Assembly (NCBI GenBank): GCA_009929845.1
Contig: RZZM01000002.1
Location: 1 to 51,564, forward strand
DNA: 51,564 bases
Reading direction: 5' to 3'
DNA from: Spartobacteria bacterium
Lineage (GTDB): Bacteria > Verrucomicrobiota > Kiritimatiellia > RZYC01
In this document: in pieces, positions 1 to 51,564 of the stretch
Layout: every line of letters starts with the position of its first letter
Numbering within the stretch: the stretch's first letter is position 1
The notes under the pieces: model-generated
What the model was told of the DNA's origin: nothing
What the model saw: the letters and a program-made list of their open reading frames with translations, nothing else
The model's database searches: none
Made by a program: the position numbers and the translations under genes

Positions 1-437
1 CTGCACGCAGCGTCGCATCGTCACGCTTTCGCGCATTGCGAATGATTCTCGACTGCAGCCTCCCGTAGGAGTCTGGGCAGTGTCTCAGTCCCAGTGTGGC
101 TGACCATCCTCTCAGACCAGCTACCCGTAAGCCTTGGTAGGCCGTTACCCTACCAACAAGCTGATGGGACGCGGGCTCATCTATAAGTGACAGGTCCCGA
201 AGGATCCCCATCTTTAGACAGTATGCCATGCGACATACGACCACATTCAGTATTACCTCCCGTTTCCAGGAGCTATCCTCAGCTTATAGGCAAATTGCCC
301 ACGCGTTACTCACCCTTTCGCCACTATCCACTAATGTTTCTTGTCCGAAAACTTGAAACACTAGCTTCCCGTTCGACTTGCATGCCTAATCCACGCTGCC
401 AGCGTTCGTTCTGAGCCAGGATCAAACTCTCCATAAT
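1..437 (-). rRNA. rrs: 16S ribosomal RNA, 5' portion only (gene continues off the left edge)
   Basis: The reverse complement of 412-431 is AGAGTTTGATCCTGGCTCAG (27F site). The reverse complement of 53-72 is ACTCCTACGGGAGGCTGCAG (341F site, W=T variant). The intervening sequence reads as a typical 16S V1-V2 region. The exact mature 5' end (about 431-437) cannot be fixed by eye. Confidence 0.95.
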
Positions 438-580
438 AAAAGTGTTTAATCCCTTAAAACGTCCTGCCTCTCGACAGGACAGCAAGGTTTATTATCTTTT
501 TAATTAACTTTTGACTTCGCACAAGTTTGGTAAATCACACCACTTCTGATTCGAAGTGATATAATTATTTGTGAGTTATT

Positions 581-595
581 CAGTTTTCAAAGAAC
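581..595 (-). promoter_or_regulatory. boxA-like antitermination motif in the rRNA leader
   Basis: The reverse complement reads GTTCTTTGAAAACTG. This resembles the rrn leader boxA consensus (TGCTCTTTAACAA / TGTTCTTTGAAAACT). It lies about 150 nt upstream of the 16S 5' end on the rRNA strand. Confidence 0.45.
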
Positions 596-708
596 TTCAG
601 GCACAGCTTCGCCCTTTTCCATTGCCCTAGCAACTTAAGGGTTGGCTTGCCTTTTTGTCCAGTTTCCTGTTTCGTTAAAAACAGAACTTAAATCAATTTG
701 ATTGTTGT

Positions 709-737
709 ACAGTACTCATTACCCCGAATCTTGTCAA
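709..737 (-). promoter_or_regulatory. candidate sigma70-type rRNA promoter (TTGACA-17-TACTGT)
   Basis: The minus strand reads TTGACA (732-737), a 17-nt spacer, then TACTGT (709-714). This would give a leader of about 270 nt containing the boxA-like motif. It is a by-eye match only. Confidence 0.35.
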
Positions 738-1477
738 CCCCTGATTACAACTTTTTTTAAGTTTCTTTTCAGCGCTGATTTTAACGGGCCATGCACGACG
801 TCTTCTCGGGCATCTTAACACTGTACCTTTATTCTGTTCCTTACGAAACACAAACTATACTTTCACAGAACAAACACCAAAACACAACCGCACTGCACGT
901 CGCTTTATGTGACTTTTAAATTACTTTTTCGTCACTCGTTTGAGCTCTCCGCTCGCGACTCTCAACACGGTGTGTTTCAAGTGAGGACGTAAGATGCATG
1001 ATTCATCTTTTTTATGCAACCACTTTTCACAATTTTTTTTCATTATCCCTTATTGTCACCAAAAAACCCTTGTTTTAGGGCTATTTTCAATAAAAAATTT
1101 ACTGCTGTTCCGACTCACGGCCGTTGATTTGCGTCGTTTCCCACCGTCAGGGATGTAAAAATGGAGTACCCATGGCTTAGAATCAAGGTTATCGCGTACA
1201 AGCGGCGGATGGGTGTATTTCAAATGTAACCTGCTCATCATAAAATAGATATAGATTATTTGACAACATACAAACCATGACGGGACATTCCGTAACTATC
1301 GAAGGCGCAAATAGTTATGTGCTGTTTAACCCGCGATCGCACGAAGGAGCCCAACAATAAATTTAGTAAAACGCTTTACTTTGTTTTACCTCGCGTGTAT
1401 CTTCTGGGTATTGAGTATAGATTATACATGTGTTTGTGTGATTGTTAATTGATCAGCCTACAAAAGGAAAACGTGTT

Positions 1478-4400
1478 ATGAAAATGAAATGCCTTGTCTT
1501 CCTCCTGACCATCGCCATTGTCTTTCCCATCTGCCATTCGGCCATGGGTAACGGCAATGTCTATGTCTCCCGCTTCTGGCATAATCACCAGCCCATCTAC
1601 TGGCCGGAGTGGAACAGTAATGGCGGACAAAACAGCCGTATCCAATATGCCTGGGATTCGATCGTCCTTAAGGACGGCCAAACCTATGGCACCGGACAGG
1701 GGCATCCCGACAACAACCTGACGGATATCTTCGGCAACAACGACCGCGTGAATTCCTATCAAAGCGGTCCGCGAAATTCCCTCGCGAACCTGGATACAGC
1801 GGCAGGCTATGCCATCAGCTATTCAGGGTCCCTGATCGACAACGTGAATAACCTGGGCGCCAACGGCCAACTGGGCTATGGCAGCGGATGGGCCAACGGC
1901 TACCGCGAAGCCAGAGGCTGGAACACCCCTTCAGGAAGCACACGCATGGACATGGTCGGCTTTACCTATCATCACTCCCTGGCGGCAGTGCTCCCGAAAT
2001 CCGTTCTCCGTAAAGAAATTCAAACCTTCAAACAGGTATGGTGGAAGGCGTGGGGCGGCAACAGTGATCTGAGCGATCATTCCAAGGGTTTCTTCCCGAC
2101 GGAAATGGCCTTTTCCACCGAGATGCTCGATGTGCTTGTGGATGAGGGATACGAGTGGGTTATCGTGGCAAGTCACCATCTCAGCCGCACCTGTCCGACC
2201 TATAACAATTACGCTGATCCGGAAGCGTCCTTCCAGATCAAATCCAGTCCCCCAAACAAGGCGGACCAATTGGGCCCCTCGCCCACCACCGGCTGGTGGT
2301 TCGCGGAACCCAACCCCGGCCAGGCGGCATGGAATGTCTCCCCCTATGCCTATCAACTGCATCGCACGAAATATGTGGACCCGGAAACGGGAACAGAGAA
2401 GGCCATGATTGTGGTGCCTTCGGATGATGTCCTCAGCTACAAGGCGGGATACAGCGGCGCAGAGGTCGGCATGGTCAGCGGAAACATCGCGCCATACGCC
2501 ACCGACCCGGACCGTCCGGTGATCGTGTTGCCCGCCACCGATGGTGACAACGCATGGGGCGGCGGCAACTCCTCCTGGTTTGAATCCACCCCCAGTTTCT
2601 TCAGCGGGTGCCAGAGCGCGGGCTACAATGTCTGCGCCATCCAGGACATGGTCAACGCGAAACCCCCGCCGGCGGACACCTACGTGCATGTGGAAAACGG
2701 CGCGTGGATATTTCCAGAGTCCGCCTATGGGGCGCCCTATTACCTGAAGTGGATTGAGCCGCCGCTGAACGCCGACAATCTGTCTTTGTGCTACTCCAAC
2801 ACCATGGTCGACCTGGAAACCCCGGGCTTCGCGCTGAAGTTCTGGAGCTGGGCGGCGGTAATGACCGGCGCGAACTGGGTGGAGACCGCCGAGCAGATAT
2901 GGCTTGGTGAAGGCGGCTCGGTGGAGGCATGGAAAATCGCCCAACCCTACGATAATCTTCAAGACGGTTCGTGGACCTCACCCAATATCGTTGAGTTGGC
3001 CTGGCACATCTACCTGGGCGGGCTGGATTCCGGTTTCAACTACTATGGCGGCCTGGGCAATGACGACGAGGTCAAACCCTCGCTGGCCACACGCCGCGCC
3101 ATCGAACAGGTGGAGACCTATGTGAATGCGCGTCTCGCCTCCGACCAGACCGCGCCGACCATCTTCCGCCCGCAGCGCTTCCCCTGGAACCCCGGCGGAT
3201 ACACCTTCGGATGGTTCAACCGCCAACCGGGCGTGGATGAAAACTACCTGAAAAAAATGCCGTCTCATTTTTATGTCTGGTCGCACATCTATGATGTCTC
3301 GGGCGTGACTAATGTCGACCTGAAAGTGCGCGTGGATAACGACGGAACCAACACCCTGGCCAATAACCAGAATGAAACCTACGCGGGCGGAGCGGATGTC
3401 GGCGCGTGGATCACCATCCCCATGACCATGCGCGAACTGCCCGATACCCGCGAGGAACTTAACGCGGCCGCGGACAACGGGCAGATCGACTATTTCATCA
3501 CACCGCCCTATCTGGCCGATTACTATTTCGCCAAGATCGACGACAGCAACGTCAGCGGTTTCCGCGGCAAACTGCTCGACTATTACATTGAGGCCCAGGA
3601 TGGCCGGGGAAATACCCGAAAGACAGACATACAGCATGTCTTTGTGGAAGATGACGGCGCGGTGCCCGGCTCGTCAGCGAGCTTCTCTTCCGACCCCAGC
3701 GACTGCGCTCCGATCACGATCACCTACAATGCCGGCGGCGGCGCGCTCAGCGGCGTCAGCCCGGTGGTCATGCAGATCAGTTATGATAATGGCACGAACT
3801 GGAGCCCACACCAGATGACCAACACCGCCTCAGATACCTGGTCCTACGCGGTCAACGCGCCAAACGACGCGCCCTCGGCCATCGTCTGGTTCGAAGACAG
3901 CGGCGGAACCATCCAGGACAGCCGTGGCGGACTGAACTGGAGCACATCCATTCGCGATTGCGACGCGCCCGAAGGGCCGGGTACGGTAACCTTTACCAAC
4001 GCCCCCACCTGCGAGCCGGTCATCATCACCTATCATCCCAATGCCGGGGTGCTGGCGGCGGCGGAAACCATCTATGCGCACATCGGGTTCAACCAATGGA
4101 TGAGCATGGTGGACCCCGATGTGGCCATGTCGAAAGTCGGCGCCAACGCATGGCGCTATTCGATTGTACCACCCGCAGGCGCCACACAGCTCGATGTGGT
4201 CTTTAATGACGGAGAAAGTGTGTGGGATAACAACGACAGTTCGGACTGGGCCTACACGGTCACCGGCTGCGACCAGGGCGTCGTACCCCCGGGCATTACC
4301 ATTACCAATCCCGGACAGGAAAGCATAACCCTGACCAGCGAGACCGCGATGGTCACCCTGCACGGCACTGCCGGAGCCGACATTACCGGTGATTTGACCT

Positions 4401-5578
4401 GGACGAATCAACGAACCGGCGGCAACGGAACCATCTCGCAGGCCCTGCATTGGCACATCACGGATATTCCCCTGGGTGCCGGCAGCAACCTGCTGACAGT
4501 ATCCGGCCCCACCGCGGGCGGCATGACGACCAATGCCCGCGACCATGCCAGCGACGCGGCCTATTCAGACGGGTGGACCAGCGGCGACAACGGCGGGACC
4601 GGCTGGGGCGGCGGATGGAATCTCATCGGCAGTGAAAATGCCGGCTTCTTCATCGCCGATTCCGTTTCTCACCCGAATCTGAATATCACATCCCCGGCGT
4701 TCGGATTGTATGCCAACAGCGATGCCATGTCCGAAGCCATTCGGCCCCTGGTCACCCCATTGGTGTCGGGTCAGACGGTACAGGTATCCTTTGAGAACAA
4801 CTGGGTCACGGATTCCAAGAGTGTCGGCATGGCCCTGATGAATAACAGCAACAGCCTCTTCGAGTTTTATTTCTATGGCGGTGATGGCACCTATCGCATC
4901 ACCGACAGCACCGGTAACCGGGACACCCTGCTGCCATATACGGATAATGGGTTGGACCTCTCCTTCACCCTGACCGGCCCGACCACGTACTCCGTGGATG
5001 TCAGCGGCAGCAATTACACCGGGACCCTGGTCAGCCAGGCGGACCCGCACATACGACGCATCCGTTTCTGGAATTACAGCGCCGGCGCGGATACCGACTA
5101 TAATGCCTACTTCAACAACCTGCTGGTAACCAGTCAAAATACCGAAGACAAAACGAGCGACAGCCTGCTCATCAACTTCATTAATCCCGACAACTACATG
5201 CCGACGTGGTGGCAACTACAGCATTTCGGCTGTGAGACCTGCGCGGTCGGCCAGGCGGATTCGGACGGGGACGGGTTCCTCAACCAGGAAGAGTACTGGC
5301 TGGGCACCGACCCCACCAACCCGGTATCCACCTTTGTCATCAGCGAGGCCACCGGAACCAGTACGGATTATTACACCATCCGTTGGATTTCCATCGGAGG
5401 CAAGGCCTATGAAGTTCAGTATACGGATGAACTGACCGGACAACCGTTTCAAACCATCACGACAGTCAGCGAAAACGCCGTGCCCGACGGTGTGATGACC
5501 AACCGTTCTTTCCAGGACACCATCACCGCGCCACCGACCAATGGTTTCCGGGTCTATCGCGTGCAATTACGCCGCTGA
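1478..5578 (+). CDS. secreted multidomain glycoside hydrolase, GH57/GH119-like catalytic region plus two CBM25-like starch-binding modules, a LamG-like region, a TSP3-like Ca-binding motif and a C-terminal beta module
   Basis: The ORF is 1442-5578, and the ATG at 1478 is preceded by AAAGGAAAA. The signal peptide reads MKMKCLVFLLTIAIVFPICHSAMG. GH57-type motifs are present: FWHNHQP, FTYHHSLAAVLP, FFPTEMAFS and ATDGDNAWGG. Two tandem modules of about 95 aa end in NWSTSI and WDNNDSSDW, which is CBM25-like. The DSDGDGFLNQEEYWLGTDPTNP motif is also present. Confidence 0.8.
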   Translation: MKMKCLVFLLTIAIVFPICHSAMGNGNVYVSRFWHNHQPIYWPEWNSNGGQNSRIQYAWDSIVLKDGQTYGTGQGHPDNNLTDIFGNNDRVNSYQSGPRNSLANLDTAAGYAISYSGSLIDNVNNLGANGQLGYGSGWANGYREARGWNTPSGSTRMDMVGFTYHHSLAAVLPKSVLRKEIQTFKQVWWKAWGGNSDLSDHSKGFFPTEMAFSTEMLDVLVDEGYEWVIVASHHLSRTCPTYNNYADPEASFQIKSSPPNKADQLGPSPTTGWWFAEPNPGQAAWNVSPYAYQLHRTKYVDPETGTEKAMIVVPSDDVLSYKAGYSGAEVGMVSGNIAPYATDPDRPVIVLPATDGDNAWGGGNSSWFESTPSFFSGCQSAGYNVCAIQDMVNAKPPPADTYVHVENGAWIFPESAYGAPYYLKWIEPPLNADNLSLCYSNTMVDLETPGFALKFWSWAAVMTGANWVETAEQIWLGEGGSVEAWKIAQPYDNLQDGSWTSPNIVELAWHIYLGGLDSGFNYYGGLGNDDEVKPSLATRRAIEQVETYVNARLASDQTAPTIFRPQRFPWNPGGYTFGWFNRQPGVDENYLKKMPSHFYVWSHIYDVSGVTNVDLKVRVDNDGTNTLANNQNETYAGGADVGAWITIPMTMRELPDTREELNAAADNGQIDYFITPPYLADYYFAKIDDSNVSGFRGKLLDYYIEAQDGRGNTRKTDIQHVFVEDDGAVPGSSASFSSDPSDCAPITITYNAGGGALSGVSPVVMQISYDNGTNWSPHQMTNTASDTWSYAVNAPNDAPSAIVWFEDSGGTIQDSRGGLNWSTSIRDCDAPEGPGTVTFTNAPTCEPVIITYHPNAGVLAAAETIYAHIGFNQWMSMVDPDVAMSKVGANAWRYSIVPPAGATQLDVVFNDGESVWDNNDSSDWAYTVTGCDQGVVPPGITITNPGQESITLTSETAMVTLHGTAGADITGDLTWTNQRTGGNGTISQALHWHITDIPLGAGSNLLTVSGPTAGGMTTNARDHASDAAYSDGWTSGDNGGTGWGGGWNLIGSENAGFFIADSVSHPNLNITSPAFGLYANSDAMSEAIRPLVTPLVSGQTVQVSFENNWVTDSKSVGMALMNNSNSLFEFYFYGGDGTYRITDSTGNRDTLLPYTDNGLDLSFTLTGPTTYSVDVSGSNYTGTLVSQADPHIRRIRFWNYSAGADTDYNAYFNNLLVTSQNTEDKTSDSLLINFINPDNYMPTWWQLQHFGCETCAVGQADSDGDGFLNQEEYWLGTDPTNPVSTFVISEATGTSTDYYTIRWISIGGKAYEVQYTDELTGQPFQTITTVSENAVPDGVMTNRSFQDTITAPPTNGFRVYRVQLRR

Positions 5579-5667
5579 TAAGCCTGGGTATTATTGAAAG
5601 ACTGACGGGATCGAAGACGCTCCCGAAAAAACTGACATCCACATCGAAATGATGCAACGGACATGTC

Positions 5668-5991
5668 ATGGAAACGATTATGGGGGGGCGCAAAACGGTG
5701 AAGGGCCTCGACACAAACATCCTGGTGCGCTACCTCGTTCAAGATCATCCGAAACAGTTTGCGGCGGCCAGGCGGGAATTGGAATCCTCCGCACAAAGCG
5801 GCGAGCGCTTTGTCATCTCTCCCTTCGTATTGTGCGAGCTGGTCTGGGTGCTTGAAACAGCATACGACTGTTCAAAAGAAGATGTCGTAGACACCCTGGA
5901 GCAAGTATTGCGAACTTTTGGTAAATTTTCAGCTATTCCCTGTGAAGCACTTCGAACGGACAGGCTGATGCCTGTGCAACAACCCTCTTGA
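5668..5991 (+). CDS. PIN-domain (VapC-like) protein, probably C-terminally truncated; no cognate antitoxin gene adjacent
   Basis: The N-terminus GLDTNILVRYLVQD...FVISPFVLCELVWVLETAY matches the first two acidic-residue motifs of PIN toxins. The sequence after EQVLRTF loses PIN character and stops at 107 aa, whereas PIN domains are usually about 130-140 aa. Confidence 0.6.
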   Translation: METIMGGRKTVKGLDTNILVRYLVQDHPKQFAAARRELESSAQSGERFVISPFVLCELVWVLETAYDCSKEDVVDTLEQVLRTFGKFSAIPCEALRTDRLMPVQQPS

Positions 5992-6086
5992 AGTTCAGAA
6001 CTCCTTACCTCATGGAATTTAAAGTGACACCAGGGATTCGGAGGGCGGTGACCATAGAGCCCCAGGGGCGCCGCGGGTTCGAGGGG

Positions 6087-7715
6087 CTAAACGGCGTCCA
6101 TTACCGGCCCGCCGGGCGGGTCCTGGATGATGGTGTCATGCCTGAAATGCGCGTCGTCGGTATGCGGATAGTCCAGGGTGTAGTGCAGGCCCCGGCTCTC
6201 CCGGCGCATCATGGCCGAGCGCGCGATCAACTCGGCGACGGCCGCGATGTTGCGCAACTCAAGGACATCCGGCGTAATCAAATAGTCCAGGTAATACTGG
6301 CGGATCTCGCAACGCAGGTTATTGATGCGGCGCAGGGCCCGCTCCAGGCGTTTGTTCGTGCGCACGATACCGACATAGTCCCACATACAGGTGCGCACTT
6401 CATTCCAGTTGTGCTCGACCACCACCGCTTCATCGCTGTTCACGGCGTCGCCCGACTGCCAGTCCGGAATCGGAATCACCGAATCGCCGGGATTGTGTTC
6501 AGCCTGCCGCAGCATGGATTCCACCGCGTTGCCCGCGCAGACCAGCGCCTCAAGCAGCGAATTACTGGCCAGCCGGTTGGCGCCGTGCAGACCGGTGCAG
6601 GCCACTTCCCCCACTGCGTATAAACCAGCCAGCTCGGTAACCCCGCTCTGGTCCGTGCACACCCCCCCGCATAAGTAGTGGGCCGCGGGAACCACCGGTA
6701 CAGGTTCCCGAGCCATGTCGAATCCATATTTCAGACACACCCGGTAGAGATTCGGAAACCGGCTCCGCAGAAATTCCTCATCATGCCGCCGCACATCCAA
6801 GTACACACAGGTATCCCCGCGCGTCTTCATTTCGTGGTCAATGGCCCGGGCGACCACGTCACGCGGCGCCAACGAACCGCGCGAATCATATTTTTCCATA
6901 AACGACTGCCCGGCGGCGTTGATCAGCACCCCGCCCTCCCCGCGCACGGCCTCGCTGATCAGAAACGACTTGGCGTCCGGGTGATACAGACAGGTTGGAT
7001 GGAATTGCACAAATTCCATATTACGTATCGCCAGCCCGGCGCGCCAGGCCATTGCAATCCCATCCCCCGTGGCGATATCAGGATTGCTGGTATACAGGTA
7101 CACCTTCCCGGCCCCGCCGGTCGCCAGCACGGTATGCCGCGCGCGGATGGCCAGGATTTCCCCATTGACCCGGTTCAGGAAATATGACCCGATGCACTGG
7201 TTCGGCCCTTTGACCTTCAGCCATCCGGTGGTCACCAGGTCAATCGCCATGAGGTTTGGCCTTAATTTGACATTGGGATGGGCCGTCACACGGTCTGCCA
7301 GGACCTTGATCACTTCATGGCCGGTAATATCGCCCGCGTGCAGCACCCGGCGCACGGAGTGACCACCCTCACGCCCCAAGTCATACTCCTCTTCATGGTC
7401 CGACCGCTTAGAGAAGAGTATCCCCATCCCCTCCAGGTCCCTGATATGCCGCGGCCCGGAGGCCAGGATACTGCGCACCACCCCCTCATCACTCAGTCCG
7501 CCCCCTGTCGACAGGGTATCGGCCGTATGCGCGTCCACACTGTCATTCTCGGCAATCGCGCAAGCGATCCCTCCCTGCGCCCGGTCGCTATTGCTGTCCA
7601 GCATCTCGCGCTTTGTCGCCAGGACCACCTGCCCATGGTCCTTAAGGTACCAAGCCGACATCAACCCCGCCAGTCCGCTGCCGATAACCAGATAATCACA
7701 ATCTACCGTTCTCAT
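6087..7715 (-). CDS. nadB: L-aspartate oxidase
   Basis: An FAD-binding N-terminus (DYLVIGSGLAGL) is present. Fumarate reductase/aspartate oxidase motifs are also present: AQGGIA, HPTCLY, RGEGG and GLYAVGEVACTGLHGANRLASNSL. The start is taken as the ATG at 7715 (MRTVDCDY); the track ORF extends upstream to 7793. Confidence 0.93.
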   Translation of the reverse strand: MRTVDCDYLVIGSGLAGLMSAWYLKDHGQVVLATKREMLDSNSDRAQGGIACAIAENDSVDAHTADTLSTGGGLSDEGVVRSILASGPRHIRDLEGMGILFSKRSDHEEEYDLGREGGHSVRRVLHAGDITGHEVIKVLADRVTAHPNVKLRPNLMAIDLVTTGWLKVKGPNQCIGSYFLNRVNGEILAIRARHTVLATGGAGKVYLYTSNPDIATGDGIAMAWRAGLAIRNMEFVQFHPTCLYHPDAKSFLISEAVRGEGGVLINAAGQSFMEKYDSRGSLAPRDVVARAIDHEMKTRGDTCVYLDVRRHDEEFLRSRFPNLYRVCLKYGFDMAREPVPVVPAAHYLCGGVCTDQSGVTELAGLYAVGEVACTGLHGANRLASNSLLEALVCAGNAVESMLRQAEHNPGDSVIPIPDWQSGDAVNSDEAVVVEHNWNEVRTCMWDYVGIVRTNKRLERALRRINNLRCEIRQYYLDYLITPDVLELRNIAAVAELIARSAMMRRESRGLHYTLDYPHTDDAHFRHDTIIQDPPGGPVMDAV

Positions 7716-7787
7716 ATCTACCCGAAAAATAATGCTTGCTTTGTAACTACATTTTATACAACATATGTCGTCAAGAACAAATAACCT

Positions 7788-7816
7788 TTGCACGGTTTAA
7801 TAATCAGACGTATACT
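7788..7816 (+). promoter_or_regulatory. sigma70-type promoter TTGCAC-17-TATACT placed for a leaderless transcript of the 7822 gene
   Basis: TTGCAC lies at 7788-7793, followed by a 17-nt spacer and TATACT at 7811-7816. Only GTACC separates the -10 box from the ATG at 7822, and there is no Shine-Dalgarno sequence. Confidence 0.5.
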
Positions 7817-7821
7817 GTACC

Positions 7822-9249
7822 ATGAATGTGTTGCTCGTACAACCACCGGATGCGCAATATCCTGTAAAACCGTTACCGCTGACGGAAGAGGATATTTCTG
7901 TATTGTCGCCGCCGTGGGAACTGCTTTGTTTACGCACCTTCATATCCGGGCACACCCGCCACATCGCCACCCTGATTGACTGTCGCTTGTTTGCGGAAGT
8001 TGAGGCAGACTTGACCGCCGCCATCCACGCCGTGCCGGAGCCGCGCATGCTGGTGGTCAATACGGTCAGCCACGCGCTCGGACAGGCTGTGGCGGTACTG
8101 GCTATAGCCAAACGGCACTTCCCCGGCATGAAAACGGCCATATCGGGCGAATTCCCCTCCCAGTTCCCGGACCATGTGGCCGAAATGAGCTGGGTGGACT
8201 ACGCACTGGCCGGCGATCCCGAACCGATTATCCGCAACCTGCTTGATTACGAGGATGTGGAACAGCGCCTCAAGCGGACCCCCGGCCTGATCTTTGCACA
8301 ATCCGAGCACCACAAGCCCTACTGGCTGCCCCGCCTGCACGGACTCTCCGTGCCAGATTGGAAGGACATCCACTGGGGCGTCTACCAGGCCCAGTGCGCC
8401 CCGCGTCCGTTGCGCGTTCAAATGCGCATTTCGCGCGGCCACAGCCATGTCCCCGCCGACCGCGCCTACGGAGGGATCAATGAACCCTTGCGCCTCTGGC
8501 CGATGGACCGCCTTGCCGTCTCGCTCGATAAATGCGCCCATCAGGGCATTGCCGAAGTCGTCCTGACCGACCCGCCCGGCGTCTGGACCCCGCAGCATCT
8601 CGACGCCTGGTGCAGTGAACTTGCCCGCACAAACAACACACAGCCCTGGTGCCTCCAACTGCTGCCCACCATGCTCTCCGAGAACACCGTCGAACAGATG
8701 TCCTCCTCCGCCTGCAGCCGGGTGCATTTCATTTTTCCAACCTGCGAGCCCGCCCTGCTCATCAAGTATGGTTGTATCCTTGAGGCCCGGCACTTCAATG
8801 AGACCATCGACCAACTCTCACAGGCGGGCATTCGCGTCCATACCCACTTCTGGATGGGTGGGCCTGAGGAACGCAACAGCGAAAGCGCCCGCGTAATCCG
8901 CACCATGCGCAAAATCAATTATACCCCGGTAACCCTGCATCCCTACCCCTTCTCCATGGATTCCCCGCTCTTCCGTAAACTCGCCGATGAAAACGAGCTT
9001 CACCTCCTGGACACCTGGCTGCAATGGGCCCGTGATCCATGGATTGTCGAACGTCCAGTCCCCATCTGGAGCGGGAAAAAGGCTATCGCCCAACTTCAAC
9101 AGGACTTTGCCTCCGTCAAGAAAGCCCACGCCCGCAACCTTTCCCGCTGGCTGCATACCACCCTCTGCCACATCCGCGATACCGACTGGATTCGCACCCT
9201 CGAACAAAAAGCCGTTTCCATGCTCCCCACCACCCCCCCGCGGAATTAA
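7822..9249 (+). CDS. B12-binding/radical-SAM-superfamily-like protein lacking the CxxxCxxC cluster (function unknown)
   Basis: The overall layout resembles B12-binding-domain radical SAM enzymes: MNVLLVQPP..., VDYALAGDPEPIIRNLL, LHGLSVPDW. Where SRGCxxxCxFC is expected, the sequence is ISRGHSHVPADRAYGG. Confidence 0.75.
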   Translation: MNVLLVQPPDAQYPVKPLPLTEEDISVLSPPWELLCLRTFISGHTRHIATLIDCRLFAEVEADLTAAIHAVPEPRMLVVNTVSHALGQAVAVLAIAKRHFPGMKTAISGEFPSQFPDHVAEMSWVDYALAGDPEPIIRNLLDYEDVEQRLKRTPGLIFAQSEHHKPYWLPRLHGLSVPDWKDIHWGVYQAQCAPRPLRVQMRISRGHSHVPADRAYGGINEPLRLWPMDRLAVSLDKCAHQGIAEVVLTDPPGVWTPQHLDAWCSELARTNNTQPWCLQLLPTMLSENTVEQMSSSACSRVHFIFPTCEPALLIKYGCILEARHFNETIDQLSQAGIRVHTHFWMGGPEERNSESARVIRTMRKINYTPVTLHPYPFSMDSPLFRKLADENELHLLDTWLQWARDPWIVERPVPIWSGKKAIAQLQQDFASVKKAHARNLSRWLHTTLCHIRDTDWIRTLEQKAVSMLPTTPPRN

Positions 9250-9517
9250 CCTTGTCACACTCCGCATCAAAAAAAGGCATTCCGAAAATAGAGAAATGCG
9301 GAGCTGACTTTAAAAAGGCCATGTATGAAAACGCTGACCGGGTAATCCGCAAAATACCGCGGGAGTATCCGAAATAAGAGGCGTCAACACGCGCCCCTCC
9401 GAATTGCGCCGAAAAACAAGGCTTTTGGCATGTTATATGCTGCTAAATAAAAAGTCAAATCGCGCTAAATGTGGCGCAAAGGTGAACGCTGATTTGAAAT
9501 AGGAAAAGAGATTTAGT

Positions 9518-10282
9518 ATGACACGATCATGGATTTTGCTACTCTGTTTTCTATTCCCGGCAGTTGCCGCGGGAAACACAAACGTATTTCTCCATATTGT
9601 ATCACAACCGGATGGCACAAAAATTCTAACGTGGAATACCGATGCCGACGCTATGGCCTATGAGCTTGAGCAAACAGAGAACCTGCTTCAGCCGACATGG
9701 CGTCCTGTTGGCGTGGTTCGATACGGAGATGGTAACGAAAAGACATTCGTCCACCAGGCCGAAGACGACTGCCAATTTTTCCGTGTTCGCACCGAGCCAT
9801 TATTGGGATGGTATTCCATAGGTCATGTTGCCGGAAGCGAAATGAACTTGTTCGATTCATATGAGTGTCCGGATTCAAGTCATCTCACTCCGACTAGCGG
9901 AACTGAATGGGTGTGGTTGAATCCTGACTATTGGGTCTCCACTGGCGGAACTGCCCAAATCTGCTTCTCGTTCCCTTCGGAGCTACTCTTCCTTAACAAG
10001 GCAATCAAAATCACTGTGCTCGGCTACGATGATGGCCTGGGGTGGGCGGGATCGACGGGTGGCGGATCTGTGCGCGTCTATAACTGGATGAGTTTCTCAT
10101 ATGAGGCAATCGGTATAGTCGGACAGGATTGTGGGCTCCATGAGTCTTATCTCACCACCTACGTCAACGATTATATTCTGAACACTGGAGATGAGTGCTT
10201 TGTGGATATGTCTATTTACGCTGACGAAAGCGACAGCACACACATCATGTACGTTCAAGTGTCTTTGTATCTTGAGCCGTGA
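9518..10282 (+). CDS. secreted hypothetical protein with an N-terminal copy of the shared beta module
   Basis: An SD (GGAAAAGAG) lies upstream and the signal peptide reads MTRSWILLLCFLFPAVAAGN. Residues about 20-95 (ILTWNTDADAMAYELEQTENLLQPTWRPVG...CQFFRVRTEP) match the C-terminal module seen in three other proteins here. Confidence 0.75.
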   Translation: MTRSWILLLCFLFPAVAAGNTNVFLHIVSQPDGTKILTWNTDADAMAYELEQTENLLQPTWRPVGVVRYGDGNEKTFVHQAEDDCQFFRVRTEPLLGWYSIGHVAGSEMNLFDSYECPDSSHLTPTSGTEWVWLNPDYWVSTGGTAQICFSFPSELLFLNKAIKITVLGYDDGLGWAGSTGGGSVRVYNWMSFSYEAIGIVGQDCGLHESYLTTYVNDYILNTGDECFVDMSIYADESDSTHIMYVQVSLYLEP

Positions 10283-10384
10283 CTGACTCGCGTCGTATAT
10301 GCGTTTTGTCATCTTCAATTTGACATAACCCAACCTTTCTTCTAGTCTTGCCATGTGCAGTATGCATGAAAGGAGAGAGAGGAA

Positions 10385-11950
10385 ATGAAGAAGTCGGTCT
10401 GGTTGTTTACAGGATTGATGGCGGTCATGCAGGTCGTCGTGGGCGGAGAGCTGGCCTACGAGAATTTTGACCACTTTTTACTCGGGGCGATCAGCAACCA
10501 GTCGGGTTGGGGAAAGGTCGACTATATCCCCGAAGTCGGCCGGGCGCCGGCCCTGGTTTCGGACACACAGGCGTATTCCCCACACAACGCCCTTGAGCTC
10601 TCCTGGGGAAATCCGCTCCTGGGCCTGACCAACAGCATCGCCATCTACACCAACTTCACCGCGCTCTATACCGGTGTGGAAAACCCGGTGCTGCGCTGCG
10701 CATGTAAAATGTACATTGAAAGCCCCTACAAGAGAATAAGCGTCGCCGCTATTTCCGCCGACGACGATTTCGTGGGGTTCAGCGTGGACACAAACGGTCA
10801 CATTCACATTAATGAGGTGGATATCGGTGTGCCTGTTATCACCAACCGCTTTGTAGACACTGTCTTCTGGTACAACATGGCCAATCATCACCATGCCATG
10901 GAGTATGACTACAGGACGATTGTCCCATGGAACGGCCCTGACGCCGGGTCGATCACACAGTTCGAGTCCTTTGCCGTTGCCCGTACATTTGATAACGATA
11001 CCACGAAGGGCGGTGTTTTCTTCGACGACTTACATATCGAAACCTTTCCGCCCGACACCTGGGCCTGGTGGCGTTTCGGCGAGGAAAACGCGCAGCAGCG
11101 CGTTCGCGAATACCTGGGACGTTTCGACGCCACCAATGGTTGGGGACTGGCGGAGGCCCTGACCGAAACCGCGACCGATCCGGTGTACGCCGGCAGTGAC
11201 TATCGCAACACGCACAGTTGTGAATACCCAAGGTTCTATGCCCAACAGCTTACCATAGACGCCCCGCATGTCACCAACTGGACCGTCGAGGCCATCTTCC
11301 GCTTCCTGCCCGGCGCGCACAATGTCACCTTTCTCCACTGGGGCACAGGGAATGGCTTTTCGACAACCAGCTCCATGATCACCGTCTTCTGGATGGCCTC
11401 TTCGACCAATCTGGCCTGCACGCTTCGCGATGCGGAAGAAGTCACCAGCGGCACACACTACCTGGGAAATCTGGGGCAGGTGGAAGCGGACAATCGCTGG
11501 CGTCACGCCGCCTGGGTCAAGCAGGGAAGCTACCTGTTAACCTATGTCGACTACATCCAAACCTCATCCAATTACCTTAATGCCGCGGCAAGCGGCTCCT
11601 ACCTGTTCACCACCAATTCACACGCCTCCGTCGGATCCTCCCTGAACGACGGCAACACCGCATCGTCCTTCCATATCTTTGATGAAATCCGTTACTCGAC
11701 ACGGGCGCTTGAACCCGGCGATTTCCTCCAGTATGGCGAACCCATCCTGGATGCCGTCACCATCGATGGCCCTGACCTGGCCCTTGAGATGCACACCATT
11801 TCCGGCGAACTCTACCACGTGGAGACCACCATGAACCTCCTGGACGGCGCAAGCTGGAGCGAAATCACCCAGGCCACGGCCACCGGTCCTGTCTGGCGCA
11901 GCATCCTCCCCTTCACCAACACGCCCTTCTTCCGGGGAAAACGAAATTAG
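10385..11950 (+). CDS. secreted LamG/concanavalin-A-like domain protein
   Basis: A strong SD (AAAGGAGAGAGAGG) precedes the start and the signal peptide reads MKKSVWLFTGLMAVMQVVVG. A LamG_3-like segment is present (WTVEAIFRF...WRHAAWVKQGSYLLTYVDY...FDEIRYSTRAL). The C-terminal module ends in TPFFRGKRN. Confidence 0.85.
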   Translation: MKKSVWLFTGLMAVMQVVVGGELAYENFDHFLLGAISNQSGWGKVDYIPEVGRAPALVSDTQAYSPHNALELSWGNPLLGLTNSIAIYTNFTALYTGVENPVLRCACKMYIESPYKRISVAAISADDDFVGFSVDTNGHIHINEVDIGVPVITNRFVDTVFWYNMANHHHAMEYDYRTIVPWNGPDAGSITQFESFAVARTFDNDTTKGGVFFDDLHIETFPPDTWAWWRFGEENAQQRVREYLGRFDATNGWGLAEALTETATDPVYAGSDYRNTHSCEYPRFYAQQLTIDAPHVTNWTVEAIFRFLPGAHNVTFLHWGTGNGFSTTSSMITVFWMASSTNLACTLRDAEEVTSGTHYLGNLGQVEADNRWRHAAWVKQGSYLLTYVDYIQTSSNYLNAAASGSYLFTTNSHASVGSSLNDGNTASSFHIFDEIRYSTRALEPGDFLQYGEPILDAVTIDGPDLALEMHTISGELYHVETTMNLLDGASWSEITQATATGPVWRSILPFTNTPFFRGKRN

Positions 11951-12058
11951 TCATTATTGACAGGCAATTTTCGAACAAACTATTTCCTTCGTGTCTTGAT
12001 TTTCGTACATTCTCTCCATAGCATCAACCGTTATGCAATCCTCAACAAAGGAAAACGA

Positions 12059-13594
12059 ATGAACAAAAACAAAACGGCAATAACAGGAAGTTTTTTGCAA
12101 GAACTCAAACAATCATTTAATGACGCCCGGATCGTATTATTGCTTATCGCATTGCTTATGGCGCCCCTGATTTACCTGACTTTTAACAGGTTGTTTCAAG
12201 ATTTCGAAATTTCCGCAGTGGGTTACCAACACATGGATATGATTGATCAAATTCTGCAAGGGAAACCCGTTTATGCCCCTTTGTCCGTTGAATTTAGCGC
12301 AGTAACTTACACTCCGCTGTATTGGTATATGTGTGCGTTTGTATTCAAGCTTTTCGGCGCATCTTTTGTTGCTGCTCGATTTGTCAGTTTAATCGGAACC
12401 ATTATTTTTTTAGCAACAATTGCGGCATTTATCTGGAAAACCGCAGCCCGAAACCTGCTGCTGGCTGTTGTGGCGCCCTGCGTTATTCTGCTGACCGCCA
12501 CTGTTCCCGGCTATAATTGGTGGCCTACTGAAATTAATGTCAATGGCGTACATTTCGCTTTTGTAGCTCTTGGCTTTTACCTTTTACAATCTCCGCTTAC
12601 AGTCAGGAGAACTTTCTTTTCCGCCCTGTTTTTATGTTTAGCAACATTAACCAAGCAAACCGGAATGGCCTATGTATGTACCGCTGGTGTGTTGGTTCTT
12701 CTTTTATCCAGGAAATACGCTATACTTTACGCGTTTGTCTCATTGATTGTACTGCTGGGCGCATTTCTAGTTTTAAATATTTCAACGCACGGAGAATTCT
12801 ATCGGCAGGTTGTTACGAGCAACCAGGGGCCGCCTTGGCTACTGTCCCGGTTGTTTGACGAAGTAATCAAGGAAAATTTTTTTGGCCTCACAGGCGTCAT
12901 GGCCCTGCTTACCTACATACGCATAGCACTTGATTTGAAAAGGAAAGGCGGGTTTAAGAACCTGCTCCGCGCCGATTACTTTCTCTGCGCAACCGGGGTC
13001 ATTGTGGCCTGTATCGCACATCCTAAATACGGAAGCGGCCCCAACCATGATGTCATTGCGTTAACTGGTTTTGTGATCTGTGGCAGTATTGGGTTATATC
13101 AACTTACACAATTATTACCGCCTGAATTCCGACGAAGCCTTCTCATATCTGTTCCGTTGCTGCAACTGGCCGTGGCCGGGATCGCAACTATAAACAACTA
13201 TCCAAAGCTACTGATCGACTCGCACGACAGGATAAAGAATGACGAAATAGCCGCTGTGTTCAGCAAAGGTCAGACCTGTTTTTATGCGACCCCCTACATC
13301 GAGAAACATTTTGGACAATTAGCAGCAGGAACGGCTGACGATGAAGCCTGCAAGTGGAACAACGGACAACTGGACTACAGCTCCATACCTGATTTTCTCA
13401 GCACACCGTTCCGCCGACAGGCGTATGACTATGTGATCATTGGATCCTATCGCGATCCACAGCATCCGGTCATGAAAACAATTATGGAAAACTATCAAGT
13501 TATTCATAAATTACCGGCACACCCAATATATCCATGGTCAGAAAGCATGCGCCACGACTGCTATATCCTGGCCGCCAATCGCCTGCTGGATTGA
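12059..13594 (+). CDS. GT-C fold polyprenyl-phosphate-dependent glycosyltransferase (ArnT/PMT-like) integral membrane protein
   Basis: About 11-12 hydrophobic segments are visible. An N-terminal loop with YTPLYWYM is typical of the ArnT/GT39/GT83 type. The ATG at 12059 follows AAAGGAAAA. The gene is visibly more AT-rich than its neighbours. Confidence 0.75.
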   Translation: MNKNKTAITGSFLQELKQSFNDARIVLLLIALLMAPLIYLTFNRLFQDFEISAVGYQHMDMIDQILQGKPVYAPLSVEFSAVTYTPLYWYMCAFVFKLFGASFVAARFVSLIGTIIFLATIAAFIWKTAARNLLLAVVAPCVILLTATVPGYNWWPTEINVNGVHFAFVALGFYLLQSPLTVRRTFFSALFLCLATLTKQTGMAYVCTAGVLVLLLSRKYAILYAFVSLIVLLGAFLVLNISTHGEFYRQVVTSNQGPPWLLSRLFDEVIKENFFGLTGVMALLTYIRIALDLKRKGGFKNLLRADYFLCATGVIVACIAHPKYGSGPNHDVIALTGFVICGSIGLYQLTQLLPPEFRRSLLISVPLLQLAVAGIATINNYPKLLIDSHDRIKNDEIAAVFSKGQTCFYATPYIEKHFGQLAAGTADDEACKWNNGQLDYSSIPDFLSTPFRRQAYDYVIIGSYRDPQHPVMKTIMENYQVIHKLPAHPIYPWSESMRHDCYILAANRLLD

Positions 13595-13615
13595 CCGGTA
13601 GAGGCGCGAAGAAAC

Positions 13616-15073
13616 CTATTGTTTCGTGGTTTCGAGGGTCATGCCGACGTGACCGGCGATGGCTTCAATCCATCGCATTTCTTCGGAGGAGAAGGGGAGT
13701 TCGACGCGACGACCGACAAAATAGGCGCCGACGGCGCGTGTGCCAATGCAAATCGGGGCGACAGCGACAAATGAAAGCTTTAACTGTGTTATAAGGGCGG
13801 GATTGGTGATAATTGATCGTGATCCCACGGCGGCTTGCAGGGGTTTTTTAGCGGCCAGCGCCTCGGCAACCAGGGTATCGCCAGTCTTGAGACTGCATTT
13901 GAAGTCGTGTGAGTGGAGCATCACGCTCTGCCCTGCGTAGAGGCGTCCGAGCAACTGATCGCGTCCGGCATCAAGAAAGGCGGTGAAGACGCACACCGGC
14001 TGCAGGCAGCGGTAGATCGCCTCTTGTGCGATCATCAGGATATCGTTCAATCCGGCGTGCCGCTGTACCCCCATCATCAGTTCTGATAGAAAGTGTCCAA
14101 TCAAGGCGCCGGGTTCTTCCGCGCGGGGTTCCTCGCGCAGGACATTGCCTACGGTTACGCTGGTGGCAATTTCGGCGGTATCGACCTTTCCCCATGCGGC
14201 GATGCGCACCATCATTTCGATATCCTTGTAGGAGAGGTTGAAGAAGCGCTGCATATTGGAATCCGCGACACAGGCATCAATGATAAAGACTTCAAGGGAG
14301 ACGTCGTCATCCACAATTTCATGCATGGCTGCCTCGGCCTCCTGCATGTTTTTTTCGCCGGCGGGCAGATTGCCAAACAGCATATCGGCGATATGACTGC
14401 AAAGGCGGACAACGCGCTGGACAGCGCCGAACGTCCCGTCGGCGTCCCGCAGGGAGGTACGCAGGCTGTCGGGCAGGCGCCAGTAATCGGCAATGGCGTG
14501 GGTGATCTCGATATAGTTCATGCCGAAGACGCGACGGCATGCCTCGTTTGGCGAACAGGCATCCCGCTGCATCAGCTTTTCCATATCCTGGTATTGTTCT
14601 GGAAAACTGTTGGCCAGCAGCATGCGGGGAATCTGCTGGAGCAGGCCGCTGATAAAGGCCTCCTCCTGGTTGCCCTGCCCCGTTTTGCGCACCAGGGTCA
14701 TGGCCAGGGTTCCGGCGACATACGCGCAGGTGAAGAGGCGGTAGAGTTCCCGATTGCGCACGGTTTCGTATGACTGCCGGAAAATGGCCAGCCCGAGCGC
14801 CAGGGCCTGGATTTTTTCAAAGCCCAGGAAAATCACCGCGTTTGAAATCGTCTTGATCGGTTCTTTGGGGCGATAGGCGACGGAATTGGCGACGGAGAGG
14901 ACATTGGAGGTCAGGGCGGCGTCGCGCATGATGATGGCGGCCAAATCCGCCATGCGCGTTTCGTTGTCGTTTATCAGCGCGCACAGCGCACTGACATTGC
15001 GGTCCAGGGCCGGCAGATGCCCCTTGCGTTTCATCTCGGCGATCAGTTGCACTATATGCTTATCGACTGTCAT
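13616..15073 (-). CDS. HDOD domain protein with C-terminal GAF-like domain; HD dyad replaced by QQ
   Basis: The N-terminal HDOD pattern is LPALDRNVSALCALINDNETRMADLAAIIMRDAALTSNVLSVANS. The position equivalent to GLLHD(L/I)GK in the two other HDOD proteins reads GLLQQIPR (14633-14638). An AGGAG SD lies upstream of the ATG. Confidence 0.85.
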   Translation of the reverse strand: MTVDKHIVQLIAEMKRKGHLPALDRNVSALCALINDNETRMADLAAIIMRDAALTSNVLSVANSVAYRPKEPIKTISNAVIFLGFEKIQALALGLAIFRQSYETVRNRELYRLFTCAYVAGTLAMTLVRKTGQGNQEEAFISGLLQQIPRMLLANSFPEQYQDMEKLMQRDACSPNEACRRVFGMNYIEITHAIADYWRLPDSLRTSLRDADGTFGAVQRVVRLCSHIADMLFGNLPAGEKNMQEAEAAMHEIVDDDVSLEVFIIDACVADSNMQRFFNLSYKDIEMMVRIAAWGKVDTAEIATSVTVGNVLREEPRAEEPGALIGHFLSELMMGVQRHAGLNDILMIAQEAIYRCLQPVCVFTAFLDAGRDQLLGRLYAGQSVMLHSHDFKCSLKTGDTLVAEALAAKKPLQAAVGSRSIITNPALITQLKLSFVAVAPICIGTRAVGAYFVGRRVELPFSSEEMRWIEAIAGHVGMTLETTKQ

Positions 15074-15100
15074 GTATATACTCCTGGCACGGCCATAATT

Positions 15101-15158
15101 TTGCCGCGCAGTATAGGGTACATTGCGCGGATGTACGAACTGTTTTTCCTTTCCTCAC
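15101..15158 (-). promoter_or_regulatory. conserved promoter/operator-like element (copy A), upstream of the HDOD-GAF gene
   Basis: About 50 of 58 positions are identical to 25623-25681. The minus strand contains AGTTCGTACATCCGCGCAATGTACCCTATACTGCGCGGCAA, which includes a GTACAT-N7-ATGTAC dyad and a TATACT -10-like box. Confidence 0.5.
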
Positions 15159-15163
15159 GCGCC

Positions 15164-18100
15164 TTATCCGTCCCATTCAATCATAAAACAGTTGCATGCA
15201 TTTGGGATAACCTCTCCCCGCCACTTGCCCGAGGCGTAAAGTTTGGGGCCGGGGAGGCGTTCATCGAGGACATGACAAAAGGAAATGAACGTAACCGGGT
15301 CGCCGCTGATCCACGCGTGACCGTGGTCGCCAGTGATCAACCCCATCCAGAACCAACTGCCCCCCCAGGGGAAGAGCGACTGGATAAAGTCATTCACCTC
15401 GCGGCGGCGCACGGTGACGAGGTAGCCCCCCAGCTCTTCACACAGGCCACGGGCATCGTCCCACAGCATGGGGCGGGGAATATACAGATAGCGATGTCCG
15501 TCAAACTCCGCGGCGAGGTGCTTCAACGCCGCAACATCCCGGCGGCGCACGGCCAGCAGGACCTCGACCTCGCGGGCATACTCGGCAAATCTAAAATCGC
15601 GCGCCCAGGGTTTTCTGATCCATTCAAGTTCGTCCATAGTGATGGTATCGCATTCAAACGCGAAATGTCGCGGGGGATTTTTGATGAGGGGCCCAATACT
15701 GCGCAGTCGGTTGGCGCCGCACAAAAGGTAGTTCAGCGGCATCTCCTTGAGCGCGTCGAGTTTTTCGATACGATTGTTCTGGCAGCGCATGGTGCTTAGC
15801 GGCATATCGGCCAGCGGCTCAAGCGAGATAATGGCGTTGCTGGCGCAATTCAGGTTGATCAGGGGCATTCCGCGCAGGGGTTCGAGGTCCTCGATGGCAT
15901 TGCCGCTGCAGATCAGCTCTGTCAACGGCATGCCTTTCAGCGGCGAAAGGTCACTGATCCCGTTGCCGTCGCAAAACAGCAGGGTCATGGGCATGCCCCG
16001 CAACGGGTCCAGGCGGCGGGACCCGGTGCGCGCGCAGTTCAGCCAGATGAGCTGCATGCCCCGCAGTGGTTCAAGGCCGTCCTCCAGCGGATTCATGGCA
16101 CAATTCAACGTGCGTATCGGCATGCCCCGCAACGGCGCAAGGGTCGTGATACAACAGTGTTCACAAAGCAGCATGTGCAGCTCCATGCCCCGCAGCGGGT
16201 CCAGGCCGCGGATGGGATTACCGCTGCAATCAAGGATTCTCAATGGCATGCCGGCCAACGGCTCCAGAGTTGTGATGCGGTTGACGGTGCAATGCAGGGC
16301 GCTGATGGGCATACCGGCCAGCGGCTCGAGGCTGTCTATGTCCGCGCGCGGCAATTCAACCGTCAGCCCGTTGCGATCAACACGCAACCCGACCACCACC
16401 CCTGGCCAGGCGCGTGCCAGGCGGGCCTTCCACTCCGGCATCCGGTCCAGCAACTCCTTGCATTGTGTGGCCTGCTTCAACCCCACACGCCCCCGCTCGA
16501 TACGTTCGGCGTCCGGAAATGAATCCAGCGCATCCTGGAATAAATCAATCGCGGTTTCGTAGCGCCCTTTTTCGAGGTGCCGTTCGGCCACATCCAGGAT
16601 ATCGCTTTTCCAGGGCGTTCCCAGACTGTAGAGCCGCAGCCGGCGGTAGCGCGTGTCGGCCACCCATCCAAGTACCCCCACCGCGCCGCGGTGCGCCCCC
16701 ACCAGCGGTTCGTGGTCGATGACCGCAAAGAGTTCCCGGCCATTGACACTCATCCGCAATTCACGACCAATGCGATCGACACACACATGATAGGGCTGCG
16801 ACCTGACCAGTGGGGCGTCCGCCTGGCTCCACAGGCGCTTATCCAGGCGGGTCAGCACGTTGTAGGAGTTGGTGTAGGCGCCGTATTTGAAGGCGTAGCC
16901 GCTTACCGATACCGCCCAGGGGTCTTCCGAGCGCACAGCGCCCAGGAAACAACCGACATCATTCAGGTAGGACCCTTCCAGGTAACACTCAAACTCAATA
17001 CGCAGATCACCGGGCAAATCACGTTTGAACATTAAAACCTGCGGCTCGCCTCCCCAGACACGCAATTCGCCGTTACGGCGCTCGTGCTTGCCCCCCAGCA
17101 CGTCCCAGCGCGAGAACACTGCATCGTCTGAAAAATCCTCCTCCGCAATCAGATGCCAGATGATGCCGTTCTGATAGTCCTCGAGATGGCGCTGCATTTC
17201 CTTGACCAGGCTGAAGCGATGGGATGGTTCGTAGGCAAGCGCCTTCATGGCCAAATCAGAAAGATACGGAGGGATACGCCCGCCGGGGCAATGAGGCAGC
17301 GGAAGGGGATACTCCACCGCGACATCATCCGGGCGCCGCTGCCGGTCGGCCATGGGGGACGGACCGTTGAACGAGGCGGGGGAACGAATATCGCCATAGA
17401 GAGCCCTTCGCAGCAAATCCTTGAGATCATCCCCTTTTATGGGCGGTTCCAACGTCAGCATGCAATAGAGGATAGCGCCGAGCGCATAGATATCGGTACG
17501 TTCGTTGTACCCACGTCCGCCGGTGCAGATCAGTTCCGGCGCCAGGTAGCCGGGGGTGCCCATGATCGTGCCGCTGCCGGTCTTCACCCCCGTGCGCGTG
17601 TTGCCCAGCCCGACCAGTTCCACCTGCATGGTATCCTGCAGACAGCGCAGGACGGGAATATCCTGTGTGCCGGGTCGTTCGGCCCCGGGCGCCAGCGCGT
17701 CGATGCCCAGATACAAGGTCTGTTTGCGGAAGTGCTCGTGCAGGTCCTCCACATCGATGGCATCTATCGACCCCACGGCATGTTCCATCAGCTCGGACAA
17801 GACCGGTTCATCCTCCAAATGCTCAATCGGCTTGGCCAGCCCCCAGTCCAGAACCAGCACTTCCCCGTAGGAACCAATCATGATATTCGCCGGTTTCAAA
17901 TCGCAATGGGCCACGCCGCGCGAATGGGCAAAGGCCACGGCATCGCACACCTTCTGGAAAATCGTCAGGAGACGGCTGAGGGGAAATTCCCGCACCATCT
18001 CTTCATTGGCATCACGCAGACCAACCAGCACATCCGCCAGCGGAATGCCTTTCACATGCTTCATCGCATAGAAAAGATTGCCCTCCCGGTCCCGTGCCAA

Positions 18101-18379
18101 CTCATGAATCGGAACAATGTTCGGGTGCTCAAGTCCCGAGGTAATCCGCGCCTCGCCCTCAAAACGTTTCACGTCCGTCGGGTCCTTCGCCTTCTGGGTT
18201 TCCATGACCTTCAGCGCGACACTGCGCTCACATTTCAAGTCATGCGCCTCATACACCGCCCCCATCCCGCCGCGCGCCAGCAACCGCTCGATGACGTACT
18301 TTTCCCCACCTTCCACCCACAGGGGCGAGGCATCCGAGTACCTGTTTTCGTCTTCTTTTCGCGGTTCAGTATCAGCCAT
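15164..18379 (-). CDS. multidomain Ser/Thr protein kinase (Hanks type): kinase, ConA-like beta-sandwich, TPR-like helices, about 10 LRRs, C-type-lectin-like domain
   Basis: Kinase motifs are GGMGAVY, VALKVM, HCDLKPAN (17900-17908 encodes HCD), DWG and GTPGYLAPE. About ten repeats of L(E/D)PL(R/A)GMPLxxLxCxxNxIxx occupy aa about 665-900. The C-terminal CTLD pattern is ARGLCEELGGYLVTV...WFWMGL...CFMIEWDG. No signal peptide or TM segment is visible. Confidence 0.92.
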   Translation of the reverse strand: MADTEPRKEDENRYSDASPLWVEGGEKYVIERLLARGGMGAVYEAHDLKCERSVALKVMETQKAKDPTDVKRFEGEARITSGLEHPNIVPIHELARDREGNLFYAMKHVKGIPLADVLVGLRDANEEMVREFPLSRLLTIFQKVCDAVAFAHSRGVAHCDLKPANIMIGSYGEVLVLDWGLAKPIEHLEDEPVLSELMEHAVGSIDAIDVEDLHEHFRKQTLYLGIDALAPGAERPGTQDIPVLRCLQDTMQVELVGLGNTRTGVKTGSGTIMGTPGYLAPELICTGGRGYNERTDIYALGAILYCMLTLEPPIKGDDLKDLLRRALYGDIRSPASFNGPSPMADRQRRPDDVAVEYPLPLPHCPGGRIPPYLSDLAMKALAYEPSHRFSLVKEMQRHLEDYQNGIIWHLIAEEDFSDDAVFSRWDVLGGKHERRNGELRVWGGEPQVLMFKRDLPGDLRIEFECYLEGSYLNDVGCFLGAVRSEDPWAVSVSGYAFKYGAYTNSYNVLTRLDKRLWSQADAPLVRSQPYHVCVDRIGRELRMSVNGRELFAVIDHEPLVGAHRGAVGVLGWVADTRYRRLRLYSLGTPWKSDILDVAERHLEKGRYETAIDLFQDALDSFPDAERIERGRVGLKQATQCKELLDRMPEWKARLARAWPGVVVGLRVDRNGLTVELPRADIDSLEPLAGMPISALHCTVNRITTLEPLAGMPLRILDCSGNPIRGLDPLRGMELHMLLCEHCCITTLAPLRGMPIRTLNCAMNPLEDGLEPLRGMQLIWLNCARTGSRRLDPLRGMPMTLLFCDGNGISDLSPLKGMPLTELICSGNAIEDLEPLRGMPLINLNCASNAIISLEPLADMPLSTMRCQNNRIEKLDALKEMPLNYLLCGANRLRSIGPLIKNPPRHFAFECDTITMDELEWIRKPWARDFRFAEYAREVEVLLAVRRRDVAALKHLAAEFDGHRYLYIPRPMLWDDARGLCEELGGYLVTVRRREVNDFIQSLFPWGGSWFWMGLITGDHGHAWISGDPVTFISFCHVLDERLPGPKLYASGKWRGEVIPNACNCFMIEWDG

Positions 18380-18633
18380 ATATCGCGATTTCCTTTATGA
18401 GAGCGTTCCTACTAACAGGGCGACACCCTATCACGGTCGTCACCGCTTTGAAAGAGTATTTTACCCTGGAACGGCTATTCTTTATAGCCGCCCATCCGGG
18501 AAAACGTCCATAAATAACAAACAGTGATCGCTGGAAGTGTACTTCAAGAACTCAAACAATTGTTTCAAGACGATACCCGACTCACGCAATCGTCTGCGGG
18601 AAATGCCAACGGGCCTCAAGTAGAACAAAGCCC

Positions 18634-21600
18634 TTATTCGCGCTGTACACTAATTTTGAAGTATTGTCGATCCAGCATATTGACTGGATTGGTGCAGCTG
18701 ATAACCGAGCCATCGCCCTGTACTTCATACACCACCGTGTCAGACCAGACACCAAACAGATTCGTCGAGCTGTATATGCGATAGAGGCGATCAGAGACCC
18801 CCAGCCAGTTCAGGACAACCGCATGATGGGCGCCCAGATGGCATCCTTCAATTTGGAAACTTGATGCCGCATTGTTTAATAACGTTCCCGCAATCCACTC
18901 CTCATAATCACTCTGTCCATCGCCATCGGTATCATTCAGGTTCGGATTGCCCCCATGGAGATACTCCTGCAGATCGGTCAGGTGATCATCATCCAGATCA
19001 TTCGTGCCCGTATGCGAAAAGGTTCCAAAATGGTACATCTCCCATGCGTCAGCCATCATATCAGCATCCGCATCGTTCGTTAATGTGCCATAAATACTAA
19101 ACTCCGCCAATGCCCATTCATCAGGATCAAAGCCGCTGTTGATCTGCAGTTTGACATATCGCGCGGTAGTGGTATTAAAGGAGAACAACTGGGGTGAAAG
19201 CGTTGGCAACAACTGATCTTTAACCAGCGGAGTAAACGCTATGCCATCCATGGAAGTAAGGATTGTAAAATCCTTGCTGAAATTGGTTTTCCCAGTTTCT
19301 ACTTCCCCATAATTCTGCAAAATCACATCAGACATGATGATGCCCATGTAATTCGAAAATGAATAGACAAATACCTGATTGGTAACGGGCGTCGCCTCGC
19401 TACGCCAGAAACTTATCGGATTTCCATCTGTTATATTCGCGGCAGCACATGTGTTTGTATCCTGAGAGGTAAACGACACCAAGGTACAGCCGTTAGCCGG
19501 AAGTAAGAGGTTCGCATTACCGAAAAGACCAAATTCAGTCAAATGATAGGCCATGCCTTTTACATAATTCTCCTCTGTGTACACCTCCGAATTCAATGCG
19601 CGCCTCCATCGGCCGGCATCCGCATCATACCAATGAATACCCAGTGTAGCCTCTGGCACCGTGGTACCATCCACAAATCCATCATTATCCGCGTCAGGAT
19701 ACGGCATTATTAATTCAAGTGGCTTGTCAAGCCTGGAAGAACCTTGCAGCGTAAACTGCCGATTTTCATTCACATTAATCCTGCATTCCGCGGAGCCATT
19801 TGCAGGGTTTGTATTCATCCCTGTCAGGATGACATGCATACTGGTATTGGACGGTACTGTTCCGGCCGGAATGAATACCTGTGTTCCATCATTGATTCCA
19901 ACAGAAATGGATTCGTCCTTGCTGAAGCGCACAGATTTGTTGCGCTTGTCATTGATGTTGGCCTCCAATATACGGCCCACCTCATCAGAAGTCGCGGAGG
20001 ACACGGTCACGGTATAAACGGGTGAAGTCGCCACTGTACCTGTTCCCACAAAGGCCACCGCGCGCAGGTTGTATTGCTCGCCATCCACAAGACCTGTAAC
20101 ATCCCATGTTGCCATGTAGCCACGAGGCTGCGGGTAAACAGGCGTACCCAACAGGGTCCATTCAGACTGGGAAACCTGTTTATACTCAAATTGGACATAC
20201 AACGTATTGTTGGCGGGCGCAACATGCCCGATAATAGATATCGAATCGCCCCACAGCATGCTGTTGGCTTTGGGCTTGGATATCCAGACCTTGTAGGTTT
20301 GCGCGGCATTTACCTTTACCTGTGTCGAGTCATCATCGGTCAATCCGTCATCATCAATAACCGTTACCCTGGGTGAATAGGTCCCCACTTGTGTATACAG
20401 ATAATGGCTGACATTGGTCTGGGTAACCGCATCCACTATACCATCGCCATCAAAATCCCACCGATATTCCTCGACGGTACCGTCATCGACAAAATAAGCG
20501 CAAAATTCAACATCCAAGGGCACATCCCCGGAATCAGGTTCCGCAAGCAGTTCGACAACAGGCGGAATGGCCACACAATCAACATTCAGCACCGCGGTAC
20601 AACTGTCCTGTACACCCATGCTGTCTGTCACACGCAATTTGACGAGGTAAACCCCATCGGCCCTGTAGACCCATGTAACCGAGCCAGAGGCAGAGAGCAT
20701 GTCATACACATTATCTCCGTCTACATCGAACTCATAAAGCGCTATCGTTCGATGTACTGCCGCTACCGACCCTGTACCGGAAATCAAAACGCTAAGTGGC
20801 GCTGTACCCGATGTCGGATCGAGCGTCAGTTGAGCAACGGGAGGACTTGACTCCCACACCTGAACAACGCCCGAAGCTGTATCCTGTTCGCCATAGGCAT
20901 CCGTTACCATGAGTTGAGGATAATATGTTCCCGCCTCCGGGTAGTCTGCGATTACGATGCCGGGTTGATCCACATAGATTTCAAACGTCCCATCGCCAAT
21001 CTTATCTATTTCACACTTAACAATATTTCCATCCGGATCGTATGTCCCGGAAAAATCCATTGTCACAGACAATGGGGCAACCCCATTGGTTGGCGTAATA
21101 TTCAAAACCGCCACAGGGGGTTGATTCAGATCAAAGTATACCGCAGGCACAGTATGAATCCCACATGGGATTGCAACTTCCACTGGTTCAGGGGATTCCC
21201 AACCAAACACATTACTGAACGCGATCTGATATACCCCTTCCGGGATATCTTCAATTAAAACACCACTGGCATACCAGTTCGTATCTGATGTGTTTTCAAC
21301 CCGCCACATCGCCCCGGCCGCATTAACCTCATCAGGTTGGATCCTGACCCTCAACCCTGTTGATGAGGGCGGAATAGCCTGTGCACACTGCTCATATATG
21401 GCATAAATCTCCCCAGGTGACAATGCCCGGTTATACATCCTTACTTCATCCAGGACACCAGCGAACTTGTTCTCCAAATGCTCGGAATTAATGCCGATCG
21501 TAACAAAAACCTCATTTATACTAATCGGCCCGGCAAAGGTATCTTCTTCACGCAAAAGGCATCCGTCCTGGTAATAGCGCATCGTCGCCCCATCCCATGT

Positions 21601-24540
21601 TGCGGCAAAATGCGACCAGGTTTCAGGGCACAGCACACCATTGTCTCTACTGCCACGCCAGACATACGGCGAACTGCTCAACAGACTACCAAATCCATTT
21701 GAATACACTCCAAACCAATACGATTCATGCGCAGAATTTTCTTTGGCGATAATTGGCGCATCGGCCTGTGGATTATCACAACGTACCAATGCGGTGAAGG
21801 TTAGCGCCTCACTGACCTGTAGTGACGGAGAACTCGGGATATAAACATATGATGGAGCATCCCCATCAAAGAATAACGAACCCTCACAGGGACCATTCGT
21901 CCATGTGCTGTCAAGCGCATTGCGCAACTGCCCATTATTGTCACAGGCACTCTGATCAATAATGTTACTGCCTCCGCCTTCTTCAAAGGTGTAATACAGG
22001 ACGAGTCCTTCAGGTAGATTTGTTGATTGCCGATACTGCCCGACATAGGCAGGAGATCCACCATCACAAGCAGGTACGGATACAACATACCCGACCGGAC
22101 TGTTCCATCCGGAAACAGGCTTGAATTCAAGGGTGTAATACCCCATGGGCAAGTCCGTATAGGCAAATCCGCTTTCATGCCAATTGGAGTCCATCAAACC
22201 GGCTACTTTCCACTGGGCGCCTTCCGCAATGACCTCCGGTGGACTCAACGTGCACTGCACCGATCCGCTGATGACAGGAAAATTACTGGCGCACATGTCA
22301 TACAATGCGCTGACCTGACCATCCGTCAACGCTGTTTTGTAAATTCGAACATCATCAACAACACCTTCAAATTTCATCTCCAGGTGCTCACTGTTGATTC
22401 CTATGGCCACAAAGCAGTCATTGACAGCAATGGGGCCCACAAAGTAGTCACTGGACGAAAGTTTGTGTCCGTTTTGATAGTATTGAACCGTCATTCCATC
22501 CCACGTGGCCGCGATATGCACCCACTGTTCAGGACAGATTTCGCCATGATCCCGATCACAAGTCCAACCTGTTCCTTTGTCAAGCAACGTGCCAAAATGC
22601 CCATGATACACGCCAAACCAATACGATTGATTAAAGAAATTGGCCTCCTTGGCAATGATCGGCGCATCCCGGTCGGGGTTGTCACAACGGACTAAGGCTG
22701 TAAATGATATTTGTTCCGTAACAGAGAGCGAAGCCGAGTTCGATACATACACGTACGCCGGATTGATACCATCAAAAAAGATTGCGCCATCAACGAGTCC
22801 ATTTGTCCAGTTTGCGCTTGTGGCATTCTGAAAGACGCCGTGGTTCCCATAGGTGCTGTGATCAAGAATAGTTGAATCCGGGCCTTCATCAAAGGTATAA
22901 TGCAGCACCAAATCAGTAGAAATCCCCGAAATCACGCTATATAAACCCGTCAAACAAACAGCCATGCCGCATTCTGTGTATGCCACAGACTGCGCGGCCG
23001 GTGTGTTCCACCCTGTCACAGAACTGAATTCAATGGTATACACACCACTGGCAAGATAATCAAGCGTGGCTCCACTTCCCCGCCATTCGAGAGGCTCAAG
23101 ATCGGCAACACGCCAATATGCATCGGCACGTAAACCCTCTGGCATAATCACACCACTGAGCCCCTGATCCGGCAACGGAATATTCCCGGCACACGCTGTG
23201 GCTACTGCATCAATCTCATCGGGTGTAAGAGCCCGGTTGTAGACCCGGATTTCATCAAGCAGCCCCACAAACTTGTTTTCCAGATGCTCAGAATTAATGC
23301 CAATAGCCGCAAAGGCATCGCTCTCGCAAAGGGGACCGGTAAACTCGTCGGTTGCATTTAGCGCTTGACCGTTCTGATAATATCTGATTACCGCCCCGTC
23401 CCATGTCGCAGAAAGCTGCATCCACTGACCCTCGCAGATGACACCATGGTCACGACCTCCCTGCCAACGGTATGACTGCCGACTGAGTAACGAGCCAAAA
23501 CGATTTGAATATACACCAAACCAGTAAGACTCTTTCGATGAGCGTTCTTTCGCTATGATAGGTGCATCCGAATCAGGATTATCGCATCGCATGACGGCGT
23601 GGAACGTCGCCGAAGTTGTCAGCCGCATTGAATCACTGTTTGGTACGTGTACATATGTGGGTGTTGTTCCATCAAAATAGACGCACCCACCGATAGCATT
23701 TGTAACCCATGTTGCCAATGTTTCATTGACCAGCAGACCGTCGTTTCCATAAGAACTCCGGTCGATTACGTTGCTGCCCAAACCTTCCTCGAACGTATAG
23801 TGCAACACCAAATCAACGTCAGGAACCAAATGAATAGCGCCAGCTTCGTATATGGCTTCTATTTCACTGCTACTTAACGAGTGGTCATATATCCGCAGTT
23901 CATCTATGACCCCTTTGAATTTGGCACTCAGATGCCCAGAATTAACACCAAGGCCAACAAAGATGGTCGTTGTATCCAAAGGCCCTGTGAACACGTTACT
24001 TCCTATTAGTAGGCCATCCTGGTAATAGCAAACCGCGTTGCCATCCCAGGTGCCCGCCAAGTGAGTCCACTCCCCTTCGCAAATCACCCCATGATCCTCC
24101 GTACAAGACCAACCAGACCCTGCATCCAGATACATCCCAAAATGCCCATATTTAGCGCCAAACCAGTACGATTGCTCCCCGAAGCCATTTTCTTTGGCGA
24201 TGATCGACGCATCGCGGCCCACGTCATCGCAACGGATAAACACACTGAACGTCAATCCGGTACTCAACTGTAATGAAGGATCATCCGGTATCCGCACGTA
24301 GGTCAGGTTCTCACCATCCAGATACAATGCGCCACCTAACGGACCATTCAGCCAATTACACGGCTGCTCATTGACCAGCAGACCGTCGTTTCCATAAGAA
24401 CTCCGGTCGATTACGTTGCTGCCCAAACCTTCCTCGAACGTATAGTGCAACACCAACTCAGCCCTTGAAGAGGACAACAGACACCACAACAAAACAAGTA
24501 GATAACTTGCAAAGAGACGCCCACCCATTTTTATGTTCAT
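18634..24540 (-). CDS. giant secreted surface protein: 4 LamG domains, 3 interspersed beta domains, 3 PKD domains, an F5/8 type C (discoidin) domain, TSP3-like motifs and the C-terminal beta module
   Basis: The signal peptide reads MNIKMGGRLFASYLLVLLWCLLSSSRA. The LamG signature LVLHYTFEEG...NDG...LDEIR(I/V)Y occurs four times. PKD-like segments include PPVAVLNITPTNGVAPLSV... and WDFDGDGIVD. A discoidin-like segment is ITDGNPISFWRSE...YVKLQINSG. The protein also contains NDTDGDGQSDYEEW. Confidence 0.92.
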   Translation of the reverse strand: MNIKMGGRLFASYLLVLLWCLLSSSRAELVLHYTFEEGLGSNVIDRSSYGNDGLLVNEQPCNWLNGPLGGALYLDGENLTYVRIPDDPSLQLSTGLTFSVFIRCDDVGRDASIIAKENGFGEQSYWFGAKYGHFGMYLDAGSGWSCTEDHGVICEGEWTHLAGTWDGNAVCYYQDGLLIGSNVFTGPLDTTTIFVGLGVNSGHLSAKFKGVIDELRIYDHSLSSSEIEAIYEAGAIHLVPDVDLVLHYTFEEGLGSNVIDRSSYGNDGLLVNETLATWVTNAIGGCVYFDGTTPTYVHVPNSDSMRLTTSATFHAVMRCDNPDSDAPIIAKERSSKESYWFGVYSNRFGSLLSRQSYRWQGGRDHGVICEGQWMQLSATWDGAVIRYYQNGQALNATDEFTGPLCESDAFAAIGINSEHLENKFVGLLDEIRVYNRALTPDEIDAVATACAGNIPLPDQGLSGVIMPEGLRADAYWRVADLEPLEWRGSGATLDYLASGVYTIEFSSVTGWNTPAAQSVAYTECGMAVCLTGLYSVISGISTDLVLHYTFDEGPDSTILDHSTYGNHGVFQNATSANWTNGLVDGAIFFDGINPAYVYVSNSASLSVTEQISFTALVRCDNPDRDAPIIAKEANFFNQSYWFGVYHGHFGTLLDKGTGWTCDRDHGEICPEQWVHIAATWDGMTVQYYQNGHKLSSSDYFVGPIAVNDCFVAIGINSEHLEMKFEGVVDDVRIYKTALTDGQVSALYDMCASNFPVISGSVQCTLSPPEVIAEGAQWKVAGLMDSNWHESGFAYTDLPMGYYTLEFKPVSGWNSPVGYVVSVPACDGGSPAYVGQYRQSTNLPEGLVLYYTFEEGGGSNIIDQSACDNNGQLRNALDSTWTNGPCEGSLFFDGDAPSYVYIPSSPSLQVSEALTFTALVRCDNPQADAPIIAKENSAHESYWFGVYSNGFGSLLSSSPYVWRGSRDNGVLCPETWSHFAATWDGATMRYYQDGCLLREEDTFAGPISINEVFVTIGINSEHLENKFAGVLDEVRMYNRALSPGEIYAIYEQCAQAIPPSSTGLRVRIQPDEVNAAGAMWRVENTSDTNWYASGVLIEDIPEGVYQIAFSNVFGWESPEPVEVAIPCGIHTVPAVYFDLNQPPVAVLNITPTNGVAPLSVTMDFSGTYDPDGNIVKCEIDKIGDGTFEIYVDQPGIVIADYPEAGTYYPQLMVTDAYGEQDTASGVVQVWESSPPVAQLTLDPTSGTAPLSVLISGTGSVAAVHRTIALYEFDVDGDNVYDMLSASGSVTWVYRADGVYLVKLRVTDSMGVQDSCTAVLNVDCVAIPPVVELLAEPDSGDVPLDVEFCAYFVDDGTVEEYRWDFDGDGIVDAVTQTNVSHYLYTQVGTYSPRVTVIDDDGLTDDDSTQVKVNAAQTYKVWISKPKANSMLWGDSISIIGHVAPANNTLYVQFEYKQVSQSEWTLLGTPVYPQPRGYMATWDVTGLVDGEQYNLRAVAFVGTGTVATSPVYTVTVSSATSDEVGRILEANINDKRNKSVRFSKDESISVGINDGTQVFIPAGTVPSNTSMHVILTGMNTNPANGSAECRINVNENRQFTLQGSSRLDKPLELIMPYPDADNDGFVDGTTVPEATLGIHWYDADAGRWRRALNSEVYTEENYVKGMAYHLTEFGLFGNANLLLPANGCTLVSFTSQDTNTCAAANITDGNPISFWRSEATPVTNQVFVYSFSNYMGIIMSDVILQNYGEVETGKTNFSKDFTILTSMDGIAFTPLVKDQLLPTLSPQLFSFNTTTARYVKLQINSGFDPDEWALAEFSIYGTLTNDADADMMADAWEMYHFGTFSHTGTNDLDDDHLTDLQEYLHGGNPNLNDTDGDGQSDYEEWIAGTLLNNAASSFQIEGCHLGAHHAVVLNWLGVSDRLYRIYSSTNLFGVWSDTVVYEVQGDGSVISCTNPVNMLDRQYFKISVQRE
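23723..23811. repeat. 89-bp perfect direct repeat, copy 1 (inside the LamG protein gene)
   Basis: This segment is identical base for base to 24368-24456. On the minus strand it encodes LVLHYTFEEGLGSNVIDRSSYGNDGLLVNE at the start of LamG domain 2. Confidence 0.95.
24368..24456. repeat. 89-bp perfect direct repeat, copy 2 (inside the LamG protein gene)
   Basis: This segment is identical to 23723-23811, offset by 645 bp (215 codons). It encodes the same 30 residues at the start of LamG domain 1. Confidence 0.95.
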
Positions 24541-24794
24541 GCTTCCACCAATCCTTCTTACATCATAGCAACTTCCTGCAATGTATCTCCAGAATAAAAA
24601 CCAATCAATACATTACACCACCATTCTACATCCCTGCTGTTCAACCATATATCGAGGCTACCCTCGCACACCTTACAGGTCAAGTAATCTTTGCAGTTTT
24701 ATATGTGTTTATTCACTTTCCCGTATCCTGGTATTCTTCCGGGTCCCGGCCACGTCGCGCATGATGTTGGGTCATCTGTTCTCTCCCGGCCCCG

Positions 24795-25622
24795 CTATAT
24801 TTTTGCGCCGCAGTATTTGCAGTATACTGCGTCCGGGTCATGTCCTTCCGCGCCGCAATCCGGACAGGCCTGCGTCGACAGCTCTTCCTGCTGACCAGCC
24901 ATTTCAAAGGTAACGATACCGGTAGGCACGGCAATGATACTGTATCCGAGAATCATAATCACGGACGCCAACGTCCGCCCCAGGGGGGTCTGTGGGGAAA
25001 TATCGCCATAGCCCACGGTGGTGAGGGTGACAATGGCCCAGTAGATACTGTGCGGGATGCTGTCGAAGCCGTTTTCGCGTCCCTCAATCATGTACATGAA
25101 TGATCCAAGCAGGACAACCAGGATAAGCAAGGTTAAAAGGAATACGGCGATTTTCCGGCGGCTGGCCCTGAGCGCCTGCGTGAGGAATCGGACCTCCCCG
25201 ACATAGGTCACGAGTTTAAGGACACGGAAGATGCGCAACACGCGCAAGATGCGGATCACCAGCAGGAACTGGCTCCCAGGCAGGAAAGGACTGATATAGG
25301 TGGGGACAACGCAAATCAGGTCAACCACGCCATAGAAACTGCGGGCATAACGCCACGGGCGCCGGACACACCATAGCCGCAAGATATATTCAGCGGTGAA
25401 AAGAAGGGTGAAGCCCCATTCAAATCCATATAGCACGCCCCCCCAGCGCTGCTCAATGGCGGCCACACTGTCAAGCATGACAACAAGCACACTCAACAGG
25501 ATACAAATGATCAGGGCCACATCAAACGCCTTCCCCGCGGGGGTGTCCGCCTCGAAAATTATCTCCTGCATGCGCGCCTGCAAGGAACGTTCGTCTATCA
25601 GCTCTGTTACCTGATCATTCAT
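24795..25622 (-). CDS. voltage-gated-type 6TM potassium channel with C-terminal zinc-ribbon
   Basis: The K+ selectivity filter is TLTTVGYGD and the S4-like segment is LLVIRILRVLRIFRVLKL. Six hydrophobic segments are visible. The C-terminus reads CPDCGAEGHDPDAVYCKYCGAKI. Confidence 0.9.
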   Translation of the reverse strand: MNDQVTELIDERSLQARMQEIIFEADTPAGKAFDVALIICILLSVLVVMLDSVAAIEQRWGGVLYGFEWGFTLLFTAEYILRLWCVRRPWRYARSFYGVVDLICVVPTYISPFLPGSQFLLVIRILRVLRIFRVLKLVTYVGEVRFLTQALRASRRKIAVFLLTLLILVVLLGSFMYMIEGRENGFDSIPHSIYWAIVTLTTVGYGDISPQTPLGRTLASVIMILGYSIIAVPTGIVTFEMAGQQEELSTQACPDCGAEGHDPDAVYCKYCGAKI

Positions 25623-25681
25623 TGCCGTGCAGTATAGGGTACAGTACGCAGATGTACGAACAGTTTTTTGGGTTTCCTCAC
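25623..25681 (-). promoter_or_regulatory. conserved promoter/operator-like element (copy B), abutting the Kv channel start codon
   Basis: This is a near-copy of 15101-15158. On the minus strand, TATACT is followed by only 8 nt (GCACGGCA) before the ATG at 25622, and there is no SD. A CGTACTGTACC motif lies immediately upstream of CTATACTG. Confidence 0.5.
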
Positions 25682-25736
25682 ATGCCCGGCCCGTCTCATT
25701 CGATCATAGGGTTATTGAGAAGCTGCCAAAAGAGGG

Positions 25737-26450
25737 TCAAAGGAGGACGACCCCGGAGGATTCGAGCGCTTCTTTCTCGGAGGGGCTGAGGATCAAATCC
25801 TCGATCACCGCGGCGGAAAGGCGCGCCTCATCGAGTTTGGCGTCCTGAAGGATAGTGTTGGTAAGGTCCGCCTGGCATAGATTGGCATAAGAAAGGTCGG
25901 CATTCATCAGATTGGCAAAGCTCAGGTTGGCGCCGTACAGGTCAGCGCCGATCAGCGAGGCCTTATAGAGATTGGCGCCGTAGAGGTTAGTCTGTTTGAG
26001 GTTGACATGGTCGAGGCAGGCCTCCCGAAGGTTGGCGCCAAGTAGATTGGCGCCTTGCAGGTTGGCATGTTCGAGGTGTGCGTGACTGAGGCAGGAACCG
26101 GCCATATTCGCGCCCCGCAGACAGGCCCAGGCCAGATTGATCCCCATCATCATCGCCATCTGGAGATAGGCCTCCGTGAGGTCGGCGCCGCGCAAATTGG
26201 CATCGAGCAGCAGGGCACGGTATAGATTGGCCTTGACCATACTGGCCCACGAAATGTCCGCCCGCGAACAATCCGCATCCGCCAGCACCACCCGGTCCAG
26301 CATACTCAGGCTCAGTTGCGCGCCAAACAGGTCGATCCCGCTTAAATCCGCGCCCGCCAAATCCACACCCACCAGGTGGGCATAAGGGAATTTGGCGTTC
26401 GCCAGCAGCTCTCGTCTTGCCAATAGGCTCGTTGGATCTCTTGTTCTCAT
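25737..26450 (-). CDS. pentapeptide-repeat protein
   Basis: A(D/N)LxX pentapeptide periodicity is continuous through most of the 237 aa, for example ADLSGIDLFGAQLSL...ANLQGANLLGANLREACL. Confidence 0.9.
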   Translation of the reverse strand: MRTRDPTSLLARRELLANAKFPYAHLVGVDLAGADLSGIDLFGAQLSLSMLDRVVLADADCSRADISWASMVKANLYRALLLDANLRGADLTEAYLQMAMMMGINLAWACLRGANMAGSCLSHAHLEHANLQGANLLGANLREACLDHVNLKQTNLYGANLYKASLIGADLYGANLSFANLMNADLSYANLCQADLTNTILQDAKLDEARLSAAVIEDLILSPSEKEALESSGVVLL

Positions 26451-26784
26451 CTATCGCTATGCCACGTTAACTTAACTATACCCGGATTTGTCCGTCAGGC
26501 AATCATCGGTTTTAAAGTTACTGTCATTGTTTTCGGTCATATGCCCCAAAAACCTTAGATGTTCAAAAAGAAATACCCCCCCGGAAAAAATTGCCGCCCG
26601 TGAAAGGCACAAAAAATAGCAGAAATAACTTCACACCGCGCAAAAACCCCACTAGACTGCACCAATATTTGAAAACATAAAGATTTACGTTCATTTGAAA
26701 ATGAGACGGAAGAGCAGTGTGAATTTAGAATATGAGAGCCAGGACAGGGATTGGCGCGACCATCGGTCTGAAGGAGATATCTGA

Positions 26785-27063
26785 ATGAGTAAAGATAAGT
26801 CTGAAATAAAAAGAGATATTCTCAATAAATTCAGAGAGGTCAACGCGGGTCCTGGTCGGGCATTGCCACCAAGTTGGCTGGAAATATTCTATAATCCAGG
26901 GTTGAACCCGCAGGAAAAACGGCTGTGCAATGTGGCCGTTGACGAGCTGGTCGAGGACGGTCTGGTCCTTTTTAAGGATGACAGCCGCCGGGTCCTGATT
27001 ATCACCGAAAAAGGTGTCGAGAAAATTTTTAGTAACGGCGAATACTGGTATGCGGACCTGTAA
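26785..27063 (+). CDS. small hypothetical protein (92 aa)
   Basis: An AAGGAG SD lies 8 nt upstream of the ATG. The amino-acid composition looks coding and no family was recognised. Confidence 0.65.
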   Translation: MSKDKSEIKRDILNKFREVNAGPGRALPPSWLEIFYNPGLNPQEKRLCNVAVDELVEDGLVLFKDDSRRVLIITEKGVEKIFSNGEYWYADL

Positions 27064-27152
27064 TTTGGTTGATGTTTCGGACGCGATATAGTACGTTCCC
27101 CGCGTTTATTGCATGATTTGGACAAATCCATTAACATACGAGGTAGCAGGAT

Positions 27153-27815
27153 ATGAGGCATATGGGTACAGTTTTTTTCCGTTGGGTATGGGTTATCTTT
27201 ATGGCTGGATTGTTGTCGCTGCAGACCGGTTGCGGTGGCGATGATGATGGCGATAGCGACAGCAGTAGCGATTTTGGTGATAATAATCCTAAAGTTATTG
27301 CCTGCATGGGTGATTGCATCACCGGCGATATCAACTATCCGGGCGTTTCCCCCTACCCCTCTATCCTGGCAGGCATGCTGCCGGAGAAGACGGTCATCAA
27401 TGAGGGCGGCGGCGCCGCCAAAAGCAGCGACGGCGCGGCGCGCGTCAACAGCGTGCTCAAGAAAGACACCCCCGGCTACCTGCTGATCCTCTATGGCACC
27501 AATGATATCCTGCACAGCCTGGGCCACGACGGCATCATCAATAATCTGCGCTTTATTATCCAGTCCGCCAAAAACAACAAGACCATCCCCATCATCGGCA
27601 CCCTCCCTCCGATGACCTACAGCCACGCGATCTACAACGGCAGTATCGATGCGCTGAATTCAAAAATCCGCCAAATGGCAAGCGAAGAGGGATGCCGCCT
27701 GGCGGACCTGGCCGCTGAATTCAGCGGAACGTCCCCTGAATTGTTCCCGGATGGCCGCCACCCCAATGCGGACGGCGCCGCCATCATCGCGGTCGCCTAC
27801 AAGGAAAAAATCTGA
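27153..27815 (+). CDS. SGNH/GDSL-family hydrolase lipoprotein
   Basis: The lipobox is LLSLQTGCGG. SGNH blocks are present: CMGDCITGD (GDS-like, with Cys at the Ser position), LILYGTNDI and DGRHPNADG. Confidence 0.8.
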   Translation: MRHMGTVFFRWVWVIFMAGLLSLQTGCGGDDDGDSDSSSDFGDNNPKVIACMGDCITGDINYPGVSPYPSILAGMLPEKTVINEGGGAAKSSDGAARVNSVLKKDTPGYLLILYGTNDILHSLGHDGIINNLRFIIQSAKNNKTIPIIGTLPPMTYSHAIYNGSIDALNSKIRQMASEEGCRLADLAAEFSGTSPELFPDGRHPNADGAAIIAVAYKEKI

Positions 27816-27835
27816 TTTTAGACAGGCGTTATATC

Positions 27836-28870
27836 ATGCGGATTTTTCTTGTTGCGGCAGCGCTCTGCCTGCTGGGTTTTCCCGGATGGAGCAATGACCA
27901 GGCGTATATAGACGGGATGAAACGGCGCTTTTCCCCGGCCCTGCCCACGGTAGCCCTGACCTACCGTGTATCCTACCGGCTGCTGGGCATGAACCTGATT
28001 GAAGTGGCCTATGCCCGCCTGGAATCCACCGAAGGCTACTGGGTCACGCCTGCTTCCATCGAACCCGTCCGCGCCTGCTTTATGGAACTGGCCCTCCAGA
28101 CACCGAACTGTGAAAAGAAAAACTCGGAAAAGAGCCGCGTGTACATCAACAACAAATTGATCTCCGTGGTGACCATGCCTGAATTGACCACCCTCTATTA
28201 CATCAAAAAGACTGACGAGTCGATCCGTCCCCTCTTCGGCAAGGGCAAACGCGTGAACAGCATGCATATCTATAACCTCGAGAGTGACGCGCTTGATTTT
28301 TACTCCCGGGACTACCTGACCGGTACGGTGCGCACCAACCTGGAAAACGGGGCTATGGATATGGCCGCCCAGGGCCGCGAGGTGATTGATGTGCTGACCA
28401 GGATGTCGGATGTCTACAACGAACGGATCGGGCACATCACGCCCGATTCGGAATTCAGGATCTATGTGAACTGCGACGGGACCGCCGTGCCATTTGCCGC
28501 ACGCACCCGGACGGAACATATACACCTGCTCGGCCATCAGTGGAAAGCGCTGCGATGCGATGTGATGCCGGCCCGGGAAGCCCCGAAAATCAAAAATCGC
28601 GACTTCGCCATGTGGGCGGTTTCCCTGGACACCTTCGCGGAGGTTATCGACGACCCGGTCATCCGGGACATCGCCGAACAGACGCCCGACTGGAGCATGA
28701 CCCCGCTCCTGGCCAACTACGAACTCTGCCTCGGCGCCATCCGCTGTACCCTCGACCAGGTTGAAACCATCGACAACACCGGCGTCACCCTCCTCGAAGC
28801 GGAAAAACAACACAGCCAGGCCATCATCATCAGTGAAGAAGAAATCAACGCCCCGGTGTACAGCCAGTAA
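27836..28870 (+). CDS. secreted hypothetical protein (possibly DUF3108-like)
   Basis: The signal peptide reads MRIFLVAAALCLLGFPGWS. The competing 366-aa ORF on the opposite strand has an antisense-type composition rich in G/R/V/D/F. The family assignment is weak. Confidence 0.7.
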   Translation: MRIFLVAAALCLLGFPGWSNDQAYIDGMKRRFSPALPTVALTYRVSYRLLGMNLIEVAYARLESTEGYWVTPASIEPVRACFMELALQTPNCEKKNSEKSRVYINNKLISVVTMPELTTLYYIKKTDESIRPLFGKGKRVNSMHIYNLESDALDFYSRDYLTGTVRTNLENGAMDMAAQGREVIDVLTRMSDVYNERIGHITPDSEFRIYVNCDGTAVPFAARTRTEHIHLLGHQWKALRCDVMPAREAPKIKNRDFAMWAVSLDTFAEVIDDPVIRDIAEQTPDWSMTPLLANYELCLGAIRCTLDQVETIDNTGVTLLEAEKQHSQAIIISEEEINAPVYSQ

Positions 28871-29018
28871 TGGCTTTCTATATATAATCTGTGAAAATCT
28901 GCGTAATCTGTGGGCCACTTTTTATGGTTGCGGCTCTGCTGCGCCAGGCCCATCCGAGATTAAAATCAGGCATATTTGCGGTTGCCATGCCCCTGGGGTG
29001 CTCTGGTAGCATCCCTCC

Positions 29019-29942
29019 ATGAAGCAAGCTGGCAAAATAAACGCGCCGCGAGGCGCATGGCGGGTCATGGCGCGACGCCCCATGACGTGTTTTTGCCTGT
29101 TGGTTATTATCCTCTTCACCCTTGTCGCCGCATACGGGGAATGGGTGTACCAGTATTACCGGCTGCATGACAAGACCCCACCCTACCAAAGCACCGACAT
29201 GTCCGCGCGCTACCGGCCGCCGTCCCTGTTTTCCAGGGAGGCGTACGCCGACGGCACCGCGTTTGTCCATCCGCTGGGGACGGATAACCTCGGACGCGAT
29301 GTCCTCCAGCGCATCGTCCAGGGGACCCGCATCGCCTTTCATGTGGGGGTGATCACCTCGCTGATCGCCATTCCCATCGGTGTATTCCTGGGATGTGTCG
29401 CGGGTTACTTCGGCGGGCGCGTGGACGCGCTCATTGTCTGGCTGTACTCAACCGTCGCGTCCATGCCGGGTATCCTCTTCATCCTGGCCATCGCCATGCT
29501 GGTGGGCAAAGGCCTTACCGGCATCTATCTGGGGATCGGCCTGACGACCTGGGTGGGCATCTGCCGCCTGATCCGCGGCGAGGTCATCAAACACAGGGAA
29601 CGCCCTTACGTACAGGCCGCCCGGGTACTCGGGTACAGTCACTTCCGCATCCTTTTCCGGCATATCCTGCCCAACGTTTCCCATGTCATCCTCATTATCC
29701 TGTCCATCCGATTTCCCGCGGCGGTCGGGACCGAGGTGTTCATGAGTTTCCTGGGCATCGGCGTGCAGCATGAGCCGTCATGGGGCATCATGATCAACAA
29801 CGCCCGGCTGCGCCTCTGGCAGGGCATCTGGTGGGAAATGACCTTTGTCACCCTCGCCATCTTCGTGCTGGTCCTGTCGTTCAACCTCATGGGCGACGCC
29901 CTGCGGGACGCCTTTGACCCGCGCCTGAACCGGGAAGCGTAA
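29019..29942 (+). CDS. ABC transporter permease, DppC/OppC family
   Basis: LGTDNLGRDVLQRIVQGTRIAF and an EAA-type loop (VQAARVLGYSHFRILFRHILPN) are present, with six hydrophobic segments. No partner DppA/B/D/F genes lie in the window. Confidence 0.88.
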   Translation: MKQAGKINAPRGAWRVMARRPMTCFCLLVIILFTLVAAYGEWVYQYYRLHDKTPPYQSTDMSARYRPPSLFSREAYADGTAFVHPLGTDNLGRDVLQRIVQGTRIAFHVGVITSLIAIPIGVFLGCVAGYFGGRVDALIVWLYSTVASMPGILFILAIAMLVGKGLTGIYLGIGLTTWVGICRLIRGEVIKHRERPYVQAARVLGYSHFRILFRHILPNVSHVILIILSIRFPAAVGTEVFMSFLGIGVQHEPSWGIMINNARLRLWQGIWWEMTFVTLAIFVLVLSFNLMGDALRDAFDPRLNREA

Positions 29943-29978
29943 GTCGCCCCCCCGGACTATCATCTATCCGAAAACCGT

Positions 29979-31046
29979 TCAGCCGTGTTGTTTTTCTTTT
30001 ATGCGGTCCTGCTCAGCCGAAACACCGTTCGCGCTCCCCCCGCCAATACGCGCAATCAGGCACGTGCAGGCAAACCCGGCCACAATCAGCCCCATCGCAC
30101 CACCAATCTGTTTGCCGGATGGACGAAAAAAAGCTGTGGGATAATCCTCCGCCTCCAGCTCTTGCAGCGTTTGCTCGGTCAAAACCTGTCCCTTCACCAT
30201 ATCGCCGACGACCGGCTTCACGCCTTCCTGAAAAGGCCACAACCCCACCACGGCTCCCAAGAGCAGGCCCAGCAGTACACCCAGCGTCGCCTTTTCCCAG
30301 CGTCGCAGAAAAATACGCAACAGGTTGCTGATCAGCACCACGCCAATTACCATGCCGATGCCGACCGGCAGGACCACCGTCAGGCTGATCTGCGCCACAT
30401 CCGAAAACACCTGCGCCTTGAGCGCCTCCTTGAGCGCATCCACGGCCGAAAGAATCGGCACATACTGTCCCAACACCAGCAACAGATACCCGCCGCTGAT
30501 CCCCGGAAGAATCATCGCTCCCGCGCCGGCCACGCCCGCCACGAACATCATCACCACGCTACCTGAGCCGCCGCCGTCCGCCCCGTATTTCGACTGCTGC
30601 ATCAGCGCCACAACCGCCATCACCACAAACCCGCAAATCGCCCCGATCCACGAACTTGCGCGCGCCGGACGCAGCATCCTCCACACAATCGGAATCCCCC
30701 CGAATGTCAGCCCGATAAACAGGCTGTACATCACCCATCGGTGATCCACCACCAGATCCTTGACTGTGCCCGCCAGCAACAGAATCGCCATTCCCGACGA
30801 CGCCACCACAGAAACGAGCACCACCAGGCTGCGCAGCCGGAAGCGCAATGTCGTCACCTCCGCAATCGCATTGATAAAGCGTGGATATACCCCCGAGGCC
30901 AGCAGCATCGTGCCCCCGCTGATGCCCGGCACCAGATTCGCCAGCCCCATCAGCACGCCACCAATCACACTGCGTACCGCCAGCAGCGAGATGCGTCCCT
31001 CCAACATCAACTCACCTTCCTGGCTTTGTTCCTGTTCGCTGTTCAT
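29979..31046 (-). CDS. DUF368 family membrane protein (family recently linked to undecaprenyl-phosphate recycling)
   Basis: The DUF368 signature is duplicated: LVPGISGGTMLL and LPGISGGYLLLVLGQY. The protein is polytopic. The ATG at 31046 follows AAAGGACAGGAAA; the track ORF starts at a GTG at 31079. Confidence 0.82.
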   Translation of the reverse strand: MNSEQEQSQEGELMLEGRISLLAVRSVIGGVLMGLANLVPGISGGTMLLASGVYPRFINAIAEVTTLRFRLRSLVVLVSVVASSGMAILLLAGTVKDLVVDHRWVMYSLFIGLTFGGIPIVWRMLRPARASSWIGAICGFVVMAVVALMQQSKYGADGGGSGSVVMMFVAGVAGAGAMILPGISGGYLLLVLGQYVPILSAVDALKEALKAQVFSDVAQISLTVVLPVGIGMVIGVVLISNLLRIFLRRWEKATLGVLLGLLLGAVVGLWPFQEGVKPVVGDMVKGQVLTEQTLQELEAEDYPTAFFRPSGKQIGGAMGLIVAGFACTCLIARIGGGSANGVSAEQDRIKEKQHG

Positions 31047-31215
31047 TTTCCTGTCCTTTCTATTAAATTTCCGCGGCACTGTTCTGAAATATCGGGCGAA
31101 GGTAGCGGATCGAGAAGTGACAGGTCAAGAAAAAGGGCAACACATTGGCGTCACTTTAACTTCCAAACAAAGGTAAGAAGTGCTGATCTTTGGTTTGATC
31201 CAATTATGCATAGGA

Positions 31216-31881
31216 TCACATGGCGTCCAGGGACCATCCCTCCGCGCCCAGCAACGGCACAAAACGGCACCCGCCCAGCGACTGCTCCGTCACCTGACCG
31301 CCCTGTTTGGTAATCAACAGCAACTGCTGGACAAAACGGTCGCCCACCGGTATCACCATGCGTCCACCTTCCGCCAACTGCGCCAGCAGGCTCGGGGGCG
31401 CGGCAGGCGCGCCGGCAGTCACGCATATGGCGTCAAAAGGCGCCGCCTCAGGCCAGCCCAACGTCCCGTCCCCCTGCCGAAACCGGATGTTCCGGCAGCC
31501 CATGTTTGACAACAGGGCCTCGGCCTTTTCGGACAGCGAGGCGAGATACTCGACCGTATACACCTCGCTCACCAGCGCCGAAAGAACTGCCGTCTGATAG
31601 CCCGAACCGGTCCCCACCTCCAGCACACGGTCCGTGGGCTGCAACCGAAGCGCGTCGGTCATCCAGGCGACCATGTACGGCTGTGAAATCGTCTGCCCGG
31701 CGCCGATGGACACCGGATGGTCGCCATAGGCATCTTGCAGCGAGGCCCCCGGGATGAACCGTTCACGCGGCAGGGCGCGAATGACATCCAGCAGACGCTC
31801 GTCGCTTATCCCCCGCGCACGGATGTGTCGTTCAACAAGCCGTTCGCGTAATGTGGCGGCAATTTGCTCATCAGGCGACAT
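31216..31881 (-). CDS. pcm: protein-L-isoaspartate O-methyltransferase
   Basis: Diagnostic motifs are GQTISQPYMVA, VLEVGTGSGYQTAVL and GGRMVIPVG. The gene overlaps the upstream GT2 gene by 11 nt. Confidence 0.93.
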   Translation of the reverse strand: MSPDEQIAATLRERLVERHIRARGISDERLLDVIRALPRERFIPGASLQDAYGDHPVSIGAGQTISQPYMVAWMTDALRLQPTDRVLEVGTGSGYQTAVLSALVSEVYTVEYLASLSEKAEALLSNMGCRNIRFRQGDGTLGWPEAAPFDAICVTAGAPAAPPSLLAQLAEGGRMVIPVGDRFVQQLLLITKQGGQVTEQSLGGCRFVPLLGAEGWSLDAM

Positions 31882-32596
31882 AACGGCGCTTCCCGCGTTT
31901 TCTTTTATAGTTCATCAACATCGAAAAGAACCGGATGGTATCGCTTAACGGATTGATTTTGCTGTCGCCCCGGCCGTCGGCGTAAATGGTCGGCACGGAT
32001 ACGGAATCCATCCGCACCCCCCGTTCCGCGATATGCAGCAGGATTTCGGATTCCGCGGCAAAGCGTTCCGATTCGGTCGCGACGTAGGGGATCAGGTCGC
32101 AACGGTATAACCGGTATCCGCACTGGGTATCGGGGATGTATTGCCCCATCGTTTTGCTCAGAAGGGCGCTCATGAAGCGGTTGGTCCACCGGCGAATCAA
32201 TGGCATATGCGAGACATCGGACATGCGGTTGCCAATCAACACCGGGATGCCGGTCCGGTCATAGGCCTCAATAAAATCCGCGATCAGTTCCGGATCGTGC
32301 TGCCCGTCCGCATCCATGGTAATGACCACGTCATATCCCCGCTCACGCACCTCGCGAAACCCCGTGTTCAGAGCCACGCCCTTACCCTTGTTGGTCTCGT
32401 GACGGATAACAATCGCCCCGGTCATGGCGGCCTCTTCCGCCGTCGCGTCCGGCGAGCCGTCATCAATGACAATCACATCCGGGCAATGCTGCAGCGCCGC
32501 CTGCACCACCGTGGCGATGTTTTTCTCCTCCCGAAACGCCGGAATCAACACGCAATAACGTGTTCCCATCCGGTCTTTGTCCTCATGTGTTTCCAT
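31871..32596 (-). CDS. family 2 glycosyltransferase (polyprenol-phosphate sugar synthase-like)
   Basis: GT2 motifs are VLIPAFREEKNI, VIVIDDGSPDAT and ITMDADGQHDP (DxD). The ATG at 32596 follows GAAAGGA; the track ORF starts further upstream at 32626. Confidence 0.88.
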   Translation of the reverse strand: METHEDKDRMGTRYCVLIPAFREEKNIATVVQAALQHCPDVIVIDDGSPDATAEEAAMTGAIVIRHETNKGKGVALNTGFREVRERGYDVVITMDADGQHDPELIADFIEAYDRTGIPVLIGNRMSDVSHMPLIRRWTNRFMSALLSKTMGQYIPDTQCGYRLYRCDLIPYVATESERFAAESEILLHIAERGVRMDSVSVPTIYADGRGDSKINPLSDTIRFFSMLMNYKRKRGKRRYVA

Positions 32597-33461
32597 TGGA
32601 AGTCCTTTCTGACCAGAAATCATCAAAGATAAACCACTGATGCGGATTCTCGCCTATTTCCTGTTCAAGGACACGACATATCCGCTCGCGGATAGCGTCT
32701 TCGCTGTCCATGTCCTCCGGATAAATCGGAGGATGAAACCGGGCCAGGAAGGTGTCATCCACCTGCCGCAGCACGAACGAAGGCAGGATCGGCGCCCCCA
32801 ACCGCCACGACAACCAGGACGGGCCGCGCGGCATGCGGGCTTCCCGGCCGAAAAATTCGACGAGGTCATTGCGCGGCGTGAAATCCCGGTCGCCCAGCAA
32901 CGCGACCATCTCCCCTTTTTTCAGGCAGCGAATCACACTGGAGGCCGAATGGCCCAGCGGCACCACCCGCACCCCGCGCCGTCGACGCTGACGCTCGAAA
33001 AGTGCGTCGAGTTTCTGGACGTTCTGGGGAAGAAAAACCGCGTTGATATTGTAGCCCATGCCGGAAAGCACCGCGCCGCCAAACTCCCAGTTGCCAAAGT
33101 GGGCCGTCAAAATGATGACCCCCTTTTCCCGCTGGAGGACCTCTTCAAAGTACTCGTTGTGCTGGATGCTGATCAGGTGCTCGATCTCATCACGGGTCAC
33201 CTGGGAAAACCTGAAAAAATCCACCAGGTATTTGCCGAAATATTGAAAGGTTTTTCGGGCCTGGCCTTCCAGCGTATCTTTAGAGGGAATCGTCCCCTGG
33301 GCCTTGTATATCTGCGTCAGGTTGTTGATCACCGCGGCACGGTCTTTATGGCGCGTATGGTAAAAATGATCCGCCAATCGCAGCCCGCACCAGTACCCCA
33401 TCGGCCGGGGCAGCGCCCGGCTCAGGATACTCGCCGTCTTATAGCAGAAATACTCGCTCAT
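32583..33461 (-). CDS. LpxL/HtrB-family lysophospholipid (lipid A-type) acyltransferase
   Basis: The HX4(D/E) acyltransferase motif appears in LTAHFGNWEFGG. Length and order match the lauroyl/myristoyl acyltransferase family. Its start overlaps the lipA stop in an ATGA junction. Confidence 0.85.
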   Translation of the reverse strand: MSEYFCYKTASILSRALPRPMGYWCGLRLADHFYHTRHKDRAAVINNLTQIYKAQGTIPSKDTLEGQARKTFQYFGKYLVDFFRFSQVTRDEIEHLISIQHNEYFEEVLQREKGVIILTAHFGNWEFGGAVLSGMGYNINAVFLPQNVQKLDALFERQRRRRGVRVVPLGHSASSVIRCLKKGEMVALLGDRDFTPRNDLVEFFGREARMPRGPSWLSWRLGAPILPSFVLRQVDDTFLARFHPPIYPEDMDSEDAIRERICRVLEQEIGENPHQWFIFDDFWSERTSNGNT

Positions 33462-34312
33462 CGCGCCTGCCTCATCAATTCATCCGCCTTGTAGGACGAA
33501 CGAACCAGGGGCGCGGAGGCCACCGCGCGAAAGCCCAGGTCAAGGGCCGTCTCCCGTAACACCCTGAATACATCGGGTTCAAGATAGTCCACCACGGGTT
33601 GATGGGCGCGACTGGGCGCCAGATACTGTCCGATGGTCAACATCGAGCAGCCCGTAGCCAGGATATCCCGCATGGTCTCGTTGAGTTCATCCATGGTCTC
33701 CCCCAGCCCGACCATGAGACCCGTCTTGACCAGTACCGCCGGCTCGCGGGACGCCGCGTGGCGCAGCACGCCCAGCGAGCGCGCATAAGCCGCCTGCGGA
33801 CGTACAATCGGCTGAAGGCGCCTGACGGTTTCCATATTGTGGTTAAAAACATCCGGTCGCGCCGCCAATACAGCGTCAATGGAAGCCGTTTGCCCGCCGA
33901 AATCAGGAACCAGCACCTCGACAGAGACTGAGGGAAGCGTCTCCCGAAGGGCCTGGATGCATTCGGCAAAGAACGCCGCGCCGCCATCGGGCAGGTCATC
34001 GCGCGTGACACTGGTGATGACCACATGGTTCAAGCGCATGGACTGCGCCGCCTGCGCCACCTGCCGGGGTTCCCCTGGATCAAGCGGTTGCGGCGCCCCG
34101 CTTTGAACCGCGCAAAACGTGCAGTTGCGCGTACAAACATCCCCCATAATCATGAATGTGGCTGTTCCCTTGTTCCAGCACTCGTGCCGATTGGGGCACT
34201 GCGCGCTGGCGCAAACCGTGTGCAGGTCCAGGTCGGCGAGCAGCCCGCACACCTGACCATAAGCCTTGTCCGTCTTTAACGACGCGCGTATCCATGGAGG
34301 TAACCGTCTCAT
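33458..34312 (-). CDS. lipA: lipoyl synthase
   Basis: The protein contains CPNRHECWNKGTATFMIMGDVCTRNCTFCAV (auxiliary plus radical-SAM clusters) and a C-terminal SSY. The ATG at 34312 (MRRLPPWIR) is preferred over the upstream TTG at 34354. Confidence 0.93.
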   Translation of the reverse strand: MRRLPPWIRASLKTDKAYGQVCGLLADLDLHTVCASAQCPNRHECWNKGTATFMIMGDVCTRNCTFCAVQSGAPQPLDPGEPRQVAQAAQSMRLNHVVITSVTRDDLPDGGAAFFAECIQALRETLPSVSVEVLVPDFGGQTASIDAVLAARPDVFNHNMETVRRLQPIVRPQAAYARSLGVLRHAASREPAVLVKTGLMVGLGETMDELNETMRDILATGCSMLTIGQYLAPSRAHQPVVDYLEPDVFRVLRETALDLGFRAVASAPLVRSSYKADELMRQAR

Positions 34313-34372
34313 GGCAGGGGAATCTAATATCCCTGAAAAAGATGTCAAACACAATGCGCCCGAAACGCGCCA

Positions 34373-34592
34373 TCATACGAAAGGTTGCCCCCAGGTTCCC
34401 CAGGGTAGCTGGCTTTCATCTTGAGCGCTTTCTCGATCCTTCCGCAGTTTTGCAATTTCATCATCAATATCGTCCATCGACATACGATCGGCACCATTCA
34501 GGACGGATTGGCGTTGTGCATCAACAATAGCTTGAGCTGCACGCACTTGTCGCCGAATGATCTCGCAGGTCCCGTACACTGATAAATCTCAT
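34373..34592 (-). pseudogene. frameshifted/internally deleted Phd/YefM- or ParD-like antitoxin remnant
   Basis: The ATG at 34592 has a GAGAGG SD and encodes MRFISVRDLRDHS..., a typical antitoxin N-terminus, but stops after 23 codons. The 68-aa ORF (34373-34579, GTG start, no SD) is in another frame and carries the C-terminal part (...NGADRMSMDDIDDEIAKLRKDRE). Confidence 0.5.
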
Positions 34593-34785
34593 TAAATACC
34601 TCTCGCGTTTTTCAATAGTTTTCACGCCTGGGCATATTAGTCGAATGCTGTTTTTCGGGCAGATCCATTGCCCCATTACCAAACTTTCCGCCGCCTGGAT
34701 TCAGGTTTCTGCTTTCCAATTCCTGAAAAACCCTATAGATAAGGAATTCACATGCTTGATTATTCGAAACACCTTTGGACAACTC

Positions 34786-35457
34786 ATGACAGAGAATAAG
34801 CAATTTGATTTTTGGTACGCCGTAAACAACACCGAGGTGCTGCAACTGCCCAGCACCAGACTGGAAACATTCGGCACGTCGGTCGTCAACTACCACCTGC
34901 TGACCGAATTGATGGACAGCACTAATAAGATCCGGGTGCGCGAAGGCCGCATCGAGGCCTTTCGTCCGCAAATCATCACCCCGCAGTCCTTCCTGGAAAC
35001 CATGCTGGAAGGCTTCGGGGAACAGGCCTCACAGTACGCGGAGTGGATGCGTACGCACCAGGCGGACCTGATGATCCTCCGGTACGGCTTTTCCATCCGC
35101 AAGCGCGAGGTCAACGACCACATCGTCAGCGAAGCCCTCCCCGTGGTGGTGGAACAGGTCCGCGAGTCCCTGGCCGACAAAGCCGACCCCCTCGGGGCCC
35201 TGCTGATCGGGGTTGAAGAACCCTGGGAAGTCTGCCTGCTCAAACTGATGGTCGAGGTCGTCCAGCAATCCGCCCCCAATCACGCGCACCAGCTCAGCGC
35301 CGACCCCAAGGGGGTGCGCCACGAGATTGAACACGAATTCCGCGAAGCGCAGCGCGACAAATCTCGCGTGGCCTACCTGAGCGAGAAACTCAGGAAACAC
35401 AAACTCTTCGCTGAATACGAAGACCGTTTTTTCGCCCTGGTCCGTTCACACGGTTAA
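34786..35457 (+). CDS. hypothetical protein (223 aa)
   Basis: The composition looks coding from the ATG at 34786 (MTENKQFDFWY...). The upstream part of the track ORF looks non-coding. No family was recognised. Confidence 0.65.
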   Translation: MTENKQFDFWYAVNNTEVLQLPSTRLETFGTSVVNYHLLTELMDSTNKIRVREGRIEAFRPQIITPQSFLETMLEGFGEQASQYAEWMRTHQADLMILRYGFSIRKREVNDHIVSEALPVVVEQVRESLADKADPLGALLIGVEEPWEVCLLKLMVEVVQQSAPNHAHQLSADPKGVRHEIEHEFREAQRDKSRVAYLSEKLRKHKLFAEYEDRFFALVRSHG

Positions 35458-35499
35458 CCCCGTCCAGGTGTCATTTCCAACGCCCCAAACCCAGCATGA

Positions 35500-35541
35500 G
35501 TGTTGCACACAGATGTCCGATCGGACATCTGTGTGCAACAC
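35500..35541. repeat. 42-nt perfect palindrome (19-bp arms around GATC)
   Basis: The sequence is GTGTTGCACACAGATGTCC GATC GGACATCTGTGTGCAACAC. It lies 43 nt after the stop of the 34786 gene and is not followed by a T-tract. Confidence 0.9.
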
Positions 35542-35731
35542 CTCAAGATATTCCTGTATGCATACGTCAGAAAACGCCCAGCTTTATACCGCAAAGGGGT
35601 GAGTAGTTACCATGGAGGATAGAATAGCAACGCTGTCTTGATTTGCAGTTAGCAATTTTTCTTCATTCAGGGACTTGCCAAACACAAGGGTATATAGTAG
35701 AAGGTGCGCGCTACAGTGAGAGCATCACAAA

Positions 35732-35807
35732 GCCAGCTTAGCTCAATTGGCAGAGCAGCTGATTTGTAATCAGCAGGTTCAGGGTTCGAGTCCCTGAGCT
35801 GGCTCCA
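35732..35807 (+). tRNA. tRNA-Thr (anticodon UGU) with encoded CCA
   Basis: A full cloverleaf can be read. The acceptor stem is GCCAGCT/AGCTGGC and the D arm is GCTC-AATTGGCA-GAGC. The anticodon stem-loop is GCTGA-TTTGTAA-TCAGC and the T arm is CAGGG-TTCGAGT-CCCTG. The discriminator is T, followed by CCA. Confidence 0.93.
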
Positions 35808-35819
35808 TATAAAAAAGCC

Positions 35820-36179
35820 ATGGAAAGAAACGTCATTTTAGGGATGATTCCGCTGGTTATCGGCATGATTACTTTGCTGATTGCCCATATCCCGCTGAAA
35901 ATCCTGATCCATCCCTACCTGGCCAGGGTGAAAATGCTGCGTTCCGACCAGTTCATCCATTTTGCGGCGCCCATTTCCCTGCGGGACTACCGGATTGTCC
36001 GCACTTCCCGGCATGAATCCGCATGGGCCTACTACCTGGTCAGCGCCATTTTCTGGCTGTACTACCTTTGCCTTATCGCGTTTGTGGTAACCATCATCGG
36101 CATTGCCATCTATGACGTCAGCGCCCATCAGACCAAAAAACACGGGTTTACAACCATCAACCTGGAAAAGATATTCTGA
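35820..36179 (+). CDS. small membrane protein, hypothetical
   Basis: At least two clear hydrophobic segments are present: ILGMIPLVIGMITLLIAHIPL and YYLCLIAFVVTIIGIAIY. There is no SD, and the gene starts 12 nt after the tRNA. Confidence 0.5.
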   Translation: MERNVILGMIPLVIGMITLLIAHIPLKILIHPYLARVKMLRSDQFIHFAAPISLRDYRIVRTSRHESAWAYYLVSAIFWLYYLCLIAFVVTIIGIAIYDVSAHQTKKHGFTTINLEKIF

Positions 36180-36200
36180 CCTGCCAGGAAAGGGGTTCCT

Positions 36201-36407
36201 ATGCCATTTGTACGATATCCGGGTGTGGAGGGATTGGTCTTCGAGCCGGAAGCCACCGGCCCGAAGAAGCACAAGTGTCCAGACTGCTTTTCCTGCCAGT
36301 GGTGCGACGAATCACGCTGCAAGGTCTGCCTGGCCTCAAAGAAAAAATCCTGCCAGACCGATGGCACGCCTTGCAAACACAAGGCGAAAAAACATCCGAA
36401 CGCTTGA
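36201..36407 (+). CDS. cysteine-rich small protein (CxxCxxCxxCxxxxCxxC)
   Basis: A GGAAAGGGG SD precedes the start. The protein contains KCPDCFSCQWCDESRCKVCL and has a lysine-rich tail. Confidence 0.65.
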   Translation: MPFVRYPGVEGLVFEPEATGPKKHKCPDCFSCQWCDESRCKVCLASKKKSCQTDGTPCKHKAKKHPNA

Positions 36408-36435
36408 ACCCCCTCCAGAAAAACCCCCGAGCCAG

Positions 36436-37569
36436 CTAAAGCTGCGTCCGCCCGCCCAGCACGCTGTAGACACGCTCGTAGCGCGCCATGATTTTCTCTT
36501 TCTCAAAACTGTGCGCCCATTTGCGTCCCACGTTGGCCAGTTTATCGTGCAGCGACCAGTCGGTCAACAGGCGGGTGGTCATAAGAATGGCCATATCCAG
36601 GTCACTTTGGGTATAGAGGAAGCCCGTGATCCCATCCATGACCACATCCGGCACCCCGCCGACACGGGAAGAAACCACCGGCACCCCGCAGGCCTGCGCC
36701 TCCAGGGCCGGCAGGCAGAAACTCTCCTCCAGGCTGGTCATCAACAGGACATCCGCCTGCCGGTAGACATCGGAGGGGTCGCGCATGCAGCCAAATAGCC
36801 AGGTGTCCTCCACGCGCCCGTTCTCATCCAGATAATCCATGACGGGCGTAATCCCCTCCCCGTCGCCCAGCAGGCAGAATTGCAGCGGTATCTTCTTCCT
36901 GATGGCTACAAAGATACGCGCGGCCATCATGGAGTCTTTCAGTTCGCTGAAATTGGATACGTGCAGCAACCGGGGCGGGAAATTTTTCCGGCGTCCCTCG
37001 ACTGGGCAGAACGTATTGACGTCCACAAAATCGGGGATCACCACAGGACGGCGCTCCAGCCGCAAATTGGCGAGGGCCAGGTCGGCGTAATTTTCCGAGA
37101 CGGTAGTGATGCTGTTGAAGGATTTCAGGGCAATGCACATAAGACCGCGGCGGCGGATATCCCGGGCGTAAACACTCACATCCGTACCGTGCAGCGTGCA
37201 AATCATCCGTGGTCCACGCGCCCCGAATTTGGCGCGGACAATATCGGCCAGAAAGACAAACGGCAAGGCATAATGAATGTGCAGCGCGTGCAAGCCCTCA
37301 TTCAGGATGACCTTGCTGATCTGGTCCGCGAGCCGGGTAAACAAATCCTTGTCCCAGTCCACGCTTGTTTTCACCGGCGGCTTTTCACCGGGACGCAGAT
37401 CACGCGCCGTGTGAAGTTGCAGGTTCCCGGAAGTCGGCAGTGTGAAAAAAGGGGTGGTTTCGGTGAAGACATGCACCTGGTGTCCGTGTTCCGACAGCGC
37501 CATCGCCATCTCTATGGCCATGCGCGCCGCGCCGTCACACCCTGAATGGCAAACAATTCCGACTTTCAT
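36436..37569 (-). CDS. GT4 family glycosyltransferase (BshA-like by N-terminal resemblance)
   Basis: [36 protein letters not shown] resembles GT4/BshA N-termini. The C-terminal region contains [24 protein letters not shown] (EX7E region). The start is ambiguous among 37569, 37593 and 37632. Confidence 0.82.
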
Positions 37570-37811
37570 TGATGCATCCAACCGCCTCTTCATCCGCGGA
37601 TGGGCCTTGTCGCGCCTTGCGTATTCGGGCATCCACCGCCATCCGCGCCATACACTCCTTCTTTACCGGTACAGTATAGCGCCTCCGGGGAAGTAACGGT
37701 AGATTAAAAACGGCACTTTTTGTCATTCATTTTCTTGCATAATTCAAAAATATGCATATTTTACTCCCGGTATTTGAATAAAGACCCGAAAATCGAACCA
37801 GGAGACAGAAA

Positions 37812-37982
37812 ATGGCCCATGTAATATCAGACGATTGTACAATGTGCGGATCATGCCAGGACGTATGTCCGGTCGAGGCGATCAGTGAAGGCGACACGAA
37901 ATTTGTGATCGACGCGGAAGCCTGTACGGATTGCGGCGCGTGCGCCGCCGAGTGCCCGGTTGACGCCATCTCAGCCCAATAA
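37812..37982 (+). CDS. 2x[4Fe-4S] ferredoxin (56 aa), absent from the ORF track because it falls below the length cutoff
   Basis: Manual translation gives MAHVISDDCTMCGSCQDVCPVEAISEGDTKFVIDAEACTDCGACAAECPVDAISAQ*. It has two CxxCxxCxxxCP motifs. An AGGAGACAG SD lies upstream and an intrinsic terminator follows. Confidence 0.9.
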   Translation: MAHVISDDCTMCGSCQDVCPVEAISEGDTKFVIDAEACTDCGACAAECPVDAISAQ

Positions 37983-38009
37983 TGATAACGTTTATAATTG
38001 AACACTGAA

Positions 38010-38038
38010 CTGCCCGTCACTGACGGGCAGTTTTTTTT
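38010..38038 (+). terminator. rho-independent terminator of the ferredoxin gene
   Basis: The stem is CTGCCCGT / ACGGGCAG (8 bp) with loop CACTG, followed by TTTTTTTT. Confidence 0.8.
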
Positions 38039-38059
38039 GCATGGTCGTTAAGGCGTGAA

Positions 38060-39445
38060 TCAGGAGCAAATGGCGTGTTGGCGCAGGAATTCGCGGACAG
38101 CGGCCTCATCATTCGGCAGCACCTCGCAACGTGTCGGAGCGTGGGCCAGTCCGTCAAGGATTTCATGATGCGCCTCCTGCCCGGTCGCCTCCTTGATGGC
38201 CTCGCTGAACTTGGCGGGGTGCGCGGTGGCCAGGCAGATGGTCGGCGACGCATCGTCCAGGTGCTGTTCCGCGACATGCACACCCACGGCCGTGTGCGGA
38301 TCCATGGTGTAAGCGTAGTCACGGTGGTAGCGCCCGATGATCTCCAGGGTATCCTGGCGCGAGCCGGTGCCGGCGGCAAACAGCGGATCAACGATTTCAC
38401 CGTTTTCCAGCGGCAGTCGCAACGCTCCGGTTTCGGCAAACTGCCGCATCAGGGCCATCAGCGCCTCCGGGTCCTCCCCGAGCCGGTAGAACAGGTAGCG
38501 CTCAAAATTGCTGGCCACCTGGATATCCATGGAGGGACTCAGCGTCGGAACGACCCGGCCCAGGCTGTACTCCCCGGTATTGAAAAAGCGGGCCAGGATA
38601 TCGTTCTCGTTGGTGGCGAGGATCAGGCGGGAGATGGGCAAGCCCATACGGTATGCATAGTATCCGGCCAGCACGTCGCCAAAATTTCCTGTCGGCACGG
38701 CAAACTGGACGGTTTTGCTGCCGGTTTGCCCCATCACATACAATCCCGATGAAAAATAATAGACGATCTGCACGAGTACGCGCGCCCAGTTGACGGAATT
38801 CACCGCGCCCAGCGAGTATCGCGTCTTGAAGTCCACATCGCTGAAAATGGATTTCATGATGTGCTGGCAGTCGTCAAACGTACCTTCGACCGCCATATTG
38901 AACACGTTGGAATCGAGCACCGCCGTCATCTGTTTTTCCTGGAGCGGGGCCACGCGGTTATGCGGATGCATGATGAAGATATTGATGTGCTCGCGGCCGC
39001 GCACCCCGTGAATGGCGGCGCTGCCGGTATCGCCACTCGTCGCGCCGAGTACATTCAGGTGGCGCTCCTTGCGGGCCAGTGTGTACTCGAAGAAATTGCT
39101 CAGAAACTGGAGCGCGATATCCTTGAATGCCAGAGTGGGACCATAAAAGAGTTCGAGGATATGCACCGGCCCATGCGGATAGGCCGGGGCAATTTCGGGA
39201 TGCCGGAAGGTGATATAGCTCCGTTCGACCAGTTTTCGCAGATCGTCGCCGGGAATATCCACGAACAGTTTCAGTAGTTCAAAGGTGATGTCCTGGTAGG
39301 ACATACCCGCCCACGCATCCAGCCGGTCGGCCACCTGTGGAATCCGGTCGGGAATCAACAACCCGCCATCCGGCGCCAGCCCGGTGAGCACCGCATCCTG
39401 GAACCCCATGGGTTCTGTTTGTCCATGTGTACTGATATATTTCAT
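38060..39445 (-). CDS. thrC: threonine synthase (long form)
   Basis: The N-terminus is MKYISTHGQ...FQDAVLTGLAPDGGLLIP and the PLP-lysine region is GPTLAFKD. The length is 461 aa. Confidence 0.95.
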   Translation of the reverse strand: MKYISTHGQTEPMGFQDAVLTGLAPDGGLLIPDRIPQVADRLDAWAGMSYQDITFELLKLFVDIPGDDLRKLVERSYITFRHPEIAPAYPHGPVHILELFYGPTLAFKDIALQFLSNFFEYTLARKERHLNVLGATSGDTGSAAIHGVRGREHINIFIMHPHNRVAPLQEKQMTAVLDSNVFNMAVEGTFDDCQHIMKSIFSDVDFKTRYSLGAVNSVNWARVLVQIVYYFSSGLYVMGQTGSKTVQFAVPTGNFGDVLAGYYAYRMGLPISRLILATNENDILARFFNTGEYSLGRVVPTLSPSMDIQVASNFERYLFYRLGEDPEALMALMRQFAETGALRLPLENGEIVDPLFAAGTGSRQDTLEIIGRYHRDYAYTMDPHTAVGVHVAEQHLDDASPTICLATAHPAKFSEAIKEATGQEAHHEILDGLAHAPTRCEVLPNDEAAVREFLRQHAICS

Positions 39446-39646
39446 ACAATTACCTGTAACCTGCCTTGTTCAAAAGCGCGTATCTTTGCGGTTTCCGCCG
39501 CGCAAGCGCAAGCTAATAAATAGCGCATTTGAACATGCCGTTCAAGCCGCCAAGCAGAATCTGTAATGAAAACCATACACACACCTAGACAATGCAGCTC
39601 GAATTGCGTAATGTATAACCCAAGAACATAAGGCGAAGGGAAACGA

Positions 39647-40519
39647 GTGAGTAGTACCGGTACAGCCAAGGCAGATAACAGAGTGTATGAAGCAAGCGCT
39701 GATTTTCCCTCTATCGACAAGCGCACCTTCAAGCAGATTTCCGATCTGGTCTATGAAAAATGCGGGATCTGCCTGAACCAAAAGAAAGAGGCCCTGGTGC
39801 AGGCGCGGATCAGCAAACGCATGCGGGCGCTGGGCATCAAGGATTTCAAGTCGTATTTCGCTTTTGTGGAGTCCGATGAAACCGGCGGGGAACTTACCGC
39901 CATGCTCGATGCCATTTCCACCAATGTCACCCATTTCTTCCGGGAGTCACGTCATTTCGACCTGCTGGGCGAATTTCTGCAGCGCTGGGAACAGGCGGGA
40001 CAGTCCCGTTTCCGCATATGGTCCTCGGCGAGTTCAAGCGGCGAGGAACCCTACACCATAGCGATCACCGCCCGGGAAGCCTTGCAAAACGCGAGCGACT
40101 GCAAGATCCTGGCCACCGACATCTCCACGCGCATCGTAAAAAAGGCGCAACAGGGCATCTACAGCGAACGCAATGTGGATAAAGTCCCGCGCCCCCTTCT
40201 GGCCCGTTACTTCCGGCGCCTCCCGTCCCTGCCCGGCGCAGAAAAGCACTTCGAAGTGGATCCTTTGCTCAAACACATGGTCAAATTCGGCCATATTAAT
40301 CTTTCAAAGCCACCTTTTCCTTTACGGGGGCCCCTGGATGTCATATTCTGCAGAAACGTTATGATCTATTTTGACAACAAAGTGCGCAGGGAGCTGTTGG
40401 CCGACATGTACCGGCTCCTGAAACCAGGAGGTTATCTTATGGTGGGGCATGCGGAAAGCCTGTCCGGCATGCTCAGCGACTTTAAATCCATTGAACCCTC
40501 GGTCTATATTAAAACCTGA
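39647..40519 (+). CDS. cheR: chemotaxis protein methyltransferase CheR
   Basis: The FFRESRHF motif is present, along with the SAM-binding IWSSASSSGEEPYTIA and FCRNVMIYFD. The start is a GTG with a GAAGGGAAA SD. Confidence 0.9.
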   Translation: MSSTGTAKADNRVYEASADFPSIDKRTFKQISDLVYEKCGICLNQKKEALVQARISKRMRALGIKDFKSYFAFVESDETGGELTAMLDAISTNVTHFFRESRHFDLLGEFLQRWEQAGQSRFRIWSSASSSGEEPYTIAITAREALQNASDCKILATDISTRIVKKAQQGIYSERNVDKVPRPLLARYFRRLPSLPGAEKHFEVDPLLKHMVKFGHINLSKPPFPLRGPLDVIFCRNVMIYFDNKVRRELLADMYRLLKPGGYLMVGHAESLSGMLSDFKSIEPSVYIKT

Positions 40520-40531
40520 TTTTTTATCATC

Positions 40532-41011
40532 ATGGCATCTATTATTGTCGACATATCGGACTTGAAAGTATCCAGCAACCCCGAGGATACCCTTGTTACT
40601 TATTCCCTCGGCTCGTGCCTGGGCGCCACCTTTTACGATCCGGTGCAGCAAATCGGGGGCATGATCCACTGCATGCTTCCGCTGTCCAAGATCGATACGG
40701 CGAAAGCGGAAAAAAACCCGGCCATGTTTGTCGACACCGGTATCCCCAAATTACTGAAAACCATGTTTGACCTCGGCTGCCGGAAAAAAGACATCATCGT
40801 ACGCGTCGCGGGCACCGCGCGTGTGCTGGACCACAAGGGGCTCTTCAAAATCGGAGAGCGCAACTACACGGTATTCAGAAGGATTCTTTGGAAGAATGAA
40901 ATGATGATTGCCGCGGAGGATGTAGGGGGGAACATCTCGCGCACCTTACGGCTGGAAATCGCATCCGGACGACTCACCGTCAAATCCGGTGGCATAGAGA
41001 GGGAATTATGA
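40532..41011 (+). CDS. cheD: chemoreceptor glutamine deamidase CheD
   Basis: YSLGSCLGATFYDP (catalytic Cys), GGMIHCMLP and GGNISRTLRLEIASG are present. The length is 159 aa. Confidence 0.88.
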   Translation: MASIIVDISDLKVSSNPEDTLVTYSLGSCLGATFYDPVQQIGGMIHCMLPLSKIDTAKAEKNPAMFVDTGIPKLLKTMFDLGCRKKDIIVRVAGTARVLDHKGLFKIGERNYTVFRRILWKNEMMIAAEDVGGNISRTLRLEIASGRLTVKSGGIEREL

Positions 41012-41892
41012 ACAACTATTATTCAGGGCCTGGGGCCTCCGGCAAAGAAGATTACCTGGCGGGTATACTGCGCGCGATTGATACCTTTCCGTCGATGCCT
41101 TCCTTTGTCAGCAGTATTATCGATCTCCTGCACGACCCGAACGCCAACATCCAAACCATCGCCGAACGGGTGAAATTCGACCCGGGCATGACCGCGAATA
41201 TTTTAAAGCTGACCAACTCGGCGCAGTTTGGCGCCCAGCACCGCATCGCCAGCCTGCAGGAAGCCATCGTACGGCTGGGGTTGCGCCAACTCTTCCAGTT
41301 GGTGGTCAGCGCGGGCATTTCCAAGCGCATGACGCGCCCCCTGCCGGGCTATGAACTACGCGCGGATGAACTGCTCAGCCACAGTGTCTGGGCCGCCGTG
41401 GCCTCCGCCGAACTATGCAAAGCCCTGCACATCAACGCCCATGACATGCTCTTTACCGCCGGCCTGCTCCACGACCTGGGCAAACTCATCCTGGATGATT
41501 TTGTGCAAAACGAAAAGGGACACCTTCAGGAACTGGTCCAGCTTAACGGCATGACCTTTGATACAGCGGAAACGGAGGTTCTGGGGATGAGCCATGCGGA
41601 GACCGGCGCCCAGGTGCTGATCCAGTGGAATTTCCCCGAGGCGTTGAGCGCCGCCGCGGCTTGGCATCACCATCCTGAATACGCGGAGAGCCACAAGGAC
41701 ATCGTCATGATTGTTCATATCGCCGATGCCCTCGCCTATTCCGAAGGCGTCGGCTGCGGCATCGACGGCATGCAGTACGAACTCTCCACCGAGGCGGTCA
41801 ATCAACTGGGCCTAAAAAAGGAGACCCTCGAATATGTCGCCAGTCAGACGCTCTCTAAAATGCAGCAGCTTGAACAGATTCTCAAGGGATAG
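41008..41892 (+). CDS. HDOD domain protein
   Basis: FPSMPSFVSSIIDLLHDPNANIQTIAERVKFDPGMTANILKLTNSAQFG and GLLHDLGKLILD are present. The gene overlaps cheD by 4 bp. Confidence 0.88.
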   Translation: MNNYYSGPGASGKEDYLAGILRAIDTFPSMPSFVSSIIDLLHDPNANIQTIAERVKFDPGMTANILKLTNSAQFGAQHRIASLQEAIVRLGLRQLFQLVVSAGISKRMTRPLPGYELRADELLSHSVWAAVASAELCKALHINAHDMLFTAGLLHDLGKLILDDFVQNEKGHLQELVQLNGMTFDTAETEVLGMSHAETGAQVLIQWNFPEALSAAAAWHHHPEYAESHKDIVMIVHIADALAYSEGVGCGIDGMQYELSTEAVNQLGLKKETLEYVASQTLSKMQQLEQILKG

Positions 41893-41904
41893 GAGCAGGT
41901 ACAC

Positions 41905-42306
41905 ATGGGTTATAACATTCTGGTTGTTGATGATTCCGAAACCGCGCGACGCTTTATCATGAAGTCGCTTCAGGTGGGCGGCGTGGATATCGGCGAGATT
42001 CATCAGGCCGGCAACGGCGAAGAGGCCCTGAACATCATTAATAATGAATGGGTGGATATCGTTTTATCCGATATCAACATGCCGAAAATGAACGGCATAG
42101 AAATGGTCGAGAAAATGAACTCCGACGGACTGATGAAGACCATTCCCGTGGTCATTATCTCGACCGAACGCAGTGAAGCGCGGATTGAGTCGCTTAAACA
42201 TGCCGGCATCTGCGCCTACATACGAAAACCCTTCACCCCCGAAAACATCAAGAAAACCGTCGACGACATCCTGACCGTGCCGACAGATACCAGCGAGGGA
42301 GCGTAA
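41905..42306 (+). CDS. cheY: CheY-like single-domain response regulator
   Basis: The receiver domain contains ILVVDDS, the phospho-acceptor region VLSDINMP, VVIISTE and IRKPF. Confidence 0.9.
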   Translation: MGYNILVVDDSETARRFIMKSLQVGGVDIGEIHQAGNGEEALNIINNEWVDIVLSDINMPKMNGIEMVEKMNSDGLMKTIPVVIISTERSEARIESLKHAGICAYIRKPFTPENIKKTVDDILTVPTDTSEGA

Positions 42307-42308
42307 TC

Positions 42309-43794
<1,486 letters not shown>

Positions 43795-43806
43795 TGGAGA
43801 GACACT

Positions 43807-44682
43807 ATGCCCAAAGAGTTCCCCGTCATTCTTAAAGAACTCGAAAATATCCGTAATCTGCCCACCCTTCCCGTAGTGCTTGAACGTGTCAAAAAGGCCG
43901 TACGCGACCCCAAATCAAACGCCGACCAGATTGCCAGGATTGTGATGGACGACCCGGCCATGATGGCCCGCATCCTGAAAGTTGTGAACTCCCCCCTCTA
44001 CGCAGGCGCTGAAAAAATCGATTCCCTGCAAATGGCCATCAGCCGACTCGGTTTCACCGCGCTGCACAACGTTGCCCTTTCCACCTCGGTGTTTACCTCC
44101 TTTGCCAAAACCGCCAACAGCGTCTTTGACCGCATCGAATTCTGGCGACACTGTATTTCGACGGGCATTGCCGCCAACGCCGTCTGCACCACCTGCCGGA
44201 GCAAACTCAAGCGGCGCTACAGCCCGGACATGCTCCATCTGGCCGGCCTGCTCCACGACATCGGAAAAATCATCCTCGACAACTACTACAACGACGAATT
44301 CACCAGGGCCATCGGACTCACCAAGGAACAGGGCGTGCCGCTCTGCGCCGCCGAAACCCAGTGCGTCGGCGCCACCCATAACCAGGTCGGCGGCTGGCTT
44401 GCCCAAAAGTGGAACCTCGCCCCCGAACTCGTCGAGGTTGTCCGCTGGCACCACGCCCCCCATAATGCCTCCGACGAAGCCCAGGAACTGGTCGAAATCA
44501 CCCACGTCGCCAATTATATCTGCAACTTCCGCATGATCGGCGACGGCGGCGACACCATTTCCCCCTCCTGCCAGCCTGGCGTCCTCAAACGCCTCGGACT
44601 CGAAGAGGAAACCTACTGGAACATCCTCGACTCCATCGTCGAAGAGTCCAAAAAATCCGAAATCCTCCTCTCCCTCCTCTAA
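43807..44682 (+). CDS. HDOD domain protein
   Basis: LPTLPVVLERVKKAVRDPKSNADQIARIVMDDPAMMARILKVVNSPLY and GLLHDIGKIILD are present. This is the last gene of the che-like operon. Confidence 0.88.
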   Translation: MPKEFPVILKELENIRNLPTLPVVLERVKKAVRDPKSNADQIARIVMDDPAMMARILKVVNSPLYAGAEKIDSLQMAISRLGFTALHNVALSTSVFTSFAKTANSVFDRIEFWRHCISTGIAANAVCTTCRSKLKRRYSPDMLHLAGLLHDIGKIILDNYYNDEFTRAIGLTKEQGVPLCAAETQCVGATHNQVGGWLAQKWNLAPELVEVVRWHHAPHNASDEAQELVEITHVANYICNFRMIGDGGDTISPSCQPGVLKRLGLEEETYWNILDSIVEESKKSEILLSLL

Positions 44683-44690
44683 CGGAATAA

Positions 44691-45545
44691 TTATATCGAA
44701 AACGCTTGCGACAAAGGGGATGCGTTGACGTTTTCGGGGCCACCGGGTGGGGACGTGGCCCTGGCCTTGAACCAGGTATAGAAAAAAGTGCCGTGCGGGC
44801 GACGTCCGGTGGCCTCAAGGTCGCGAATGCCCTGGTTCCATTGCGCATCGTCAATCCATCCGTTTTCGATGGATGCGGGGTGGGCGGTCTGCACCATGGG
44901 GACAATGATCTGGTTGACCATGCCGTCGAGCAGGCCCGCGTGCACCGCGTCGCCATACACATAGCAGGGATGCACAGCATCGACGTTCCACCCGGCCTCC
45001 GCGAGCAGCGGACACAGGCGACGTCCGATCAGCGGGTCGTGCCGCAACTGCTGCTGCGCGCGTATCATGCAGGCCCAGACCTCGCGTGAAGCGGGAGTCT
45101 CCGGGTGCCAGAAGCAGGAACCGTGGTCCCCTTCGATGACCGTAATCGTTCCGCCAGGTTTGGTGACCCGCTTGAGGTTGCGAAGCGCGCCGAGAGGGTC
45201 GTTGAGGTGTTCGAGTACAAAGCAGACAAACACATGGTCAAAGGAATGTTCCGCGAAGGGCAGTGCGCGGATATCGCCCTGCACAAAAGTGACCTGACGC
45301 ATGCGGGCGAGACGCGTCTTGGCCCGTTCGATCGAGGACACCGAAATATCCATGGAGGTAAACCGCGTTTCGGGGCTGCGCCGGAGCAGGATTTCCGTCT
45401 GGGCCCCCACGCCGCAACCGGCTTCGAGGACATGTTCACCCGGACGGTACTGCGTGCCGTCGTGCAGCACCGCGTCCAGGATACAGGACTGTTCAGCGAG
45501 GCGCCGCGCCTCACGCGCTGAATATCCGTGCACATACTCGCTCAT
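44691..45545 (-). CDS. class I SAM-dependent methyltransferase
   Basis: Motif I is VLEAGCGVGAQTE, and FDHVFVCFVLEHL and PGGTITVIE are also present. The ATG at 45545 (MSEYVHGY) is preferred over the upstream TTG. Confidence 0.85.
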   Translation of the reverse strand: MSEYVHGYSAREARRLAEQSCILDAVLHDGTQYRPGEHVLEAGCGVGAQTEILLRRSPETRFTSMDISVSSIERAKTRLARMRQVTFVQGDIRALPFAEHSFDHVFVCFVLEHLNDPLGALRNLKRVTKPGGTITVIEGDHGSCFWHPETPASREVWACMIRAQQQLRHDPLIGRRLCPLLAEAGWNVDAVHPCYVYGDAVHAGLLDGMVNQIIVPMVQTAHPASIENGWIDDAQWNQGIRDLEATGRRPHGTFFYTWFKARATSPPGGPENVNASPLSQAFSI

Positions 45546-45587
45546 AGCGCCATCCAATCCCTTAAGTCTGCATGTTTGAATAGGCCC

Positions 45588-48500
45588 TCACGCATCCCAT
45601 TTCACCATAAAACAATTATAGGCATCCGGTATATCCTCGCTGCACCACCCGCCACTGTAGACCTTGGGGCCGGGTTTACGCGCCTGGAAATCATCCGTAA
45701 AACCAAAATAATCAAGCGGCTCCCCATTGTACCAGTGGATCCCCTCTTCCGTGCTGAGCAATCCCATCCAGAACCAACTTCCATAAGGGAAAAGTTGCTG
45801 AATAAAGGCATCCTCCTCCTGCGAATGTATGGTCAGCAAATGCCCACCCACCTGCTCGCAGAAATCCCGCGCGCCCGTCCATGACAAAAACTTCGGGACA
45901 AACAGGTACTTCTTGCCGTTGAGCGTGGACGCTTGTTTCTTGAGCGCCTTGTGATTGCCCGCGCGAATTGCCAGCAATGTCTCGATATATTTCACCTGTC
46001 GTTCAAACCTGAAATCGCGCGACCAGGCCTGCTGCATCCACTCCAGTTCCTTGCCCGGGAGGGTATCGCTTTCGAAGAAGAATACATCCGGCGGGCGCTG
46101 GATAAAGGCGCCGATGGTCGTGAAGCGGTTGGCGCCGCAGGTCAGGGAGGCCAACGGCATCGACATCAGGGGGTCCAGCGACGAAATCAAATTGTGTTGG
46201 CAACTGAACATGTTCAGCAGCATACCCCGCAACGGCTCCAGGCTGGCGATTTGATTGTCGGAACAAAACAGGGAGGTAAGCTGCATCCCGCGCAGGGGCG
46301 TCAATGCCTCGATACAATTTCCGCCGCAGTGCATCATGTTCAGCGGCATGCCGGACAGGGGCGAGAGGTCCTCAATCCGGTTGCCCCCGCAATACAGCGA
46401 CGTCAGCGGCATCCCTTTGAGCGGACGCAGATCGGATAGATTCGCGCCCCAGCAACTCAGGAACGTCAGCTCCATGCCGGCCAGCGGTTCCAGCCCGTCG
46501 GAAAGCGAAGGATTGCCGCCGCAATTCATCAGCGTCAGGGGCATCCCCGCCACCGGCGCGAGCGATGCGATCCGGCAGCTCTCGCAAAACAACTGGTTCA
46601 GGCGCATACCGGAAAGGGGGTCCAGCGATGTAATGGGATTGCCGCTGCAATTCAGCGCCACGAGCGGCATGCCGCGCAGCGGTTCGAGACTTTTAATCCC
46701 GTTGTTCGAGCAATGCAGCGCGGTGATCGGCATACCTTCGAGCGGACGCAAATCGGCGATTTCATTGTTGGCGATATCGAGGGAGAGGCCCGTATTTTCC
46801 AGTTGCAGATTGACGCGGGCGCCCGGCCACGCCTGTTCGAGGCGGGCCCGCCACAGGGGGAGGTTCTGGCGCAGATTCTCCCTGTGCCAGGCGGCCTCGT
46901 ATCCCAGGCGCGCGCGTTCGCGGCGTTCGGGATCGGGGAACGACACCTCGATCTCCTCAAACAGGCCCATGGCCACGATGTATCGCCCCTTCTGCATCTG
47001 ACGTTCCGCCATTTCGAGGATATCGCATTCCCAGGGCGTGCCCAGACTGTAGATTTTTATCCGGTCGTAATAGGTATCCGCCAGCCATCCGAACACCCCC
47101 ACCGCGGTGCGGTCGGCCCCGCTCAAGGCGTCCGCGTCGACCAGGGAAAAAATCTCTTCGTCGTTCACCTCCATCCGCAACCGGCATCCGACCCGTTCGA
47201 CGACAACATGGTACATCTCGCCACGCTGCAACGGAGAGGCGGACCGGCTCCAGATTTTCTGGTCCCCGCGCATCAGGACATTGAGCGAATTGTCATACCC
47301 GCCATAAATGAAGGCGTACCCGCCCGTCGGCAGCGGACGCCCGCCATCCGGGGGCACCGCGCTGAGAAAACAGCCGATGGTGTTGAGGTAAACGCCCTCC
47401 TGGTGACAGTCGAATTCGATACGCACATCCCCGGCGATATCGGCCTTGAACATGAGCATCTGGGGTTCGCCGCCATACATGTACAGCTCGTTGTCAACCA
47501 GGTTGTACTCGCCGCCGATAATATCCCATCGGCGCAAGGTTTCGGGATTGGAAAAGTCTTCATCGATAATCAACTGCCAGATTTCGCCCTCCTGATAGGC
47601 CTCAACGGCAAGCTGCAGGGTCGGCACCGTCTGGTAGCGGTCTTCTGGGTCTGTCGCCATAGCGATCATCACGATATCCGACAGGGCCGATGGAATGCGC
47701 TCCCCGGGACAATGCACAAACCGCGGCGGGTCATCAGCCTCTTCCCTGAGAGGGGTGTGGTTATAGTCCTGGGGCGGCTTGAAATCACCCTGGATAATCC
47801 GCCGCAGAATGGTGTGGATATCCTTACCCTTAACGGAGGAACACAGGGTCAGGATGCTGTAGAGGATGGCGCCCAGCGAATAGACATCACTCCTGAAATC
47901 CACCGCGTCGGTATCCGCGCGCGCCTGTTCCGGGGCCATGAACCCGGGCGTGCCCATCACGCGCCCGCTCATGGTCTTCAGGGAGGCGCCGACTTTGTCT
48001 TCGCGCAGGGACATGACCTTGGTATCGAGCTGCAGGCACAGTTCGCTTTGCTCCGTGGGGGCCCGCGCCCCCTCCCAGCCCTGCCCCATGACCTTGGCCA
48101 GGCCCCAGTCCATAACGAGCACCTCACCGAAATCACCGATCATGATGTTATCGGGCTTGAGGTCCCGGTGAACCACGTTTTTGGAATGCGCGAAGGCGAC
48201 CGCGTCGCAGGCCTTCTGAAAGATATTCAGCAGACGGCTGAGGGGATACTGTTCGATGATCTCCGGCTTCTGCATCCGCAGCCCCACCAGGATTTCCGTC
48301 AGGGTCATCCCGTTGACCAGTTTCATGGTGTAATAGATATGGTCGGCAGTATCGAGCCCCACCTCGTAGACCGGCACGATATTGGGGTGCTCGAGCTGCG
48401 CGGTGATCTGGGCCTCTTCGATAAACCGGAGCAGGTCTTCCCGCTCACGGGGCTCGAAGCCCGTCAGGACCTTCATGGCCACCGTGCGGCGGCAGTTCAG

Positions 48501-48758
48501 ATCGCGCGCCTGATAGACGATCCCCATGCCGCCTTCGGCGAGGATATCCCCGATCTCATAGCGCTGCCCCCCCTGCACCCGCAGGATATTATGGACGGTG
48601 TCATTGGCGTGCGACTCCAGCTCAATACTCTGCAACCCTTGCTTCGCAAGGTATTCAGTCATGGTTCGAGAGGATTTATCGATGCCTGTTGACGTTGGAT
48701 CATGCAGATCAATGGTTTTACTTTTACGTATCTTGCGCGCACTCACAATGCTTGCCAC
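45588..48758 (-). CDS. multidomain Ser/Thr protein kinase, paralog of 15164-18379 (kinase, ConA-like, TPR-like, LRR, C-type-lectin-like)
   Basis: Kinase motifs are GGMGIVY, VAMKVL, HRDLKPDN (48162-48170 encodes HRD), DWG and GTPGFMAPE. It has the same LRR series (LEPLRGMPLVALNCSGNPITS...) and CTLD tail (ARDFCEQVGGHLLTI...WFWMGL...CFMVKWDA) as kinase 1. The start is either a GTG at 48758, 3 nt after the HEAT gene stop, or the ATG at 48662. Confidence 0.92.
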   Translation of the reverse strand: MASIVSARKIRKSKTIDLHDPTSTGIDKSSRTMTEYLAKQGLQSIELESHANDTVHNILRVQGGQRYEIGDILAEGGMGIVYQARDLNCRRTVAMKVLTGFEPREREDLLRFIEEAQITAQLEHPNIVPVYEVGLDTADHIYYTMKLVNGMTLTEILVGLRMQKPEIIEQYPLSRLLNIFQKACDAVAFAHSKNVVHRDLKPDNIMIGDFGEVLVMDWGLAKVMGQGWEGARAPTEQSELCLQLDTKVMSLREDKVGASLKTMSGRVMGTPGFMAPEQARADTDAVDFRSDVYSLGAILYSILTLCSSVKGKDIHTILRRIIQGDFKPPQDYNHTPLREEADDPPRFVHCPGERIPSALSDIVMIAMATDPEDRYQTVPTLQLAVEAYQEGEIWQLIIDEDFSNPETLRRWDIIGGEYNLVDNELYMYGGEPQMLMFKADIAGDVRIEFDCHQEGVYLNTIGCFLSAVPPDGGRPLPTGGYAFIYGGYDNSLNVLMRGDQKIWSRSASPLQRGEMYHVVVERVGCRLRMEVNDEEIFSLVDADALSGADRTAVGVFGWLADTYYDRIKIYSLGTPWECDILEMAERQMQKGRYIVAMGLFEEIEVSFPDPERRERARLGYEAAWHRENLRQNLPLWRARLEQAWPGARVNLQLENTGLSLDIANNEIADLRPLEGMPITALHCSNNGIKSLEPLRGMPLVALNCSGNPITSLDPLSGMRLNQLFCESCRIASLAPVAGMPLTLMNCGGNPSLSDGLEPLAGMELTFLSCWGANLSDLRPLKGMPLTSLYCGGNRIEDLSPLSGMPLNMMHCGGNCIEALTPLRGMQLTSLFCSDNQIASLEPLRGMLLNMFSCQHNLISSLDPLMSMPLASLTCGANRFTTIGAFIQRPPDVFFFESDTLPGKELEWMQQAWSRDFRFERQVKYIETLLAIRAGNHKALKKQASTLNGKKYLFVPKFLSWTGARDFCEQVGGHLLTIHSQEEDAFIQQLFPYGSWFWMGLLSTEEGIHWYNGEPLDYFGFTDDFQARKPGPKVYSGGWCSEDIPDAYNCFMVKWDA

Positions 48759-48761
48759 CTT

Positions 48762-49775
48762 TTATCCCGCGGGCTGGGTGGACTTATACGCGGCAATAAA
48801 CGCCTCGCTGTTTTTAGCCCACCACTCGCGCCATGCTGTTCGTTCAACAAAGACCTGGCCGGTTATCTTGCGCAACGCCGCCGTAACCAGCCCGGTATCC
48901 ACGTCCTGCATCACCTTTAACAAAGGACTTACCGCCGCCGGATCGCGTATCTGGCCAAGCGCCCAGATCGCGTTCTCCACCACGTATCGATTCTTGTCTT
49001 TCAACGCCTCGATCAGGGGTTCGACTGCTTTTCGTTCCTTCATTACGCCCAGGGATTCAGCTACCTTGACACGTACCAGTAGACTTTCATCTTTCATGGC
49101 GGCCACCAGGGCATCTGCCGAGCGGGGGTCGCCAATTTCACCCAATGCCTCCGCGGATTTGACCCGCACCAGCAAATTGTCATCCAACAAAGAATTCATC
49201 AACGGGACCACGACATCCGGTCCCTGAATCTGCCCCAGGGCCCAGGCGGCGCTTTCGCGCACATCCATTTCGTCGTCATTGAGGGCGCGCACCAGGGCGT
49301 GCGTCGCCCGGCTGTCGCGAATCTCGCCCAGGGCCATGGCGGAGGCGGCGCGCACGCGCTCCTCCTTGTCCCGCATGGACACCAGCAGGGCTTCCATCGC
49401 CACCGGATCGCGCTCGCGACCCAGCGCCTTGGCGGCGGCGGCCCGAACCTCCTTTTCGCCATCCACCAATGCCTTCACCAGTGGCTCCATGTACACTGGA
49501 TAGGCGGGCCCAGCGTCCTCTTCTACAACCGCTTCGACCGCGGCCGCTTCCGTTTCTTCCTTATTGACCGGCAGGGAGTCGATACCCAGTTCACGCAGAA
49601 TGGCGGGGTCCGCCAAGTTGACATCCTCACGTGAAAAATCCATGACTTCGGTCAGGCGCTTGAGATTGGCCGCCAGCAGGGCCCACACCTGCGCAAGCCG
49701 GGCCTTCAAGTCCAGATTCATGGCCACCAGACTTGAAATAATAATGATCAGAAAGACTATAATCACACGAGTCAT
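48762..49775 (-). CDS. HEAT-repeat (PBS-lyase HEAT-like) protein with N-terminal transmembrane helix
   Basis: Repeats of xVRxxAAxALGxIxDPxAVxxLxxxLxD occur about six times. The N-terminal TM helix is MTRVIIVFLIIIISSLVAM. The ATG at 49775 follows a GGTGAG SD. Confidence 0.85.
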   Translation of the reverse strand: MTRVIIVFLIIIISSLVAMNLDLKARLAQVWALLAANLKRLTEVMDFSREDVNLADPAILRELGIDSLPVNKEETEAAAVEAVVEEDAGPAYPVYMEPLVKALVDGEKEVRAAAAKALGRERDPVAMEALLVSMRDKEERVRAASAMALGEIRDSRATHALVRALNDDEMDVRESAAWALGQIQGPDVVVPLMNSLLDDNLLVRVKSAEALGEIGDPRSADALVAAMKDESLLVRVKVAESLGVMKERKAVEPLIEALKDKNRYVVENAIWALGQIRDPAAVSPLLKVMQDVDTGLVTAALRKITGQVFVERTAWREWWAKNSEAFIAAYKSTQPAG

Positions 49776-50151
49776 TGCGTTCTCACCAGTCCATCGCGTC
49801 AACTTTTCTTGCCTTCACACACCTGTTTTCCGATTTCATACTTCCATGTATACCATGAAGCCTCCAGGAGTTTAACAAAAATAATCAACAACCTGCGCGC
49901 GCGGCGGGACCTTTGCTCGCTGCCTGCTTTTGTTAGGCCCTGGCTGTTTTTGCGTTGACGTCTCGGAAATACCGCATGTTTGGCCGCGTGTATCGCGGTG
50001 GATGGTGTGCAGGGCGGATTTGTTATCTTAATCTGCTCATGAATATGGTGCCCACCGCCCGAAAGCTACCGGCGCCACCACCTGTACGGACCGGGCGCTG
50101 GCGCAGGAATTTCCCGTTTCAGTATTCTTTGGAAAAAGAGTCACAAAAAAA

Positions 50152-50228
50152 TTCCAATGGTTGGAAAAAATGGCTAGCATTTTCCCAATCGACGGAAAAT
50201 GCGCTGAAGAAGTTTCCAATGATTGGAA
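50152..50228 (+). promoter_or_regulatory. pair of TTCCAA-N3-TTGGAA palindromes (candidate operator) upstream of the beta-helix gene
   Basis: TTCCAATGGTTGGAA lies at 50152-50166 and TTCCAATGATTGGAA at 50214-50228, so the starts are 62 bp apart. Each is followed by an A-run. A third dyad, TTTTCC-N8-GGAAAA, lies between them at 50180-50199. Confidence 0.4.
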
Positions 50229-50283
50229 AAAGCTGGACAGCTTGTTATTATAACTAAGAACGACAAGAAGGGAAAAGGAAGCG

Positions 50284-51336
50284 ATGAAGCAAAACACAGG
50301 ATGGAAAATGTTGCTCGCGGCACTCTCTTTTCTGACGGCCCAATCTTTATGGGCGCAAGGACCGCTTGAGCCGCCGGACGCGCCGGCGCCGACAATGAAA
50401 TCGCTGAATCAGATTGAGGCTCGAACGCCGATTACCAACCTGCCTTGTGTGATATCGCAGTCCGGGTCGTATTATCTCATCGGCGATTTGGTTTGCTCGG
50501 GGAATAACTACGGGATATTTATTACCAACACGGCAAAGTCTGTCACATTGGACTTGAACGGCTTCACGCTTACCGGTCCGGGCGCCACAGGATTTTCCGC
50601 GATCCACGTCGGACATGGGGATGCCGAGCTCACGCTGCGCAACGGATATATAAGAAACTGGAACGGAAACACGGCCTACGCTGTTTATTCCACGGGCATG
50701 GAAGCGGTGCGCATGGCCGACATCGTGGTGGAGAATTGTGCCAACGGAATCAAAGTCTATAACGGCATGGTCGAAAATTGCAGGGTGTATAACTGCATCA
50801 CCCCCTCCGGTAATTTCTTTGGAATTTCAGGCAGTAGCGTTGTGGTGATCAATTGCGTGATCAGCGATTGCGAGTCGTCCGGCGGCACCGCTTATGGATA
50901 TCAATTAGGCTATGGCTCAATTGCGCGGAACTGCATTGCTCAGAATCTCACAGGAGGAGGCGCAACCAAATCATATGGCTTTCAGGGACAGAAGGGCACC
51001 ATCATCGAGTCATGCGTGGCAAGGAAGTGCTACAGGGGAATTTATACCTACGACCAATCGCTTGTGCGTAACAATCTGTCGGTTGAGAATGAAAGCCACG
51101 GTTTACTGGTCGGGTATGGCGGCTCGCGTGTGGAGGGGAATAATCTGATTAAAAACGGCGGACATGGATTGTATGGATCATACAACAGCAACAACCTGAT
51201 CATAGCCAATTCCGCGTCGCTGAACACCAACGCGAACTATTATATTAACAACGGAAGCTACGGCCCTGTTTCAGGGGCGCCCGCCTCGCCAACCGCCGAG
51301 GTGACCAACCATCCGTGGGCGAATTTTTCCTACTGA
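50284..51336 (+). CDS. secreted right-handed parallel beta-helix repeat protein
   Basis: A GGAAAAGGAAG SD precedes the start and the signal peptide reads MKQNTGWKMLLAALSFLTAQSLWA. Repetitive turns of about 22-25 aa are rich in G/N/C, for example VENCANGIKVYNGMVENCRVYNC and VINCVISDCESSGG. Confidence 0.78.
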   Translation: MKQNTGWKMLLAALSFLTAQSLWAQGPLEPPDAPAPTMKSLNQIEARTPITNLPCVISQSGSYYLIGDLVCSGNNYGIFITNTAKSVTLDLNGFTLTGPGATGFSAIHVGHGDAELTLRNGYIRNWNGNTAYAVYSTGMEAVRMADIVVENCANGIKVYNGMVENCRVYNCITPSGNFFGISGSSVVVINCVISDCESSGGTAYGYQLGYGSIARNCIAQNLTGGGATKSYGFQGQKGTIIESCVARKCYRGIYTYDQSLVRNNLSVENESHGLLVGYGGSRVEGNNLIKNGGHGLYGSYNSNNLIIANSASLNTNANYYINNGSYGPVSGAPASPTAEVTNHPWANFSY

Positions 51337-51375
51337 GTCAAAAACATAGGTCCAGGAGGGCAAGGACGGCCACAT

Positions 51376-51438
51376 ATCTGGAGGGCGGCTACTCCGTAGA
51401 GCCCGATGCACCGCAGACGCCTTGGATGAGATTGGGCA
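51376..51438. repeat. 63-bp perfect direct repeat, copy 1; left end of an approximately 98-bp unit bounded by 10-bp inverted termini
   Basis: The segment is identical to 51497-51559. CTGGAGGGCG at 51379-51388 is the inverted complement of CGCCCTCCAG at 51467-51476. Confidence 0.95.
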
Positions 51439-51496
51439 CATGTACATGCCGGCTCGATGGGAATCTCGCCCTCCAGGGTTACCTGTTGCACGGTAA

Positions 51497-51559
51497 ATCT
51501 GGAGGGCGGCTACTCCGTAGAGCCCGATGCACCGCAGACGCCTTGGATGAGATTGGGCA
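51497..51559. repeat. 63-bp perfect direct repeat, copy 2 (the window ends 5 nt later)
   Basis: The segment is identical to 51376-51438, with starts 121 bp apart. Confidence 0.95.
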
Positions 51560-51564
51560 ACGGG

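Follow-up and report, generated by a model that had tools for sequence, protein, structure and literature searches.

The 1071-aa protein encoded at 15164..18379 on the reverse strand of the window (the whole stretch of DNA that was analysed, 51,564 nucleotides) is, by sequence comparison, a member of a lineage-specific paralog family whose architecture does not vary. We consider it most likely, with a probability of roughly 0.55, to be a soluble kinase whose C-terminal tail docks a partner specific to each paralog. The earlier note on this DNA had read it as an intracellular sensor kinase, which seems a reasonable reading.

Architecture, location, and family

From the N-terminus, the modules are a Hanks kinase, a ConA-like jelly roll, a short helical linker, ten Cys-ladder LRRs, another helical linker, and a C-type-lectin-like domain (CTLD). 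The order kinase/ConA-like/LRR/CTLD, as given in the earlier note, was confirmed by Pfam, the AF2 model, and fold matches, and each of the three binding-type folds said to be fused to the kinase was supported. The profiles Pkinase, LRR_4, and Lectin_C all matched the 1071-aa protein. The full-length AF2 model (pLDDT 85.6, pTM 0.65) showed the kinase, ConA-like, LRR, and CTLD modules and contained six modules in all, with no others. The features are listed below.

15164..18379, (-) strand: whole gene, 1071-aa soluble multidomain Ser/Thr kinase (ORF list; Pfam Pkinase, LRR_4, and Lectin_C; AF2 model)
17171..18328, (-) strand: Hanks-type kinase domain, aa 18-403 (Pkinase 129.8 bits; PknB ~1e-29)
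17900..17908, (-) strand: catalytic loop H158-C159-D160, non-RD in this copy (codons CAT TGC GAT)
17840..17848, (-) strand: D178-W179-G180 replacing DFG (codons GAC TGG GGG)
17582..17824, (-) strand: disordered variable insert in the activation segment, aa 186-266 (without PknB counterpart; pLDDT <50)
16616..17167, (-) strand: ConA-like (DUF1080-related) beta-sandwich, aa 405-588 (PF06439 in relatives; domain model; Foldseek)
16409..16600, (-) strand: three-helix linker, weakly TPR-like, aa 594-657 (AF2 helices 594-603, 607-619, and 624-657)
15659..16390, (-) strand: LRR solenoid, aa 664-907, ten 21-aa Cys-ladder repeats and capping strands (repeat register; LRR_4; AF2 model)
15515..15637, (-) strand: helical bundle joining the LRR to the CTLD, aa 915-955 (AF2 helices 915-927, 929-946, and 949-955)
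15167..15511, (-) strand: CTLD, aa 957-1071 (Lectin_C; family profile versus solved CTLDs)
45588..48758, (-) strand: second family member with the same architecture, HRD, and DWG (Pfam Pkinase, LRR_4, and Lectin_C)

The ORF opens with the first start codon after a stop, and hence conceals no N-terminal extension. The highest 19-residue Kyte-Doolittle mean was 1.2, below the customary cut-off of 1.6 for a TM helix, and the N-terminus is charged; from these two properties we infer that the protein lacks a TM helix and a signal peptide, in agreement with its earlier description as soluble. The kinase is predicted to be cytoplasmic. It was considered whether the protein might instead be exported by a non-classical route, with the tail of LRR and lectin folds serving as an adhesin-like surface structure, as it is in extracellular proteins that InlJ-type LRRs, CTLDs, and ConA-like domains are typically found. 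This is extremely improbable: besides the missing signal peptide and TM helix, no sorting motif was found in the sequence, a hydrophobic 19-residue window of at least 1.6 occurred in just 11 of 120 relatives with the top-scoring windows listed falling inside folded domains, the disulfide cysteines of the CTLD are not conserved, and a kinase that depends on ATP would be of little use extracellularly.

A search with the non-kinase (sensor) region alone matched 789 sequence clusters at E <= 1e-30, all from MAGs of Kiritimatiellia, Lentisphaerota, or Verrucomicrobiota. This makes a large family of uncultured Kiritimatiellia-like bacteria: every full-length cluster among the 789 has the kinase, and the kinase-less matches come from contigs of 2-4 kb. 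The family count refers to this sensor-region cluster search; a profile search with the C-terminal region, although exhaustive, drew in so many eukaryotic multi-CTLD proteins that it gave no usable count. All domains are conserved to about an equal degree across the family, and copies often stand in tandem arrays of two to three. The in-window paralog at 45588-48758 (public gene call P0274, 1024 aa) is 48% identical to the 1071-aa protein over its full length.

The architecture had been regarded as uncharacterised, and this view held. Source databases name family members only 'protein kinase' or 'hypothetical protein', a look-up of the clusters gave no additional names or organisms, no curated family was found for the whole architecture, and literature searches on the architecture or family returned nothing specific. 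A 2005 survey mentions a single LRR-kinase, in Pseudomonas aeruginosa. Foldseek with the full-length model returned kinase domains only and no multidomain analogue.

Gene context was also compared, as the earlier note had proposed, and no conserved neighbourhood emerged: a relative at 65% identity and the other paralogs have different neighbours. All-against-all clustering of the flanking ORFs of 19 loci gave nothing but shadow ORFs, other kinases, and an unknown protein of 291 aa specific to one sub-lineage. As neighbourhoods are unconserved even at 65% identity, a partner is not inferable from context.

Kinase domain and catalytic motifs

The kinase domain scored 129.8 bits with Pkinase (PF00069), against the Pfam gathering threshold of 31.7. 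Its best solved relative was PknB, both by sequence (~1e-29) and by fold (TM 0.84-0.89). The Gly-rich loop, the VAIK Lys, the alphaC Glu, the HxD Asp, the catalytic-loop Asn, the DxG Asp, and APE are all present, and G37, G40, K57, E76, H158, D160, K162, N165, D178, G180, P281, E282, D296, and R388 are invariant in 88/88 aligned members. Since all catalytic residues are invariant, the 1071-aa protein is predicted to be an active kinase.

The two unusual motifs reported before, HCD at 17900-17908 and DWG in place of DFG, were read from the codons CAT TGC GAT and GAC TGG GGG, and align to HRD and DFG of PknB. DWG was found in every member of two samples (118/118 and 88/88). The middle residue of HxD varied among the 88 aligned members (R in 67, C in 15, H in 4, Q in 1, and N in 1), and at least 10 changes were required on a similarity tree of the family. 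Cys is present in the closest relative, P0002, and HRD in the in-window paralog. HCD is thus, as judged from the alignment, a scattered and tolerated substitution common only to the closest relative and not a family hallmark. The earlier note had given weight to the non-RD loop as a link to pattern-recognition kinases; with R in 67/88 and at least 10 changes, this analogy is weak.

We also considered that the HCD/DWG kinase could be inactive and the whole protein only a binding platform. HRD and DFG motifs that are both off consensus and a large insert in the activation segment would suit such a scaffold, which is nevertheless very improbable, because K57, E76, D160, K162, N165, and D178 are present and invariant across the family and CK2alpha shows that DWG and high activity are compatible (PMC5374413).

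The insert in the activation segment measures 83 aa in the 1071-aa protein and 21-85 aa across the family, falls below pLDDT 50 at aa 188-263, and is the region of highest entropy in the family alignment. Thr267 and Ser269, equivalent to PknB T171/T173, are retained. Separately, an H363-C364-P365 motif was invariant in the family.

The C-terminal tail and its possible partners

A beta-sandwich of about 180 aa resembling DUF1080/LamG had been proposed after the kinase, and the sandwich itself was supported by relatives and by fold. PF06439 matched 20 of the 27 family members tested (best 9.3e-8) and was precomputed for ~10/120 relatives; the DUF1080 profile did not match the query itself at E <= 1, and no other Pfam profile matched its sandwich. 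The domain model (aa ~407-587) reached pLDDT 92, and Foldseek placed BT3469 at the top (1.1e-8), with ERGIC-53/VIP36/Emp47p, CBM66, and YesU also among the matches (TM 0.6-0.74). A sequence-profile search of the sandwich against the PDB gave no significant match; only the fold comparison succeeded. Of the TPR-like helices described next to it, three modelled helices at 594-657 stood, and their TPR character was left at a sub-threshold TPR_14 match (E = 0.015).

The solenoid contains ten repeats starting at aa 684, 705, 726, 747, 769, 790, 811, 832, 853, and 874, with one strand per repeat in the AF2 model and Cys at repeat position 14 in 10/10. The number, internalin type, and invariant Cys noted earlier were therefore correct, but the repeats are 21 aa long (one is 22), as in InlJ, rather than 22-23; the coding DNA shows the matching periodicity of 63 nt. 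Against solved structures, the region matched the Chlorobium Roco LRR at 4.7e-24 and InlJ (3bz5) at 2.4e-19, and the NCBIfam internalin_J model matched at 1.9e-11. A special chemistry for the cysteines is not supported; they occupy the core framework position of an InlJ-type Cys ladder.

Concave positions were 62% identical with the closest relative, 25% with the in-window paralog, and 24% with the rest of the family, an ortholog-versus-paralog contrast that for the 1071-aa protein is based on one close pair; framework positions were 77-88% identical. Variable concave faces are expected in any LRR. Closely related pairs (86-90% identity) kept 87-97% of their concave residues in most cases, which gives no sign of an arms race.

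This last point bears on the idea of an innate-immunity-like receptor kinase, in which foreign molecules present in the cytoplasm, for example those of phage, would be detected by LRR and CTLD and a defence response would be set off by the non-RD kinase. An LRR and a kinase in one protein, diverged paralogs in tandem arrays, the non-RD loop of this copy, and kinase-domain scores against the defence-kinase models PD-T4-6, mad6, and PglW are in its favor. We regard it as improbable, since most members are RD (67/88), the protein has no effector domain, the neighbours are housekeeping or signalling genes and not defence islands, and the concave residues of close pairs bear no mark of an arms race. 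The PADLOC and NCBIfam defence matches are, moreover, confined to the generic kinase core: the best-scoring stretch of each PADLOC match begins at aa 11-35 and, with the exception of MkoA (28-333), stops no later than aa 211. None reaches beyond the kinase domain, and the matches were rejected as evidence for membership of a defence system. The HDOD-GAF gene adjoining 15164..18379 had no PADLOC match.

Between the LRR and the CTLD lies a helical bundle (aa 915-955, pLDDT >90) with the conserved motifs ELEW and WSRDFR, which the earlier note did not mention.

The C-terminal CTLD was recognised by Lectin_C (PF00059; 29.6 bits, cut-off 22.6), and the family CTLD profile matched the single-domain CTLD structures of agglucetin (9e-15) and Mincle CRD (1e-12). 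W973, G984, W1009, W1011, G1013, W1023, and W1069 are invariant, and the WIGL-type motif reads WFWMGL. The fold assigned earlier thus stands and the label of lectin does not: EPN/QPD-type and WND-type Ca/sugar motifs occurred together in 0/119 members, as did the EPN/QPD type alone. C980 and C1063 are present in the query and are replaced by S/A/G/P/T in several relatives, and no conserved C2-C3 disulfide pair was seen in the family CTLD alignment. The unconserved Cys1/Cys4 pair is compatible with a reducing compartment. Diversification of the CTLD by a DGR was considered and rejected, as the domain is conserved and the window holds no template-like copy of the 3' end of the gene; no repeat of 15164-15500 was found elsewhere in the window, and no reverse transcriptase among the 31 window ORFs scanned with Pfam.

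It is possible, though on balance doubtful, that the protein is a cytosolic glycan or metabolite sensor, in which imported oligosaccharides, or compounds derived from them, are ligands of the ConA-like domain, the CTLD, or both and each paralog switches on a polysaccharide-utilisation gene set. Carbohydrate-binding folds are seen in two of the three tail domains, the ConA-like one being related to DUF1080 / 3-keto-disaccharide hydrolases. The window carries a GH57+CBM protein, a giant LamG/PKD/F5-8C protein, and glycosyltransferases, the host lineage is likewise rich in glycan genes, a cellulase and sulfate-activation genes lie near one family array (L019), and many paralogs would suit many substrates. 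However, the combined EPN/QPD and WND Ca/sugar motifs are missing from the 119 CTLDs, no CAZyme or transporter neighbour is conserved in the loci compared, and the ConA-like and CTLD domains are conserved rather than diversified across paralogs; the surface that varies is the LRR, which usually binds proteins.

We therefore favor docking of a paralog-specific partner by the tail and propose the following mechanism. The invariant DWG would hold the active site in 'DFG-in' geometry, as in CK2alpha, an argument by analogy with a eukaryotic kinase, and the classical DFG-flip switch would not be used. If no flip is needed, the HRD arginine would be dispensable and could be lost repeatedly (here R to C). 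The C-terminal module would control the kinase instead: its LRR concave face, which is kept within a lineage and differs from paralog to paralog, would dock a paralog-specific substrate or regulator protein, and the ConA-like domain and CTLD, conserved family-wide, would give either a ligand site common to all members or an intramolecular interface. A further regulatory handle may be the long disordered insert, together with the retained Thr267/Ser269.

Kiritimatiellia and related lineages are abundant and degrade glycans anaerobically. About 800 clusters of soluble kinases, all with the same unusual tail, are a plausible major signalling layer in these bacteria. The tail unites a genuine animal-type CTLD with an InlJ-type LRR inside the predicted cytoplasmic protein, and the family is a natural experiment on kinase regulation, with DWG invariant and the HRD arginine repeatedly lost. 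If the ligand of the tail were identified, a sensor module new to bacterial Hanks kinases would be defined. More speculatively, and with a low likelihood, the family may correspond, in bacteria, to the gene clusters of receptor kinases: arrayed cytoplasmic LRR-CTLD kinases, each tuned by its LRR concave face to its own intracellular cue (a glycan-derived signal, or a foreign or client protein), would together replace the hybrid two-component and ECF systems of other glycan degraders in polysaccharide-utilisation or stress programmes.

Comparison with known systems

DGR-diversified target proteins with a C-type-lectin fold exist, including kinase-fused ones in cyanobacteria. The 1071-aa protein resembles them in carrying such a fold at the extreme C-terminus of a predicted intracellular multidomain signalling protein, but the window has no template/variable repeat, and its CTLD is conserved, not hypervariable, and of the Lectin_C rather than the FGE-sulfatase type.

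Plant non-RD LRR receptor kinases such as EFR, and IRAKs, likewise combine LRR and kinase and share the non-RD loop with this copy (PMC8463890). In contrast, the 1071-aa protein has no TM helix or extracellular LRR, its kinase is of the bacterial PknB-like kind and any homology stops at the domain level, and its family is not characterised by a non-RD loop (R in 67/88). Roco proteins (Chlorobium tepidum Roco, PDB 5il7/6hlu) gave the best solved LRR match (4.7e-24), and LRRK2 also has LRR and kinase; here the order is reversed, with the kinase first, and Roco/LRRK2 membership was rejected, as neither Pfam nor the model revealed a Roc GTPase or COR domain.

Listeria internalin J (PDB 3bz5; 2.4e-19) shares the 21-residue LRR with Cys at the core framework position, a Cys ladder described by Bublitz et al. 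2008, as cited in PMC9525666. InlJ is a secreted, wall-anchored adhesin, whereas this LRR lies within a predicted cytoplasmic kinase; membership of the class 1 internalin InlJ (NCBIfam NF033187) was rejected at 43 versus 1700 bits and without a signal peptide.

Chlamydial PknD (NCBIfam NF009651), also from the PVC group, was the best-scoring curated kinase family, but 215.7 bits is far under its cut-off of 839, and membership was rejected on this score and the lack of a TM helix. CK2alpha shares DWG in place of DFG, which there disfavours DFG-out and goes with constitutive activity (PMC5374413); it has no sensor tail and no specific sequence relationship beyond the kinase fold, so the analogy is mechanistic only.

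PknB-like kinases (M. tuberculosis PknB/PknA and S. pneumoniae StkP) are homologous to the kinase domain by sequence and fold, with all catalytic residues and the Thr/Ser at PknB T171/T173. Unlike them, the 1071-aa protein is predicted to be soluble, without a TM helix, PASTA, or other extracellular sensor, and has DWG, HCD, an 83-aa disordered insert, and a 670-aa ConA-like/LRR/CTLD tail that is predicted to lie in the cytoplasm.

Catalytic core and modules of the kinase

The gene at 15164–18379 (minus strand) is a real ORF of 1071 aa. Its start is the first start codon past an in-frame stop in the ORF list, so that the protein has no hidden N-terminal extension, and AAGGAA lies approximately 11 nt 5' of this ATG. 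The N-terminus is charged (MADTEPRKEDENRY...). Neither a transmembrane helix nor a signal peptide was detected in the protein, the peak 19-residue Kyte-Doolittle score being 1.2 against the customary cut-off of 1.6 for a transmembrane helix; we give next to no credence to its being an exported adhesin-like protein. Pfam matches were Pkinase (129.8 bits; cut-off 31.7), LRR_4 (52.3 bits; cut-off 27) and Lectin_C (29.6 bits; cut-off 22.6), together with sub-threshold TPR matches at residues 595–627. The full-length protein was modelled by AlphaFold2 from an 88-sequence family alignment (mean pLDDT 85.6, pTM 0.65). Six modules were resolved, with disorder at residues 188–263 (pLDDT < 50), and the domain anatomy proposed in the earlier note needed small corrections only.

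Modules in the full-length AlphaFold2 model of the kinase
Residues 18–403: kinase
Residues 407–587: beta-sandwich
Residues 594–657: three helices
Residues 664–907: LRR solenoid
Residues 915–955: helical bundle
Residues 957–1070: alpha/beta domain (CTLD)

The top solved relative of the kinase domain was M. tuberculosis PknB (about 1e-29). In this alignment HCD stood opposite HRD and DWG opposite DFG, and residues 186–266 (about 80) had no PknB counterpart. The codons CAT TGC GAT (HCD, 17900–17908) and GAC TGG GGG (DWG, 17840–17848) were read exactly where the earlier note had placed them. G37, G40, K57, E76, H158, D160, K162, N165, D178, G180, P281, E282, D296 and R388 were invariant in the 88 aligned members. 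By this predicted competence the family consists of active kinases, not pseudokinases, and a pseudokinase scaffold is very improbable.

DWG was invariant (118/118 and 88/88 members). The middle residue of HxD was R in 67 of the 88 members, C in 15, H in 4, and Q and N in one each, and at least 10 changes were required on the similarity tree. P0002, the closest relative, was the only one sharing the HxD Cys with the query kinase. The common replacements C, H and Q are each a single transition away from CGN Arg codons; the middle codon is TGC in the query and CGG in the second copy in the window. Replacement of the Arg looks like a tolerated substitution. A non-RD loop had been noted before, and HCD is indeed present, but the emphasis on an analogy to pattern-recognition receptors fails with R in most of the family. 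Thr267 and Ser269, aligned to T171/T173 of PknB, were mostly retained. The activation-segment insert (21 to 85 aa) was the least conserved region of the protein, and the folded modules were about equally conserved (majority-residue fraction 0.57–0.72). Within a low-confidence insert of the kinase C-lobe lies H363-C364-P365 (17285–17293, minus strand; consensus LPHCPxGxIP), a motif without counterpart in PknB: all 88 members have H363, and at least 90% of them keep C364, as is also true of P365.

Folds and surfaces of the tail

The beta-sandwich of the query had no Pfam match, and 20 of 27 relatives matched PF06439 (DUF1080 / 3-keto-disaccharide hydrolase; best 9.3e-8). Modelled alone (pLDDT 92), its fold resembled the ConA-like structures BT3469, ERGIC-53/VIP36/Emp47p (L-type lectins), CBM66 and YesU with TM 0.6–0.74. 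For the C-terminal domain, the family profile matched the single-domain CTLD structures agglucetin (9e-15) and Mincle (1e-12), and the CTLD-containing profile also matched thousands of eukaryotic CTLD proteins. Judged from its sequence, this domain is a genuine CTLD, yet no canonical lectin. None of 119 relatives combined a motif of EPN/QPD type with one of WND type. The Cys1/Cys4 pair, present in the query, was substituted in several relatives, which fits a putative disulfide-free cytoplasmic CTLD. A DGR-diversified CTLD was tested and rejected. The folds of the tail and the glycan-degrading host would suit a cytosolic sensor of glycans or metabolites, but sugar motifs are missing and the lectin-like domains are conserved across paralogs, and we regard such a role as unlikely.

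The ten LRR repeats start at aa 684, 705, 726, 747, 769, 790, 811, 832, 853 and 874, and Cys occupies repeat position 14 in all ten. The repeat count and invariant Cys reported previously were upheld; the period is 21 residues, with one repeat of 22, rather than 22–23. This periodicity is mirrored by 63-nt repeats in the DNA. Since the Cys sits in a core framework position (LxxLxC) and the region matched Listeria InlJ (3bz5; 2.4e-19), the NCBIfam internalin_J model and the Chlorobium Roco LRR (4.7e-24), we assigned it to the 21-residue cysteine-ladder subtype, with no special redox feature. The 'cysteine ladder' is a known LRR subtype (Bublitz et al. 2008, as cited in PMC9525666).

In the family alignment, the framework positions of the LRRs were conserved and the strand/concave positions 10, 11, 13, 15, 16 and 18 were highly variable.

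Identity to the query at LRR positions (P0002; in-window paralog; family mean)
Concave: 62%; 25%; 24%
Convex/other exposed: 35%; 30%; 29%
Framework: 88%; 85%; 77%

In the 12 most similar family pairs (86–90% identical overall), concave identity was 87–97% in 11 and 73% in one, so that their concave positions show no sign of an arms race. This face of the LRR behaves as would a putative binding surface that is specific to each paralog and conserved within a lineage. An immunity-type sensor is improbable: its defence matches reach only the generic kinase, a diversifying signal is absent, and the gene lies outside any defence-island context.

Family extent and genomic surroundings

A whole-protein search returned more than 120 full-length relatives (42–65% identity) with the same Pfam set as the query. 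Their sources give them no name beyond 'protein kinase', 'serine/threonine protein kinase/LRR protein' or 'hypothetical protein'; wherever an organism is given, it is a MAG of the Kiritimatiellia, Lentisphaerota or Verrucomicrobiota. When species-representative genomes were scanned with a pattern, 14 loci emerged, each in a MAG of these groups, and there was one further locus, 31% identical, in Planctomycetota. A search with the tail alone (aa 405–1071) gave 789 clusters (threshold E <= 1e-30). Of the top 120 by score, those reaching about 980 aa or longer all contained the kinase, and the few kinase-less hits were fragments from 2–4 kb contigs; the tail is therefore a dedicated partner of the family kinase. 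No curated NCBIfam family fits the query and no description of the kinase–ConA-like–LRR–CTLD architecture was found in the literature, so the architecture can still be called uncharacterised.

The family is multicopy. The second copy in the window (45588–48758, minus strand) shows 48% identity to the query along its entire length and combines Pkinase, LRR_4 and Lectin_C with HRD and DWG; since its public gene call, P0274, is 1024 aa, translation probably begins downstream of the GTG at 48758. Head-to-tail arrays occur at loci of relatives, with three copies at L019 and two each at L020, L005, L008 and L016. Otherwise no neighbourhood conservation was seen, even around the 65%-identical relative.

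Other features of the window
1442–5578 (plus): 1378-aa protein with GH57, CBM53/CBM25 and bacterial TSP3 repeat matches
13616–15073 (minus): HDOD+GAF protein directly downstream of the query kinase
15101–15147 and 25622–25668: 47-nt element, copies 89% identical
18634–24540 (minus): giant 1968-aa protein, secreted-looking, whose gene is the immediate upstream neighbour of the kinase; it carries PKD domains, four Laminin_G_3 modules and one domain of F5/8 type C
23723–23815 and 24368–24460: 93-nt internal repeat of that gene, 99% identity
39647–44682: CheR-CheD-HDOD-CheX-CheB-HDOD cluster, its end some 900 bp away from the second paralog of the kinase
41008–41892 (plus) and 43807–44682 (plus): the other two of the window's three HDOD-domain proteins, within that cluster
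48762–49802 (minus): 346-aa HEAT-repeat protein, ending 4 nt before the second paralog's ORF start
51376–51438 and 51497–51559: perfect 63-nt direct repeat at the very end, copies 121 nt apart

The HDOD neighbour was not kept beside relatives of the kinase. The 47-nt element contains nested palindromes (GTACAT..ATGTAC and CCGCGCA..TGCGCGG). On the minus strand each copy closely precedes a gene, one the HDOD-GAF gene (start 15073), the other an ion-channel gene (start 25622). The element could serve both genes as operator, promoter or attenuator, and it suggests something other than simple co-transcription of the HDOD-GAF gene with the kinase. The GC of the 1968-aa protein gene is about 0.49, against 0.55–0.61 across most of the window. 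The HEAT-repeat gene may be co-transcribed with the second paralog, and its product has weak PADLOC matches to HEAT-containing candidate defence proteins. The terminal repeat may mark where a repeat array begins, or it may be an artefact of the assembly. The GH57 protein and several glycosyltransferases elsewhere in the window fit a glycan-oriented host lifestyle.

In one sub-lineage (L005/L008/L016), a tandem pair of the family's kinases is followed by a conserved protein of about 291 aa (291 aa in L008 and L009; no Pfam match) and then by a REC + kinase fusion of about 445–490 aa (L005 8012–9487, L008 8188–9516, L016 8103–9437 (+)), which hints at cross-talk with two-component signalling. 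A Planctomycetota MAG locus (L017, 10–8799, plus strand) holds three different multidomain kinases head to tail: one is distantly related to the query and belongs to the family (35% identity), the second, of 1234 aa, has TPR + LRR domains, and the third has zinc ribbon + TPR domains.

Proposed mechanism and known systems

By these comparisons the query, one of many paralogs, is a PknB-like kinase, predicted to be soluble and competent in catalysis, to which a fixed tail of ConA-like, LRR and CTLD domains is joined. The HRD arginine normally couples the activation-loop phosphate to the catalytic loop. In the mechanism proposed here, the DFG-in state held by DWG would make this arginine dispensable, which would explain its repeated loss. 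The invariant Trp would stabilise that state as the DWG Trp does in CK2alpha (PMC5374413). The tail would be the source of specificity and control: the LRR concave face may dock a paralog-specific protein, either substrate or regulator, and the ConA-like and CTLD domains, conserved family-wide, may form a ligand site shared by all members or an interface within the molecule. We put the probability of this composite, from DWG-locked kinase to tail-based control, slightly above even (about 55%).

The best NCBIfam score of the query was to chlamydial PknD, at 215.7 bits versus a cut-off of 839; PknD is membrane-bound (PMC5177608). Because defining features of PknD, internalins, Roco/LRRK2, plant LRR-RLKs and Ca-dependent C-type lectins were each tested and not found, we placed the query outside all of them. 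Nothing so far points to an unusual mechanism in the family, which is real and widespread in an understudied lineage. The query is predicted to act like a multidomain Hanks kinase and belongs to that superfamily.
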